A stretch of 36,566 nucleotides of DNA, from positions 1-36,566 of IMG/VR virus record IMGVR_UViG_3300012041_000044, one strand, 5' to 3'. Within the stretch, counting starts at the first letter, position 1. Each line of letters starts with the position of its first letter. Below the pieces are notes generated by a model, which had not been told where the DNA came from, searched no databases, and saw nothing but the letters and a program-made list of their open reading frames with translations. The position numbers and the translations under genes are program-made. This document shows positions 1 through 36,566 of this stretch, piece after piece. This stretch comes from a virus.

Positions 1-123
1 ATCGGCCTCTGCTCCATTAGGGGCTGAGGCTCTATAGATAATCTCATAGGTAATCGTCTTATTTTCTTCCGCGACCCTATGCTCTGTATGAACAACCACG
101 GAGAGGTTAAAGAACTTGGCAAT
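1..123. repeat. Terminal direct repeat, copy 1 (identical to 36444..36566). Circular-closure overlap or short DTR
   Basis: The first 123 nt (atcggcctctgctccattagggg...agaacttggcaat) recur exactly as the last 123 nt of the window. Confidence 0.95.
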
Positions 124-315
124 CTTTCTCCAAAAAGACTTCTTTAAGTATTGCCTCCCTTGAATAGCCTGAACGTCACTAGGCTCAATAATGGCCTTCT
201 TTAGTTCCTGGAACTTCTCCCAGGCATCAAGCGCTTCTTTAGGCGTTACCGCCGGTAGTACGATTGCATCCCGCTTTTTCACTAACGCCATCTCTTCTTG
301 TTTCACGTTTTGCAT
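1..315 (-). CDS. N-terminal part of a putative single-strand annealing (recombination) protein. The gene wraps the contig junction and continues in 36027..36566
   Basis: ATG at 315..313 is preceded by AAGGAAG. Hand translation gives MQNVKQEEMALVKKRDAIVLPAVTPKEALDAWEKFQELKKAIIEPSDVQAIQGRQYLKKSFWRKIAKFFNLS..., which runs in frame through the terminal repeat into the ORF at the other end. The joined product is about 243 aa. Confidence 0.8.
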   Translation of the reverse strand, partial: MQNVKQEEMALVKKRDAIVLPAVTPKEALDAWEKFQELKKAIIEPSDVQAIQGRQYLKKSFWRKIAKFFNLSVVVHTEHRVAEENKTITYEIIYRASAPNGAEAD

Positions 316-676
316 CTTTTCTTCCTTTTTAAATGAGTAGTCGGCCCCATAAGCACGATGTGGCGAGAACCCAACAGCTGACGCTCCTACACTCGCCGTC
401 CCACTTTGGGGCCAACTATGATCGCCATATAGCCTATAGAAGTAGAATGCAACATGTAACACGCTTGTCATACTTGCAACTTTATGATAGACGGGAATGG
501 CCGGTTAGGTGTAATAAAAGTTCCATGCAAACATTTCAGCCCATTACGTTTAGAGCCGATCCACCTCTTATTCGAAAGTTAAAGAGGCTTAAGAACTATG
601 GGGCATTCATTCGTACGACACTTAGATCGGTCGTTGGCCTTTGCCCGGTGTGTGGGGCGAAAGTGAAAGTGAAGAA

Positions 677-1576
677 ATGATTAGAAGTCTATTGCTCACG
701 ATTCTCTTTCTTCAAGGATGTCTAAAGCTGATAGATGATCCAAACCCAACAGCTTGGCAGCAAAACTATGCCACCTTAGAGGTTGCAACGTCTGAGAATC
801 ATTTTCTTGGTGTCGCAAGCCTCCTTGTTCCAACCGGCGAAGTCTCAGACACTTGTTTCGTCGACATCTACACACAAGGTCACGGCACACTTGGACTCCA
901 CGGATGTGGAGAGAGACGCGCTATTGTTCACGCCGATTGGGAGGTTATTCGGATCTCTTGTAAGGATCTGTTCGGGGACAAAGCGGAAGACACTGAAACT
1001 TGCGTTCTATCGATTACAGACGCGTTCCGGTATCCAGAACAAGAAAAGCAGAAAGTGGCGGTCCATCCAGTAGTAGCCCATGTTTCATTCTTCATTACGA
1101 ACCCATGCTGTCTGCTCGATATAGAAGAAAGAGTTGGGATTCATCACCTGCAAGCTCCGGAATCAGAAGAAACAAGCGTTAATATTCTGACTCCATTTAC
1201 GAGCGGTGAATACCTCTCTGCATGTGGATCAGAGCAGCTTCAAGGGACGTTTACAGGAGCAACATTCAACCTAACACCCCCTAAGAGCGAGTTTGGAGGC
1301 TGCACCTGGTTTGTGGCCGTAAATGGGGATAACGAAGGCAGAGTGGGTGCAGTATTTCGAAACGTCTATAAGAGAAACTATGTGCACATGGGGACCCCTA
1401 GGATCGTTATTGAAGATGATCAAATGATCATTGAGGCCGACAAGTTCTCCTCCTTCATCAGGGTTAACGATCAGCTGTTTAATAATCGGAAGGTCATAAT
1501 GGAATATGATGCGTCTAAGCAATACATGATTCGCACCTATTCGAATAAGGGAAGAAACACGCTCGATGTTCGTTAG
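677..1576 (+). CDS. Putative secreted lipoprotein, Cys-rich, function unknown
   Basis: An internal ATG of ORF 641..1576 gives MIRSLLLTILFLQGC, a signal peptide with a lipobox-like LQGC. It is the first gene of a plus-strand block divergent from the early operon. Confidence 0.6.
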   Translation: MIRSLLLTILFLQGCLKLIDDPNPTAWQQNYATLEVATSENHFLGVASLLVPTGEVSDTCFVDIYTQGHGTLGLHGCGERRAIVHADWEVIRISCKDLFGDKAEDTETCVLSITDAFRYPEQEKQKVAVHPVVAHVSFFITNPCCLLDIEERVGIHHLQAPESEETSVNILTPFTSGEYLSACGSEQLQGTFTGATFNLTPPKSEFGGCTWFVAVNGDNEGRVGAVFRNVYKRNYVHMGTPRIVIEDDQMIIEADKFSSFIRVNDQLFNNRKVIMEYDASKQYMIRTYSNKGRNTLDVR

Positions 1577-1592
1577 TACCAGGGGGGATTAA

Positions 1593-1859
1593 ATGCTGAA
1601 TGCCATTAACTCAATAGGTGCCGTATTCCAAAACTGGTGGGCTCTGCCCGCCATGTTCGGCTGTCTCATCTTGTTTGGTGTAATTGTCCAGATCTGGTGG
1701 AACAACTACTTAAAGAAAAAGGCTATGAAAGATAGTGATATGGCCTCAGTTGATGCGAATCAACAGGTCGGTAAGGTGAATGAGAAGATGAACTCAGACG
1801 GTAAAGACGGGATGAATAAGGTACAGAAATGGTTAAAGAACAAGGCAAAGAAGTCCTAG
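1593..1859 (+). CDS. Small membrane protein with a Lys-rich tail
   Basis: 88-aa ORF with GGGGGA upstream of the ATG. It has one hydrophobic helix (WWALPAMFGCLILFGVIVQIWW) followed by a basic tail. Confidence 0.6.
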   Translation: MLNAINSIGAVFQNWWALPAMFGCLILFGVIVQIWWNNYLKKKAMKDSDMASVDANQQVGKVNEKMNSDGKDGMNKVQKWLKNKAKKS

Positions 1860-2119
1860 ACGAGAACGGACAGCCGATCACTCGTGAAAACCAGATCCTT
1901 ACGGCACTTATTAATAAGCATGCATCGGCTCTCGCGCAGCAGATGTCTGATGCTGCTAGAAACTTGAACGCAGAGCCGATCGTCCAACAGCTCTCTTATA
2001 TGACCGCTGCTCTCGTCGTCCTTGATTCTATCGTTCCAGTACTTGACCCGATGAACAAAGCGACCGCAAAGAAGCACCTGCTCAACATCCTCTCAAAAGC
2101 GGATGCTTGTCTTAATTAA
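1829..2119 (+). CDS. Hypothetical helical protein
   Basis: 96-aa ORF on the same strand, overlapping the previous gene by 31 nt. The true start is uncertain. Confidence 0.45.
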   Translation: MVKEQGKEVLDENGQPITRENQILTALINKHASALAQQMSDAARNLNAEPIVQQLSYMTAALVVLDSIVPVLDPMNKATAKKHLLNILSKADACLN

Positions 2120-2267
2120 CCGGCTTCTCTAAAAGCTTCTTTAGTGTGCGAATCACGAAGTCTAAGATCCCAGATGATTTAAATGATGGAACGAGTGCAA
2201 GCGCCTCTGAGATTGCGAGCGCAACTGCCAATACCATCGTAATATTCTCTGTTATAAAAGCTATCAT
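2112..2267 (-). CDS. Small (51 aa) membrane protein not in the ORF track; last gene of the late operon, possibly holin-like
   Basis: Hand translation gives MIAFITENITMVLAVALAISEALALVPSFKSSGILDFVIRTLKKLLEKPVN. A strong AAGGAGG lies 7 nt upstream of the ATG at 2267, and there is one TM helix. Confidence 0.6.
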   Translation of the reverse strand: MIAFITENITMVLAVALAISEALALVPSFKSSGILDFVIRTLKKLLEKPVN

Positions 2268-2306
2268 TTTATCCCCTCCTTAAGATATCAGCTAAGCTTC
2301 GCGGTA

Positions 2307-2825
2307 TTATGTGCCGAGTTTTCCCGGTTTTACGGGGAGGCCGCTTGGCGAGCTCTCTGGCTTGTCGCTCGGCTGAGTAGGGCCCACATAGTTCACCGCA
2401 AAGTTCTCTAGACGAATAATCCCGTCCTTAAATCGCTGCTGATCAAAATCGTGGAATCCTTGAATCATTCGTGCAGATTGGCAGTTTGCCATCTCCATCC
2501 GATAGATTTGAAGCTGCATCACGATCTGAACAACATCATCGTTAGAGACTTCTTCGACGGGTCGCCCAAGATCTGCCTCAGGAGGAAGCGGCTTTCGCCA
2601 TACACCATGTGCTTCTGGACTATCAGGAATCGGAAGCCCAGTGACATAGTTTAGATATGCTTTGAAGTCATTGATGTAGTCTTTTAGACGGATCACATCG
2701 AATGCCAAAAGCCCGTTAGATTGATCGGCTGATTGCGAGAGCCCTAGCTCTAGCACCATACGATCCAGTCTTCGGATTAGCCCATAGATGTCTATGTTTG
2801 CTAAGTCCGTGTTTAATTCTCCCAT
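2307..2825 (-). CDS. Hypothetical protein downstream of the endolysin
   Basis: 172-aa ORF tightly packed after 2829..3254. No motif recognised. Confidence 0.6.
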   Translation of the reverse strand: MGELNTDLANIDIYGLIRRLDRMVLELGLSQSADQSNGLLAFDVIRLKDYINDFKAYLNYVTGLPIPDSPEAHGVWRKPLPPEADLGRPVEEVSNDDVVQIVMQLQIYRMEMANCQSARMIQGFHDFDQQRFKDGIIRLENFAVNYVGPTQPSDKPESSPSGLPVKPGKLGT

Positions 2826-2828
2826 TTC

Positions 2829-3254
2829 TTACCCCTCCTTAATGAAACGGTCCGCCTTAACTCCTAGCTCTGGTAGCGCTATATGAACGAAATGATGGTT
2901 CGGATAGAAGATTACTTCCCCTGTCCATTTTAACACCTCTGTGACCCACAAATAAAGATCCTTCGAGACAAACCCGTTACCTAGAATGCTGCAGTCGGCC
3001 GCCAGGCCCCTTAAGTGCTGACTGGTCGTTGATCCGTTAACGGCTTGGTTAAGCTCTTTCGAACGGAACCCAGAAAGAATCGTAATCGGACCAAATACTT
3101 GCGTTGCTGGCTCTATAGCAAATGTAGATAAGAGGAAGAGATTGTTCTTCTCTTCATAGCCAGGCTTTAAGAGCTTGGCGAGTAGAGGGAACTTGGAAGA
3201 GACAAGGAAGTCTTCTAGACTATAGTGTTTGGTAAGTTTCAATTCCCCCTCCAA
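2829..3254 (-). CDS. Endolysin, peptidase M15 (zinc D-Ala-D-Ala carboxypeptidase / L-Ala-D-Glu peptidase-like)
   Basis: SGFRSKELNQAVNGSTTSQHLRGLAADC followed later by HFVHIAL matches the M15 SxxR...S.H..G.A.D...H zinc-site pattern. It sits in the lysis position at the operon end. Confidence 0.8.
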   Translation of the reverse strand: MEGELKLTKHYSLEDFLVSSKFPLLAKLLKPGYEEKNNLFLLSTFAIEPATQVFGPITILSGFRSKELNQAVNGSTTSQHLRGLAADCSILGNGFVSKDLYLWVTEVLKWTGEVIFYPNHHFVHIALPELGVKADRFIKEG

Positions 3255-3469
3255 AGATCTTCTAATCTGTCTACTCGTCTTTCGATTCGCTCGATGTCTC
3301 TATCGAGGAGACGCTTGAGTTCAATGATTTGAGAATCAAAATACTCTCTCTGAACTCGGACGCCTTCCGTGATGTCCGAATAGCTTCGAAAGCCAAACAC
3401 AAGACCAATGCATAAAGCACAAGCTGTAATGAATTGTATACTATCGAACTTATATCGATCCTCCCCCAC
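3239..3469 (-). CDS. Holin- or spanin-like membrane protein (N-terminal TM plus coiled coil)
   Basis: 76 aa with a TM segment (FITACALCIGLVFGF) followed by a charged heptad-like helix. It overlaps the endolysin start. Confidence 0.45.
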   Translation of the reverse strand: MGEDRYKFDSIQFITACALCIGLVFGFRSYSDITEGVRVQREYFDSQIIELKRLLDRDIERIERRVDRLEDLWRGN

Positions 3470-3491
3470 GACTGTATCTCCCTCACTTTCA

Positions 3492-3803
3492 TTACTTTAG
3501 CATACCTTCAATTATCATACAGGCCTGTCCGGCAACCAACGGAGATCCATAGGTCATTGCGATAAGTTTCTTTAAAAGAGAGGCTTCTTCAGTCGATAGA
3601 TCCACATCTTTTTCAGCTGCCATTACTTGCGAGATTAACTTGTAGCGCTTCACAGACTCTTCAGGAGTCATCCCCGCTTTTTCAATATAGCAAAGAGAAG
3701 ATAGGATCACATCTTTAAGCGTTAGTTCTTTCTCGTCTGCGCCGGAGACCTTAAGCGGCTCGCCCTTAAGGTCTTTCATTACCTCTATCAATGAGACTTT
3801 CAT
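3492..3803 (-). CDS. Hypothetical protein
   Basis: 103-aa ORF between the tail fibre and the lysis genes. Confidence 0.55.
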   Translation of the reverse strand: MKVSLIEVMKDLKGEPLKVSGADEKELTLKDVILSSLCYIEKAGMTPEESVKRYKLISQVMAAEKDVDLSTEEASLLKKLIAMTYGSPLVAGQACMIIEGMLK

Positions 3804-3813
3804 TTATGCCCTT

Positions 3814-4794
3814 TCAAGTTAGTTTGGTGAACTTAAGGGCATAATAAGAAGTGCCATTTGAGAAGACAAGGTAGTTGTTCACGTCCCCTGCCGCATCATT
3901 GATCAGCGCAATAAACCCCGCACCGGTTGTTGCTGCGGCCCCGAAGGCCGTTACTGCCTCGGCAGAAGAGGGGATGGTGTCGTTCACGTTGCCTGTTGAA
4001 ACAAGCGTTTGAAGGCCTGCAGGAAACTCGACGATCAGATCTGCTGGAACACGCATGAAGTTGCTTGTTCCGAGAGTCCCAGAACGTGAGGCTACAAAAG
4101 CATCTGAATCTGAGTTATCGATCCCTAAGTTCACATCCGTAGCACCCGATACCGCGAAATGTACTCTTGGATCTCCTGCCGATGTTCCGCCTACCTGTGC
4201 AAATAGCCTTGCCTCAGATCCAGCAACGTTTGATGTGTTATCTACTTGAAGATCAACGGTGGCTCCAGAATGAGATTTCTGGATTCTTACTAAGCGGGTA
4301 TAATAACCATTCTTCCAGCCTACAGATGTTGACCCTATGTTCCTAGTGTCATCGGCATTTGCGATCAAATCTTGAGAAAACGTCTTCCCACTCACTGTCT
4401 GGGTCGCATCGGTGCCAAGAAGTGTCGTTGTCGCATCGGGGAACGTAATGGCGCGGTTTGCCGTTTGGACAAACGTGAGCGTGGTTGTGGTTACAGCCGT
4501 TGCACCACTTAGGGAAAATGCCGCCACCTTTGTAGCCGTGGTCGTATTGATGACTGTCGCAAGAGTATCTTTGAGAGTCAGCGTTCCAAGATGGGTGATC
4601 GTATCGACTGAGTCAGAACCGAGTACAACCGATCCGTTTGCAGTCAAAAGACCCGCAAGAGTCAGCGCATTAATGGAGTAATCTTTTGACCCGTCTGACG
4701 CCCCGTTAACTAGGTCGGTGAAGTTCGTGTTTACTTGAGTAGCGTCTGATGCGGTGCCGTTGACGAATGTATGTGTTACTGATGGCGATGCCAT
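3814..4794 (-). CDS. Tail fibre / receptor-binding protein
   Basis: 326 aa, rich in Thr/Ser/Gly/Ala. The N-terminus (FVNGTASDATQVNTNFTDLVNG) is typical of phage fibres. It is in the T7 gp17-like position after the internal virion proteins. Confidence 0.65.
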   Translation of the reverse strand: MASPSVTHTFVNGTASDATQVNTNFTDLVNGASDGSKDYSINALTLAGLLTANGSVVLGSDSVDTITHLGTLTLKDTLATVINTTTATKVAAFSLSGATAVTTTTLTFVQTANRAITFPDATTTLLGTDATQTVSGKTFSQDLIANADDTRNIGSTSVGWKNGYYTRLVRIQKSHSGATVDLQVDNTSNVAGSEARLFAQVGGTSAGDPRVHFAVSGATDVNLGIDNSDSDAFVASRSGTLGTSNFMRVPADLIVEFPAGLQTLVSTGNVNDTIPSSAEAVTAFGAAATTGAGFIALINDAAGDVNNYLVFSNGTSYYALKFTKLT

Positions 4795-4806
4795 GTAGTT
4801 CCCCTC

Positions 4807-6489
4807 TTATCTTCTCTCAATTGGTAAAATAGCGCGTGCAGGAGTCTTGCCAACTTGCTCTAAGGTTCTTGCTAACCCTTCAGCCCCAAGCATGACACCC
4901 TTTTGAATTGGCGGGCTCTCTAGGACAACTCCGATAACCTTGCCAGTTAGGCCTCCAATTCCTTGCGCGACTTGCCCGCGAAGAGTCGATCTGCCAGTTG
5001 TAGAACGAGAAAGGATGTCTTTTGATCCAATCTCTTGTGCGGCCCTATAAATACGCGCCGTTGGAAGAACGTTTGTATCTGCAAGCTTGTCCATCTGCTC
5101 GATTGCTTGAATATTCCCCTGCGAAGAAGGAGCCGTAACATCAAACATGACTCTCGGGGCTTTCTTAGGATTGAGTCCCCTTTTAGATGTTGATCTTCCA
5201 AGCCCCATCGCTTTTTGCCCACTAATCACTTGGTCCATCTTCTCGGTGATATCTAAGATCTCTGGATTGGCTCGCCCTAATACCCCATTGGCTGTATTTG
5301 CGGCCTCATTGAATGCTTTTCCTATCTTCGGGGCCTTGAATGCTGCGTTCGTATAGTAATCGGTGGCGGCTTCTTGCAGATCTCGTCTTAAATTCAGAAC
5401 ATAATCAGCAGAGGCTAACCCATCTTGAGAAGAGGCAAATATGTTGTCTAGTTGCTCTCGAATGGCAGAAACTGCAGCGCTCCTCTTTGGAGTAGTCTGA
5501 TGAGCTCCGAGTCTTCTCAATTCTGAGGTAAGTGAATCAATAATAGGTTGGATGTTTATTGGATCTTTAATCCCAATCACAATATCATTTAGGCGCCGCT
5601 CAGATTGGCCAACAAACCGTCTAATCTTTGCATTGAAGTCACCAGAGAACCGTGGAAGGAAGTCATCAAGCTTCTGCTTCATCATGGCTCTCACACCGGA
5701 TGGATTTGCCATATAGAGCGCAATGCTTTCTGGGTTTAAGCCAGGTCCTGAGAGAACCTTCTCGGTCGCTTTTCTTATCCCGCCCGCTGTTACGTTCATT
5801 GTTCTAGAGATTAACGGGAACGTAACAGAAGCACCGGCCCCTAGTGCCATATTATGCAGCAGATCGTCCGTTGCCGTCTCAAGCGTCTTTTTGTCAGAAG
5901 CGATATCGGTAACAAGCCTAGTAGCTTCGGTAGCCCCAGTGCCGGCAAGTTCTCCCCCTATCAGAGACGCCGCTTTCCTTGCGCCCGCTTTGCCTACAGC
6001 TTTTGAGGCGCCCTTTGTCACCATTCCATAAAGCCCCGCTGGGTTTACATAGCCTAAGATATCGCCTGCAATCGAGAGTTTGGGGAATCGAGCCGAGATG
6101 TTCTCCATCTCTGCATTTAGTATCTTTGCTTCGTCAGTAATATTGGTGCCCTTGAGAAGTGAATTAATCCCAGCTGTGGCGAGTGTGCTAAGGCCCCCAG
6201 TGGCTGAATCCCCGAACTTCCTTAAGAAGGCTTCTGGCGCTGTAATAGATCCACCCTTAACAGCGTCTAAGAACGAAGATGGTTTTGTGGCTGAGAATTC
6301 TTTGGTGAGCCTCTGATCTTCGGCAACAACCTTTAGGTCAATTGGCTGGAGTTTTCCTTCCGTAATCTTCTTCTGATAAAGCTCAACTAGATCGCCCGCC
6401 TCTTTATCTTGAGGGTTAGTCTTAAGGCGCGTGTGAGCATCGCGTATCTCTGCTATGACTTCTTCGGGAATCTGATTCGGCTCAGCCAT
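4807..6489 (-). CDS. Internal virion (ejection/core) protein, large
   Basis: 560 aa, Ala/Gly/Lys-rich and low in complexity. It is the last of a run of such genes after the nozzle-like gene. Confidence 0.5.
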   Translation of the reverse strand: MAEPNQIPEEVIAEIRDAHTRLKTNPQDKEAGDLVELYQKKITEGKLQPIDLKVVAEDQRLTKEFSATKPSSFLDAVKGGSITAPEAFLRKFGDSATGGLSTLATAGINSLLKGTNITDEAKILNAEMENISARFPKLSIAGDILGYVNPAGLYGMVTKGASKAVGKAGARKAASLIGGELAGTGATEATRLVTDIASDKKTLETATDDLLHNMALGAGASVTFPLISRTMNVTAGGIRKATEKVLSGPGLNPESIALYMANPSGVRAMMKQKLDDFLPRFSGDFNAKIRRFVGQSERRLNDIVIGIKDPINIQPIIDSLTSELRRLGAHQTTPKRSAAVSAIREQLDNIFASSQDGLASADYVLNLRRDLQEAATDYYTNAAFKAPKIGKAFNEAANTANGVLGRANPEILDITEKMDQVISGQKAMGLGRSTSKRGLNPKKAPRVMFDVTAPSSQGNIQAIEQMDKLADTNVLPTARIYRAAQEIGSKDILSRSTTGRSTLRGQVAQGIGGLTGKVIGVVLESPPIQKGVMLGAEGLARTLEQVGKTPARAILPIERR

Positions 6490-7274
6490 TATAGACCCTC
6501 TAAGTATCCTTTTGCTCGTTTAGACTTCGGTGCAGCCGGGGCCGGTCGACCCTGTCGCTGATCTTCAAACGCTTCTTTTGCTAATCGCTCTGCCTTCTCC
6601 GCTTCTGCAATAATCTTGATTGGCACGATAACATCTGCGACCTCTAGTCCATTGCGGACGGCACGATCAGTATAATCAGACACCTTTCCTTCATACTTAT
6701 GTCGACTGTTGGAGAATATGGACTTGGCGTTTTCTAGGATCTGTTGCCGTCGCGGTTCTGGAACGCGCTTGTCTTCTGAAACATTCTGGAATTCTTGATA
6801 GAGTTGATTAAGCTTGCTTTGGCCGCTCAAGGTGAACGCGATTTCTCCCTCTTTAACTGCATTTGGATCTCTCAACTTCGCCAGAAAGTAGATTGCGCTC
6901 TGATCGCCAATCGATGTGTTCTGTTTTAAGCTGTCTACAAGATTGTCATATGCCTCGTTAACAACTGAGAATCGCTTGACCTCATCGTCTTTAATGAAGT
7001 CGTCTCTAATCGTATTTGATTGGTTGAATCTCGTTTCGGCCTTCTTGGTTCCAACTTCTGCTTCCTTAGCTTCCACTTCGCGGGTTCTAAGCGCTGTGTC
7101 AGACGCCTGTTTTGCTCCCGCTGTTTCTAACTGCTTTCCCTCTTGATAAAGCTTCGCAATAGAGAGCGGAATATTGGCAAGGCCACCTGCAATATCAACC
7201 GCGAGCTTTACCTTCTCTAGCGTCGATATCCCGCGCTGTCTTTGTTGTGGAAGATTTACTCCGACAATTGCCAT
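6489..7274 (-). CDS. Internal virion protein (coiled-coil rich)
   Basis: I prefer the ATG at 7274 (MAIVGVN...), 4 nt after the upstream stop, over the longest ORF start at 7304. The sequence is charged and helical. Confidence 0.5.
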   Translation of the reverse strand: MAIVGVNLPQQRQRGISTLEKVKLAVDIAGGLANIPLSIAKLYQEGKQLETAGAKQASDTALRTREVEAKEAEVGTKKAETRFNQSNTIRDDFIKDDEVKRFSVVNEAYDNLVDSLKQNTSIGDQSAIYFLAKLRDPNAVKEGEIAFTLSGQSKLNQLYQEFQNVSEDKRVPEPRRQQILENAKSIFSNSRHKYEGKVSDYTDRAVRNGLEVADVIVPIKIIAEAEKAERLAKEAFEDQRQGRPAPAAPKSKRAKGYLEGL

Positions 7275-7278
7275 CACG

Positions 7279-7515
7279 TTACCCCATGTTAAAAGATGGA
7301 ACATCCGCTGCCGTAGGTGCTGGTGTTTGTGCGGCTGCTAATCGCTTCATGAGCTCTTCAAGTGGGTTCAATTTCTCTGCACCCTTATTTGCAAGTCCGC
7401 CAATACCAACACCTAAGTTCCCCAAGCCAGTTAAGATACCGATGCTGGTCGCAAAGTTCTCTAACTTGCTTCGTTCTGGAGCCTTCTGAATTGGATTTAC
7501 CATGCTGACTGGCAT
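7279..7515 (-). CDS. Small Gly-rich virion or membrane-active protein
   Basis: 78 aa containing GILTGLGNLGVGIGGLANKG. Confidence 0.5.
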   Translation of the reverse strand: MPVSMVNPIQKAPERSKLENFATSIGILTGLGNLGVGIGGLANKGAEKLNPLEELMKRLAAAQTPAPTAADVPSFNMG

Positions 7516-7516
7516 T

Positions 7517-7900
7517 TTAAGTTAACCTCTGCTTAAGTTTGTTTTGAGCGTCCGAGAAGAACGTCTGAAATTCCATTGCCTGTTCAGGAGAAATATCGGG
7601 GGCGCTTTTTACTTGTTGTTTTGCGTTCTCAAGCATCGCGAGCTGAACATCGAAGCTCTGTGGGACCATGCTCTGAAGACGGTTTACACCTTGAGTTGCA
7701 GAAGCTTGTGTAGTTGGACTTGCCACTTCACCGATAGTCCCACCAACTTGGCTACCTAACCCAGCTCCAGTCACAGCACCCGCAGGTCCACCAACAATGA
7801 ACCCCCCTAACCCACCAAGTCCAGTGCCTAAGAGTTTACCTAAGATTCCCCCGCCACCAGATGCTTTCTTTTGTGGCATCATTACTTGGTTTATAGCCAT
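7517..7900 (-). CDS. Gly-rich internal virion or membrane-insertion protein
   Basis: 127 aa with GGGGILGKLLGTGLGGLGGFIVGGPAGAVTGAGLG, a glycine-zipper-like TM region. Confidence 0.5.
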   Translation of the reverse strand: MAINQVMMPQKKASGGGGILGKLLGTGLGGLGGFIVGGPAGAVTGAGLGSQVGGTIGEVASPTTQASATQGVNRLQSMVPQSFDVQLAMLENAKQQVKSAPDISPEQAMEFQTFFSDAQNKLKQRLT

Positions 7901-8613
7901 TATTCGTATCTCCGACGGTTAGATCGGACAAAGTCGCGTTCTTTTGTTTTCCACCCAGCGTTCACAATGTCCATTTGGCCTTTCGTAAGTCCAAGCTCTT
8001 CTTCAGTTGGGGTTCGACCGAAAAACATGGCCATTGATTTAACTAACCCGCCACCTTCTGCAGCCTCACTTGGCTTGGTGATTCCTGCTTCATTCATTGC
8101 AACAACCGAGTTGAGGAAGTCGACACGCTGATTCAGATCGAACTCTTTGTTGAATACATATTTCCTAAACTCTAGACCCCCTTGTCTTTGTCGTTCGGCT
8201 TGGGTTGCATTAAGCAAATCTTGAGATCTCTGGAACTGGCTTTGTGTCTGGTATTCCTTTAACCCTCGTTCGACTCCGCGTGCTGCTTGCTCGCTCCCAA
8301 GGATGCGACCGTATTCTTGTTCGCCTAAGCTTTGAGTAGCACCTGCTTCTGCTAAGCCAAGAGACGCTTCTTCGGCCGCTTTCTCGGTTTCTATGTCGCC
8401 CCTTGCATCGGCACCCTGGATAATTGAAGCTCCACCCTTAGCACCTGTTAAGCGTTGCTTATTTAGCTGCTTTTCAATCTCTGGCTGGGCTGCACCCTGC
8501 TCTCCTCTTAGTTTCCTTCTCATTGCAGCGTATTGATCTAGTATCCCACCTCTTGCTTGAGATTCAGCAGCTAAACGTCTTCCTTTACTTTGTGATACTA
8601 GATCTGTTGCCAT
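7900..8613 (-). CDS. Internal virion protein (Gln/Ala/Glu-rich)
   Basis: 237-aa ORF with an ATGA-type overlap with its neighbours. Confidence 0.5.
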   Translation of the reverse strand: MATDLVSQSKGRRLAAESQARGGILDQYAAMRRKLRGEQGAAQPEIEKQLNKQRLTGAKGGASIIQGADARGDIETEKAAEEASLGLAEAGATQSLGEQEYGRILGSEQAARGVERGLKEYQTQSQFQRSQDLLNATQAERQRQGGLEFRKYVFNKEFDLNQRVDFLNSVVAMNEAGITKPSEAAEGGGLVKSMAMFFGRTPTEEELGLTKGQMDIVNAGWKTKERDFVRSNRRRYE

Positions 8614-9470
8614 TATCGAGCCCCTCCGAAGATGTCAGCAGACCGGAGGCCTCTTAGTCCTAGTGATATGCGAGCAATGTCTTCAGAGTTATCGAGGCCG
8701 GTGTTCTTTAGTGCGGCAATTGAGTTTACGAAGGTGTTCCTAAGGGATTCGTCGAACTCTCTATTAAATTGAACCTTAGCAGTATCAAGTTCATCCTTAA
8801 ATGCTCTTGCGCTTCTTGCTCTTGCAAGGTTCCCCTCGGCCCCAGCTCTTGATCTATTTAACCCTTGTACAAGGGCCTGAGCCTCCGCCGCTTTCCCTGC
8901 TTCTTCGATAGCTGATTCCTGCTGCGCCCTTGTCTGTGCAACTCCGGCTGTTCTTGACCCTTGCTCTGCGGTAACGGCTTCTTCGGCCTGCTCGAATGCG
9001 CGCCCCGTCTTCTTTAATGCTTTGTCACGCAGCTTGCCTACAGTTTGATCCGATAAACCGGTGATGGCTTTTTGACGGTCAAAAAACTGGGTCAGAAGAT
9101 CTCGCGTCTGCGCTTTCCTCGTTCCCACCTGCCCACGTAAGCTCGCAAAAGATTTCATCAATGCTTGCTCTAGCTCGGTTGCCTTTGCGGCCCTATCACC
9201 AGCAGCCGACTCGGCTTCAACTTGAGCCGCTCCTACCGCTTTATCTTCTTCTATTGCTTCAGGCCTTTGGGACGGCGAATGATATACGGTCTGAGGTAGC
9301 TGCGGTGTCGTTGGGTTATAGGGATCTTGATTGGGAGCTGGGGCAGCGGGTCTGCCTGGAAGCGGTGTATCAAGTGGCTGCCCACTAGTTTCTGGTGCTG
9401 TCGGTGCTGCCGTTTGAACGGCACCAAGTTTTGGAACTTTAGTTTTAGGCCGTAAGAATATAGTTGCCAT
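8613..9470 (-). CDS. Internal virion protein (Pro-rich N-terminus, Ala/Gln coiled coil)
   Basis: 285-aa ORF immediately downstream of the nozzle-like gene. Confidence 0.5.
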   Translation of the reverse strand: MATIFLRPKTKVPKLGAVQTAAPTAPETSGQPLDTPLPGRPAAPAPNQDPYNPTTPQLPQTVYHSPSQRPEAIEEDKAVGAAQVEAESAAGDRAAKATELEQALMKSFASLRGQVGTRKAQTRDLLTQFFDRQKAITGLSDQTVGKLRDKALKKTGRAFEQAEEAVTAEQGSRTAGVAQTRAQQESAIEEAGKAAEAQALVQGLNRSRAGAEGNLARARSARAFKDELDTAKVQFNREFDESLRNTFVNSIAALKNTGLDNSEDIARISLGLRGLRSADIFGGAR

Positions 9471-11356
9471 TAGACAGGTCCCCTTACATTCATCCCGATC
9501 TTAAATTGATGCACCTTAAACCCTTGATTCACGGTGTTCTGATTATCGAACCTAAGTTGGATGCGATGCCCCTTGGTTCTTCCAACACGGAATCGCTCTT
9601 CCTTATCATCCACATTCGCACTCCAGATCCCCACACCCCAGATCATGGTGCCCCAGACAGATGGAAGTGGATTAAGGTTGATTGTAAATACGTCTCCCGC
9701 TCCTAGGTCTCCGTCGATTCGGTAGCGCACATTCATATTATAGTCGCCGAGCTTCTCATGCCATACATAAAGCTCTCTAAAATCCTTTTTAAAGCTCTCT
9801 AGATCTAGCTCATCGCCACCAAGCTGCTTACTGAACCAGTAGCTATTAATCGCGGCACCCGCGTCATTGTAAGTAGTAGTGAGTAGTTTGTGAACGAAGC
9901 CTGTAATGTTAGATGTTCCGGCATAGAAGTTACCGCTATGAGAGATAAACTGAGAGGATTCTATCCCTGTCCACTTAGACCAACTCCCTGGCTGCCCCTT
10001 CGTCCCAAGACGGTTCAAGTCTAACCAGTAGATGTGCTTATTGAAAGTATCTGTGCCAGTAGTACAGGCGATATAAAGACGGTTCTCGAACAGCTCCATC
10101 GCAATATCTGGCCAGTAGGTTCTGGGCAGAGCGATTAGATCCGGTTCTACCTTCTCAGATAGGTTCTTAGTCCTCAGCTTTGTATCTGACGTGTTATCGA
10201 CAATAAGCCCTGACAGAAAGTGAAGACCTGTGAGCTTGTTATTTTGCCGTCCAATGAACAGACACCCATTCTCTGATAATGCGAAAGCTCTTGCGCCAAC
10301 TATTCCCAAGTTAGATGGGTTATTAATTACTGACCATGTAGCTGCATCTGTGGGATCTTCTGTGAGGATCTGATAGTTGTCGTTATCTTTGAAGGCTGTA
10401 ACGATATCGTCGTGAGAGACAACACAGATGATGGTCTCACCATCTCTGTTATTTAGTGGTTCGAAGTTCTCCACCTCAGAGACGAACGGGTTTTCGAAAT
10501 TAGTATAACGAAGTAAAGAGCGGTTCGAGGAGTCATCAAAAAAAAGCCTCTCTTTATGAAGTGTAATAGTCGTGAACGGCGTTGGCTTAGTCCCATCTTC
10601 AATAGCATCTACCCCCTCAGCTCCTGGTGCCACCGTATCTGCAAATGTTGTGGTTGTATTATCGGTGATCGATCCAATCCTTCGAAATGGGCCAGAGACG
10701 TTGGTCGACCGATAGACTCTTCGGTTATTAACTCCAGCTAATGATGATCCAACAGGGATATCGGTAAGGCCTATGGTCGATGTAACCGCAATCGTAACTC
10801 CCGCTGATACAGACCCTACCTGACCTTCAACAGCCTGAGAGTTGACGAAGCTTACGGTGTAGTAATACGTGCCTGCTTGAATACTACCCGCCGATGTTCC
10901 AGATCCTGTTGTGGCCGATGGGGTATCAATCCCCATGTTGTAAAACGATGATTCATTCTCATACTTCCATGGACCGTTCGTTCCATCTGAGGAAAAGAGA
11001 ATTCCCTGATAAACAACCGACGCTACTTTCGCCCCACTTGCGTACTTCCCTTGAGCCGATGGCACCGTGACGAAGGTCGTGCCAGATGCTCGATACATCG
11101 AGCCACCGGCCCATGCGACCATCGTTCCGTTATAAGAAGCAAGCCCGTCAATCTTATGACTACCTATTAACTGAGTGTTAAACTTCTCGCTCCCAGGACG
11201 CGTTTCTGCAGAGCCAGAGTCATCAAACACCACGTTAAGACAGTCTGGAGATTCCTGCTCTTCAATCTTAGATGGAGCATCTTTCGTATTGAGACCGCCA
11301 TCTAGGCGCTCAATCGTGAAGCGAATTCTTGTCCCTACTCGTTCGACCTTAGACAC
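9470..11356 (-). CDS. Tail tubular protein B / nozzle-like protein
   Basis: 628 aa, beta-rich with propeller-like repeats of G/S/T/N and aromatic residues. It follows the 215-aa adaptor-like gene, as in T7 gp11/gp12. The call is mainly by synteny. Confidence 0.5.
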   Translation of the reverse strand: MSKVERVGTRIRFTIERLDGGLNTKDAPSKIEEQESPDCLNVVFDDSGSAETRPGSEKFNTQLIGSHKIDGLASYNGTMVAWAGGSMYRASGTTFVTVPSAQGKYASGAKVASVVYQGILFSSDGTNGPWKYENESSFYNMGIDTPSATTGSGTSAGSIQAGTYYYTVSFVNSQAVEGQVGSVSAGVTIAVTSTIGLTDIPVGSSLAGVNNRRVYRSTNVSGPFRRIGSITDNTTTTFADTVAPGAEGVDAIEDGTKPTPFTTITLHKERLFFDDSSNRSLLRYTNFENPFVSEVENFEPLNNRDGETIICVVSHDDIVTAFKDNDNYQILTEDPTDAATWSVINNPSNLGIVGARAFALSENGCLFIGRQNNKLTGLHFLSGLIVDNTSDTKLRTKNLSEKVEPDLIALPRTYWPDIAMELFENRLYIACTTGTDTFNKHIYWLDLNRLGTKGQPGSWSKWTGIESSQFISHSGNFYAGTSNITGFVHKLLTTTYNDAGAAINSYWFSKQLGGDELDLESFKKDFRELYVWHEKLGDYNMNVRYRIDGDLGAGDVFTINLNPLPSVWGTMIWGVGIWSANVDDKEERFRVGRTKGHRIQLRFDNQNTVNQGFKVHQFKIGMNVRGPV

Positions 11357-11358
11357 GC

Positions 11359-12006
11359 TTAGATTACCCCTGAATCCGTCTCTAAAGAGCTATCTGAATC
11401 AGCCACTCGAAGTGGCCCGCCTGTATGTCTGCGCATTTGTGCGTATCGCTTCATGTTCGGGATATGGAAGTTTAACCATTTTGCTTCATACTTGGCTGAG
11501 AAGGCGTTGTTTAAGTCTTTATCAAACATCATGCTGATTACAGCATCTGCTACTGCTGAGTGGAACACCTCTGGGATATCGACGGTCGAAGATCCAGACG
11601 TAATCGCACTCTGCTGCTTTTCCACATAAAGCGTCACCGTCTCAGCTGCATTCGGGGTTGGATAGAAGATGATCTTATCGGCCCAAAGGACGTGCTCAAA
11701 AGGGGTCCCTGTTGCTGCAACGCCTGTAGGTTGGCGGGTTTCGAACTCTCTTAGTGAAATAAGCTTGGTTGGGCGCCCATCATACTGGACGCGGCGGATT
11801 CTGATGACGTTAGACGGATATGAATAACTTTGAGTGCTTGCGACTGTAGTTATCGAGGTATCAATGGCTTGAATTAGGCCAACGACGGAGACCACATCGT
11901 TACATTTCGCTTGAATGAGCTGATAGAGCTCTGTGTCCGACCAATTCGTGTCTGATTCAGCATTATGAACACGTCGAACATAGTCGGTCATCTCTGTAAC
12001 AGTCAT
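11359..12006 (-). CDS. Head-tail adaptor / tail tubular protein A-like
   Basis: 215 aa. The call rests on its position directly upstream of the nozzle-like gene and an N-terminal helical region typical of adaptors. Confidence 0.45.
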   Translation of the reverse strand: MTVTEMTDYVRRVHNAESDTNWSDTELYQLIQAKCNDVVSVVGLIQAIDTSITTVASTQSYSYPSNVIRIRRVQYDGRPTKLISLREFETRQPTGVAATGTPFEHVLWADKIIFYPTPNAAETVTLYVEKQQSAITSGSSTVDIPEVFHSAVADAVISMMFDKDLNNAFSAKYEAKWLNFHIPNMKRYAQMRRHTGGPLRVADSDSSLETDSGVI

Positions 12007-12021
12007 TTATCCCCCTGAACG

Positions 12022-12495
12022 TCATGCCTTGTCGTCCTCCTCTGGAAGGGGAGCACGATCAGGATGCTTTTTGGTCATATGAGTCTTTAAAGCAGTACGA
12101 GTTTTGAATGTCGTTCCCTCTTCGCAAATAGGACAAACATTCGCAGCTGCCTTCTCAATCTCTTTTTCTTCTTTCTCTAATTCCTTTTTAGACTTGCCGG
12201 TCGCCGTTTCTCTTTCTTCATCCGTTAGCTCAAGCGTCCAAAGAGCTTTACGAGGAGTAACGATGGTTCCATCGGGAAGTGATTCAGCCGGTGCCTTTGG
12301 CTGGGCTAAGAACCTACGAGCTGCTAAGAACTGCATCAACAGCACTTTTTCATTGTTTGGAGGCACCGTGATCGGGGCCCCACGAAACGTCTCTGTATAT
12401 GGCACTAGCTCTCGATTGAGAACCCACACTAGACGGTTAGAACCAACACCCATAGGCGCAGTTTGGTCAGTCGACTGGACGGCTGTAACTTGCAT
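12022..12495 (-). CDS. Protein with a C-terminal C2H2-type zinc finger
   Basis: CPICEEGTTFKTRTALKTHMTKKH has the form C-x2-C ... F-x5-L-x2-H-x4-H. It is preceded by an acidic/Lys-rich linker. Confidence 0.6.
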   Translation of the reverse strand: MQVTAVQSTDQTAPMGVGSNRLVWVLNRELVPYTETFRGAPITVPPNNEKVLLMQFLAARRFLAQPKAPAESLPDGTIVTPRKALWTLELTDEERETATGKSKKELEKEEKEIEKAAANVCPICEEGTTFKTRTALKTHMTKKHPDRAPLPEEDDKA

Positions 12496-12512
12496 GCCTT
12501 ACTCCTTCATAT

Positions 12513-12854
12513 TCATGAATCATCTGCAGTGATTAAAATCAGCGTGTTAGTTGCCGATCCGGTAACTGCGGTACCAAAACCAATGGTCACAAACGGAACT
12601 CCTGCGACCTGGTCAAATGACCAAATTCCACTATTCGCTGTAGCAACGGTTTGAGAACCATAAGTAAAAGCTGTAACGCCTGACTTGTAAGCTCCACGAA
12701 TCTGTAGAGTGGCGTTCCCGCTACCTGCGTTCCATGTTTGAGTGTCCGATGAGTAAACCCACATGCGTGCAGCATTCCCAACATACTGGGCAGTGCCAGC
12801 ATTCGTTGCACCAGAGGCGAAGGTATAAGTGAAGTATTTAGAGTTGTGCGACAT
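12513..12854 (-). CDS. Small Ser/Thr/Gly/Ala-rich beta protein (capsid accessory candidate)
   Basis: 113-aa ORF following the three paralogues. Its composition resembles theirs. Confidence 0.55.
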   Translation of the reverse strand: MSHNSKYFTYTFASGATNAGTAQYVGNAARMWVYSSDTQTWNAGSGNATLQIRGAYKSGVTAFTYGSQTVATANSGIWSFDQVAGVPFVTIGFGTAVTGSATNTLILITADDS

Positions 12855-12860
12855 CTAGTT

Positions 12861-13139
12861 TTACCCCTGCTTTCCAAATACAACGACCGTATAGACACGG
12901 GTGCTCACGCAGTTAGTCATTGAAATCTGACCCGTTATCTGTGTCCCGGTTTGCCCCTCGTTAATCTTCATCCTTGGAAAAGGCGCATCCGATTTAATGG
13001 TATATTGTGCAAATGAAATAGGGCCAACCCCAGGATTAAAACTTATCGCACCCGCATCCGCCGTTACATCCATAACTTTCATCATAAGATCGCCAACGCA
13101 TACATGTGGAGAAACTAGCTGACTGACTGTAGGTGCCAT
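12861..13139 (-). CDS. Small paralogue 3 of a tandem triplicated family (about 92 aa)
   Basis: The ATG at 13139 has GGGAGG 8 nt upstream. It shares DVTADAG...G...TNC...VY.VVVFGK with the two upstream genes. Confidence 0.65.
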   Translation of the reverse strand: MAPTVSQLVSPHVCVGDLMMKVMDVTADAGAISFNPGVGPISFAQYTIKSDAPFPRMKINEGQTGTQITGQISMTNCVSTRVYTVVVFGKQG

Positions 13140-13141
13140 TA

Positions 13142-13420
13142 TCAAGCCCTCCCATAAACTACGACACGATACACATCGTTTGCCGTACAGTTAGTAAGAC
13201 CAATTGCACCGATAATGGTCGTAGACGCTGGGCCCTGGTTAATCGTCAAGTACGGCGACACACCCGAAACGGAATTACTCTTAGGATATAACTGTGCTGC
13301 AAGCACTCTGTTTAGTCCCGTCTGAATTGTTCCAGTCGTTGCATCAGCAGTAACGTCCACAATCCGATATACGACATTTCCGGCATACGTTTCCAAAACT
13401 TTACTTTGTGAGAAGGCCAT
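13142..13420 (-). CDS. Small paralogue 2 of the tandem triplicated family (92 aa)
   Basis: The ATG at 13420 (MAFSQSK...) lies 4 nt after the upstream stop and has AAAGGGG upstream. It contains the motifs DVTADATTG and LTNCTANDVYRVVVYG. Confidence 0.65.
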   Translation of the reverse strand: MAFSQSKVLETYAGNVVYRIVDVTADATTGTIQTGLNRVLAAQLYPKSNSVSGVSPYLTINQGPASTTIIGAIGLTNCTANDVYRVVVYGRA

Positions 13421-13424
13421 ATAC

Positions 13425-13709
13425 TTACCCCTTTGCAAAAACAACTACGTGGAATGTATCGCCCGCCGTAACGCCCGTGAGCGACAAGACCCCAATCGAC
13501 GCGACTCCCGATGGATTAACATTCTCTAAGACCCTAGGCATTGGCTCGTCTGCTGCAACATTACTTTTAATTCCAACAAGTGCCGCATAGATTCGACCCA
13601 TGCCCGGATTAACACTTCCAGTTGCCGCGTCTGCATTTAGATCAAACATCCGAACCTTGTAGTCACCGATAACTGTATTCGTAACCACATTCGTCATTGA
13701 AAATGCCAT
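13425..13709 (-). CDS. Small paralogue 1 of the tandem triplicated family (94 aa)
   Basis: Starts MAFSMTN... and contains DLNADAATGS and LTGVTAGDTFHVVVFAKG. It lies directly downstream of the Maf-like gene. Confidence 0.65.
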   Translation of the reverse strand: MAFSMTNVVTNTVIGDYKVRMFDLNADAATGSVNPGMGRIYAALVGIKSNVAADEPMPRVLENVNPSGVASIGVLSLTGVTAGDTFHVVVFAKG

Positions 13710-13720
13710 TTTGAAACCCC

Positions 13721-14794
13721 CTAAAACATTATAATATCTTTGTCGTACTTTGGATTGGTGAAAACTTCTTTAAGATCGAACTCTATCCGATTGAGTGTGT
13801 TACCTTTGATATCTCGTTCCTCTAAGAAGCTCTTCTCTGTCATTCTGTATGGAACAAGCGCATCCTTCAATGACATGTATTGGAACTGTCGAATGTTCCC
13901 CTCTCTATAGGCCCCAAGCAGCCCTTCAGAGCAGTTCACATACCGCCCTGGAACGGAGCATGCGATGTGGTCTAGATAAAACTTGAAGTTCAAATATGAA
14001 CCCCATGTTTTCCTTAAGTTACCGTAGCAATCTGGCCATACGATGTAATTACCCATATTGTCATAATGGGTTTTATAGGAATGAAATGTGTTGTTATAAT
14101 CGAAGCAGAAATCCGCACCAACAAAGTGAACTACATCTGATCTTAAAACTACTTTGGTAAAGTAAAGACAGGCTCCAAGCGCGTTTCCACCCGTTCCTAG
14201 GTAATGCTTAAAGTTCTCGATCTTATCTAACTCTTTCCTAAATCCCTCTTCAGGGATGAAACAGTTGAATAGATTAACATCGCCTTGCCAATCCTTGAAC
14301 AATTCAGGATGTGAACAGGTATAGGCAAGAAGTTTCTGCCCCTTTGTCTTATCCCAGTACTCTTGTTCTTTGCGTCCTTCATTAATATCACGAATTACGA
14401 TGTCACCTGCATCAAGTGTCATCCAGTAGTCGGCTTTGATTCCCTCATCCATGAAGTAGCCAAAGTTATGAAGACACGAAATAACGGTGAGAGGATTCCG
14501 CATCGATTGATTCTGTTTTAGCGCGTCAATCGAGTGTTTCAACGATGGGCCTGAGCCTGCAATTATCGATGGGACATATGGAGTGACAGATCCGTAAAGC
14601 TTGCCAACTGAGTGGTCATGGAATGAGCCGAACTTCTCTTTAGTTTGCGCGTATTGCTTCAGCCAAATATCATGCCATGTCTTAATGGTAATCTGGTCGC
14701 CCTCACAAGCTCTAGCAAATATATTCCCTTGAGATGCGGGCGGGCCATCAATAAGAGGTTGGTAGATAAGGTCTATGTCTATGTTTCGAAGCAT
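13721..14794 (-). CDS. Maf-like (DUF115 / MptE-like) putative nonulosonate glycosyltransferase
   Basis: IIAGSGPSLKHSIDALK ... VISCLHNFGYFMDEGIKADYWMTLDAGD ... GTGGNALGACLYFTKVVLRSDVVHFVGADFCF matches my memory of the DUF115 core: GxGPSL, then (P/A)D(Y/F)..xxD, then G..a...A..lG...i.l.G.D. Confidence 0.55.
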   Translation of the reverse strand: MLRNIDIDLIYQPLIDGPPASQGNIFARACEGDQITIKTWHDIWLKQYAQTKEKFGSFHDHSVGKLYGSVTPYVPSIIAGSGPSLKHSIDALKQNQSMRNPLTVISCLHNFGYFMDEGIKADYWMTLDAGDIVIRDINEGRKEQEYWDKTKGQKLLAYTCSHPELFKDWQGDVNLFNCFIPEEGFRKELDKIENFKHYLGTGGNALGACLYFTKVVLRSDVVHFVGADFCFDYNNTFHSYKTHYDNMGNYIVWPDCYGNLRKTWGSYLNFKFYLDHIACSVPGRYVNCSEGLLGAYREGNIRQFQYMSLKDALVPYRMTEKSFLEERDIKGNTLNRIEFDLKEVFTNPKYDKDIIMF

Positions 14795-14810
14795 TCATTT
14801 GCCAGAGCCA

Positions 14811-14838
14811 AGGGGGCTCTCTCGCTAGAGAGCCCCCT
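14811..14838 (-). terminator. Strong hairpin (12-bp perfect stem, 4-nt loop) after the capsid-proximal genes; probably a partial terminator or RNA-stability element
   Basis: agggggctctct-cgct-agagagccccct lies in the 68-nt gap between 14863..15366 and the Maf-like gene. There is no clear U-tract on the minus strand. Confidence 0.5.
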
Positions 14839-14862
14839 AACCCTATCCCTTACCCCTAGTCC

Positions 14863-15366
14863 TTACTCGAAATTGACGATGCAATCTCCGGACTTGGCAC
14901 CCGTTGTGACAGTCTTAGAGGCTGCGCCACCAAGGTTTACACCTACTGCAATGTTTCCCGTGAGCACGCTCTGTGGGAACAGTTCAACTGCTCCGTCAGA
15001 ACCGACAAAGAATGCCGATCCAGTTGGAACGCTTGAAGCATCGCCAACCATAGGCACACGACCCTTAACAACACCCCAGAAATAGGTGCCAGTCGTAGCC
15101 GTTGCGTTGTAACAAACTCCCGCCCCGATATTATCGAAGGTTTTGGAAGTTGTCGTAACAGTTATTGAATACGGACCGGCTGATACAATCGGAGTAAAGC
15201 AGAAGCCTGGGCTAATCTGCGAATTCCCCGAGTTATAAAACAACCGATACTTTTGTCCCGCTTCGACCCGAGCTTCTCCCAGCGTGTATCCACCCGGTAG
15301 GGTAGCTACAACTGCGGAGACTGTCCCAAGGCCAGCGTCGACCATATGTCTTACGTCATTAGGCAT
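14863..15366 (-). CDS. Capsid-associated protein (decoration/cement candidate)
   Basis: 167 aa, beta-rich and rich in Gly/Thr/Val. It is immediately downstream of the major capsid gene and upstream of the hairpin. Confidence 0.4.
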   Translation of the reverse strand: MPNDVRHMVDAGLGTVSAVVATLPGGYTLGEARVEAGQKYRLFYNSGNSQISPGFCFTPIVSAGPYSITVTTTSKTFDNIGAGVCYNATATTGTYFWGVVKGRVPMVGDASSVPTGSAFFVGSDGAVELFPQSVLTGNIAVGVNLGGAASKTVTTGAKSGDCIVNFE

Positions 15367-15388
15367 TGTACTAACTCCTTACAGTTAA

Positions 15389-16321
15389 TTAACTGGTTAA
15401 AGCCGTCATTGCGCCCTGTAAACGAGGAGAGTCGCAAATCAACTCACCCATCCAAAGGAACTTTGCAATCATCGCATCTTGATCGTGAAATTCCTGGAAA
15501 TCTTTGAATTCCCCTGGGAACTTTCGCTGAGAATGCGATACCAATTTAACGTGCTTCATATTGTGGAAAATCATGTGGCCAGAAGGCGCATAACTGTCTT
15601 CCATCACAGGGGCACCGTTACAAAGTAGATTCTTAAATCCCGCAGATGCGGAATCCGAATCTGTGTATCGCTGAGCTGGCACAAGCAACGACCAGAAACT
15701 ATTAAACAGAGTCTCTGTGGTCGTGATTAAGTTGGGTCGCTCAGTTGGAGGCTGGGATGCCGCTTCGTAGCGTTCTTGCATCTTTGCCAAGGTCAATGTT
15801 GTAGTGGTCGAGTCGATCTGTGCCTGTAGCCAGGACTCACCTGACGATGCGATTCCACCATAGGTGTTGGTCGTGCTCAAATAAACTCGGTTTCCTGTGA
15901 TCGACTGAGTATCGGTACCTGCGGAGTAGATTCCCGTACCAAAGTTATCCTTGATATCCTCTTCCGCTGCTTCGAACTCACTCTTCACATGATCGATGAC
16001 CTTGTTCTCGCCCGCATTCTTGAGCTTATCGAGTCCAGTAATGGACACGTTCAAATAATGCTGTTTCCAATCGAAGACGAGTGCCGTTTTCTTCTCATTA
16101 TAATTCGTCGATAAAACCTGACCGCCCGTATACCATCCACGTGCAGAGAAGCGAGCATACCGGACTGGAACTCGAATATCGGTTCCGCCGTCTTGAGTAA
16201 TCATGCCGCCATTCTTCTGCATGTAGAACAGTAAAGCATTTGATAACAAGACGTTATCAACTAGCTTGGGGATAAATCCTTGTCGGCTGATCGCATTGAT
16301 AGCCGTGACTGATACTGTCAT
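15389..16321 (-). CDS. Major capsid protein
   Basis: 310 aa directly after the scaffold-like gene. The N-terminal region (FIPKLVDNVLLSNALLFYMQKNG...RVPVRY...WYTGGQVLS...ALVFDWKQHYLNVSITGLDKLKNAG) resembles podovirus HK97-fold coat proteins as I recall them. Confidence 0.75.
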   Translation of the reverse strand: MTVSVTAINAISRQGFIPKLVDNVLLSNALLFYMQKNGGMITQDGGTDIRVPVRYARFSARGWYTGGQVLSTNYNEKKTALVFDWKQHYLNVSITGLDKLKNAGENKVIDHVKSEFEAAEEDIKDNFGTGIYSAGTDTQSITGNRVYLSTTNTYGGIASSGESWLQAQIDSTTTTLTLAKMQERYEAASQPPTERPNLITTTETLFNSFWSLLVPAQRYTDSDSASAGFKNLLCNGAPVMEDSYAPSGHMIFHNMKHVKLVSHSQRKFPGEFKDFQEFHDQDAMIAKFLWMGELICDSPRLQGAMTALTS

Positions 16322-16382
16322 TGTTGAGTCCCCTCTTAACTTTAGTTAGTTTACACTTCACATTGAAGTATAAACGTTCGTT

Positions 16383-17345
16383 TTATGTCCCTTGAGCTGA
16401 GAGTTCAGCGTAACGGGTTTTCATTTGCTCCGCTATCTGGTCGTAGCTCGCCCTTCGCGGATCGAACTGCAGAGTGTTCCCGCTTGTCATCGGTTTCTCT
16501 GACGTTGCTACAATCCCGGCACGCGCCTTGTCTTTTACCTGCCTAACTGCATCGTTTCTCGCCCTTAATTGGACGACCTCGAACAGCTTTGGCTCTAGGT
16601 ATTCAAGAGCTGCGGCTCGGAATGATGGAATCTTGCGATCGACCCCATGCGCAACTATCTTAGCCCAGAGAGCTGTGCCTTCTGCATCTCGCTCATCTAG
16701 GTTAATTTCTTTGAAATCTTGCTTGAACTTAGTGATCTCTGACTCAACTTCCTGAACATCGGCTTGTGTTTGAGCGTCTTCTCTCTCTTTTTGCCAAGAG
16801 CTCTTAAACTCGCTCATCTCACCAAGTTGTTTTTCTAAATTAGTAATTTTCTCGATAAATGGCTGGAACTTACCCATCTCATCAGGCGCCTGTTGTGCCA
16901 CCTGATTCTGCATCAAGTGCTTAGACTTATTCTGGTACATATCCCAGATAGTCTGGAACTCTTCCGGGTTCTTCTCGCTCCACGTCTGAAGTGGCTCATA
17001 CTTAGAATAGAATTCCTTGTACTTGCCGTAATCACCCTGCTGCTTTTGGAATTCCGACTTCTGAGTGTTAAAGTCTTTGAACTTATCTTCTAGGTGAGCG
17101 GCTTGCCGATAGGTATTTACGAGCTTTGAATAGGGAACCTTTTGAGCTTTCCCATCATGCGTAAGCTGGAACTCATAGTTGGTTGGAAGCTTTAGCTTCT
17201 GATTCTGATGGGTAATCTCAAAATATTCTTCTGGTGTAGTGGCTTGTGCCACATCTGTAGCAGGGGATGCGGGTGCAATCTGTTCAATATTAGAGCCTTC
17301 AGGTGTTATCCCTGCATTCGCTAAGTACTCTTGATCGCTAGGCAT
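16383..17345 (-). CDS. Scaffolding protein
   Basis: 320 aa, highly charged (E/K/Q) and helical, directly upstream of the major capsid gene. Confidence 0.55.
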   Translation of the reverse strand: MPSDQEYLANAGITPEGSNIEQIAPASPATDVAQATTPEEYFEITHQNQKLKLPTNYEFQLTHDGKAQKVPYSKLVNTYRQAAHLEDKFKDFNTQKSEFQKQQGDYGKYKEFYSKYEPLQTWSEKNPEEFQTIWDMYQNKSKHLMQNQVAQQAPDEMGKFQPFIEKITNLEKQLGEMSEFKSSWQKEREDAQTQADVQEVESEITKFKQDFKEINLDERDAEGTALWAKIVAHGVDRKIPSFRAAALEYLEPKLFEVVQLRARNDAVRQVKDKARAGIVATSEKPMTSGNTLQFDPRRASYDQIAEQMKTRYAELSAQGT

Positions 17346-17392
17346 ATGCTTTACAACCCATTACAACTCTTTACAGCATAAAAACTTTTATG

Positions 17393-17704
17393 TTAGGCGG
17401 GAATGGCTCTGGCACCCGGGCCTTGAGCCTGATCGGCGGGCATCGCACCCTTCGCACCCATCGCCATCTCTGGAGATTGAGCCCCTTTTTGGGGAGCTGC
17501 TTCGACTTGACCTGTTGCAATAGAGAGGAACTCTCCGTATGCAGCAGCTGCCGCATTCAAAGCCTCCATTGCTTCAGGCGGGGCCCCGGCCGATTCGACT
17601 GCCTTTTGAAGATTCATCAAAGCATCTTCAATTGCCTTCATTGCCTGTAAAGCCTGTTCTTGTGATGCTCCGCCTTCAGTAGGAACGGGCGCTTCAGCTG
17701 CCAT
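17393..17704 (-). CDS. Ala/Glu/Gln-rich helical protein
   Basis: 103-aa ORF with low-complexity Ala-rich sequence. The alternative-frame ORFs over it look spurious. Confidence 0.45.
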   Translation of the reverse strand: MAAEAPVPTEGGASQEQALQAMKAIEDALMNLQKAVESAGAPPEAMEALNAAAAAYGEFLSIATGQVEAAPQKGAQSPEMAMGAKGAMPADQAQGPGARAIPA

Positions 17705-17733
17705 TACTTACCTTCTTTCTTAAATATATTGTA

Positions 17734-17976
17734 TTACGGAAGCAACGCTTTGATCTGAACCAGAATCGCAGCAAGGCCGTCACGTTCTGCAGAAAGCGCG
17801 TCTTTCTCAACCTGCAGAGCCGCAATCTGTGCCAACAGTGCATCAATATCCGCATCAGGAAGTGCGTTGATTGCATCGATGGCCGCTTGAAACTTCGCCT
17901 CAATCGCGGCGTTTACCTCCGCAATCAGCTCGGCCTTCTTTACCACTAACACTTCAACTACTTCTGGCTTCGTCAT
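17734..17976 (-). CDS. Small Ala-rich coiled-coil protein
   Basis: 80-aa ORF with GGGAGGA upstream. An intergenic region carrying a shared motif lies upstream of it. Confidence 0.5.
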   Translation of the reverse strand: MTKPEVVEVLVVKKAELIAEVNAAIEAKFQAAIDAINALPDADIDALLAQIAALQVEKDALSAERDGLAAILVQIKALLP

Positions 17977-18060
17977 TACCCAATCCTCCCATTAAAATTT
18001 GTATGATTAGTTAGAGTACTATACTAGTTTACACTACTTTAGAACCAAAAATGACACAAT

Positions 18061-18261
18061 TTAATTAAGTTTCCCACCTAATGCCGCCTCGTATTTAGTT
18101 ATTAGTTCGTCGAGAGCTTTTCCATAGACATCCCCTTCGATAATACTGCGGGTCGCAACTAGAATTTGGATGAGGTGATACTCCCTCAGCGTGTTTGGCG
18201 CGTCCCAGATCTTCTTATCTTTCGCCAAGAGTTCACACCACTTTAGTAGCTTCACACTCAT
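18061..18261 (-). CDS. Hypothetical small protein
   Basis: 66-aa ORF with a 4-nt overlap with the upstream gene. Confidence 0.5.
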   Translation of the reverse strand: MSVKLLKWCELLAKDKKIWDAPNTLREYHLIQILVATRSIIEGDVYGKALDELITKYEAALGGKLN

Positions 18262-18983
18262 GGCGTAAAATACGCGATTGGAATAGACCTAGAAGCCTCG
18301 GCCCAACGCTCAGAGCCTGTGTAAATAATCGGCCACTCATCTTCTTTTACCAAGGCGAGCGCTTCTTTGATTTGGTTGTCTTTCCAGTAAGGCGCCTGAT
18401 CCCCATAGAACCAAAGCAGTGGAGCGTTTAAGATGAACTTGTGATGCTTCCGTAAGAGAAGCTCGGTATTCATTCCACCTGCCCTATACCCATTCGCATT
18501 CACAAACGATGGGGATGAGTACCTTCTGTCTATGAAGATCACACGAGGAAGCGATTCTATGACAGTCTCAATAAGCCTAGAGTATTTCGAAAACAGCGGA
18601 TCTCCCTGTCCAACATTCGCATACCACCAGACGTAACAAAGATCAGGTGGTAACGTCTTAAGGCATTCTTTCAGTTTGTCGAAGTCTATCTCTTGGGTGC
18701 CTTGGGTGAAGGGCTTAATCGAGAACTCGGTCTCTAAGATGAAAAGATCTGACCATGTTAGTCTCGAGAGTTCCCTGACAATCAGCGAGAACGCTTGCCA
18801 CTGCGTAAGATCATCAAACTGGGTAATCGTAGTACGTGTCGATAGACCACCCGTTATCCTCGTTAGGCCGCCTACTTTCTTCCTTAGTTCCTTGAACACG
18901 AAGACAGCATAATTGGTGCGTGCTGTGATAAATATGTTGGTTACTAGACCCGATGTTACCCAGGTCTTTACACCCGTAAACAT
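18258..18983 (-). CDS. Hypothetical protein, 241 aa
   Basis: Clean ORF with no motif I can assign. A perfect TATAAT (plus-strand 19014..19019) lies in the gap upstream. Confidence 0.6.
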   Translation of the reverse strand: MFTGVKTWVTSGLVTNIFITARTNYAVFVFKELRKKVGGLTRITGGLSTRTTITQFDDLTQWQAFSLIVRELSRLTWSDLFILETEFSIKPFTQGTQEIDFDKLKECLKTLPPDLCYVWWYANVGQGDPLFSKYSRLIETVIESLPRVIFIDRRYSSPSFVNANGYRAGGMNTELLLRKHHKFILNAPLLWFYGDQAPYWKDNQIKEALALVKEDEWPIIYTGSERWAEASRSIPIAYFTP

Positions 18984-19039
18984 CCGATCCCACCCAGGCG
19001 ATCCGACAATAGAATTATACTCTAGCCAAGGTACTAACT

Positions 19040-19300
19040 TCAGAGATCGCCCGTCTTTCTTATCTCACGTTCATGGTCCTCGTTCTCTAACGCGTAGATA
19101 GAGAATTTGCCTGCACGTGTTCCAAGCTTAAAGTAGATCACTTGTATCATGGCGAACGAATATCTCATGTTTGCGACTTCAAAGAATCGACTGAAGTTAA
19201 ATTCCTCAATCATGAAAGGCTCGCCTAGCGGTTTGGACATGAGAGATAATTTTGTATTTTTTATGACATTAATTTTATCAAGCATTGGCTGTGACAACAT
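19040..19300 (-). CDS. Small protein, paralogue of 19301..19582
   Basis: MLSQPMLDKINVIKNTKLSLMSKPLGEPFMIEEF aligns with MALSQPMIDKINQIKALKLSLMDTPLGEPFKIEEF in the neighbouring gene. Confidence 0.6.
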   Translation of the reverse strand: MLSQPMLDKINVIKNTKLSLMSKPLGEPFMIEEFNFSRFFEVANMRYSFAMIQVIYFKLGTRAGKFSIYALENEDHEREIRKTGDL

Positions 19301-19582
19301 TTACATATCTCCCAATTTCTGTAGTTCGTTATAGTGTGGTTCGTTTTGTGCTGCGGCCACTAAAAACTTACCCTGATGAATTGGACTTGTTGGCTTAAAC
19401 CAGGTGACCGAAACCACGGTGAACGGATAATACATATTGGCAGATTCTAGAAAGCTGATACTTGTAAACTCCTCGATCTTGAATGGCTCCCCAAGTGGAG
19501 TATCCATAAGCGAAAGCTTGAGCGCCTTTATCTGATTGATCTTATCAATCATCGGTTGTGACAAAGCCATATTCACCTCCAT
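19301..19582 (-). CDS. Small protein, paralogue of 19040..19300
   Basis: Tandem duplicate; see the alignment given for the neighbouring gene. Confidence 0.6.
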   Translation of the reverse strand: MEVNMALSQPMIDKINQIKALKLSLMDTPLGEPFKIEEFTSISFLESANMYYPFTVVSVTWFKPTSPIHQGKFLVAAAQNEPHYNELQKLGDM

Positions 19583-20440
19583 TTATAAAATTGTAGCCCC
19601 TAGTATATTAGCACCCTTTATCCAGACAGTAGCACTGTCTTCGAGTTGAAGCACAGCGATATTGCTATTCGATATCGTCGTTGTTCCTAATGCTGTAGCT
19701 CTTGCCCATTGTGTTTTCCATGTAGTAGAAACGGAACTTAACGTTTTCCTTGAAACTGTGAATACTGGATTTTGGACTACTGAGTTTAAGACTGCTGGCT
19801 CATTTTGAGCCTCTAATATTGTCGTTGCATCCTGTAGTACTCTCGCCTTGGTACTGTTTGTCGCTGTGTTGTTTGTAATATGAGAATTAGAGATAATTAC
19901 ATGATTAAATGCTGCTGGAATATCAGTGAGTGTTACCTTATCTTGAAAAAGTCCAGTGGCGTTCGTAGATGTCCCTAACGATTCTGAATAGTAAATCCTG
20001 CGAAATAAATCTGTCCGCATAGCTATAATTGTTGGGATTCTTATTACTGAGCTTCCAGACGTGATTGATCGAAACATGATATCCCAACTTTGCGCACCCG
20101 TTAGCGATGCCTTCGCAATTATCCCCCATGGAAGAAGCTCGCCATCGGGTGCTCCATCGTCTACCTCTGCAGTAGTAACTCGATGCTGAGCAAGCCCATA
20201 GTCAGTGGTCCCATCCGTGAGTTTTGTTTCAGTGTTTGTTCCAGTTTCATCTTTCGTCACAGAACAAGAAGCAAGTATCAGATATTCGGCTGTTCCATCT
20301 ACAGTGAACGATAGATTCACAGCAGATGTGAACGTAGAACTCGACGTTGCCGTCGGCTCGCCGAGTGCAGAGAAGTCTTGTGGAGTTTTTTTAACCGCAA
20401 ATATGGCCATCTGTCTTATAGTCGCTGTTCCACTCGCCAT
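19583..20440 (-). CDS. Beta-rich two-domain protein (receptor-binding or fibre-accessory candidate)
   Basis: 285 aa, Thr/Ser-rich. Two internal segments (TAEYLILASCSVTKDETGTNTETKLTDGTT and AAFNHVIISNSHITNNTATNSTKARVLQDAT) resemble each other and also the 118-aa neighbour. Confidence 0.5.
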   Translation of the reverse strand: MASGTATIRQMAIFAVKKTPQDFSALGEPTATSSSTFTSAVNLSFTVDGTAEYLILASCSVTKDETGTNTETKLTDGTTDYGLAQHRVTTAEVDDGAPDGELLPWGIIAKASLTGAQSWDIMFRSITSGSSVIRIPTIIAMRTDLFRRIYYSESLGTSTNATGLFQDKVTLTDIPAAFNHVIISNSHITNNTATNSTKARVLQDATTILEAQNEPAVLNSVVQNPVFTVSRKTLSSVSTTWKTQWARATALGTTTISNSNIAVLQLEDSATVWIKGANILGATIL

Positions 20441-20797
20441 TTATGGTTCCCAACTTCCGAAATACATCGAAATTGCAAAGTCTTTTGGGTCCGCTGGAAT
20501 ATCATTATCTGTGGTTGAGATTGTTTGAATGAACGGCATTCCAAAATAATCAGCAGTATCTTTCGAATGCACTTGATAATTATAAGTGTTACCAACCGAT
20601 GATTGATCGTTAATCATAAAACACCGGCCAGTATTACTACCAGTTCCAGGAGCATTATTCAGTGCCGTACAGCCAATTACGAAATACTCATCCCCAAGTG
20701 CTGCGGCTGTAAATGTGAGTGTTAGCTGTTGGATTAGTTCACTGGTAGTAGAGGCCCCAGCCACATCTTCTGCAAAAAAGCTTTCTCTCGTGGTCAT
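20441..20797 (-). CDS. Beta-rich single-domain protein related to 19583..20440
   Basis: GDEYFVIGCTALNNAPGTGSNTGRCFMINDQSS resembles the repeated segment of the 285-aa protein. Confidence 0.5.
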   Translation of the reverse strand: MTTRESFFAEDVAGASTTSELIQQLTLTFTAAALGDEYFVIGCTALNNAPGTGSNTGRCFMINDQSSVGNTYNYQVHSKDTADYFGMPFIQTISTTDNDIPADPKDFAISMYFGSWEP

Positions 20798-21102
20798 GGG
20801 AGTGAGTCCAAATGATCTTTCATTGTCTGCAAGACTGTGTGGTCACCACTTAACACCGCATTCATAATGATGAGTATCTGGCGTCTAATATTATAAGTCC
20901 GCTCGAATCGTGTATGCCTAGAATCTAGCGCTTGCTCGGCAAGAATCTCTGTCTCAACTTCTATCCACCATGCATTAAGTTCGGCTAGCGGAGGTACTAG
21001 GCCATTGAATACGACTAATGTATTATATCGATTTCCCTGAATTCTCCATTCGAGGGATTCGTATCTCCTAGAAAGAATCTGGACATAATTTGGTTCGCTC
21101 AC
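20794..21102 (-). CDS. Hypothetical protein (fibre chaperone/assembly candidate)
   Basis: 102-aa ORF overlapping both neighbours by 4 nt, directly after a fibre-like gene. Confidence 0.45.
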   Translation of the reverse strand: MSEPNYVQILSRRYESLEWRIQGNRYNTLVVFNGLVPPLAELNAWWIEVETEILAEQALDSRHTRFERTYNIRRQILIIMNAVLSGDHTVLQTMKDHLDSLP

Positions 21103-22421
21103 GCTTCAACCCTCATTGTGAAATTAGTACACGTAATAGTATCGGCGGCATCGGCACCCGCGCCCCAAGTGGCAGTTAGATCCATGGCCTCAGACGTGGT
21201 ACCAATTGTCACCGTTGCAGTAGATGACATCTCCCAAATGGTTGGACTTCCCGCAGCAGTCGCAGTTGCCATGTGCTCGAACCATCCTTGAGAAAACACT
21301 GTGGTGGTTGTACGCCCTGTCAGAGTTGCATGGATGTGCCATTCTCTATTCGCCATTGAGCCTGCTGTGGTTGTTGCCGCCGTTTGACAGAGTACCGTTG
21401 CGCCCTTCTTAATCTTGAGCTGCAAAGTAATTGGAACAACTTCAGTCGAGTACACACCCCATGCCTCAATAACTAGAGTCTTGCCTGCAAAGAAGAAGCT
21501 TGCAGGGAGTGTGAGCGTTCCGACGCCAGATCCAATTATTGTAGTCTCGCTAGTAGTGTTGGTTACTGTTGCAGAAGCAGTAGAAACATAGAGTACGCCT
21601 GGCTGATAAGTCTTAATCCCAGTATTGATAAATTGAACAACTGTCTTCTGGGTTGAGTCATACCATCCATCGCCGTCAGTTGGAGATGTTGGGGCTGCAC
21701 CACTGCCCATTCGATACATTGGCTGGCCAGTATCTGATGCACCAAAGTGACAAATCCCACCAAGCCTTAGATCGTTGAAAAGATTCGACGCTTGGCCCAA
21801 GTCTATTTTACGAGTTGTCTGGGCGTACATCTTTCTAAGGGTCGAGTCCCCTAGGATTATGTCCCCAACCTTTCCTATCTCTGTGAGTGAGTTCCCCTCT
21901 ACGGTTAAAGTGTCCGCAGCACGTGAATAGATTCTATTTGTAGGTGCTCTAAACCGGGCCTCTCCTGCTGAAGCAAATGTCATATTTCCTGAGTTTGAAA
22001 AATTAAGTAGATCAGTAGTTGCTGAGTTTTCTATTACCAAAATATCAGCAGTTTGTGTTCCGTTACCTTGGATGATGAATTGAATCTGATCTGTGTCGCC
22101 ATCGATTGTTACTTTAGCGCTAGATAGTGCCGCTGTGTTTCCAATTACGACTTCATCAGTCGTGGTAACGAGTCTGACCACAGTTCCATCATCTTGCCAT
22201 CCAGAGGCTGAAGAAAGTGATGTGTTTGCAATTGTGACAGTGTCAGTCGCTGAGTCTCCAGTAACGGTGATCCCGGTTCCTGCAGTTACGGTTAAGGTAT
22301 CGGTGGGAGAATCTGCTACGAGTGAGGTGCCAGACGTGGTCGAAATAGTGGTAAACGAGTTTTGTGCGAATACAGTAGGTGGGAACTGTACAACTTGTTC
22401 ATTTTGGCAGTCGCATGACAT
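21099..22421 (-). CDS. Second fibre-like structural protein
   Basis: 440 aa. It contains TTISTTSGTSLVADSPTDTLTVTAGTGITVTGDSATDTVTIANTS-type repeats and a C-terminal beta-sandwich-like domain. Confidence 0.6.
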   Translation of the reverse strand: MSCDCQNEQVVQFPPTVFAQNSFTTISTTSGTSLVADSPTDTLTVTAGTGITVTGDSATDTVTIANTSLSSASGWQDDGTVVRLVTTTDEVVIGNTAALSSAKVTIDGDTDQIQFIIQGNGTQTADILVIENSATTDLLNFSNSGNMTFASAGEARFRAPTNRIYSRAADTLTVEGNSLTEIGKVGDIILGDSTLRKMYAQTTRKIDLGQASNLFNDLRLGGICHFGASDTGQPMYRMGSGAAPTSPTDGDGWYDSTQKTVVQFINTGIKTYQPGVLYVSTASATVTNTTSETTIIGSGVGTLTLPASFFFAGKTLVIEAWGVYSTEVVPITLQLKIKKGATVLCQTAATTTAGSMANREWHIHATLTGRTTTTVFSQGWFEHMATATAAGSPTIWEMSSTATVTIGTTSEAMDLTATWGAGADAADTITCTNFTMRVEA

Positions 22422-22768
22422 TAACCACTGGTCTCCTCTTCACCGAAACCAGTGATATTGAGTGCATTCGCAGTGCCTGAACGGAAGAGCAATCTGCCCG
22501 TTTTATTGCTCATAAGCCAACATGTGGCCCACGAGTGAGTTGAATTCGCGGGGAGGGCCACGTCATAAGCGAGAGCATTTGATGTGGTCGCAGAGGTCCC
22601 GTTGTCATTGATGTGAATCCTATAGGTCGCAGCAGACGCGGTTACATTGCAGACTTCGACTCTTAAGATTTTGGTAAATATGAAGTTAGATTGCGCCGGG
22701 ATATAAACAATCATCGCATCAGTCGACGACGGGATATTCTGAAATAACTGCCCCCTAAATACTGGCAT
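22421..22768 (-). CDS. Small beta-rich protein downstream of the portal
   Basis: 115-aa ORF whose start overlaps the portal stop. Confidence 0.55.
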   Translation of the reverse strand: MPVFRGQLFQNIPSSTDAMIVYIPAQSNFIFTKILRVEVCNVTASAATYRIHINDNGTSATTSNALAYDVALPANSTHSWATCWLMSNKTGRLLFRSGTANALNITGFGEEETSG

Positions 22769-24627
22769 TACTTCGCTGCCTTTGCGGCTTCCGCTTGCAT
22801 GCCTTGTTCTTTGGCTTGGGCTGCTTGAGCTTGCATGCGCTTGATGACTTCTTGGTAGGCTGGCCAGTCAACGTTTTTGAGAAGTTCTTCTTGGTCAATT
22901 GCTCCTCTATCGAAGTATTGGAAGGCCGTTTGACTCTTTTGAACTTTCGCGAATGGTAAAGCAGACCCAGAGGTGACACGGACATCGGGAACCCCCTTTA
23001 TTACCACATCATGTGACTCTTCTATATCTAGCGCACCCGAACCATCGGTACGTAGGTATCGAATCTTCGCAACTTTCTGCCCGTTTTCATAAGTCGGGAT
23101 ATACAATTCTATTGCCTGAGGATATCCATCTGCATTAGTTAGACGAAACACCCTAGGCTCGGTGTAACACTGAAGGATCTTTCGCAATACCAGATCTCCA
23201 ATATCGTGCAGGAACTTTTCTAAGAAGCGGTTCTTATAACGAGGGCGAGTTTGTGACGCCTCAACGTATCCTTCGAATAGAACAGCTGATGTTGCGCCTG
23301 GCTGATTTGCGCCGCGAGATGCGTCCTGAAGACCTTGAATCCTGTCCGCTATACCAAAGCCTTGATTTAGGATCTCGAATGATTGTGGAGCAATGGCTAG
23401 ACCGGGCTCTTGCCGATACCCGTTCATGTCTTGAGTCTCTACGACAAGCCCGGGCTCATTTGTTAAGGTCTCAACATCAATCCCGCTCTGAGAAGAAACA
23501 ATGATCCTTGGATTCGCGTTCATTCTGAAACAATCAAGAATATAGCTCCATGTATAATTAACGATCTTGTTTGGACCCTTCATGTGGGTTACTTCGTTTT
23601 CCCCTGCGTACTCTCTTGGGTATCCGTAGTTTACGAGCTTAGCGATTGGGAATAGGTCGTGGTCATAGGGAATCCACTCGCCCTTCTTCTTATATCCTGG
23701 TGGTCCGTCTCTAAGGATTACTGCGTTTGCTATTTCGATATATCGGCCGGTTGGGTATTTCTTCTTTAGGACGTATTCTTTTTTCCCAAACTCATCTTCA
23801 TTTACTAGTTCTTCGAGTGTATCGTCTCTAAGCCAGCAGCAAATCTTGAGGGTGAGGGGTTCTCCCCCTTCGTCATTGGGAGCAGAATCACCGGATGATG
23901 GGAGGCGAGAGGGAGAATAAGGGTCATAATTGAGAGCTGAGCGGTGGAAGACAGTTTGATCACTCCGCATCCGCATGTTCGCAATATCTTCCTTAATCTT
24001 CTCCTTCTGCTCTGGGTATTCATGTCGTAGCTCTGCCGTGGGAACAGGTTCTGCATATATGAAGTACCTGCACTTTCTTGTACCATAGTTAATGTCAGAT
24101 GCTCTTGGGTCCCAATAGCAATAAAATGGGTCAAGTACCTTAATGCATATGTCACCTAAGCCTTGTTCCAGATCTTCATCCCATCCTACTTGGGCGTGAG
24201 CTACGTGATAGATCTTCCCATCGATTAGTTCGTCTGAAACCATTTGGTTCCACGAGTACTTATCCCATAGATTTGCAACTACTTCTTTTAAGACTTTGGT
24301 GAAGGCGTCGTCAGAGAACTCTTGGCTTGTGAACTCGAACTTAGGACGCGCATCCGTTTGAATCGCGACCTCAGTCATGATGGATGCCCACGTGATGTTA
24401 ACAACCTCGTTAAATCGCCACCTGGGGCGTTCGACTGGCCATTGTTTACCGCCGATTACAAACTCGTAATTATAACGCCAGTCGGTATCAAACTGTCGTC
24501 GGTGGCGTTTAGCTCTCGTCATGAGCTCGTTAACCATCTTGATCACGTCTTTATCGGCTTCGGGTTGGTTGGGGTTTACCCCTTCGAAGGAAGAAACAAC
24601 TGCCTCGTGCTCGCTGATAATGGCCAA
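22768..24627 (-). CDS. Portal protein
   Basis: 619 aa following the terminase genes. The N-terminal RAKRHRRQFDTDWRYNYEFVIGGKQW...FNEVVNITWASIMTEVA pattern is typical of portals, and the tail is Ala/Gln/Lys-rich. Confidence 0.8.
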   Translation of the reverse strand: MAIISEHEAVVSSFEGVNPNQPEADKDVIKMVNELMTRAKRHRRQFDTDWRYNYEFVIGGKQWPVERPRWRFNEVVNITWASIMTEVAIQTDARPKFEFTSQEFSDDAFTKVLKEVVANLWDKYSWNQMVSDELIDGKIYHVAHAQVGWDEDLEQGLGDICIKVLDPFYCYWDPRASDINYGTRKCRYFIYAEPVPTAELRHEYPEQKEKIKEDIANMRMRSDQTVFHRSALNYDPYSPSRLPSSGDSAPNDEGGEPLTLKICCWLRDDTLEELVNEDEFGKKEYVLKKKYPTGRYIEIANAVILRDGPPGYKKKGEWIPYDHDLFPIAKLVNYGYPREYAGENEVTHMKGPNKIVNYTWSYILDCFRMNANPRIIVSSQSGIDVETLTNEPGLVVETQDMNGYRQEPGLAIAPQSFEILNQGFGIADRIQGLQDASRGANQPGATSAVLFEGYVEASQTRPRYKNRFLEKFLHDIGDLVLRKILQCYTEPRVFRLTNADGYPQAIELYIPTYENGQKVAKIRYLRTDGSGALDIEESHDVVIKGVPDVRVTSGSALPFAKVQKSQTAFQYFDRGAIDQEELLKNVDWPAYQEVIKRMQAQAAQAKEQGMQAEAAKAAK

Positions 24628-24644
24628 ATGAGTTCCCCTCTTGA

Positions 24645-24956
24645 TTAAAGCGTGTATGGTTTACGTTGTCGCTTGACCGATTGCATCTTATCGCTACCGA
24701 CCGATTCGATCTTCATTCCGTACGTATCATTAGTTTTTCTAATAGTATCTTTTAGGTGATGATCGCTCTTAATCACCTTACCGAAGGCGTGAGAGTAATG
24801 GGCGTCACAGCCTTTGATTGCGAAGAGGGGTGGGCAGAACTGCATATCCATAGGTTGTTCGCATTCTCCGCAGAACTCTTTTTCGTCGGCACGTTTCATT
24901 GGCTTCATTACTTCTCGTTCTTGTCTGCAGTGAGTGCACCGATAGAGGTAGATCAT
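24645..24956 (-). CDS. Zinc-ribbon (FmdB-like CxxC...CxxC) protein
   Basis: The ATG at 24956 overlaps the TerL stop (ATGA). The product starts MIYLYRCTHCRQEREV...EFCGECEQPM. Confidence 0.6.
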   Translation of the reverse strand: MIYLYRCTHCRQEREVMKPMKRADEKEFCGECEQPMDMQFCPPLFAIKGCDAHYSHAFGKVIKSDHHLKDTIRKTNDTYGMKIESVGSDKMQSVKRQRKPYTL

Positions 24957-26272
24957 AGAGAATCCCAAGTCCTTCCTGATTTTACCCTTTTGCGAGGGTC
25001 AAATGTATCAATTTTTAGTGCTGATATACGAGTGCTTTTTACCCTCACCTCTTTATCCCATAGGTGCATCGTTCCAACTGTGAGGTATCGATCGCAGTCC
25101 ATCAAGTGATCGTTAAGTGGAACGGGCTTCTCGGTCTTATATGATCCCTCGTCTGTCTCATCATAGTGGTAGGTCTCATACTCATCTAGCGTGTGCGGGA
25201 GTTGAGAGGCGAAGAGCATGAAGCGGTTCGACTTGATGAGCTGAACGTGCTTGAGGATGCCGGCCTCTACTCCTTTAAACGATTCTCTTCCGACTTGGAA
25301 GCCAGAGGCTTGAAGACCCGACTTGTTAAAGGCTTCGATCATGTCAGGACGAGCTGGATCGCAATAGAAATGCTCTATGTTGTATGTGGCCTTCTTGCTT
25401 CGTGCGATCTGCACTTGTCCGTTTGGATCGAGGCCTGCTTGTTTGAACTCAGAGACATCGTAGACATAGCCACTGGGAGTGAAGGCGCGGACCTTGAGGC
25501 CGAACTCATGGCCTTCGACGAAGCCGAAGTCTATGCCTGCGAAGTATCTTGTTCCAGGCTCTAGGGTTTTAGGCTTGATAAGAATCTCTGAAGGAAGTTC
25601 ATAAACAAGGCCTGCCATCCTTTCGTGTTTTCCCATGAATTTGCGGCGGAACGTCCTAGCATCAAGAAGCTGCCTTTGGCGTTCGAACTCTTCTTTTGGG
25701 AACGAAGGGTTTTCATCAGACGAAAATTCAACATAACAGATATCCTCCCTCTCCTTGTTCTGAAATGGCTTGATCACCTCATGGAACAGCCAGTTTAAGG
25801 CATATGGGGTAGATGTGTAGATGGTCTTCCCCCCGAGTCTTGCAACTCTAGCCTGACAGTTTACTTTAAAAAGTCTAGAGCATTTGCCTGCTTCATCGAT
25901 CCAAGAGTGGGCACAGTCTGGGATACCTTCGACCTGGTCTGGATCGGTTGCCGTACGAAAGTAGACGAAGCCACCGTCACGCAAGATGAACTTCGAATCC
26001 TTGGCATTATAGTAGCCATAGGCTTTGGTGAAAATTTTCTTAAAAGTTGGAAGGAGTGATTGTTCTAGGATCTTGTAGGTGGGTGCGCCTACGAGGAAGT
26101 TGGCATTCGGGTATTTATTAAGGGTAATGAGTCTAAGAAGTGCGATTGACCCCCAAGAAGTTTTTCCACCTTGTATGCCACTGACAAGCGCGATCTCTCG
26201 AATGCGATCATTTGTGAGTGCTTGGTAGGCTTCGTTTTGGAACTTGTGGAGTTTGAATCGTTTGTCTTCCAT
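24953..26272 (-). CDS. terL: Terminase large subunit
   Basis: 439 aa with a Walker A-like VSGIQGGKTSWG, then WIDEAG (Walker B-like) and a C-terminal nuclease-like FYCDPARPDMIEAF. It lies between TerS and the portal. Confidence 0.85.
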   Translation of the reverse strand: MEDKRFKLHKFQNEAYQALTNDRIREIALVSGIQGGKTSWGSIALLRLITLNKYPNANFLVGAPTYKILEQSLLPTFKKIFTKAYGYYNAKDSKFILRDGGFVYFRTATDPDQVEGIPDCAHSWIDEAGKCSRLFKVNCQARVARLGGKTIYTSTPYALNWLFHEVIKPFQNKEREDICYVEFSSDENPSFPKEEFERQRQLLDARTFRRKFMGKHERMAGLVYELPSEILIKPKTLEPGTRYFAGIDFGFVEGHEFGLKVRAFTPSGYVYDVSEFKQAGLDPNGQVQIARSKKATYNIEHFYCDPARPDMIEAFNKSGLQASGFQVGRESFKGVEAGILKHVQLIKSNRFMLFASQLPHTLDEYETYHYDETDEGSYKTEKPVPLNDHLMDCDRYLTVGTMHLWDKEVRVKSTRISALKIDTFDPRKRVKSGRTWDSL

Positions 26273-26273
26273 C

Positions 26274-26651
26274 TCATTGTTTGAACTTATCCTCGCCTTT
26301 GGCGTGTTCTACAATAAGAGAGTGAGTAGAGTGCTGCTCGATGTCTATCTGGTCTCGCCATCCGAAGCGATTCTTCATGTTGAAGATCCAGAGGGTTGTG
26401 TTAAGTGATGAGCCGTCTGGATCTTTCCTCAATCCTTCGATGCCAACCTTCTCCCAAAACAGCCTGCTATGAGTGAATGCGAGCTTTTTGGCCTCTTGAA
26501 ACTCTGGATGAACCTTAAGCCATTCGTAGAGGTTCCCATCTGCAATATCGATAACGGCTCCGAATGACTCAAAGCTATATCCTTTGCGCATGTGTTCAAT
26601 TAACATGTCGCAATATTCAGGTTTATATTTTGTGGGTCTCCCTCCTGGCAT
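26274..26651 (-). CDS. terS: Terminase small subunit
   Basis: MPGGRPTKYKPEYCDMLIEHMRKGYSFESFGAVIDIADGNLYEWLKVHPEFQEA is the common TerS HTH N-terminus (GRPtkY.pe). Confidence 0.75.
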   Translation of the reverse strand: MPGGRPTKYKPEYCDMLIEHMRKGYSFESFGAVIDIADGNLYEWLKVHPEFQEAKKLAFTHSRLFWEKVGIEGLRKDPDGSSLNTTLWIFNMKNRFGWRDQIDIEQHSTHSLIVEHAKGEDKFKQ

Positions 26652-26663
26652 ACGTTTATTCTA

Positions 26664-26975
26664 TCATGATCTTTTAGGTTGTTCGTCTGCTAGTTCTTGC
26701 TTATAGGTTCGTGCATCAATGTTGCGGATAACACGAGCAGTCCGATCTTCGAGAGTTATATTACTTTGGAGCCCTTTTACTGGGATCTTGCCCAATCTAT
26801 CGACTGTAAACTCAAGTGTTTGCGTGAGCTTGTCTATCGACAGTTGATGTGACAGCAAGGAGGACTCCATCTTTTTTTGTTTCACGTGGAACCGACACAC
26901 TACGACAAATAGTGAGATTATGCTAAACCATAGTAAACTTGCTATAACTTGAGTGGTTATCACTCTAATCTCCAT
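26664..26975 (-). CDS. Membrane-anchored helical protein
   Basis: 103 aa with an N-terminal TM (ASLLWFSIISLFVVVC) followed by a helical region. The architecture resembles 31572..31883. Confidence 0.5.
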   Translation of the reverse strand: MEIRVITTQVIASLLWFSIISLFVVVCRFHVKQKKMESSLLSHQLSIDKLTQTLEFTVDRLGKIPVKGLQSNITLEDRTARVIRNIDARTYKQELADEQPKRS

Positions 26976-27526
26976 CCTTGACTCAAGTAACTATCTCTCA
27001 GCATTTCGATGAAGTGGCAGTCTACGTATTTACCGAACTTGAAGTATCGTTCTCTTAAGGTTCCGCAGCGTTTCATTCCTATGCGTGTGAACAGGTCGAT
27101 GGCGGGATTCAAGTCGAACGTTTCGCCCCAGATAGAGTGTAGGTTTAGTTGATCGAATCCGTAACGGAAGAGTTCTTTTAGTGCGAGCTCTCCCCATCCT
27201 TGTCGGTGGTATTTGGGTGCGATAAGTAGAGAGAATTCGGCGTGTCTATGTTGATGGTGAATTGAGGTAAGTCCGCATGTTCCGACGATCTCGCCGATGC
27301 TTGGGCCTTGGCCTTCTCTTAGTTTTGTTGACAGTACTTTCACGCCGAACATTCTAACGGTCGAGTCTTGGGTTACGCGTTCGAACCAATTGTGCATATC
27401 GAACTCATTGATGATTCCGTTTTGTCGCGTCCATCGGTTAATACGTGAGTCGTTACGCCAGGCGAGTTGATCTCCTGCAATCTCGTGAGTCAGTTCAATC
27501 TTGTTTATTTTTGGGGATAGGTCCAT
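26960..27526 (-). CDS. GNAT N-acetyltransferase, PseH/RimL-like
   Basis: Contains AWRNDSRINRW...MHNWFERV (the WRN...H..W pattern of PseH-like enzymes) and the acetyl-CoA motif RQGWGE in KYHRQGWGELALKELFRYGF. Confidence 0.7.
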   Translation of the reverse strand: MDLSPKINKIELTHEIAGDQLAWRNDSRINRWTRQNGIINEFDMHNWFERVTQDSTVRMFGVKVLSTKLREGQGPSIGEIVGTCGLTSIHHQHRHAEFSLLIAPKYHRQGWGELALKELFRYGFDQLNLHSIWGETFDLNPAIDLFTRIGMKRCGTLRERYFKFGKYVDCHFIEMLRDSYLSQGWRLE

Positions 27527-27771
27527 GTTTTCTTGATATAGACGATCTTTCTATATTCTATGTTTTGGTATCCGGTTTCCGAGTGTTTTTTAGAGACAAA
27601 TCTATGGGTTAAAGGGAGTTCATCTCTTAGTTGTTCGAATTCACTTGGGGATAACCATACCGCTTTTGGGCGTTCGTTCCAATGAATTGCGACAATTGCT
27701 GCAGCGAATTGACCAAATCCATCTTCTTCTAGCGATCTGGCCTTTTCGTTCATCTGGTCAGTGACGGTCAT
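27505..27771 (-). CDS. Hypothetical protein inside the sugar cassette
   Basis: 88-aa ORF overlapping both neighbours. Confidence 0.5.
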   Translation of the reverse strand: MTVTDQMNEKARSLEEDGFGQFAAAIVAIHWNERPKAVWLSPSEFEQLRDELPLTHRFVSKKHSETGYQNIEYRKIVYIKKTWTYPQK

Positions 27772-28991
27772 CTTTTAAAGCTAGTTTCGGGTGGTTTTCC
27801 TTCTAGTTTCACTTCGTTCCTAGTGATCTTCCCTACGACATCGTTTGCGATGTTCATTACTCGTTCGTCTATCCCCTCCTCAAGGTGTGCGAAGTTATAA
27901 TAGAAGGCTTTACCGATCAGCACACCGCTTTTACACATCTCTTGCATGAAGAGTTGGGACGCATCGGTTGTGATGTCTAGCTGAGCTCTGGTTCCGTAGC
28001 CAACAAACTGGATACTCGGGTGTAGTTTGTTTAGGTTTTTAATAAGCTTCGAGCCGTAAAAGTTAAGATCGTGGAGTGACTTTTGTTCTATTTCGGTCAT
28101 GGTGGCGAGCGCTGCTGCTAATGATAGGATCTCTCCTGAGTAGGTGGATGAAACGAAGTAGTCTGAGTCGTTCATGATGTCGGCTTTGCCTGCGACGACT
28201 GCTAGGGGCATGCCGTTGGCGATTGCTTTACCTAGAGTGATGATATGGGGTTTTAGTGAGAAGTAGTTGCTTATGGTGAAGCGTGGGACTCTAAATCCTG
28301 TTACGATCTCATCGAAGATGATGGGGATATCTTGTTTTGCTTTTGCGAATTCGAACAGTCTATTTAGTTCGCTCTTCCTATGATCGTTTAACTCAAGCTC
28401 TACGGGTTCTAAGATGATACCTGCACACCACTTAATGTAGGTATCTGAGGCCTTAATGATCATATCATCTATGTCTTTAAACTGAGTCATTTTAAGCGTT
28501 AGAGAATCTGGAACCCCAAGGTGTGGAGCGGTGAGAGAGGTCCAACTATCTCCGTGTCCGTGATATCCGGCCGATAAGATCTCGTAGTCTCCACTTGCCG
28601 CTCTTGCGATCCGTATTGCCGCGAGTGTGGCTTCGTTGCCAGTCTTAAGAAACCGGATGCGTTCTGCTGCAGGGATGAGCGTTTGAATCTTTTCTGCTAC
28701 TTGCACCTCTAAGATGTGGGGAAGCGAATGAGAGGCGCCCTTAGATGCGGCGTCCCTTATGCTTTCAGTTACTTTTGGGTGATTATATCCAAGGATGTTC
28801 ACCCCTAAGCCAGAGATGAAGTCGATATACTTGTTACCCCATGCGTCCGTTAAGTAGCAGGCGTTACCAGAGACAACATGAGATGGGTAGATGCCATCTA
28901 TGAAGTGGGTATGACGTTTTGAGTTTGTTCCTGGGAATCCTTGCGCTAGCGAGTCGTTAGCACGTTCTACCCATTCCTCTGTTACCTTCAT
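27768..28991 (-). CDS. Class III PLP aminotransferase (glutamate-1-semialdehyde aminomutase-like)
   Basis: 407 aa with YLTDAWGNKYIDFISGLGVNILGYNHPKV, GNEATLAAIRIARA, FDEIVTGFR and the PLP-lysine context ITLGKAIANGMPLAVVAG. Confidence 0.75.
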   Translation of the reverse strand: MKVTEEWVERANDSLAQGFPGTNSKRHTHFIDGIYPSHVVSGNACYLTDAWGNKYIDFISGLGVNILGYNHPKVTESIRDAASKGASHSLPHILEVQVAEKIQTLIPAAERIRFLKTGNEATLAAIRIARAASGDYEILSAGYHGHGDSWTSLTAPHLGVPDSLTLKMTQFKDIDDMIIKASDTYIKWCAGIILEPVELELNDHRKSELNRLFEFAKAKQDIPIIFDEIVTGFRVPRFTISNYFSLKPHIITLGKAIANGMPLAVVAGKADIMNDSDYFVSSTYSGEILSLAAALATMTEIEQKSLHDLNFYGSKLIKNLNKLHPSIQFVGYGTRAQLDITTDASQLFMQEMCKSGVLIGKAFYYNFAHLEEGIDERVMNIANDVVGKITRNEVKLEGKPPETSFKR

Positions 28992-29646
28992 ACCAATTCC
29001 TTGCTGCTTCTAGAGTTTCTTTTGTATCGATTGAGAACTTATCGATATGAACCATCTTGCCCCATCCACCATTTATCATCTGTTTATATGTGAACCCATC
29101 TTTCTTCATTTCATCGCGCCTATGGTAGCAATGATCGAAAGCAAAGAATGGATGCTCCCTATTATCTTCGTACTTGTCGTAATACTGAAGAAACGGCAGT
29201 AGGCATACTTGCACATCTTGATCTTCTGGATAAGAACGCATGATTGTGTTTGAGCAATACTGGGTTTCAGTCTTTAGAAGAATATCAATAGCCTCGACGA
29301 TCACTTGTTTGTGGATGAACGGACAATCTGCGGTAATGCGAACGATCACGTCGGCATGTTGTTCAGTCGCTGCTAGCGAGTATCTTGCGACGAGATCGTC
29401 TTCTTCGCAGTGTAGACTGGAATATTCAAGACCGTGATTAGCGCAAAACTCACCGAGCTTTTCGTCCTGGACCGTTCCGATAACGATTGGTTTACATTCA
29501 CCCCAAAGCTTAGTCGCTGTTTCTGCAGCCATTTTAGAATTGAGGTAACACCACTCTAAAACGGATCGCTCCCCGATCATCTCATAGATCTTACCTGGGA
29601 GTCTTGCTCCACCGCTTCTTGCTTGTATGCCGATCAGGATCTTCAT
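28957..29646 (-). CDS. Cytidylyltransferase (CMP-sugar synthetase, PseF/SpsF/NeuA-like)
   Basis: The N-terminal MKILIGIQARSGGARLPGKIYEMIG matches the IpAR.gS.RLPGK signature of CTP_transf_3-type enzymes. Confidence 0.7.
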   Translation of the reverse strand: MKILIGIQARSGGARLPGKIYEMIGERSVLEWCYLNSKMAAETATKLWGECKPIVIGTVQDEKLGEFCANHGLEYSSLHCEEDDLVARYSLAATEQHADVIVRITADCPFIHKQVIVEAIDILLKTETQYCSNTIMRSYPEDQDVQVCLLPFLQYYDKYEDNREHPFFAFDHCYHRRDEMKKDGFTYKQMINGGWGKMVHIDKFSIDTKETLEAARNWYEGNRGMGRTC

Positions 29647-29873
29647 TCCCCAAGTTCTCGCTTTAAGTGTTCGATTACTTCTGCGACTCTTCCCTCTTCG
29701 AATAAATCCGCAACCGATCTATGTCCGAAGCACGCGTGAGTAGAGAACCACCACTTTTTAGCCATTTCTTCGTTGAACGAGAACTTCTTCATTGTTAGGT
29801 AGTTGGCGAGCGCTTGGTTCTTCACACTGGATGCCCAGCTTCTATTGGCCGTATTATATTTTCCTCTCTTCAT
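29643..29873 (-). CDS. Small protein with a DUF2384-like (Xre/MbcA/ParS antitoxin C-terminal) motif
   Basis: EEMAKKWWFSTHACFGHRSVADLFEEGRVAEVIEHLKRELGE resembles the a..Wl..p...lgg.sP.dll....G...v...L.ri..G pattern. Confidence 0.35.
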   Translation of the reverse strand: MKRGKYNTANRSWASSVKNQALANYLTMKKFSFNEEMAKKWWFSTHACFGHRSVADLFEEGRVAEVIEHLKRELGE

Positions 29874-30601
29874 CTTTGTCCGTACTCAGTCACTTGGTTG
29901 GCTACATAGAGGTGTACAGCATCGGTCATGTCACAAGCCTCTTCTAGACCCCAGAGCTTAGAGCGGAAGTAGGTGTTCGGGTTTAGAAAGTGGGTAATCA
30001 TCTCGACGTAAGAGTCTTCGATATCACGAAGTGAGACGTTCACTGAATCGTTGATATAGACATCGAACCTTGGGGATTCCGTCTTAAATGAGAGCGCGCA
30101 TTTAAGTTTACGTGCTAAGTGAATTAGCTGGCAACAATCCCAAACCATGTAGTCGCTCCCGTGGTTAAAGTAGTTATATGAGATTTTATTGATTCCTGTT
30201 TTCTCTTTATCTGCTGACTTTGGTTCCCACTTAAGCATTACCTGAACGATTGCACGTTCCCAGTTATTAACTACATAGCCCTTCACATCGTTCTTCAGAG
30301 CAAGGTTCATCACATCTTTGCACTCGCTCATGTTCTTCGATAGTGGCTTCTCGACTAAGAACTCCCTCTTAAGAACGATCATCTCTTTGCAGATTGCAAC
30401 GTGAGTGTCCGTAGGAGTGGCAATAATGGCTTTTTCAAACTCCCATGCCCTCCAAGGCATCTCTCCTTCGAACGGATCTAAAACATCGTAGGTGATAATT
30501 GACAGATCTTTGTGAGCAACTTCTACAGATTTAAGGTACTTAAGGATGGCGAGGTATCGTCTTCCGATTCGGCCTTCGTGTCCTAAGAGTAATACCTTCA
30601 T
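29870..30601 (-). CDS. Gfo/Idh/MocA-type NAD(P)-dependent sugar oxidoreductase (short)
   Basis: Has an N-terminal Rossmann MKVLLLGHEGRIGRRY, then AIIATPTDTHVAICKEM and the family's EKP motif in FLVEKPLS. Confidence 0.6.
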   Translation of the reverse strand: MKVLLLGHEGRIGRRYLAILKYLKSVEVAHKDLSIITYDVLDPFEGEMPWRAWEFEKAIIATPTDTHVAICKEMIVLKREFLVEKPLSKNMSECKDVMNLALKNDVKGYVVNNWERAIVQVMLKWEPKSADKEKTGINKISYNYFNHGSDYMVWDCCQLIHLARKLKCALSFKTESPRFDVYINDSVNVSLRDIEDSYVEMITHFLNPNTYFRSKLWGLEEACDMTDAVHLYVANQVTEYGQR

Positions 30602-31575
30602 ATTACCTCATCGATCATGGCATTTAACTCATCATCATTAATGGCTCTGGCATTAAGGGAGGTAAATTCTTGTTTGATTGGGCTTCCACGCTTCTTTGCG
30701 GGGAACAGGTGATAAGATGGCCATATGATATATCGATCCTCTAGCTCGGTTGTCATGGCGATCTCGTCTTTCGAAATGAGAACCTCATGCATCTTTTCTC
30801 CGGGTCTTACGCCCACGGTCTTTAGAGCCTCTCGCTCGAACACATAATCTTCTCTTGAAACCCCGAGTCTCTTAACCATGGTCTCAAACAGATACTTCAT
30901 CGTAGTCGCCTTCATTTTCGGGACGAACACCTCGGCTCCACGTGAGTCCTCTAAGCATGAGACCACAAACTTGGCGGCATCTCCCTTAGAGATGAAGAAT
31001 CGGGACATGTCGTAGTGGGTTATCTGAATTGATTCTCTTTTTTTAAGTCTCTTGGCCCAAATGGTTGCGACTGAGCCTTGAGAACCAAAGACATTGCCGT
31101 ATCGCGCGACCGAGAAGCGAGCAGTTCCACCCCCGATGTTTGCCTGAATAAATAGCTTCTCCGCAACAAGCTTTGTTGCTCCATAGACGTTAATTGGCGC
31201 AACTGCTTTATCTGTCGATGTAAAAATTGCTCTCCCCACCCCCATCTTCTTGCAGGCTGAGATAACGTTCCCAGTGCCGTGAATATTAGTTTTAACTGCT
31301 TCATCTGGATCGTACTCCGCTTTATCTACATGTTTCATGGCTGCGAAGTGAAACACCCACTCAGCTCCATTCACAGCACGTTCTACTCGTTCAGCGTCTC
31401 TAATATCGCCAATAAAGAAGTCAAGCTTAGATGACGTAAGCTCTCTCGCCATTTCGACTTGTCTATGCTCGCCACGAGAGAGAATACGAATGCGATTGAT
31501 ACGGGGATTAAGGAGAAGCTCTTTAACCACCTCTGTTCCGAGCGTTCCGGTTCCACCGAGAATTGTAACAATCAT
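30598..31575 (-). CDS. UDP-GlcNAc 4,6-dehydratase (PseB/FlaA1/CapD-like extended SDR)
   Basis: ILGGTGTLG (TGxxGxxG), FFIGDIRD, FHFAAMKHV, TSTDKAVAPINVYGATKLVAEK (DK...YxxxK), FSVARYGNVFGSQGSV and VRPGEKMHEVLIS all closely parallel PseB/FlaA1 as I recall it. Confidence 0.8.
   Translation of the reverse strand: MIVTILGGTGTLGTEVVKELLLNPRINRIRILSRGEHRQVEMARELTSSKLDFFIGDIRDAERVERAVNGAEWVFHFAAMKHVDKAEYDPDEAVKTNIHGTGNVISACKKMGVGRAIFTSTDKAVAPINVYGATKLVAEKLFIQANIGGGTARFSVARYGNVFGSQGSVATIWAKRLKKRESIQITHYDMSRFFISKGDAAKFVVSCLEDSRGAEVFVPKMKATTMKYLFETMVKRLGVSREDYVFEREALKTVGVRPGEKMHEVLISKDEIAMTTELEDRYIIWPSYHLFPAKKRGSPIKQEFTSLNARAINDDELNAMIDEVI
31171..31202. repeat. Exact 32-nt direct repeat, copy A (inside the dehydratase gene, over the APINVYGATK codons)
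   Basis: ctttgttgctccatagacgttaattggcgcaa is identical to 35617..35648. Confidence 0.95.
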
Positions 31576-31883
31576 TTTGGGCTTCGAATGAATACGTGAT
31601 CTGGGTTCACGGATTGGATATCTAAGATGAGCTTCCGCTCTGACTCGAACCGCGAAATAAGATGGGCAATAGATGTCTCGAGCTTAACCTCAGCGTTTGC
31701 TTTAACTAACGTAGCGAGCCTCTGATCGATATCGGAATGGTGCTTAGAAGACCTTTCTTGAATGGCAGCCATCGCATTAAGAAGGTCCTTCATGTCTCGT
31801 TTTAGCAGATTAACTGAGAACGCTTGTGAGGCTATGAGGAGGATTACTGAGAGAGTAAAGAATATGACACTCATCGGATCCAT
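31572..31883 (-). CDS. Membrane-anchored helical protein, first gene of the late operon
   Basis: 103 aa with an N-terminal TM (VIFFTLSVILLIASQAF) followed by a helical region. It lies directly downstream of a near-consensus promoter. Confidence 0.55.
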   Translation of the reverse strand: MDPMSVIFFTLSVILLIASQAFSVNLLKRDMKDLLNAMAAIQERSSKHHSDIDQRLATLVKANAEVKLETSIAHLISRFESERKLILDIQSVNPDHVFIRSPK

Positions 31884-31889
31884 CTCCCC

Positions 31890-31918
31890 TATATATTAAC
31901 CACGACAAGAATGGTCAA
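31890..31918 (-). promoter_or_regulatory. Sigma70-like promoter for the long minus-strand operon
   Basis: The minus strand reads TTGACC-17 nt-TATATA, followed by ggggagATG. The -10 ends only 6 nt before the first ATG, so the transcript may be leaderless or the second ATG (31874) may be used. Confidence 0.45.
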
Positions 31919-31993
31919 CGAATTAGCGCAATAATGTCCTACCTTAGTCATCCCCATCGGGTCATTTCGCAGTGTTACGTATGGCATACAGCT

Positions 31994-32002
31994 TGCTATA
32001 TA
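31994..32002 (+). promoter_or_regulatory. Extended -10 promoter element for the plus-strand block
   Basis: TGCTATATA (TGn + TATATA) lies 22 nt upstream of the ATG at 32025, with GGAGAAGGAG between them. The -35 is weak. Confidence 0.35.
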
Positions 32003-32024
32003 CGTATGGAGAAGGAGACCAATC

Positions 32025-32228
32025 ATGAAGCCAAATGCCTACGTAATTGAAACGCTCTCAGGAAGCCTGCAGATCACAAGTCAAACATACCCAAAAGACA
32101 CGACCGTCTATCTAAACCTCAAGATGATCTCAACTGAGGGAAGAGTCAGAATTGAAGAGTTTAATGTTGCTATGGATAAAAGAGACCTAAAACAACTGGC
32201 AGCGATCTTTGCAACTTTAGCAAAGTAA
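32025..32228 (+). CDS. Hypothetical small protein
   Basis: 67-aa ORF with a good RBS, followed by a hairpin and T-tract. Confidence 0.6.
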   Translation: MKPNAYVIETLSGSLQITSQTYPKDTTVYLNLKMISTEGRVRIEEFNVAMDKRDLKQLAAIFATLAK

Positions 32229-32236
32229 ACTGTCAT

Positions 32237-32280
32237 GGGTTGGGGGGCCAAGGATTGGTCTCCTAACCCCTAACCCTTTT
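32237..32280 (+). terminator. Intrinsic terminator / attenuator-like hairpin
   Basis: gggttggggg ... cccctaaccc (10 bp with one G-U pair) is followed by TTTT, then by AAGGAGG of the next gene. Confidence 0.45.
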
Positions 32281-32295
32281 AAGGAGGATTCTATT

Positions 32296-32478
32296 ATGAA
32301 GTCACTATTCGCTCTAATCGCGTTCACTGCAGTCATTATGAACTCTAGCTCGGTTTCTTCGCAGCAGATCGTCAGCGGCTATCTACGTTCGAATGGCACC
32401 TATGTAAGCCCCTATATCCGATCGACTCCAGACTCCTACAAGTTCAATAACTATGGCTGCATGACTCCGAAGCGTTAA
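32296..32478 (+). CDS. Small secreted peptide
   Basis: 60 aa with AAGGAGG upstream and the signal peptide MKSLFALIAFTAVIMNSSSVSS. The mature part (GYLRSNGTYVSPYIRSTPDSYKFNNYG) resembles a repeat motif common in small secreted bacterial proteins. Confidence 0.6.
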   Translation: MKSLFALIAFTAVIMNSSSVSSQQIVSGYLRSNGTYVSPYIRSTPDSYKFNNYGCMTPKR

Positions 32479-33164
32479 ACTCTCAGTGCCTTGGAAGGGG
32501 AAAAACATGGAACAAGAGACGTACGAATTGATCGATGGGCTGTTTTATATCGTACTGCGCTAGTTTACCGCTCTGAAGCTCTTTTTTTTTCTTCTGTGGG
32601 AACTTTGATAGGTACCGATATAAGTTAGTTCAGATCTTAACTTCTTGGGTTTGGTGACTTCTAAGTTGGTACAAGAGCTTGGGTTCCCGAATGCTCAGTA
32701 CGATATAAGAGAATACAGAAGAAGAAATCATTAGAAGAAAAGGATGACCAAGCTCCCGCTGGTCGCTTGGCTCATATCGGAGGTGCTTCGACAAGATGCC
32801 CAGAGCCTGAGCAAGAGTGCGGGTAAAGCCCTGTATTCAAAGCGCAAAAGCCACTTTGGATAGAGGTATACACCCACCAGACTGAACTTATTTCATTCAA
32901 GTCCAAGCTTAAGTAACAGGTTCTCATGCCCGTCACCGTCGCAGTCGGCGTGCTGTGCTTTAAACCAGGACTTATTTAACGACATCCCTGGTCAGGTGAC
33001 AGAAACCCGTGCCCTCTGTCGGAGAATTCTCTTGAGCTACTTGGGAGTGTGTGGGACTGTTCCTGCACAAGCCCTAAGTAGCTCAAGAGAGTTCTTACGT
33101 AAGAGGCCTAAGAAGTCGAATAGATTTCTAGGCCTCTTGCGCTTTTATTTCTAGATGAGTATCC
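32479..33164 (+). other. 0.69-kb ORF-free, dyad-rich region (candidate large structured RNA, leader/attenuator or origin)
   Basis: No ORF of 60 aa or more on either strand in an otherwise tightly packed genome. It contains several long-range complementarities and ends in a strong plus-strand terminator (details in findings). Confidence 0.35.
33101..33151 (+). terminator. Rho-independent terminator
   Basis: aagaggccta...taggcctctt is a 10-bp perfect stem, extendable by 3 more pairs. It is followed by gcgcTTTTATTT, 14 nt before the VRR-NUC start codon. Confidence 0.6.
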
Positions 33165-33551
33165 ATGCGGTCTAGCGGGTCAGTAAAAGAACGACACATT
33201 GAGGCATTAATTGGGGATTATTTGAAGATCTCCAAAATCTTCTTCTTTAAGTGCCCCATGTCCGGTTACTTCGATACTAAACCTACATGGGGTTTACCTC
33301 GATTCCGTCCCCACGCCTCCCCCTACGTTCGCAACGGAACCCCAGACCTTATCGCTGTTATCAACGGTCAGTTCATTGGATTCGAAGTAAAGTCTAAAGG
33401 AGGGAAACAGTCAGACGCACAGAAATCCTTCCAGATCGACGTAAAAGCTGCAGGTGGCATGTACTTCTTAGTTAAGTCTCTGGAAGATGTGCAGAAGGCT
33501 CTCAGTTCGTTAGGACTATGTAAAAGTATCTATCCAGAGGCCTTGAGTTAG
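33165..33551 (+). CDS. VRR-NUC domain (PD-(D/E)xK) nuclease
   Basis: NGTPDLIAVINGQFIGFEVKSKGGKQSDAQKSFQIDVKAAGGMYFLVKSLEDV matches the VRR-NUC pattern G.PDl....g...fiEvK...g.ls..Q......G.....v.s.ed. Confidence 0.6.
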   Translation: MRSSGSVKERHIEALIGDYLKISKIFFFKCPMSGYFDTKPTWGLPRFRPHASPYVRNGTPDLIAVINGQFIGFEVKSKGGKQSDAQKSFQIDVKAAGGMYFLVKSLEDVQKALSSLGLCKSIYPEALS

Positions 33552-33763
33552 ATCGATATCTCGTGATCATTCAGAACTTTATAGAAGAACACTTTAAACT
33601 TCTCCGCCTCATCCGGCGTAAAGTGAGTCGAGTCCCCATACTTAGTCGAAGATCTTAAGGCATCGCCAATCTCAGAAAGCGCACCGTGGTAATTCTCAGC
33701 ACTTAGCGCCATCTTAAACTCTTCATTCTCTTCTGGAAGCTTAAATTGTAAAACTGCTTTCAT
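33548..33763 (-). CDS. Hypothetical small protein, last gene of the early block
   Basis: I prefer the ATG at 33763 (MKAVLQFKLPEENEEF...). The longer track ORF start at 33802 would run through the tRNA-like element. Confidence 0.55.
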   Translation of the reverse strand: MKAVLQFKLPEENEEFKMALSAENYHGALSEIGDALRSSTKYGDSTHFTPDEAEKFKVFFYKVLNDHEISI

Positions 33764-33775
33764 ATGCTTATTAAA

Positions 33776-33829
33776 GGGACGAGAGGGGACTCGAACCCCC
33801 AACCCAAGGCTTGTGAGCCTTACTCTACC
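33776..33829 (-). other. tRNA 3'-half-like element (T-arm plus acceptor 3' strand plus degenerate anticodon and D segments); not a complete tRNA
   Basis: The minus strand reads GGTAGAGT-AAGGCTCACAAGCCTT-GGGTT-GGGGGTTCGAGTCCCCT-CTCGTCC-C. The T-loop is canonical (GGTTCGAGTCC). The anticodon-arm equivalent folds as a 6-bp stem with a 4-nt loop. No 5' acceptor or D-stem partner is present. Confidence 0.35.
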
Positions 33830-33835
33830 TCTTTT

Positions 33836-34063
33836 TTATTTAATATCCCATCGAAGGTTTTTAATTTTATTTGTTTTGTTTATTCGCAAGCTGTTTGGCT
33901 CGAGCGATAGCGCCCTCTCTACTGTCCAATTTCTTTTGAATATCCGATCATTAATAAGCGTAGGAGCCCATCCCCTTGTTCGAGCCCACTCGGCAGCTGT
34001 TTTTGTTTCCCCATTATATGTGAGCCATCGAGTGGTTCTTCTGTTCTCGCATTGTTCTTTCAT
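33836..34063 (-). CDS. C-terminal piece of a split or truncated phage protein (NC.W...EQ..N.R...TYNGETKT..EWA family)
   Basis: Starts MKEQCENRRTTRWLTYNGETKTAAEWARTRGW. The same frame upstream of the ATG reads SKGYFKENCKWST, so homology continues upstream of the annotated start. Confidence 0.5.
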   Translation of the reverse strand: MKEQCENRRTTRWLTYNGETKTAAEWARTRGWAPTLINDRIFKRNWTVERALSLEPNSLRINKTNKIKNLRWDIK

Positions 34064-34362
34064 CGTTGACCATTTGCAGTTTTCTTTAAAGTATCCCTTT
34101 GATCAGTACAGCGATTCATCATTCCATACCAACATGCGTACTCTCTGGTTTGTGAAAACCCGTGCTTCGGGTTAGATCGACATTTTCCTATATAACAAGA
34201 ATTTCTAAAGCCATTTCTCCTGTTAAACTGTAATGCTCCGGTTCCTCGAAGGACCGTCTCGCCACAATCACAAACACAAACCCACGTTCCTTTTACGCGC
34301 TCTCTCACCACAAGAGATTCGAATCTTTGGCCCTTTAGATTTATAAAAGCCGGCATAATCAA
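34060..34362 (-). CDS. N-terminal piece of the same split or truncated protein (Cys-rich)
   Basis: LKGQRFESLVVRERVKGTWVCVCDCGE...SCYIGKCRSNPKHGFSQTREYACWYGMMNRC is the N-terminal pattern of a common phage family. The ORF ends by an ATGA overlap with the next one. Confidence 0.5.
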   Translation of the reverse strand: MIMPAFINLKGQRFESLVVRERVKGTWVCVCDCGETVLRGTGALQFNRRNGFRNSCYIGKCRSNPKHGFSQTREYACWYGMMNRCTDQRDTLKKTANGQR

Positions 34363-34541
34363 ATCTTTATGCTGGTCACGTAGTGCAGGACATTAAAAAT
34401 TCTCAGTAGCCATAGGACTAAAACTATAACCAACGTGATATTCAAAATCTTTTTAACAGTCGCTTCCATGGGGATTAAATTAATTAGGTAAGCCACGATA
34501 CCAACGACTCCGACCGTGATGATTAAGGTTATTAAGCTCAT
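34359..34541 (-). CDS. Small two-TM membrane protein
   Basis: 60 aa and almost entirely hydrophobic (LITLIITVGVVGIVAYLINLIP ... ITLVIVLVLWLLRIF). Confidence 0.55.
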   Translation of the reverse strand: MSLITLIITVGVVGIVAYLINLIPMEATVKKILNITLVIVLVLWLLRIFNVLHYVTSIKI

Positions 34542-34873
34542 TTTTTCTCCATCTTCGTTAATCTCCGCTCATGGTCGTTGAGGATGTTGAATATTTTATC
34601 GATGTATGGGAACACAAGCGGAGTGCCGTTATTCCTAATCGGTTGATGCCCATCCTTCGGCTCATCCTCGATAACCCAATCATCTGATATAATATCCAAT
34701 GCGGTTAAGTTAAAGGAGGTAACTTTCTCGAATTCATCTAACCAGAGACTCCATTCCTTTCTCTTAAACCTCTTCCCCGACTTCACTGCCTCAATCAGAG
34801 TCAACGCATATTCCTCGTTGTTAAATGGAATGCCGTAAACCCCACTACAATCCAAAATATAAAAACGCCCCAA
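34538..34873 (-). CDS. DUF2829/Tad2-like small protein (candidate anti-Thoeris sponge); start uncertain (TTG)
   Basis: YALTLIEAVKSGKRFKRKEWSLWL ... LTALDIISDDWVIED resembles the DUF2829 pattern f.eAl.alk.GkkvrRk.W ... DlladDW.i. The middle is shorter than I remember for the family. Confidence 0.35.
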   Translation of the reverse strand: MGRFYILDCSGVYGIPFNNEEYALTLIEAVKSGKRFKRKEWSLWLDEFEKVTSFNLTALDIISDDWVIEDEPKDGHQPIRNNGTPLVFPYIDKIFNILNDHERRLTKMEKK

Positions 34874-35039
34874 GTAGGAACCGAGTCGTACGCATCAGCC
34901 ATCATATGCAGCCATGCTCTCATTAGAATGGCCGTCTCGCATACAATCCAAAATATAAAAACGCCCCAAGTAGGAAGCAAGTCGTACGCATCAGCCATCA
35001 TATGCAGCCATGCTCTCATTAGAATGGCCGTCTCGCATA
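34846..35039. repeat. Tandem duplication, two 96-bp units (94/96 identical) plus 2 nt
   Basis: 34846..34941 matches 34942..35037, with mismatches only at 34881/34977 and 34883/34979. Confidence 0.95.
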
Positions 35040-35204
35040 AAATACCAAGTCACTAAGCGTAGCCAGCACTAATGCCCTAAACTCTATCTCGGTCATTTCC
35101 AGTGCGGCCTCTATGGAGTTTTTCAGCGAGTCCCCATGAGTCCATACTTTCGGATCGAGAAACTTAACTACCTTGTCATGAATCGTTTTGTGATCTTCGC
35201 TCAC
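35019..35204 (-). CDS. Hypothetical small early protein
   Basis: 61-aa ORF. Its last 6 codons and its stop lie in repeat unit 2 of the tandem duplication. Confidence 0.55.
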   Translation of the reverse strand: MSEDHKTIHDKVVKFLDPKVWTHGDSLKNSIEAALEMTEIEFRALVLATLSDLVFYARRPF

Positions 35205-35253
35205 GTCTCACCATTTTCTATCTTCTGACTCTGTGTAGATGCAATTCCCATGC

Positions 35254-35445
35254 CTATTCCTGCGGCTTATCCCTGAAACAAACGAGGTTATATATCCCGC
35301 CCACAAAATCGCCTCCACATTGTTCAACCCATCGGTTGGCCCAATCGAGGATGGTTAAATCGCTATAATAATTGCGCATCATGTTCACTAAATCCTCAAG
35401 TCCAGGATGGAGTGCCGCAAGCTCATCGATGGACTTCCAACTCAC
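35254..35445 (-). CDS. Hypothetical small early protein
   Basis: 63-aa ORF with a 4-nt overlap with the upstream gene. Confidence 0.55.
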   Translation of the reverse strand: MSWKSIDELAALHPGLEDLVNMMRNYYSDLTILDWANRWVEQCGGDFVGGIYNLVCFRDKPQE

Positions 35446-35678
35446 TCCTCACCTCTAATTTTCTTTAGGGCTTCTGCGCTAACGAAATTAGCCCAGTCAC
35501 CAACGGGATATCTATTTTTCAACATCATAAGAGCCTCTATCGCTGTCTCAAGACGAGAAAGAATAAATGGGATGTCATCTACCTCAATATCGACGCCCTC
35601 TTCGTGGTTAAGAAGCCTTTGTTGCTCCATAGACGTTAATTGGCGCAATCGCGCTTTTATTTCGTCTAGCCTATTCAC
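35442..35678 (-). CDS. Hypothetical small helical early protein (GTG start); contains 32-nt repeat copy B
   Basis: 78-aa ORF with 4-nt overlaps at both ends. Confidence 0.55.
   Translation of the reverse strand: MNRLDEIKARLRQLTSMEQQRLLNHEEGVDIEVDDIPFILSRLETAIEALMMLKNRYPVGDWANFVSAEALKKIRGEE
35617..35648. repeat. Exact 32-nt direct repeat, copy B
   Basis: Identical to 31171..31202. Here it is read in a different frame (RLRQLTSMEQQRL). Confidence 0.95.
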
Positions 35679-35962
35679 GCCTGATGCTCCTTCTCATAAG
35701 CTTCTTTCTCGAAAGAGATATTCCGATAAGCTGCGTCGTGAGATTTATATCGAATTAGGTTCCTCACATACTCACAAAGATAGCAGAAGTAGAACGTGAA
35801 CACCCCAAGAGTAGCGATCTGATCTAAATGGACCTGCTCATGTCGTATTGTCGAGGGTCTCGTCTTTTCTTCCGAGTGTTTGAAATAGACCCCCCATGGA
35901 AGCGTGATAGCTTCGTAGCGGGATAGAGGCCAAAACTTGAAGGCCCAATGATTAAAGTTCAT
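35675..35962 (-). CDS. Small HExxH (zincin-like, DUF4157-like) protein
   Basis: AITLPWGVYFKHSEEKTRPSTIRHEQVHLDQ follows the pattern a.Tlg..i.f...(n)..HE..H..Q. It is followed by a hydrophobic helix and FEKEAYEKE. Confidence 0.4.
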   Translation of the reverse strand: MNFNHWAFKFWPLSRYEAITLPWGVYFKHSEEKTRPSTIRHEQVHLDQIATLGVFTFYFCYLCEYVRNLIRYKSHDAAYRNISFEKEAYEKEHQA

Positions 35963-36026
35963 TTAGTTGGTATTCCATCTAAGTACTCAATGATCGCGGC
36001 CCATTAGATCCACCTTTTGGTAAGAA

Positions 36027-36566
36027 CTATTCGTGCTTTGGAACACCCGCTTGATAATCCTTAAATGAAATCTTCTCGTTTAAGTATCGGGTCACTCGCT
36101 CTATCTGCTCAATCGTTAAATCACCACTTCTAGCTTGTCCGTATTCATTGAATATGAAGACACCCACTTCTTCTGGCTTCCATTCAGACTGCTTCTGCGC
36201 CTCATAGAGTGCTCTTATAGCTAGTGTTTTTGGGTCATTCTGCGGAACCGCCTTAGGTGCTTGTTTTGCTAATTGCGGCATTCTACGTTCCTCCTCAATA
36301 ACGTCCATTTCGTCTGCTGATACCTCACTCCCACCCACTAGATTCATTACAGCACGGTTAAAAGCTCGGCTGTGCGCCGTACCTCTTGCTACGTGTGCTG
36401 TCACTTCTCTTCCCTTTTCCTTCGTATTACACGCCCCATCTCCATCGGCCTCTGCTCCATTAGGGGCTGAGGCTCTATAGATAATCTCATAGGTAATCGT
36501 CTTATTTTCTTCCGCGACCCTATGCTCTGTATGAACAACCACGGAGAGGTTAAAGAACTTGGCAAT
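36027..36566 (-). CDS. C-terminal part of the putative single-strand annealing (Rad52/ERF-superfamily-like) protein that starts at 315 across the junction
   Basis: The frame is open to the window end and is continuous with 1..315 through the terminal repeat. GTAHSRAFNRAVMNLVGGSEVSADEMD resembles the conserved helix plus G-G plus acidic tail that I associate with phage SSAPs. The functional call is tentative. Confidence 0.4.
   Translation of the reverse strand: MAKFFNLSVVVHTEHRVAEENKTITYEIIYRASAPNGAEADGDGACNTKEKGREVTAHVARGTAHSRAFNRAVMNLVGGSEVSADEMDVIEEERRMPQLAKQAPKAVPQNDPKTLAIRALYEAQKQSEWKPEEVGVFIFNEYGQARSGDLTIEQIERVTRYLNEKISFKDYQAGVPKHE
36444..36566. repeat. Terminal direct repeat, copy 2 (identical to 1..123)
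   Basis: Exact 123-nt match to the window start. Confidence 0.95.

Follow-up and report, generated by a model that had tools for sequence, protein, structure and literature searches.

A Maf-like gene was identified as a core gene of the head module in related uncultured phages, one of which is represented by the window analysed here (the whole stretch of DNA, 36,566 nt; phage genome complete, 36,443 bp; Table 1). The same gene was found beside the same capsid-accessory genes in hundreds of these phages. From its sequence and a predicted structure it is best explained as encoding the catalytic core of a Maf-type glycosyltransferase, presumed to be active, and glycosylation of the virion by this enzyme is the best-supported reading and is modestly favoured. 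If the more tentative module reading given at the end is true, this would be the first sialic-acid-like protein O-glycosylation on a bacterial virus and the first natural non-flagellin substrate of any Maf enzyme. No cultured phage with the Maf-like gene was found, nor any paper describing such a gene.

Table 1. Features of the window, by position.
Feature	Position	Strand	Basis
p113, Ser/Thr-rich (25.7%) small protein, 113 aa	12513..12854	-	composition, synteny
parC, third paralogue	12861..13139	-	35–37% identity to parA/parB, E 1e-13 to 1e-14
parB, second paralogue	13142..13420	-	36.6% identity to parA, E 1.6e-15
parA, first of three tandem paralogues	13425..13709	-	~89-aa family, family alignments
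Minimal Maf-type (PF01973) putative ulosonic/nonulosonic-acid transferase	13721..14794	-	357 aa; Pfam, fold, profile
12-bp GC-rich hairpin, loop AGCG	14811..14838	-	between p167 and Maf-like genes; sequence read
p167, probable cement/decoration protein, candidate acceptor	14863..15366	-	synteny; PF09956 in one relative
Major capsid protein (MCP)	15389..16321	-	phrog_9953, E 3.9e-51
Large terminase (TerL), landmark	24953..26272	-	phrog_2, E 3.4e-37
GNAT N-acetyltransferase, PseH-like	26960..27526	-	PF13302, E 1.4e-13
Class III (GSAM-like) aminotransferase	27768..28991	-	PF00202, E 6.3e-38
CTP_transf_3 cytidylyltransferase (KdsB/NeuA/PseF class), CMP-sugar activating step	28957..29646	-	PF02348, E 6.6e-11
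Short GFO_IDH_MocA-like oxidoreductase	29870..30601	-	PF01408, E 1.4e-7, residues 54–107 only
PseB-like UDP-GlcNAc 4,6-dehydratase	30598..31575	-	PF02719, E 1.8e-81

The initial annotation had recognised a DUF115/Maf core in the gene, and the motifs that it named (IIAGSGPSL, IKADYWMTLDAGD and GTGGNALGACLYF...FVGADFCF) were present in the product. The product was matched by Pfam to PF01973 (MptE-like, earlier named DUF115/MAF_flag10; residues 58–232, E 1.9e-17) at 64 bits, above the gathering cut-off of 34.6 bits, and its AF2 model (pLDDT 92) was matched by Foldseek first to the Maf structure 5MU5 (E 1.2e-10, 290 columns, query TM 0.51); the HMM search and the fold comparison suggested by the annotation thus both returned a significant DUF115/Maf match. 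The second-best fold match was the archaeal MptE kinase 8SD5 (6-hydroxymethyl-7,8-dihydropterin pyrophosphokinase; E 8e-6, ~200 columns), and SteA and thiamine pyrophosphokinase were matched weakly. Pyrophosphokinases also lie within the PF01973 superfamily, an observation against virion glycosylation.

With MptE, after which the Pfam family is named, the phage protein has in common both that family and the GxGPS nucleotide-binding motif, and sequence-level significance was not far apart for Maf (E 3e-4) and MptE (E 0.037). These scores and the MptE, SteA and thiamine pyrophosphokinase fold matches speak for a protein that is no glycosyltransferase and uses the PF01973 nucleotide-binding fold for another reaction, for example pyrophosphoryl or phosphoryl transfer as in those three enzymes; its target could be a capsid protein or some small molecule. 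We regard this as very unlikely. The Maf structure fits the model better than MptE, over ~90 more columns, and a profile of the Maf-like family was aligned by hhalign with canonical Maf-architecture proteins at 99.85% probability (E 1.4e-30, 264 columns), an alignment that spans residues 31–317 of the phage protein and so runs beyond the PF01973 region. Archaeal MptE has ~230 aa and stands in a pterin context, whereas the phage protein has an extra conserved region of ~125 aa that aligns with Maf, and its gene co-occurs with NeuB (below), for which a pterin or thiamine kinase offers no rationale; no folate or pterin genes were found in the window by Pfam on scanned ORFs. Assignment to the Maf type of PF01973 protein, rather than to MptE kinases, is supported by predicted fold, coverage and profile–profile match. 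An MptE-type pterin pyrophosphokinase identity was rejected on length, the extra region, the lack of pterin genes and the second rank of 8SD5.

Maf enzymes transfer CMP-activated 2-keto-3-deoxy sugar acids (pseudaminic acid, legionaminic acid, neuraminic acid and Kdo) to Ser/Thr of proteins. CMP-Neu5Ac and CMP-Kdo are taken besides Pse/Leg donors (PMC11339370; bioRxiv 10.1101/2020.06.03.131540). The PF01973 core is common to the phage protein and the Maf flagellin transferases (Magnetospirillum Maf, 5MU5; Clostridium botulinum CbMaf; Shewanella Maf-1/Maf-2), and a further likeness is the association with nonulosonic-acid biosynthesis genes in the phage clade. In the hhalign comparison, for which the canonical set was defined by Maf_flag10_N + MptE-like architecture (PF20157 Maf_flag10_N in three members), the motifs GxGPSL, pD...iD, sGG and vGxD were common to both sides. 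Fifty-seven columns were invariant across 23 Maf-like homologues, including GSGPSL, HN, D122, D128, GGN and GxDFCF, and D228 was likewise invariant; at the 47–64% identity of the homologues compared, invariant polar residues point to an enzyme rather than a scaffold. D122/D128 align with D318/E324 of 5MU5 and with the canonical pD...iD; they and D228 are candidate counterparts of the essential conserved Asp of the Shewanella enzymes (D247/D261 of Maf-1/Maf-2).

Canonical Mafs have ~600–800 aa, with Maf_flag10_N and a C-terminal helical/TPR acceptor-binding domain; the phage protein is about half as long and has neither. PF01973 was its sole Pfam match at E<=0.1, without PF20157, the hhalign alignment begins at template column 212, and the protein ends ~40 residues past the aligned core. 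The lack of both accessory domains of characterised Mafs leaves acceptor recognition unexplained and counts against virion glycosylation. Maf-2 requires a small protein (GlfM) encoded just downstream (bioRxiv 10.1101/2023.12.03.569772). A small gene likewise lies directly downstream of the phage Maf-like gene, but no cis-encoded four-helix partner of the GlfM type was found there, since the adjoining protein (par) is predicted to be all-beta, a beta-sandwich where GlfM is a four-helix bundle; this too was noted against virion glycosylation.

The neighbourhood listed in the initial annotation was recovered in full, with the MCP gene and that of the 167-aa protein (p167) upstream of the Maf-like gene in transcription order, and the three tandem paralogues (par) and a fourth, Ser/Thr-rich protein (p113) downstream. 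Whereas canonical Mafs are found in flagellar context, the phage gene lies in a head-morphogenesis operon among capsid genes, and the lack of flagellar context claimed earlier was borne out by the absence of any flagellar family among scanned ORFs of the complete genome (Pfam, PHROG, NCBIfam). The MCP is 22–30% identical to MCPs of Mx8/Mx9, BUCT555 and Brucella Tb/Pr phages. p167 is probably a cement or decoration protein, one member of its family being matched to PF09956 (Phage_cement_2, E 2.7e-5). The par paralogues are pairwise 35–37% identical (BLASTP E 1e-13 to 1e-15) and belong to a family of ~89 aa (502 database homologues) whose gene in every case comes after the Maf-like gene; the AF2 model is a 7-strand beta-sandwich (pLDDT 84.5), for which no significant PDB fold match was found. 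No family match was obtained for p113 (Pfam, PHROG searches), whose position is held by a ~116-aa gene in relatives. The label Ser/Thr-rich was apt for p113 and weak for the paralogues, whose Ser+Thr content (13.8–19.6%, against a genome mean of 13.4%; other genome proteins reach 26%) is unremarkable, a further observation against virion glycosylation.

The hairpin reported between the capsid genes and the Maf-like gene is real, with a perfect stem and an intergenic fold of -31.7 kcal/mol; it was not called by a terminator scan of the window because a T-tract is absent. At the same position a strong hairpin, often with a T-run after it, was found in 29 of 50 relatives. It is a probable attenuator of late transcription, and the gap from it to the start codon of the Maf-like gene leaves no room for a promoter. 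Lying upstream of it, p167 would be co-expressed with the MCP, and the Maf-like gene would be transcribed late, via read-through of the hairpin that comes after the genes for capsid and cement protein, which are highly expressed; we propose that the enzyme would consequently be made in catalytic, not structural, amounts. The par genes lie downstream of the attenuator, a poor fit for a high-copy decoration protein and a point against virion glycosylation.

In relatives, the Maf-like gene co-occurs with the par family, a pairing that the initial annotation had suggested surveying: among 60 MCP-anchored loci it was present in 49, par in 47 and p167 in the same 49 (49/49 with Maf), and neither p167 nor par was seen without Maf. 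The order scaffold, MCP, p167, Maf, par, ..., adaptor was seen in ~80 Maf-anchored loci, with p167 always directly after the MCP gene. Maf, p167 and par were all absent from 11 MCP-anchored loci with more distant MCPs, in several of which a single small gene separates the MCP gene and the adaptor gene. The arrangement of three paralogues did not prove general; par is single-copy in relatives, and the tandem copies are peculiar to the window phage. The clade consists of uncultured, podophage-like phages of roughly 33–40 kb with P22/SU10-type portals, many of them temperate (9 integrases among ~19 relative loci).

The many temperate relatives would allow lysogenic conversion, the slot next to the terminase that holds NeuB and cassette genes is variable and moron-like, and every characterised Maf acts on flagellin (PMC11339370; bioRxiv 10.1101/2023.12.03.569772), all of which would suit a working Maf-type transferase directed at a protein of the host (flagellin, pilin, S-layer) or at one of the phage's non-structural proteins, for example to mask a receptor on infected or lysogenic cells. 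Such a target is unlikely. The gene has a fixed place in the late head operon and lacks a separate promoter, and it is co-inherited with two head-module proteins and absent when both are absent; the protein has no flagellin-binding domain and the window no flagellar gene, and modification of flagellin late in infection would be of little effect because glycosylation precedes export.

On the favoured reading of virion glycosylation, the enzyme would work in the cytoplasm and O-glycosylate proteins of the phage head, either ahead of assembly or while it proceeds. The likeliest acceptors would be the co-inherited proteins, that is the cement-like p167 and the beta-sandwich par(s), or the MCP itself; alternatively, par may be an acceptor-recognition adaptor, as GlfM is for Maf-2. 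Mycobacteriophage virions are reportedly glycosylated by conventional nucleotide-hexose glycosyltransferases, a system described in actinobacteriophages. There, as here, the transferase gene lies beside capsid genes, and virion acceptors are said to have been demonstrated, whereas in the window clade they are proposed; the window clade differs further in a Maf-type (PF01973) transferase, which implies a CMP-activated ulosonic acid donor.

The cassette that the initial annotation called PseB/PseH/PseF-like does hold dehydratase, GNAT and cytidylyltransferase genes, but the first two fell below the PseB and PseH equivalog cut-offs, as did every equivalog score of the cassette genes. The dehydratase scored 299.7 bits against 407.75 for TIGR03589 (PseB), with 2GN4 (UDP-GlcNAc C6 dehydratase) as top PDB match (E 2.2e-66), and the GNAT scored 60.7 bits against 93.1 for TIGR03585 (PseH). 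For the cytidylyltransferase the nearest NCBIfam models were KdsB-type, at scores below their cut-offs; its PF02348 match was above the Pfam cut-off, and the PDB cytidylyltransferase 6OEW was matched at E 1.4e-13. The closest PDB entries to the aminotransferase were GSAM and C-6' sugar aminotransferases, and the MocA-like product was matched weakly to sugar 3-dehydrogenases (NCBIfam). A PseC/DegT-type aminotransferase was rejected for the cassette, in which the sole aminotransferase is class III.

Set against the Pse/Leg pathways (PseB-C-H-G-I-F; LegB-C-H-G-I-F), the window has PseB-like, PseH-like and PseF/NeuA-class genes, and differs by its class III aminotransferase, an extra MocA-like oxidoreductase and the lack of a PseG/NeuC-type hydrolase (Pfam on scanned ORFs of at least 100 aa). 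The aminotransferase and the MocA-like gene lie off the textbook Pse pathway, which was also noted against virion glycosylation. A NeuB/PseI synthase was not found in the window either, by Pfam on the same ORFs or by NeuB tblastn, which returned nothing below E 1. The system had been described as self-contained, and this was overturned because the complete genome is without NeuB/PseI and PseG, a gap that also weighs against virion glycosylation. PseG was seen nowhere, in the window or in relatives examined; NeuB/PseI-type synthase is encoded by relatives, and the full set was present in no single phage examined.

The nonulosonate association of the Maf-like gene held, resting on the cassette in the window and on NeuB in most relatives, and the latter makes the link stronger than could be seen from the window. 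A slot just upstream of TerL, empty in the window phage, holds a NeuB-type synthase in most relatives: of 41 informative relatives, about 31 had NeuB (PF03102) next to the terminase, 5 had a window-type cassette without NeuB and 5 had neither, so that NeuB or cassette was present in about 36/41 (~88%); one of those scored as having neither (L013) was NeuB-positive in the NeuB-anchored survey. In that survey the clade TerL was found in 46 of 47 loci and Maf within range in 39. In some relatives NeuB is accompanied by genes for a PseB-like protein, a cytidylyltransferase, an aminotransferase and a GNAT; L225 encodes PseB-like, CTP_transf_3, Aminotran_3, GNAT, NeuB and Maf, and cassette and NeuB occur together in L225, L230 and L237. 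When ORFs within 10 kb upstream of NeuB were counted by family in ~19 NeuB-positive relatives, the 25 families with most matches included no cytidylyltransferase; donor activation would there depend on the host, another point against virion glycosylation.

Gram-negative cells make CMP-Kdo. A Maf-type enzyme acting on virion proteins might take its donor from the host (CMP-Kdo, which CbMaf uses (PMC11339370), or host CMP-Pse/Leg), with an unrelated cassette that remodels host LPS or capsule. The Maf-like gene is indeed core, whereas cassette and NeuB vary and are both missing from a few relatives, and the cassette has no synthase through which it could supply a nonulosonate. We nevertheless consider an unrelated cassette quite unlikely, since it stands at NeuB's locus in relatives, is found together with NeuB in three of them, includes the CMP-type cytidylyltransferase that is the activation step for a Maf donor, and is, with NeuB, as widespread among informative relatives as given above.

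Under virion glycosylation with a linked cassette, phage and host would instead both contribute to making the donor. The NeuB-type synthase would come from the phage in most relatives, whereas the window sub-lineage would supply the PseB-like dehydratase, aminotransferase, GNAT and cytidylyltransferase, that is, steps before and after the synthase, and would have to rely on the host for condensation. We put forward tentatively, at somewhat less than even confidence, that the clade carries a dedicated capsid-sialylation-like module of minimal Maf and donor-supply genes, which would coat the particles with acidic nonulosonic/ulosonic sugars. Its layout, proposed with the same reserve as the whole reading, would be a minimal Maf held in place by a cement protein on one side and a small beta-sandwich partner on the other, with NeuB and/or cassette genes for the donor. 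The clade NeuB lineage gave one weak match among 50,697 records of a GenBank phage collection, and the phage NeuBs retain the metal-binding and catalytic motif positions.

The first and last 123 bp of the window (1..123 and 36444..36566) are identical, so the contig represents the whole genome, closed as a circle of 36,443 bp. Nearly every gene is encoded on the minus strand, and the order of transcription is given below; no tRNA gene was found and no integrase was recognised in the window. Megablast of the region returned no nucleotide-level relative from the GenBank phage collection (50,697 records). The major capsid protein (MCP) was 22–30% identical to the MCPs of the Myxococcus Mx8/Mx9, Stenotrophomonas BUCT555 and Brucella Tb/Pr phages, none of which gave a match to the Maf-like gene.

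Features of the window genome in order of transcription (minus strand)
Feature	Coordinates	Position or remark
Small early genes		First in transcription order
Sugar cassette	31575 to 26960	After early genes
Large terminase	24953..26272	After cassette
Portal, P22/SU10-type	22768..24627	
Accessory insert, 5.3 kb	17393..22768	Between portal and scaffold
Scaffold-position protein		Between accessory insert and MCP
Major capsid protein	15389..16321	
167-aa protein (p167)		Downstream of MCP
Maf-like gene	13721..14794	After p167
Three small paralogues		After Maf-like gene
Proteins of 113 aa (p113) and 157 aa		After paralogues, before adaptor
Adaptor, SU10-type	11359..12006	PF24175
Tail genes and M15 peptidase		After adaptor

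The sequence statements of the initial annotation were all found to be correct. The Maf-like gene carries the DUF115/Maf motifs described there, and its product passes the Pfam threshold for PF01973 by HMM. PF01973 spans flagellin glycosyltransferases as well as archaeal pterin pyrophosphokinases, and a match to the family does not by itself decide between the two. Twenty-three homologues (47–64% identity) were aligned, giving 57 invariant columns clustered at GSGPSL, SCLHN, D122/D128/G130, GGN and GxDFCF, and the AlphaFold model built from this alignment had a pLDDT of 92 and a pTM of 0.90. When the predicted model was searched against the PDB with Foldseek, the Maf glycosyltransferase 5MU5 ranked first (E 1.2e-10, 290 columns) and the MptE kinase 8SD5 second (E 8e-6, ~200 columns); a sequence profile gave the same ranking more weakly (Maf 3e-4 vs MptE 0.037). 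When 1.84 billion representatives were searched exhaustively by HMM, 1,342 relatives were recovered, the distant ones including the canonical Maf_flag10_N plus MptE-like architecture as well as MptE-like plus methyltransferase fusions. In profile–profile comparison against long PF01973 proteins (three with Maf_flag10_N), phage residues 31–317 aligned with columns 212–480 of the ~625-column Maf profile (99.85% probability, E 1.4e-30, 264 columns). From these comparisons, the protein is the catalytic core of a Maf. Characterised Mafs have an N-terminal domain and a C-terminal helical acceptor-binding region (PMC11339370; bioRxiv 10.1101/2023.12.03.569772), both of which the phage protein lacks.

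Four distant relatives (P0178, P0188, P0190 and P0195; 505–539 aa) have PF01973 fused to a C-terminal SAM-dependent methyltransferase domain, and PF01973-methyltransferase-like fusions were also present in BFVD, from uncultured phages. Such fusions suggest coupled sugar transfer and methylation. No functional names were obtained by cluster look-up of the distant relatives, and PHROGs and NCBIfam gave no match for the Maf-like protein, p167, p113 or the paralogues.

The three tandem paralogues reported initially are real (35–37% identity, E 1e-13 to 1e-15) and belong to an ~89-aa family, here called par (window copies parA, parB and parC). Their description as Ser/Thr-rich was overstated, at 13.8–19.6% Ser+Thr against a genome mean of 13.4%. 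A word-indexed protein search with the Maf-like protein yielded 1,334 relatives in the database (E≤0.001), each standing for one 90%-identity cluster; the best 120 were full length, with many on 33–40-kb contigs. With these relatives, and with related capsid loci numbering at least 581 in IMG/VR, the system is widespread. Gene order was near-invariant in 80 Maf-anchored IMG/VR loci: scaffold, MCP, p167, Maf and one par, followed by an ~116-aa gene, one to three small genes, the adaptor and an ~630-aa protein. Three par copies were found in the window phage only. A second survey was anchored on the MCP to avoid selection for the Maf-like gene, and 60 loci with enough downstream sequence were counted. 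Maf was present in 49, p167 in the same 49 and par in 47, all Maf-positive; two further loci had an 86–89-aa ORF in the par slot that was missed by par detection. Neither p167 nor par ever occurred without Maf among the 60, and all three were absent from 11 loci with more distant MCPs, several of which ran from the MCP through one small ORF directly to the adaptor. The initial annotation had suggested a survey of co-occurrence of the transferase gene with the paralogues, and this co-occurrence holds: p167, Maf and par are one inherited module inserted between capsid and connector genes, and the Maf-like gene belongs to the core gene set of a large clade of phages. Classification of the gene as a "moron" was considered and rejected, as it is core, fixed in position and without its own promoter.

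The 12-bp hairpin noted between the capsid genes and the Maf-like gene is present at 14811..14838. It sits 17 nt upstream of the Maf-like start codon, too short a distance for a promoter, and in 29 of 50 relatives the same intergenic site has a strong GC-type hairpin, in many cases with a T-tract. The hairpin is read as a putative partial terminator, which would leave the capsid and p167 genes strongly expressed and the genes after it less so. Lower downstream expression would fit an enzyme and would speak against par as a very high-copy decoration protein. For p167, the match of one relative to PF09956 (Phage_cement_2, 2.7e-5) and the gene position point to a likely cement or decoration role; a p167 profile had no significant match in the PDB. 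For par, the model shows a beta-sandwich of seven strands (pLDDT 84.5), and fold search found nothing similar at a significant level (best E≥0.065, to cupin-like domains and phage tail-fibre tip beta-sandwiches). As a single-sequence database query parB matched only itself, and homologues were recovered with an alignment as query.

In one related locus, L087, a PF03102 (NeuB-type synthase) gene lies directly upstream of the terminase. Of 41 informative Maf-anchored loci, 31 had a NeuB homologue next to the terminase, five had a cassette of the window type alone and five had neither; one of these last five (L013) was NeuB-positive when a longer flank of the same contig was read (L186). Conversely, loci anchored on NeuB carried this clade's terminase in 46 of 47 cases and Maf within a 10-kb flank in 39. 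The phage NeuBs matched both the NeuB and the PseI equivalog models (E 1e-23 to 1e-48, below cut-offs), and they retain the positions that in N. meningitidis NeuB hold the catalytic Lys and Gln, the metal-binding histidines of SDH and EKH, and the Arg of the SAF domain. In the GenBank phage collection this NeuB lineage had a single, weak match. In three contigs (L225, L230 and L237), PseB-like, cytidylyltransferase, class-III aminotransferase and GNAT genes occurred together with NeuB; the L225 set was confirmed by Pfam, with its NeuB between the small and large terminase genes. A Pfam census of the 10-kb stretch upstream of NeuB (146 ORFs from ~19 loci, L166–L224) found nine Phage_integrase genes, which indicates that many clade members are temperate, together with ERF, SSB, DnaB (replication) and methylase genes. 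No cytidylyltransferase or epimerase was among the top 25 families listed in this census, so most relatives contribute the synthase only.

The L087 NeuB (L087:1161-2252) has an insertion of ~40 residues with two CxxC pairs (zinc-ribbon-like), absent from the other phage NeuBs. The variable slot by the terminase is a hot spot for accessory genes, with a papain-family protease, a ParB-N6/N4 DNA methylase and a Dam methylase in one phage (L225:1872-3014 and 8179-9495) and a cytosine methylase and a metallo-beta-lactamase-fold protein in another (L085:2352-3584).

The window phage falls in a sub-lineage whose members showed no NeuB. Five of its members (L004, L006, L007, L010 and L083; Maf 45–58% identical to the window's) carry the cassette, L008 (53%) has neither NeuB nor cassette, and L085 has only a methylase within the short stretch visible upstream of its terminase; Mafs of NeuB-positive phages were at most 46% identical to the window's. 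In the window, the preceding gene abuts the terminase directly, leaving no synthase slot, and NeuB was found neither by tblastn nor as PF03102 in any scanned ORF, those of the accessory insert, the tail region and the early region included. The cassette encodes a dehydratase of the Polysacc_synt_2/PseB-like type, a short oxidoreductase resembling MocA, a cytidylyltransferase (CTP_transf_3), an aminotransferase of class III and a GNAT protein. The dehydratase is closest to 2GN4 (UDP-GlcNAc C6 dehydratase, 2.2e-66), the aminotransferase is GSAM-like with resemblance also to C-6' sugar aminotransferases, and the nearest models to the cytidylyltransferase are KdsB-type. The cassette can plausibly produce a 2,4-diacetamido-trideoxyhexose precursor and can CMP-activate an ulosonic acid. 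By itself it cannot carry out PEP condensation or nucleotide-sugar hydrolysis, so the system proposed initially as self-contained is not so in the window genome.

The best-supported reading is that a minimal Maf, expressed late, O-glycosylates head proteins in the cytoplasm. Phage and host would jointly build the CMP-ulosonate donor, and the acceptors would be p167, par or the MCP; alternatively, par may act as a GlfM-like adaptor. An acceptor among host proteins is less consistent with the co-inheritance of the module, its operon position and the NeuB association. The same three observations fit worse with a PF01973 fold of non-transferase activity and with a cassette unrelated to the transferase. 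Under O-glycosylation by a minimal Maf, clade members without any sugar gene could plausibly still be functional, since Mafs are promiscuous and accept CMP-Neu5Ac and CMP-Kdo (PMC11339370; bioRxiv 10.1101/2020.06.03.131540).

The Maf-like gene had no match in the GenBank phage collection (tblastn, E≤10), and so has no cultured reference. BFVD yielded only uncharacterised "MptE-like" proteins of uncultured phages (12–16% identity), and a scan of genome contigs matched only two MAG contigs (Saccharibacteria and Glaciecola bins), probably phage contigs that had been binned, so no host is called from them. Literature searches turned up no account of a phage Maf/DUF115 protein, of a NeuB encoded by phages in such a context, or of virions modified with nonulosonates. 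Maf protein glycosylation and phage virion glycosylation are each already known, and this is no new kind of system. To our knowledge, Maf enzymes have so far been known only as flagellin modifiers, and phage virion glycosylation has been documented only for conventional glycosyltransferases of actinobacteriophages. A Maf core acting on capsid proteins without flagellin-binding domains would extend Mafs to a new class of acceptor and provide a compact enzyme for engineering protein 'sialylation'. It would also give virions a new surface chemistry of negatively charged, host-mimicking sugars, which could affect adsorption, aggregation, immune recognition or grazing, and would account for how common NeuB-type synthases are in the clade, given that deposited phage genomes otherwise have almost none.

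Within the accessory insert, the three largest proteins (440, 285 and 241 aa) have homologues only in the window phage's own contigs (L001/L002), and none of them matched Pfam or PHROGs. Two of them are the most Ser/Thr-rich of the genome (21099..22421, 440 aa, 26.6% Ser+Thr; 19583..20440, 285 aa, 26.0%). These proteins could be fibre-like decorations and extra glycosylation targets. A second tandem duplication lies at 19040..19300 and 19301..19582 (86 and 93 aa, 54% identity, E 1.8e-30). The 157-aa Lys/Glu-rich protein (12022..12495), in the middle of the structural module, has a weak C2H2-type zinc-finger match (E 1e-3), with homologues detected in no more than about a dozen relatives. An ENA assembly of the same phage (L001) differs from the window by one base over the 21 kb compared; its gene calls give 701 aa in place of the 628-aa tail-region gene at 9470..11356, and 181 vs 285 aa for the next gene, which implies that the stop codon (9470..9472) or a site close to it is polymorphic.

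Follow-up and report, generated by a model that had tools for sequence, protein, structure and literature searches.

Among the closest described counterparts of the locus analysed here is the CMP-pseudaminic acid pathway of C. jejuni and H. pylori, in which six enzymes (PseB, PseC, PseH, PseG, PseI and PseF) serve six steps. Nonulosonates are handled further by Maf enzymes, which take several CMP-ulosonates (Pse, Leg, Neu5Ac and Kdo) and of which every characterised example has flagellin as its target (bioRxiv 10.1101/2020.06.03.131540). In the Pse-type LPS locus of Legionella pneumophila Sg6/12, genes for a GNAT, PseG, a class-III aminotransferase and a cytidylyltransferase are grouped (PMC3694923). 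Among viruses, LBVG_26 from Lake Biwa carries neuA/B/C, capD, pseA, pglC and pglD, and clusters of this kind were read as serving host-surface remodelling (bioRxiv 10.1101/655167). Mycobacteriophages, in the work of Freeman et al. (2023, Cell Host Microbe) as it is presented in PMC12619734, decorate capsid or tail proteins by means of a glycosyltransferase encoded beside the virion structural genes.

The stretch of DNA analysed in this work (the window; 36,566 nucleotides, IMG/VR record IMGVR_UViG_3300012041_000044) is the complete genome of an uncultured SU10/P22-like podophage of 36.4 kb, because its ends share an exact direct repeat of 123 bp; the gene absences reported below therefore apply genome-wide. 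We lean, without strong conviction, towards the view that it encodes one system in two parts: a cassette that would supply the sugar by a non-canonical CMP-nonulosonate pathway, with the NeuB step probably borne by the host in this phage, and a miniature Maf-type O-glycosyltransferase (mini-Maf) beside the capsid gene, which would most likely decorate a capsid protein. The cassette and its flanks comprise the following genes:

31572..31883, (-) strand: first operon gene; 103-aa protein with a single TM-like hydrophobic segment at its N-terminus
30598..31575, (-) strand: PseB-like UDP-GlcNAc 4,6-dehydratase (Polysacc_synt_2 SDR; PF02719, 274 bits)
29870..30601, (-) strand: truncated Gfo/Idh/MocA dehydrogenase, WlbA/WbpB-like (PF01408, 32.7 bits)
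29643..29873, (-) strand: 76-aa ORF, translationally coupled on both sides by 4-bp overlaps
28957..29646, (-) strand: CTP_transf_3 cytidylyltransferase, SpsF/KdsB-like (PF02348, 42.9 bits, N-terminal half)
27768..28991, (-) strand: class-III PLP aminotransferase, GSA-aminomutase/GenB-like (PF00202, 130.9 bits)
27505..27771, (-) strand: 88-aa ORF, translationally coupled, with overlaps of 4 and 22 bp to the genes on either side
26960..27526, (-) strand: PseH-like GNAT N-acetyltransferase (PF13302, 52.2 bits)
26664..26975, (-) strand: final gene ahead of the terminase; 103-aa protein with a single hydrophobic segment at its N-terminus
26274-26651, (-) strand: putative small terminase TerS (position and homologues in 12 related loci)
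24953-26272, (-) strand: large terminase TerL (PF03237, 27.8 bits; about 23% identity to phage terminases)

The five enzyme ORFs lie exactly where the original prediction had placed them, and all the motifs it quoted are found in the translations. The cassette forms a single operon in which neighbouring genes overlap by 4-35 bp, has the orientation of the terminase and head genes, and continues into TerS and TerL immediately downstream, as had been anticipated. The late promoter assumed ahead of it is unsupported: a sigma-70 consensus scan of positions 31500-33300 gave no site. The two small interleaved ORFs are present as described, and neither matched any family in Pfam and NCBIfam scans; homologues of the 76-aa ORF were found in none of 126 related loci, and matches of the 88-aa ORF are confined to copies of this same phage. 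The two bracketing proteins, which had been called architecturally similar, do each have one hydrophobic segment (Kyte-Doolittle maximum 2.26 at residues 6-24 in the upstream protein and 2.36 at residues 9-27 in the downstream one), but are unrelated to each other, no homology between them being detected (BLASTP E = 0.09). The upstream gene overlaps that of the PseB-like enzyme by 4 bp and has weak homologues (E about 1e-4) directly upstream of PseB in five relatives, while a search of the relatives found no homologue of the downstream one.

Pfam, NCBIfam and structure searches establish the enzyme types at the superfamily level, as proposed, and all NCBIfam equivalog cut-offs were missed (PseB, PseH, hemL and KdsB). 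The PseB-like protein, in which the TDK and YGATK motifs are found, scores 299.7 bits against TIGR03589 (PseB), under the cut-off of 407.75, and ranks FlaA1/PseB of H. pylori (2gn4, 228 bits) first in the PDB, followed by CapE/FnlA, with PglF at 102 bits. The Gfo protein, with 243 aa instead of the usual 310-350 or so, retains the invariant EKP motif (residues 84-86); its AF2 model (pLDDT 88.9) finds in Foldseek the UDP-GlcNAcA 3-dehydrogenase WlbA/WbpB as the best match (3oa0, E = 8e-10, TMq 0.66), and also GnnA (7bvj). The truncation (198-243 aa) is common to this phage and its closest homologues. The putative CMP-ulosonate synthetase gave weak NCBIfam matches to the KdsB subfamily and none to PseF, and in the PDB it matched a single entry, 6oew, an uncharacterised cytidylyltransferase (E = 1.4e-13). 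The aminotransferase, the only one in the genome, has the invariant PLP lysine K255, reaches 187 bits against the hemL models, far under their cut-offs, and has GSAMs and GenB-type C-6' sugar aminotransferases as its nearest PDB structures; its assignment to class III instead of the DegT/PseC type holds. The top NCBIfam match of the GNAT is TIGR03585 (PseH; 60.7 bits, under the cut-off of 93.1); among PDB sequences it comes closest to SpeG-type diamine acetyltransferases.

The absences claimed at the outset are equally firm. For NeuB/PseI, tblastn against the genome gave a best E of 0.17, a six-frame search (--max) with a profile of 58 phage NeuBs reached at most 9.3 bits, with the top score in an alanine-rich coiled-coil ORF, and hhalign against the unassigned ORFs returned probabilities below 1%. 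A Pfam scan of every ORF of at least 200 aa matched neither DegT/PseC nor PseG or NeuC. No UDP-sugar hydrolase or 2-epimerase (PseG, LegG or NeuC) was found in the window, and none appears in the precomputed Pfam annotations of seven related phage contigs; one canonical step is thus without a candidate.

The cassette is a conserved module of a large family of uncultured phages. At E <= 1e-10 the aminotransferase has 688 homologues, of which the close ones (40-53% identity) are mostly on contigs of 30-40 kb; cellular relatives reach at most 36% identity. A relative is encoded on 172 IMG/VR viral contigs. The genes for the PseB-like enzyme, Gfo, cytidylyltransferase, aminotransferase and GNAT occur together in conserved order (90 loci; the cytidylyltransferase gene is present in 85 of them). 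All of the approximately 14 closest relatives have, between PseB and Gfo, a NeuB of 165-234 aa that keeps the KFQ, GFSDHT, IEKH and PD motifs and lacks the SAF domain; in a seemingly NeuB-less subfamily, a full-length NeuB adjoins TerL on the same contigs. The earlier description of the cassette as incomplete is thus right in that NeuB is gone from this phage, but it is not a peculiar fragment, since the rest of the family carries NeuB, and it represents the conserved core of a family pathway. Its incompleteness amounts to the lineage-specific loss of one gene, while PseG and a DegT-type aminotransferase are missing throughout the family, which argues for a non-canonical set of enzymes and not for incompleteness.

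The presumed consumer of the sugar lies in the head module, where the original prediction did not record it:

16383-17345, (-) strand: head gene p320; candidate Maf substrate or partner
15389-16321, (-) strand: major capsid protein, MCP (phrog_9953 "major head protein", E = 4e-51); candidate Maf substrate or partner
14863-15366, (-) strand: head gene p167; candidate Maf substrate or partner
13721..14794, (-) strand: mini-Maf, 357 aa, MptE-like/MAF_flag10 (PF01973, 64 bits; cut-off 34.6)

We regard the mini-Maf as a putative CMP-ulosonate:protein O-glycosyltransferase. Its AF2 model (pLDDT 93.6) ranks the Maf structure 5MU5 first in Foldseek against the PDB (E = 7e-11 over 288 columns), with the MptE HPPK ranking behind it (E = 4e-6). 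No NCBIfam model is matched. The protein has 1334 homologues on phage-sized contigs; its profile extends to proteins of 600 aa that match the PseD/Maf models and Maf_flag10_N, and aligns with their central region, the phage protein having neither the N-terminal nor the C-terminal domains found in flagellar Mafs. Every family member has a mini-Maf in this fixed block: p320, MCP, p167 and mini-Maf follow one another with the same spacing in 38 of 38 loci, including those in which the sugar genes have been relocated. Ten IMG/VR contigs are common to the aminotransferase and Maf scans, and for at least 20 pairs of one aminotransferase and one Maf homologue the longest contigs are identical in size. 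The mini-Maf is the probable consumer of the product of the cassette; it is gene position alone that points to a head protein as its acceptor, and serine and threonine make up 17.4% of MCP and 19.2% of p167.

In the pathway that we propose, we infer from the gene content the substrates, the order of steps, the stereochemistry of the sugar, the role of Gfo, the removal of UDP without PseG, and the acceptor protein. The PseB-like dehydratase would convert UDP-GlcNAc to UDP-4-keto-6-deoxy-HexNAc, the class-III aminotransferase would replace the DegT-type PseC/LegC in introducing the second amino group, and the GNAT would acetylate it. The WlbA-like Gfo dehydrogenase may act jointly with the aminotransferase; by our own reasoning, a WlbA-type oxidation at C3 would be incompatible with formation of the nonulosonate pyranose ring. 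In the phage family, the NeuB-type synthase would then condense the hexose with PEP, forming a Pse/Leg-type 5,7-diamino nonulosonate, the SpsF/KdsB-like enzyme would activate it to the CMP-sugar, and the mini-Maf would move it to Ser/Thr of a protein, most likely MCP or its neighbours p167 or p320, yielding a virion decorated with nonulosonate. Since NeuB is cleanly absent from the window phage and all other components are intact, a NeuB/PseI/LegI of the host would probably carry out its condensation step, or else the mini-Maf may use another CMP-ulosonate from the host. The suggestion that the phage completes or redirects a host pathway, which missed the family context and the mini-Maf, is thus still live for this phage, because its genome has no NeuB/PseI, PseG or DegT/PseC. 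For the family as a whole, the data suggest phages that coat their own particles with sugar.

The standard published reading of viral NulO/LPS clusters (the Lake Biwa viruses, bioRxiv 10.1101/655167; marine phage pseI, PMC6359870) would make these genes auxiliary metabolic genes for host-surface remodelling, with the sugar going to LPS, capsule or flagellin, the Maf-like enzyme modifying flagellin or another protein of the host and not the virion, and superinfection exclusion or altered receptor glycans as possible roles. The flagellin targets of characterised Mafs are in its favour, and a phage without NeuB would be most easily accommodated by a host with a nonulosonate pathway of its own; however, membrane glycosyltransferases, flippases, polymerases and integrases are all missing from the genome, its sole transferase is locked into the head-gene block and is without the domains that flank the core of flagellar Mafs, and the cassette shares its orientation with the terminase and head genes, into which it continues by overlap, so that we regard this reading as rather unlikely. 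Somewhat less probable still is that the pathway of this phage stops at a di-N-acetyl trideoxyhexose in nucleotide-activated form (bacillosamine or 6-deoxy-AltdiNAc type) or at a 2,3-diacetamido sugar, with no nonulosonate made and both the cytidylyltransferase and the Maf-like protein acting on a different substrate. For the former, PseB, an aminotransferase and a GNAT suffice in the established chemistry of the Pse and Bac pathways; for the latter, the WlbA-like dehydrogenase, aminotransferase and GNAT would offer a route, the Gfo model being nearest to UDP-GlcNAc(A) 3-dehydrogenases, which are partners of aminotransferases and acetyltransferases. The lack of NeuB, PseG and NeuC agrees with either product, but the phage has kept both the cytidylyltransferase and the Maf-like gene in conserved form, and to our knowledge 2-keto-3-deoxy-ulosonic acids (as CMP donors) are the only known partners of these two families. 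Moreover, all close relatives have NeuB, and the genome encodes no Leloir-type glycosyltransferase for a UDP-sugar.

Loss of NeuB could also have left the remaining cassette genes as functionless passengers, given that the window phage alone among its approximately 14 close relatives lacks this gene, that one relative (L288) has a NeuB further shortened to 165 aa, and that the cytidylyltransferase deviates at two of nine conserved positions, one of them inside the N-terminal nucleotide-binding motif. We consider such decay very unlikely, as every ORF is intact and tightly overlapping, PseB and Gfo meet in a clean ATGA overlap without pseudogene debris, nearly all family-conserved residues are retained elsewhere (39/39 in the PseB-like protein, 12/12 in Gfo, 47/50 in the aminotransferase and 12/12 in the GNAT), and about 4.6 kb of useless DNA would hardly survive in a 36-kb podophage. 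Hypermodification of the phage DNA by the sugar, as a shield from restriction, is scarcely credible: glycosylation of DNA from nucleotide sugars is generally known in phages and is among the subjects presented in PMC12619734, but no genes for hydroxymethyl-pyrimidine synthesis or resembling DNA glycosyltransferases were found in this genome, and its sole transferase is a homologue of Maf-type protein glycosyltransferases.

The nonulosonate pathway that we favour shares with the CMP-Pse pathway the initial PseB-family 4,6-dehydratase, a PseH-like GNAT, a CTP_transf_3 enzyme and, in the relatives, a NeuB-family synthase, so that six phage enzymes take the place of its six steps. It differs in that its aminotransferase is of class III (GSA/GenB-like) whereas PseC is of the DegT type, in that PseG is absent and a truncated Gfo/Idh/MocA dehydrogenase is added, and in that NeuB is devoid of SAF in the closest relatives and missing entirely in the window phage. 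The Gfo model is nearest to the dehydrogenases of the WlbA/WbpB-WbpE and GnnA-GnnB pairs; however, the partner aminotransferases WbpE and GnnB are DegT-type, while the phage partner is class III and the phage Gfo is truncated. GenB of the GenQ/GenB C-6' oxidation-transamination system provides the nearest sugar-acting structures to the phage aminotransferase. The thaumarchaeal NeuC-AT-Gfo-NeuB-CTP cluster of Nitrosotalea devanaterra (L093) is sialic-type and has the same aminotransferase, Gfo, NeuB and cytidylyltransferase set as the phage family, with Gfo adjoining the aminotransferase, and both this cluster and that of Legionella share with the phage the unusual pairing of a class-III aminotransferase with a cytidylyltransferase inside NulO-type clusters; we found no biochemical characterisation of either one in the literature searched. 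Their aminotransferases are only 27-36% identical to the phage enzyme, and the cellular clusters retain NeuC or PseG, a full-length Gfo and NeuB, unlike the window phage.

With the flagellin Mafs (M. magneticum 5MU5, GkMaf, CbMaf and C. jejuni PseD/PseE) the mini-Maf has in common the PF01973 central domain, 5MU5 as top structural match, and genetic linkage to nonulosonate biosynthesis genes. In contrast to these proteins of about 610-670 aa, it consists of 357 aa without Maf_flag10_N or the C-terminal domain, and its gene sits in a block of phage head genes and not in a flagellar locus, its presumed acceptor being a capsid protein instead of flagellin. The Lake Biwa clusters are likewise viral contigs with NulO-type biosynthesis genes; however, they feature NeuC and DegT/PglC-type enzymes, whereas the phage family has the class-III aminotransferase, Gfo and the SpsF-like cytidylyltransferase, and neither a Maf-type transferase nor a link to capsid genes was reported for them (bioRxiv 10.1101/655167). 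Virion glycosylation in mycobacteriophages, as far as the account in PMC12619734 goes, offers the same arrangement of a phage-encoded glycosyltransferase beside structural genes, the decoration in our case being a prediction. According to that account, mycobacteriophages employ Leloir-type enzymes and nucleotide sugars of the host, whereas the phage family described here would combine a multi-enzyme pathway of its own with a CMP-ulosonate-dependent enzyme of the Maf type.

The five enzymes encoded at 26960-31575 most likely represent the donor-synthesis half of a nonulosonate (NulO) protein-glycosylation system, whose transferase would be a small Maf-like protein ("mini-Maf") encoded in the head-gene block.

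Principal features of the window phage
30598-31575, minus strand: PseB-like dehydratase, an SDR of the Polysacc_synt_2 family (PF02719, 274 bits)
29870-30601, minus strand: Gfo/Idh/MocA protein (Gfo) of 243 aa (PF01408, 32.7 bits against a cut-off of 24)
28957-29646, minus strand: cytidylyltransferase (CTP; CTP_transf_3, 42.9 bits against a cut-off of 22.6)
27768-28991, minus strand: class-III aminotransferase (AT; PF00202, 130.9 bits against a cut-off of 30.5)
26960-27526, minus strand: GNAT, with PseH (TIGR03585) as its best NCBIfam profile (60.7 bits, under the cut-off of 93.1)
15389-16321: major head protein, i.e. the major capsid protein, MCP (phrog_9953)
13721-14794, minus strand: mini-Maf, 357 aa (PF01973, MptE-like / MAF_flag10, 64 bits against a cut-off of 34.6)
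11359-12006: SU10-type adaptor
within the window: portal (PF16510/PF23899)

Both ends of the window carry the same exact 123-bp direct repeat (1-123 and 36444-36566), which indicates a complete genome of about 36.4 kb, either circularly assembled or terminally redundant. The portal, the SU10-type adaptor and the major head protein identify the phage as an SU10/P22-like podovirus. A metagenome contig in ENA matches the window; among the deposited phage genomes (50,697 records) there is no close DNA match to the cassette region (24900-32000), and the large terminase (TerL) shows only about 23% identity to known large terminases. The cassette region lies at the start of a single long minus-strand gene array that extends from 31883 to about 2300. 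Nine ORFs between 31883 and 26664 overlap their neighbors by 4-35 bp, and beyond 26664 the array continues, across intervals of 12 bp and 1 bp, into the putative small terminase (TerS) and then TerL. The two small ORFs that the original prediction had seen interleaved in the cassette do exist (76 and 88 aa); they are translationally coupled, and no homologs of them were found outside the window phage among 126 related viral loci. The two 103-aa proteins that flank the cassette, said to be architecturally similar, have one N-terminal hydrophobic segment each, but are unrelated to each other (E = 0.09), and we discarded the idea that they are paralogs. The proposed late promoter was not recovered either: a scan for the sigma-70 consensus upstream of the cassette revealed no site, although a phage-specific promoter might escape such a scan.

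Several other genes of the array deserve mention. Between TerL and the portal lies a small protein with a zinc-ribbon match (24645-24968, minus strand; PF09723, 28.3 bits, below the cut-off of 34.4); the zinc-ribbon family is annotated at the matching position in relatives L003-L005, L008, L286 and L288, and L006/L007, L285 and L287 have a gene there without this annotation. A 157-aa protein encoded just upstream of the adaptor gene (12022-12495, minus strand) gives a sub-threshold C2H2 zinc-finger-like match, and a candidate endolysin of the Peptidase_M15 family (2829-3254, minus strand; PF08291, 42.9 bits) is found at the end of the array. At 34538-34873 (minus strand) a sub-threshold match to Tad2 (Thoeris anti-defence 2; E = 0.0023, 18.9 bits, cut-off 25) spans only about 15 residues and is probably noise.

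According to Pfam and NCBIfam profile searches, all five predicted enzymes are present and had been assigned to the right superfamilies. For the dehydratase, the best NCBIfam model is PseB (TIGR03589, 299.7 bits, under the equivalog cut-off of 407.75) and the nearest solved structure is FlaA1/PseB of H. pylori (2gn4, 228 bits), followed by CapE/FnlA, with the retaining enzyme PglF at 102 bits; the sequence does not distinguish an inverting from a retaining enzyme. The Gfo protein has the invariant EKP motif and a confident AlphaFold2 model (pLDDT 88.9), whose fold is nearest to the UDP-GlcNAcA 3-dehydrogenases WlbA/WbpB and also matches GnnA; both WlbA/WbpB and GnnA act in tandem with an aminotransferase. 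No Pfam match was obtained for a C-terminal domain in its 243 residues, while an archaeal homolog of 334 aa contains PF22725 and PF02894. The cytidylyltransferase gives weak matches to KdsB-subfamily models and none to PseF (TIGR03584) among NCBIfam models at E <= 0.01, and its sole relative in the PDB is the uncharacterized cytidylyltransferase 6OEW. The PLP-binding lysine (K255, in TLGKAIANG) does not vary among 35 homologs of the aminotransferase, the only one in the genome. With 187 bits, under the cut-off of 527, the enzyme is not HemL; the solved structures nearest to it are those of GSA aminomutases and C-6' sugar aminotransferases of the GenB type. The PDB sequences closest to the GNAT are SpeG-type acetyltransferases.

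The original prediction that the genome lacks NeuB/PseI and PseG was borne out by tblastn, a six-frame HMM search, hhalign and a Pfam scan of ORFs of at least 200 aa. With three phage NeuB sequences as queries, tblastn against the window gave a best E-value of 0.17, and an HMM of 58 phage NeuB sequences, run with --max on all six frames, reached 9.3 bits at best, at 17734-17976, a match we rejected as an alanine-rich coiled-coil ORF. Profile alignment of NeuB with the unassigned proteins p241 and p440 and with Gfo gave probabilities below 1%. PF03102 (NeuB/PseI) is absent from the complete window genome and present in relatives; the Pfam scan likewise yielded no DegT/PseC (PF01041), PseG or NeuC. 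The possibility of a NeuB remnant fused to the C-terminus of the PseB-like protein was dismissed, as relatives have native PseB tails that align with this one; the PseB/Gfo junction is a clean ATGA overlap with no pseudogene remnant in it.

The cassette belongs to a large family of uncultured phages. The AT has 688 homologs at E <= 1e-10, of which the close ones (40-53% identity) are mostly on contigs of 30-40 kb; 172 IMG/VR viral contigs encode a relative, and the best cellular homologs are only 27-36% identical. In deposited phage genomes the AT matches only hemL/argD-type genes, mostly in contaminated records, and its own clade was not found there; a scan of metagenome contigs returned, among the matches listed, only distant aminotransferases of at most 37% identity. 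When the ORFs of 90 loci were labeled with iterated HMMs, the core PseB-Gfo-CTP-AT-GNAT was found to recur in conserved order. In all of the closest relatives (about 14; L003-L013, L088 and L285-L288) a short putative NeuB of 165-234 aa lies between PseB and Gfo (e.g. L003:5475-6146, L006:7939-8580, L008:6179-6835, L010:6655-7335 and L012:5210-5908, and also in L285-L288). These mini-NeuBs retain the KFQ, GFSDHT, IEKH and PD motifs of the metal and PEP site and lack the entire SAF domain, which in canonical NeuB contributes to the active site of the partner subunit. A second subfamily, at first seemingly devoid of NeuB, turned out to encode a full-length version on the same contigs, immediately (about 1 kb) upstream of TerL (L182, L184, L189, L192, L193, L199, L200 and L202), so that the pathway is split, with PseB-Gfo-CTP-AT-GNAT elsewhere in the genome (locus pairs L182-L015, L184-L020, L189-L019, L192-L026, L193-L028 and L202-L025). 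With the mini-form in close relatives and the full-length form next to TerL, NeuB is present in almost the whole family, the window phage being the exception. The description of the cassette as incomplete holds for the window genome, from which NeuB, PseG and DegT/PseC are absent, but not for the family with respect to NeuB, and the family-level picture is the more interesting of the two. In the relatives examined, the precomputed Pfam annotation lists no PseG, NeuC or DegT. A cassette with rearranged genes, as a rule PseB-AT-CTP-Gfo-NeuB (full length) and in most cases with GNAT, occurs on viral contigs of 104-131 kb (L053, L058, L068, L072, L073, L080 and L081), in which the Maf HMM for the family of the window phage finds no match; the cassette is hence common to unrelated phage lineages.

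The mini-Maf is encoded two genes downstream of the MCP. Its AlphaFold2 model, built on 42 homologs (pLDDT 93.6), has the Maf glycosyltransferase of Magnetospirillum magneticum as its best Foldseek match in the PDB (5MU5, E = 7e-11, 288 aligned columns) and an archaeal MptE kinase (HPPK) as the second (E = 4e-6, about 200 columns); on these E-values and aligned columns an MptE-type kinase is the less likely assignment. A profile search of 1.84 billion representatives retrieved 1,333 clusters, mostly of 290-420-aa proteins, and also proteins of 500-630 aa, to whose central region almost the entire phage protein aligns; in the latter, matches to the NCBIfam PseD flagellin-modification model extend along the protein, and one of them carries the N-terminal domain of Mafs. 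The mini-Maf itself shows no match to that domain (Maf_flag10_N, PF20157). In Mafs, catalysis resides in the GT-A-like domain PF01973; these enzymes place CMP-activated pseudaminic acid (Pse), legionaminic acid (Leg), Neu5Ac and even Kdo on Ser/Thr of flagellin (bioRxiv 10.1101/2020.06.03.131540). The PF01973 match, the 5MU5 fold and the central-region alignment together point to a stand-alone Maf catalytic core without flanking domains. Two residues of the mini-Maf, D122 and D128, are invariant; in the alignment with chain 5MU5_A they pair with D318 and E324, in a numbering not reconciled with that of the published residues. The catalytic acidic residues of the M. magneticum enzyme are reportedly Asp324 and Glu415, and the second of the published residues falls outside the stretch aligned to the mini-Maf.

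All 38 Maf-positive loci that extend far enough upstream keep the gene order p320-MCP-p167-Maf and its spacing, including those in which the sugar genes have been relocated. Linkage of cassette and Maf is evident from ten IMG/VR contigs found in both the AT and the Maf scans, and from at least 20 pairs of AT and Maf homologs whose longest contigs are of identical size. Ser and Thr make up 17% of the MCP and 19% of p167; PDB sequence searches with p167 and p320 gave nothing significant. Deposited phage genomes contain no match to the Maf-like protein, and in BFVD only uncharacterized "MptE-like" proteins of uncultured viruses match it, at 13-17% identity. The head genes are separated from a portal-proximal gene by a block of some 4.7 kb (17734-22421, minus strand) with nine ORFs (440, 102, 118, 285, 93, 86, 241, 66 and 80 aa), apparently an insertion into the head module that is specific to this lineage. 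None of the nine has a homolog in the 126 related viral loci or a Pfam or PHROG match, and we therefore set the block aside as a source of a replacement enzyme. Its 285-aa protein contains 26% Ser+Thr, and the adjacent 86- and 93-aa ORFs (19040-19300 and 19301-19582, minus strand; 54% identity, E = 1e-31) are tandem paralogs.

On the basis of family membership and established Pse/Leg chemistry, the pathway may be envisaged as follows. The PseB-like enzyme would carry out 4,6-dehydration of UDP-GlcNAc, and the product would be aminated by the class-III AT, the sole one available, possibly in coupling to the Gfo dehydrogenase. Oxidation of the hexose at C3, as by WlbA, would block formation of the nonulosonate pyranose, hence action at another position or a reductive role of Gfo is more likely. 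N-acetylation by the GNAT, condensation with PEP by NeuB and CMP activation by the cytidylyltransferase would follow; for the UDP-releasing step there is no candidate among the Pfam matches of the window or the Pfam lists of its relatives. The mini-Maf would then transfer the sugar, presumably to a head protein (MCP, p167 or p320), as suggested by its invariant position in the head-gene block. We tentatively propose that this uncultured SU10/P22-like podophage family, with over 1,300 Maf-like clusters, makes its own CMP-sialic-acid-like sugar with a non-canonical, minimized enzyme set (a class-III AT in place of PseC/LegC, a truncated WlbA-like dehydrogenase, a SAF-less mini-NeuB and no PseG), and that the mini-Maf O-glycosylates the capsid.

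Viral NulO genes are usually read in viromics papers as remodeling the host surface (PMC6359870; bioRxiv 10.1101/655167). For this cassette we regard such a role as unlikely, since the window genome encodes no membrane glycosyltransferase, flippase or integrase, and its sole transferase is locked in position next to the capsid genes. Somewhat less likely still, the end product of the window phage, which has no NeuB, might not be a nonulosonate at all; in that case the conserved cytidylyltransferase and Maf would be left without a substrate. That the cassette is decaying after the loss of NeuB seems improbable in view of the intact, overlapping ORFs and of residue conservation: among positions at least 90% conserved in the family, the window enzymes keep 39/39 in PseB, 12/12 in Gfo, 12/12 in GNAT, 47/50 in AT and 7/9 in CTP. 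Going by these residues, the loss of NeuB has evidently not been followed by decay of the other enzymes, and most simply the synthase, and perhaps the hydrolase too, would come from the host; alternatively, the mini-Maf of the window phage may use another, host-made CMP-ulosonate. Glycosylation of phage DNA, for which we found nothing in support, is very improbable.

If capsid glycosylation by the mini-Maf is correct, it would constitute the first system of protein "sialylation" encoded by a virus and the first Maf with a non-flagellin substrate, and natural phage particles could bear self-made sialic-acid-like sugars. On the surfaces of bacteria and animals, such sugars govern recognition, charge and visibility to the immune system, and a nonulosonate coat on the capsid could affect virion stability, adhesion to mucus and biofilms, grazing and immune clearance. 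The window phage would then be a natural variant in which the synthase step is handed to the host; its lack of NeuB makes it a natural experiment on the sharing of a pathway between phage and host. The family would also provide a compact toolkit for glyco-engineering (a 357-aa Maf, a SAF-less NeuB of about 220 aa and a class-III AT route to diamino sugars) and a genetic handle on two poorly understood types of cellular clusters, those of Thaumarchaeota and of Legionella Sg6/12.

Parts of this picture have precedents: genes for NulO biosynthesis have been recorded among the auxiliary metabolic genes of viral contigs (PMC6359870; bioRxiv 10.1101/655167), virion glycosylation is known in mycobacteriophages (as cited in PMC12619734), and Mafs are known from flagellar systems (bioRxiv 10.1101/2020.06.03.131540). 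In the literature on phage NulO, Maf and virion glycosylation we found no description of the enzyme set of the cassette (class-III AT, truncated Gfo, SpsF-like CTP, SAF-less NeuB and no PseG), nor any account of a Maf-type enzyme in a virus or of such an enzyme being constantly linked to capsid genes. Compared with the canonical Pse pathway, the window has a class-III AT (PF00202) instead of the DegT/DnrJ/EryC1-type PseC; PseG, the GT-B / GT28-like UDP-sugar hydrolase, is missing both from the window and from the Pfam lists of its relatives, whereas PseI/NeuB is missing from the window but present in the relatives. The mini-Maf shares the PF01973 domain and the 5MU5 fold with flagellin Mafs, which are about 600-670 aa long and have N- and C-terminal flanking domains that it lacks, and the window Gfo, with its PF01408 match and EKP motif, is a truncated WlbA-like protein. 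Among cellular loci, the LPS locus of Legionella Sg6/12 contains GNAT-PseG-class-III AT-cytidylyltransferase adjoining DegT and CapD (PMC3694923). The chromosomal cluster of Nitrosotalea devanaterra (L093:8752-15139; a Thaumarchaeota MAG, L092, is listed with it) has the order NeuC-AT-Gfo-NeuB-CTP-NeuB, with a NeuC-like 2-epimerase, a full-length Gfo (334 aa), a CTP_transf_3 cytidylyltransferase, SAF domains in both NeuBs and no PseB within 10 kb. This arrangement suggests an uncharacterized route to amino-nonulosonates, in which oxidation by Gfo is followed by class-III transamination.

Follow-up and report, generated by a model that had tools for sequence, protein, structure and literature searches.

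Lambdoid phages carry leaders of the PR'-6S RNA-tR' kind, and their tR2/tR3 terminators are located ahead of the nin region with its RusA/NinG-type resolvases. The early mRNAs of T7-like phages carry RNase III processing hairpins and 3' stabilising stem-loops. Another described system is the ori region of lactococcal Ceduovirus phages such as c2. This region separates the divergently oriented early and late blocks, encodes no protein, makes the non-coding PE1-T transcript, works without phage proteins, and occurs as three sequence-unrelated types among related phages (PMC7150918). In addition, the ROOL/GOLLD RNAs share with the locus described here a size of about 0.6 kb, a phage context, and the absence of an ORF (PMC12286853). 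The present analysis compares these systems with a 686-nt gap between genes in a viral genome, and indicates that the gap is a known kind of element, namely a strongly terminated non-coding region of the regulatory or origin type.

The window, meaning the whole stretch of 36,566 nt that was analysed, is a complete circular assembly of 36,443 bp, of which positions 1-123 recur at 36444-36566 (123-nt overlap). The genome is that of a podovirus-like phage of the SU10/P22-portal type in which an endolysin gene was also found and no integrase was recognised. Nearly all genes are carried on the minus strand, and the gap belongs to a small plus-strand island consisting, in order, of p67, p60, the 686-nt gap, and the VRR-NUC gene, opposite to the rest of the genome. 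The features needed below are as follows.

22768-24627: portal gene
24953-26272: large terminase gene (TerL)
26960-31575: pseudaminic-acid-like sugar gene set
32025-32228, plus strand: p67
32237-32269, plus strand: 15-bp hairpin between p67 and p60, ahead of the p60 SD
32296-32478, plus strand: p60, a small secreted protein with a signal peptide
32479-33164, plus strand: ORF-free non-coding region of 686 nt (the gap)
32507-32563, plus strand: 18-aa mini-ORF MEQETYELIDGLFYIVLR, read from the sequence, translation putative
32545-32560, plus strand: helix 1 (long-range helix), 5' arm, found in the MFE fold and in the centroid fold alike
32576-32597, plus strand: AAGCTCTT plus T9/pyrimidine tract, pairing with 32673-32680
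32693-32708, plus strand: helix 1, 3' arm of the long-range helix
32709-32746, plus strand: purine-rich tract with AGAAGAA repeats, partner of the pyrimidine tract
33020-33098, plus strand: 33-bp hairpin with one bulge, one 2x2 internal loop, and four G.U pairs
33098-33151, plus strand: intrinsic terminator, 19-bp stem-loop and U-tract, ending 14 nt before the VRR-NUC ATG
33165-33551, plus strand: VRR-NUC / PD-(D/E)XK nuclease gene, directly behind the terminator

The gap is truly non-coding. Its longest ORF is at most 54 aa, each of the six frames contains 7-14 stops with all three stop codons represented, and the 3-periodic Markov coding score, trained on the phage's own genes, is at most 1.2 vs 5-11 in the flanking small genes. 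A tblastn search of the gap against 6000 ORFs from related loci returned no match. Stops, coding score, and tblastn together rule out a hidden gene, a pseudogene, or recoded stops, the last of these because all three stop codons occur in every frame. As the first-pass annotation had stated, the gap is the only long one, with no other stretch of at least 300 nt lacking an ORF of at least 60 aa in the whole window, and it holds only tiny ORFs, namely the 18-aa mini-ORF and a 39-aa one at 32744-32863. The former is preceded by a weak SD-like GGAAGGGG and lacks a coding signal, and its stop falls immediately after the 5' arm of helix 1. A leader-peptide attenuator, one of the functions suggested earlier, does not fit this arrangement, since the T9 run has no terminator hairpin ahead of it and the true terminator is 540 nt away from the mini-ORF. 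For annotation purposes, the gap is neither a missed gene, nor an assembly error, nor a known ornate RNA.

Nearly all of the thermodynamic signal of the gap is held in its last 150 nt (33010-33160, z = -10.96), and a genome-wide scan identified 33001-33200 as the strongest-folding 200-nt segment of the genome. The stem reported earlier at 33024-33042 and 33076-33094 is present and is in fact part of the 33-bp hairpin, with a predicted energy of -53.7 kcal/mol on the plus strand (z = -9.6) vs -41.5 kcal/mol on the minus strand. Directly abutting this hairpin is the intrinsic terminator that had likewise been recognised from the sequence, with its stem at 33098-33141 followed by CUUUUAUUUCU and energies of -30.5 kcal/mol (z = -6.2) on the plus and -22.9 kcal/mol on the minus strand. 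It has the make-up of a rho-independent terminator, a stem-loop and then a U-tract, on the plus strand only; a simple terminator scanner missed it owing to a limit on loop length. Relative to the minus strand, the plus strand stabilises the hairpin by 12 kcal/mol and the terminator by 7.6 kcal/mol. Moreover, the two stems contain five non-Watson-Crick pairs, every one of which reads G.U on the plus strand and A.C on the minus strand, an outcome with a chance of about 1/32 if transitions were neutral. At least the 3' module is therefore transcribed and selected as plus-strand RNA, because the G.U pairs and the U-tract exist on that strand only and the energies favour it. The hairpin was also considered as a dispersed MITE-like element; its matches in IMG/VR were at about chance level (an estimate) and none extended beyond 20 nt.

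The gene behind this module encodes a protein matching the Pfam VRR_NUC profile (E = 4e-4), PHROG 93 endonuclease (1e-14), and PHROG 5702 Holliday junction resolvase (5e-7), with the nuclease residues D61/E74/K76 conserved. It has no recognisable SD, and neither the stretch between the terminator and its ATG nor the rest of the gap yielded a sigma-70-like promoter, promoter scans and operator motif scans both being at chance level. Because a strong hairpin and terminator immediately precede a nuclease gene without its own SD or promoter, the reading ranked most likely, with a probability of roughly 0.38, is that the gap is a cis-acting non-coding leader or 3'UTR whose terminator gates read-through into VRR-NUC. 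Under this model, a polymerase starting upstream would traverse about 0.54 kb that encodes no protein and abounds in short complementarities, some of them mutually exclusive, and would next meet the 33-bp hairpin stacked on the intrinsic terminator, 14 nt before the VRR-NUC start codon. The terminator would cap the upstream mRNA, and only read-through transcripts would reach the potentially toxic nuclease. The long double-stranded hairpin may act as an RNase III site or as a block to 3' exonucleases, and the 5' body may modulate read-through by alternative folding, or may instead have a function tied to the single non-coding locus kept by most related phages. Both the start of the transcript and the control of VRR-NUC by read-through are presumed from the layout of the locus. 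A parallel design is seen upstream, where the 15-bp hairpin stands ahead of the p60 SD, and was counted for the gating model. Against that model, a simple terminator needs no 0.5-kb spacer, so that the 537-nt body and the similar gaps of relatives are left unexplained. The shuffle-like folding of the body and the chance-level promoter calls were also counted against it, as was the lack of an identified antiterminator protein or nut/put-like element.

The gating model has its closest counterparts among the lambdoid leaders, with which the locus shares the predicted order of a non-coding transcript leading to a strong terminator upstream of a resolvase-type nuclease, where downstream expression would need read-through. 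It differs in that the leader here would be 0.55-0.7 kb rather than about 0.2 kb, and in that the gated gene is located in a small opposite-strand operon and not in a late operon. A further difference is that no N/Q-like antiterminator homologue was found among the annotated ORFs, and no nut (boxA/boxB), put, or qut element was identified; by eye, a 7-nt boxA-like GCTCTTT is present at 32578-32584, with no boxB hairpin. As in the early mRNAs of T7-like phages, a long near-perfect double-stranded RNA hairpin with a small internal loop stands between genes on the transcribed strand, but here only one such site occurs, joined to a terminator, and its cleavage is putative.

The helix coordinates given in the first-pass annotation for the rest of the gap all check out. 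The 13-bp perfect pairing of 32545-32557 with 32696-32708 was recovered and can be lengthened to 16 bp if one mismatch is allowed (helix 1), the 8-bp pairing of 32576-32583 with 32673-32680 is present, and so is the pairing of 32589-32597 with 32715-32723, which stands in pseudoknot order relative to helix 1. Segment 32576-32597 has alternative partners in the purine tracts 32715-32727, 32720-32727, and 32733-32741, again in pseudoknot order relative to helix 1; the purine tract 32709-32746 is no outlier in a genome-wide scan for such tracts. The self-complementarity of the gap exceeds chance. The whole gap contains 12 perfect pairings of at least 8 bp vs 2.7 ± 1.5 in dinucleotide shuffles (z = 6.0), the gap minus its 3' hairpins contains eight vs 1.9 ± 1.4 (z = 4.3), and nine coding controls contain 0-3. 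The longest perfect segments are 15 and 13 bp, a 13-mer being reached in 1 of 200 shuffles. Several segments, TTATATCG, TTTCTTCT, and AAGAGCTTGG among them, have two or three alternative partners, and many of the pairings are therefore mutually exclusive. The excess of such segments was counted for the gating model.

Folding energies give a more restricted picture. The whole gap folds at -245 kcal/mol on the plus strand (z = -5.8) and at -216.5 kcal/mol on the minus strand (z = -5.6). The earlier description of the entire region as highly structured holds for 33010-33160 only; it fails for 32479-33015 (537 nt, 78% of the gap), which folds no better than shuffles (z = -0.74). Within this part, the 5' domain with the 16-bp helix (32530-32730) reaches z = -2.24, 6 of 200 shuffles folding equally well, with z-scores of -2.2 on the plus vs -0.7 on the minus strand, and the middle part (32731-33015) reaches z = -0.89. 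The whole-gap z-score, the plus-strand bias of the 5' domain, the long-range helix of 13-16 bp with its pseudoknot-order pairing, and the discrete terminator could together be read as a stand-alone, trans-acting structured RNA some 0.6 kb long, which would be a large phage RNA of a new kind, its 3' end protected by the hairpin and terminator. The analogous gap of one relative (L005), which resembles an isolated antisense unit with its own terminator, points the same way. This explanation is considered quite unlikely, given that the signal is lost without the 3' hairpins, that many of the segments exclude one another, and that no antisense target complementary to the gap was found elsewhere in the phage genome.

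Comparison with known RNA families also speaks against such an RNA. The first-pass annotation had likened the region to the ROOL/GOLLD class, a likeness that did not hold up. No Rfam family reached its gathering score in the window, the covariance models of ROOL, GOLLD, HEARO, OLE, and raiA included, and permissive scans of 2.2 kb and 761 nt gave only noise, namely eukaryotic miRNA-precursor models on the long hairpin. Rfam scans of two relatives (L005 and L087) at gathering and permissive thresholds returned nothing. Unlike the ROOL/GOLLD RNAs, the gap has no multi-domain conserved architecture and mostly no folding signal above shuffles; its folding energy is not well below that of shuffles along the whole length, as would be expected of a large ornate RNA. 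The nearby tRNA-like element mentioned alongside proved to be no more than a minus-strand fragment near 33775-33826, partial and resembling the 3' half of a tRNA, ARAGORN finding no tRNA or tmRNA gene in the window or in 13 related loci. A 15-nt tmRNA T-arm-like match (E = 0.13) was the only such signal.

Related loci were sought by VRR-NUC and TerL scans covering IMG/VR, metagenomes, and GTDB genomes, together with two protein database searches. An exact-protein look-up placed the same VRR-NUC protein on four contigs from at least three samples, in which the region is 100% identical, so that the four copies carry no variation. No nucleotide homologue of the gap was found by blastn in phage records or plasmids, and searches of the fetched loci (94, 175, and 4 in three rounds) with nhmmer and blastn recovered identical copies only. 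VRR-NUC and terminase yielded only distant relatives, the closest TerL being 60% identical. No diverged homologue suited to a covariation analysis was recovered.

Position is more informative than sequence in this group. Among relatives whose TerL is at least 40% identical and whose flanking sequence is long enough, most have a single long ORF-free gap, which lies in the early/recombination region, 6-9 kb upstream of TerL. Among the diverged relatives compared (TerL 40-56% identical), these gaps have no nucleotide similarity to that of the window or to each other, and T-runs are the only motif they have in common, a result that weighs further against a stand-alone, trans-acting RNA. Together with the gap of the window, they range from 448 to 942 nt.

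L005: gap of 596 nt
L007/L021: gaps of 682-938 nt
L087: gap of 594 nt
L015: gap of about 870-940 nt
L176: gap of 448 nt
L178: no long gap; carries a helicase

The genes adjoining the relatives' gaps encode RusA, Gp157, RecT, ERF, PD-(D/E)XK nuclease, and VRR-NUC. In L005, L007, and L087, the gap closes, like that of the window, with U-tract-bearing tandem hairpins encoded on the opposite strand to TerL, and the terminators each precede RusA, Gp157, or phosphatase/VRR-NUC genes. These tandem terminators were counted for the gating model. The adjacency of terminator and nuclease is not conserved as such, since VRR-NUC in L007 and L176 is on the other strand relative to the terminators. At VRR-NUC loci elsewhere, a gap of at least 350 nt beside the gene occurs in only 1 of 57 cases, and the gap is a feature of the phage lineage and not of VRR-NUC genes generally.

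The same comparisons bear on whether the gap is a functionless spacer, made of decayed gene remnants or a recombination scar, ahead of an ordinary strong terminator. A body without thermodynamic signal and without sequence conservation across relatives would be expected of a spacer, and between L007 and L021 the divergence of the gap roughly equals or exceeds the genome-wide mean (1% vs 0.5%). Phage genomes are compact, however, with no second gap of at least 300 nt here, and gaps of similar size recur in most relatives. Moreover, the excess of complementarity in the body alone (z = 4.3) is absent from coding controls, and neither a residual frame nor protein similarity is left of any former gene. 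A spacer without function is accordingly judged unlikely.

The main rival to the gating model is a transcription-activated replication origin of the type found in the lactococcal phage c2 (Ceduovirus) or in ColE1 RNA II. In that case, an early promoter would drive a non-coding plus-strand transcript as far as the terminator; this RNA would act in cis on the DNA, and host enzymes would start replication. Such a transcription-type origin is considered less likely than gating but more likely than the other rivals. It would suit a phage among whose annotated ORFs no polymerase, primase, helicase, or initiator was recognised, the recognised DNA-metabolism functions being of the recombination type only, as in most relatives (RecT, ERF, RusA, Gp157, PD-(D/E)XK). 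It would also suit the only non-coding locus of at least 300 nt in the genome, the excess of inverted repeats within it, and the retention by relatives of a single gap of 0.45-0.9 kb in the early/recombination region that is mutually unrelated in sequence. The Ceduovirus ori offers a published precedent (PMC7150918), which the locus resembles in being an ORF-free early region of several hundred nucleotides that is transcribed with no protein product, in having no dedicated initiator supplied by the phage, and in keeping its position among related phages while its sequence varies. The resemblance is incomplete in that host and phage family are unrelated (here an SU10/P22-portal-type podovirus).

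The position of the gap within the genome also departs from the Ceduovirus layout. The junction of divergent transcription is at 31884-32024, and the gap is located beyond p67 and p60, behind two small genes rather than between divergent promoters, which counts against an origin; the gaps of L007, L015, L087, and L176 do lie between divergently transcribed blocks, unlike that of the window. The relative that carries a helicase and no long gap (L178) was likewise weighed against an origin. Furthermore, classical origin signals were not encountered. The CTTCT repeats called iteron-like in the first-pass annotation were not recovered by a repeat finder. Among its ALTERNATIVES, an iteron- or DnaA-type origin finds no support, as the gap contains no iterons and no DnaA box (TTWTNCACA). 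The only direct repeat is one 19-nt pair at 79% identity, tandem repeats are absent, and there is no AT-rich unwinding element, the GC content of the gap (45%) being the same as that of the genome. GC skew is uninformative, the purine tract is unexceptional, and no similarity to plasmid origins was found.

A packaging or terminal region, that is, a pac site or a collapsed direct terminal repeat, had also been suggested in part. Many podoviruses have non-coding terminal regions, and the circular assembly with its 123-nt overlap does not mark the true ends. The breakpoints of two independent assemblies differ, and neither falls in the gap, which is 6.2 kb from TerL; candidate small-terminase ORFs adjoin TerL, and a pac site is unlikely at this 6-kb distance from the terminase genes. 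Selection for G.U pairs on the plus strand would be unexpected for a DNA site, and this explanation is the least probable of those considered, and very improbable in absolute terms.

With regard to the wider lineage, it may be, although this is doubtful, that these phages carry an undescribed class of hypervariable non-coding transcription units of 0.45-0.9 kb, transcribed in opposition to the structural operon, located beside resolvase or recombination genes and ending in tandem terminators, of which the copy in the window would be the most structured. Acting in cis, their RNA would prime replication, activate the origin, or regulate recombination-dependent replication. The lineage named for this proposed class comprises 36-kb podoviruses of the SU10/P22-portal type that carry pseudaminic-acid-like genes and encode no replication proteins. 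If the preferred reading of a leader or 3'UTR with a gating terminator is true, the gap represents ordinary phage gene regulation and is useful mainly for annotation. If the gap is an origin, transcribed and sequence-diverse origins of the c2 type would extend beyond the lactococcal siphoviruses, and the origin of a phage group without replication proteins would offer a handle on how minimal phages start replication.

Around p67, the small plus-strand gene at 32025-32228, a perfect 12-nt complementarity was detected between 32013-32024, the p67 ribosome-binding region (AGGAGACCAATC), and 32253-32264, comprising the loop and descending arm of a 15-bp hairpin (32237-32269) 3' of the gene. Judging from the sequence, this pairing would bracket the entire p67 ORF. 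The 141-nt divergent intergenic region also contained two exact copies of TACGTATGG (31976-31984 and 32001-32009, 25 nt apart), with no other exact copies in the genome, and the pair may serve as an operator. At 33093-33104, a palindrome of 12 nt with a related sequence, TCTTACGTAAGA, spans the hairpin-terminator junction of the non-coding gap upstream of the VRR-NUC gene.

Two further repeats were identified in the window. A tandem duplication at 34846-35037 (96-nt unit, 2.1 copies, 96-98% identity) falls inside the small early ORF 34801-35019 (minus strand), doubling a segment of its peptide. In addition, an exact 32-nt direct repeat has one copy (31171-31202) in the PseB-like sugar dehydratase gene and the other (35617-35648) in an early ORF of 78 aa (35442-35678), with a third copy of 66% identity at 34539-34570; it may represent a scar of recombination or a regulatory target.

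The stretch 33775-33826 looks like the 3' portion of a tRNA or tmRNA; it lacks a 5' half and has these parts:

Within 33775-33826, minus strand: anticodon-arm-like hairpin, AAGGC/GCCTT
Within 33775-33826, minus strand: T-arm, GGGGG-TTCGAGT-CCCCT
Within 33775-33826, minus strand: acceptor 3' strand

Directly adjoining it is an HNH homing-endonuclease gene (33836-34362) broken into two ORFs (34060-34362 and 33836-34063). Either a decayed tRNA gene or an attP-like core could account for the fragment; the analysis detected no integrase. The largest plus-strand ORF of the window (641-1576) belongs to a plus-strand block (333-2119) convergent with the lysis genes, carries a lipoprotein-type signal peptide (…LFLQGC…) if Met13 is the start, and had no match in Pfam, PHROG or PDB.

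Among GTDB species genomes, the sole relative found was L095 (CAZSZT010000063.1; large terminase 41% identical), a 7.7-kb contig binned in an uncultured Bacteriovoracaceae MAG, which provides a weak hint of the host. The gap of the related phage loci L007/L021 harbored three copies of TT(T/A)TTTCCACA, at these positions in L007:

1226-1236, same strand as the other two
1360-1370, same strand
1475-1485, same strand

The three copies are spaced 134 and 115 nt apart, and two of them match the DnaA-box consensus TTWTNCACA. The array is an origin-like feature; none occurs in the window's gap.

The window (26960-31575 and 13721-14794) and four related loci (L005, L176, L178 and L179) encode enzymes like those that make pseudaminic or legionaminic acid (PseB-like dehydratase, class-III aminotransferase, GNAT and cytidylyltransferase, with NeuB added in relatives), along with a conserved MptE/Maf-like transferase among the capsid genes. 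This gene content points to glycosylation of a protein of the virion or the host.
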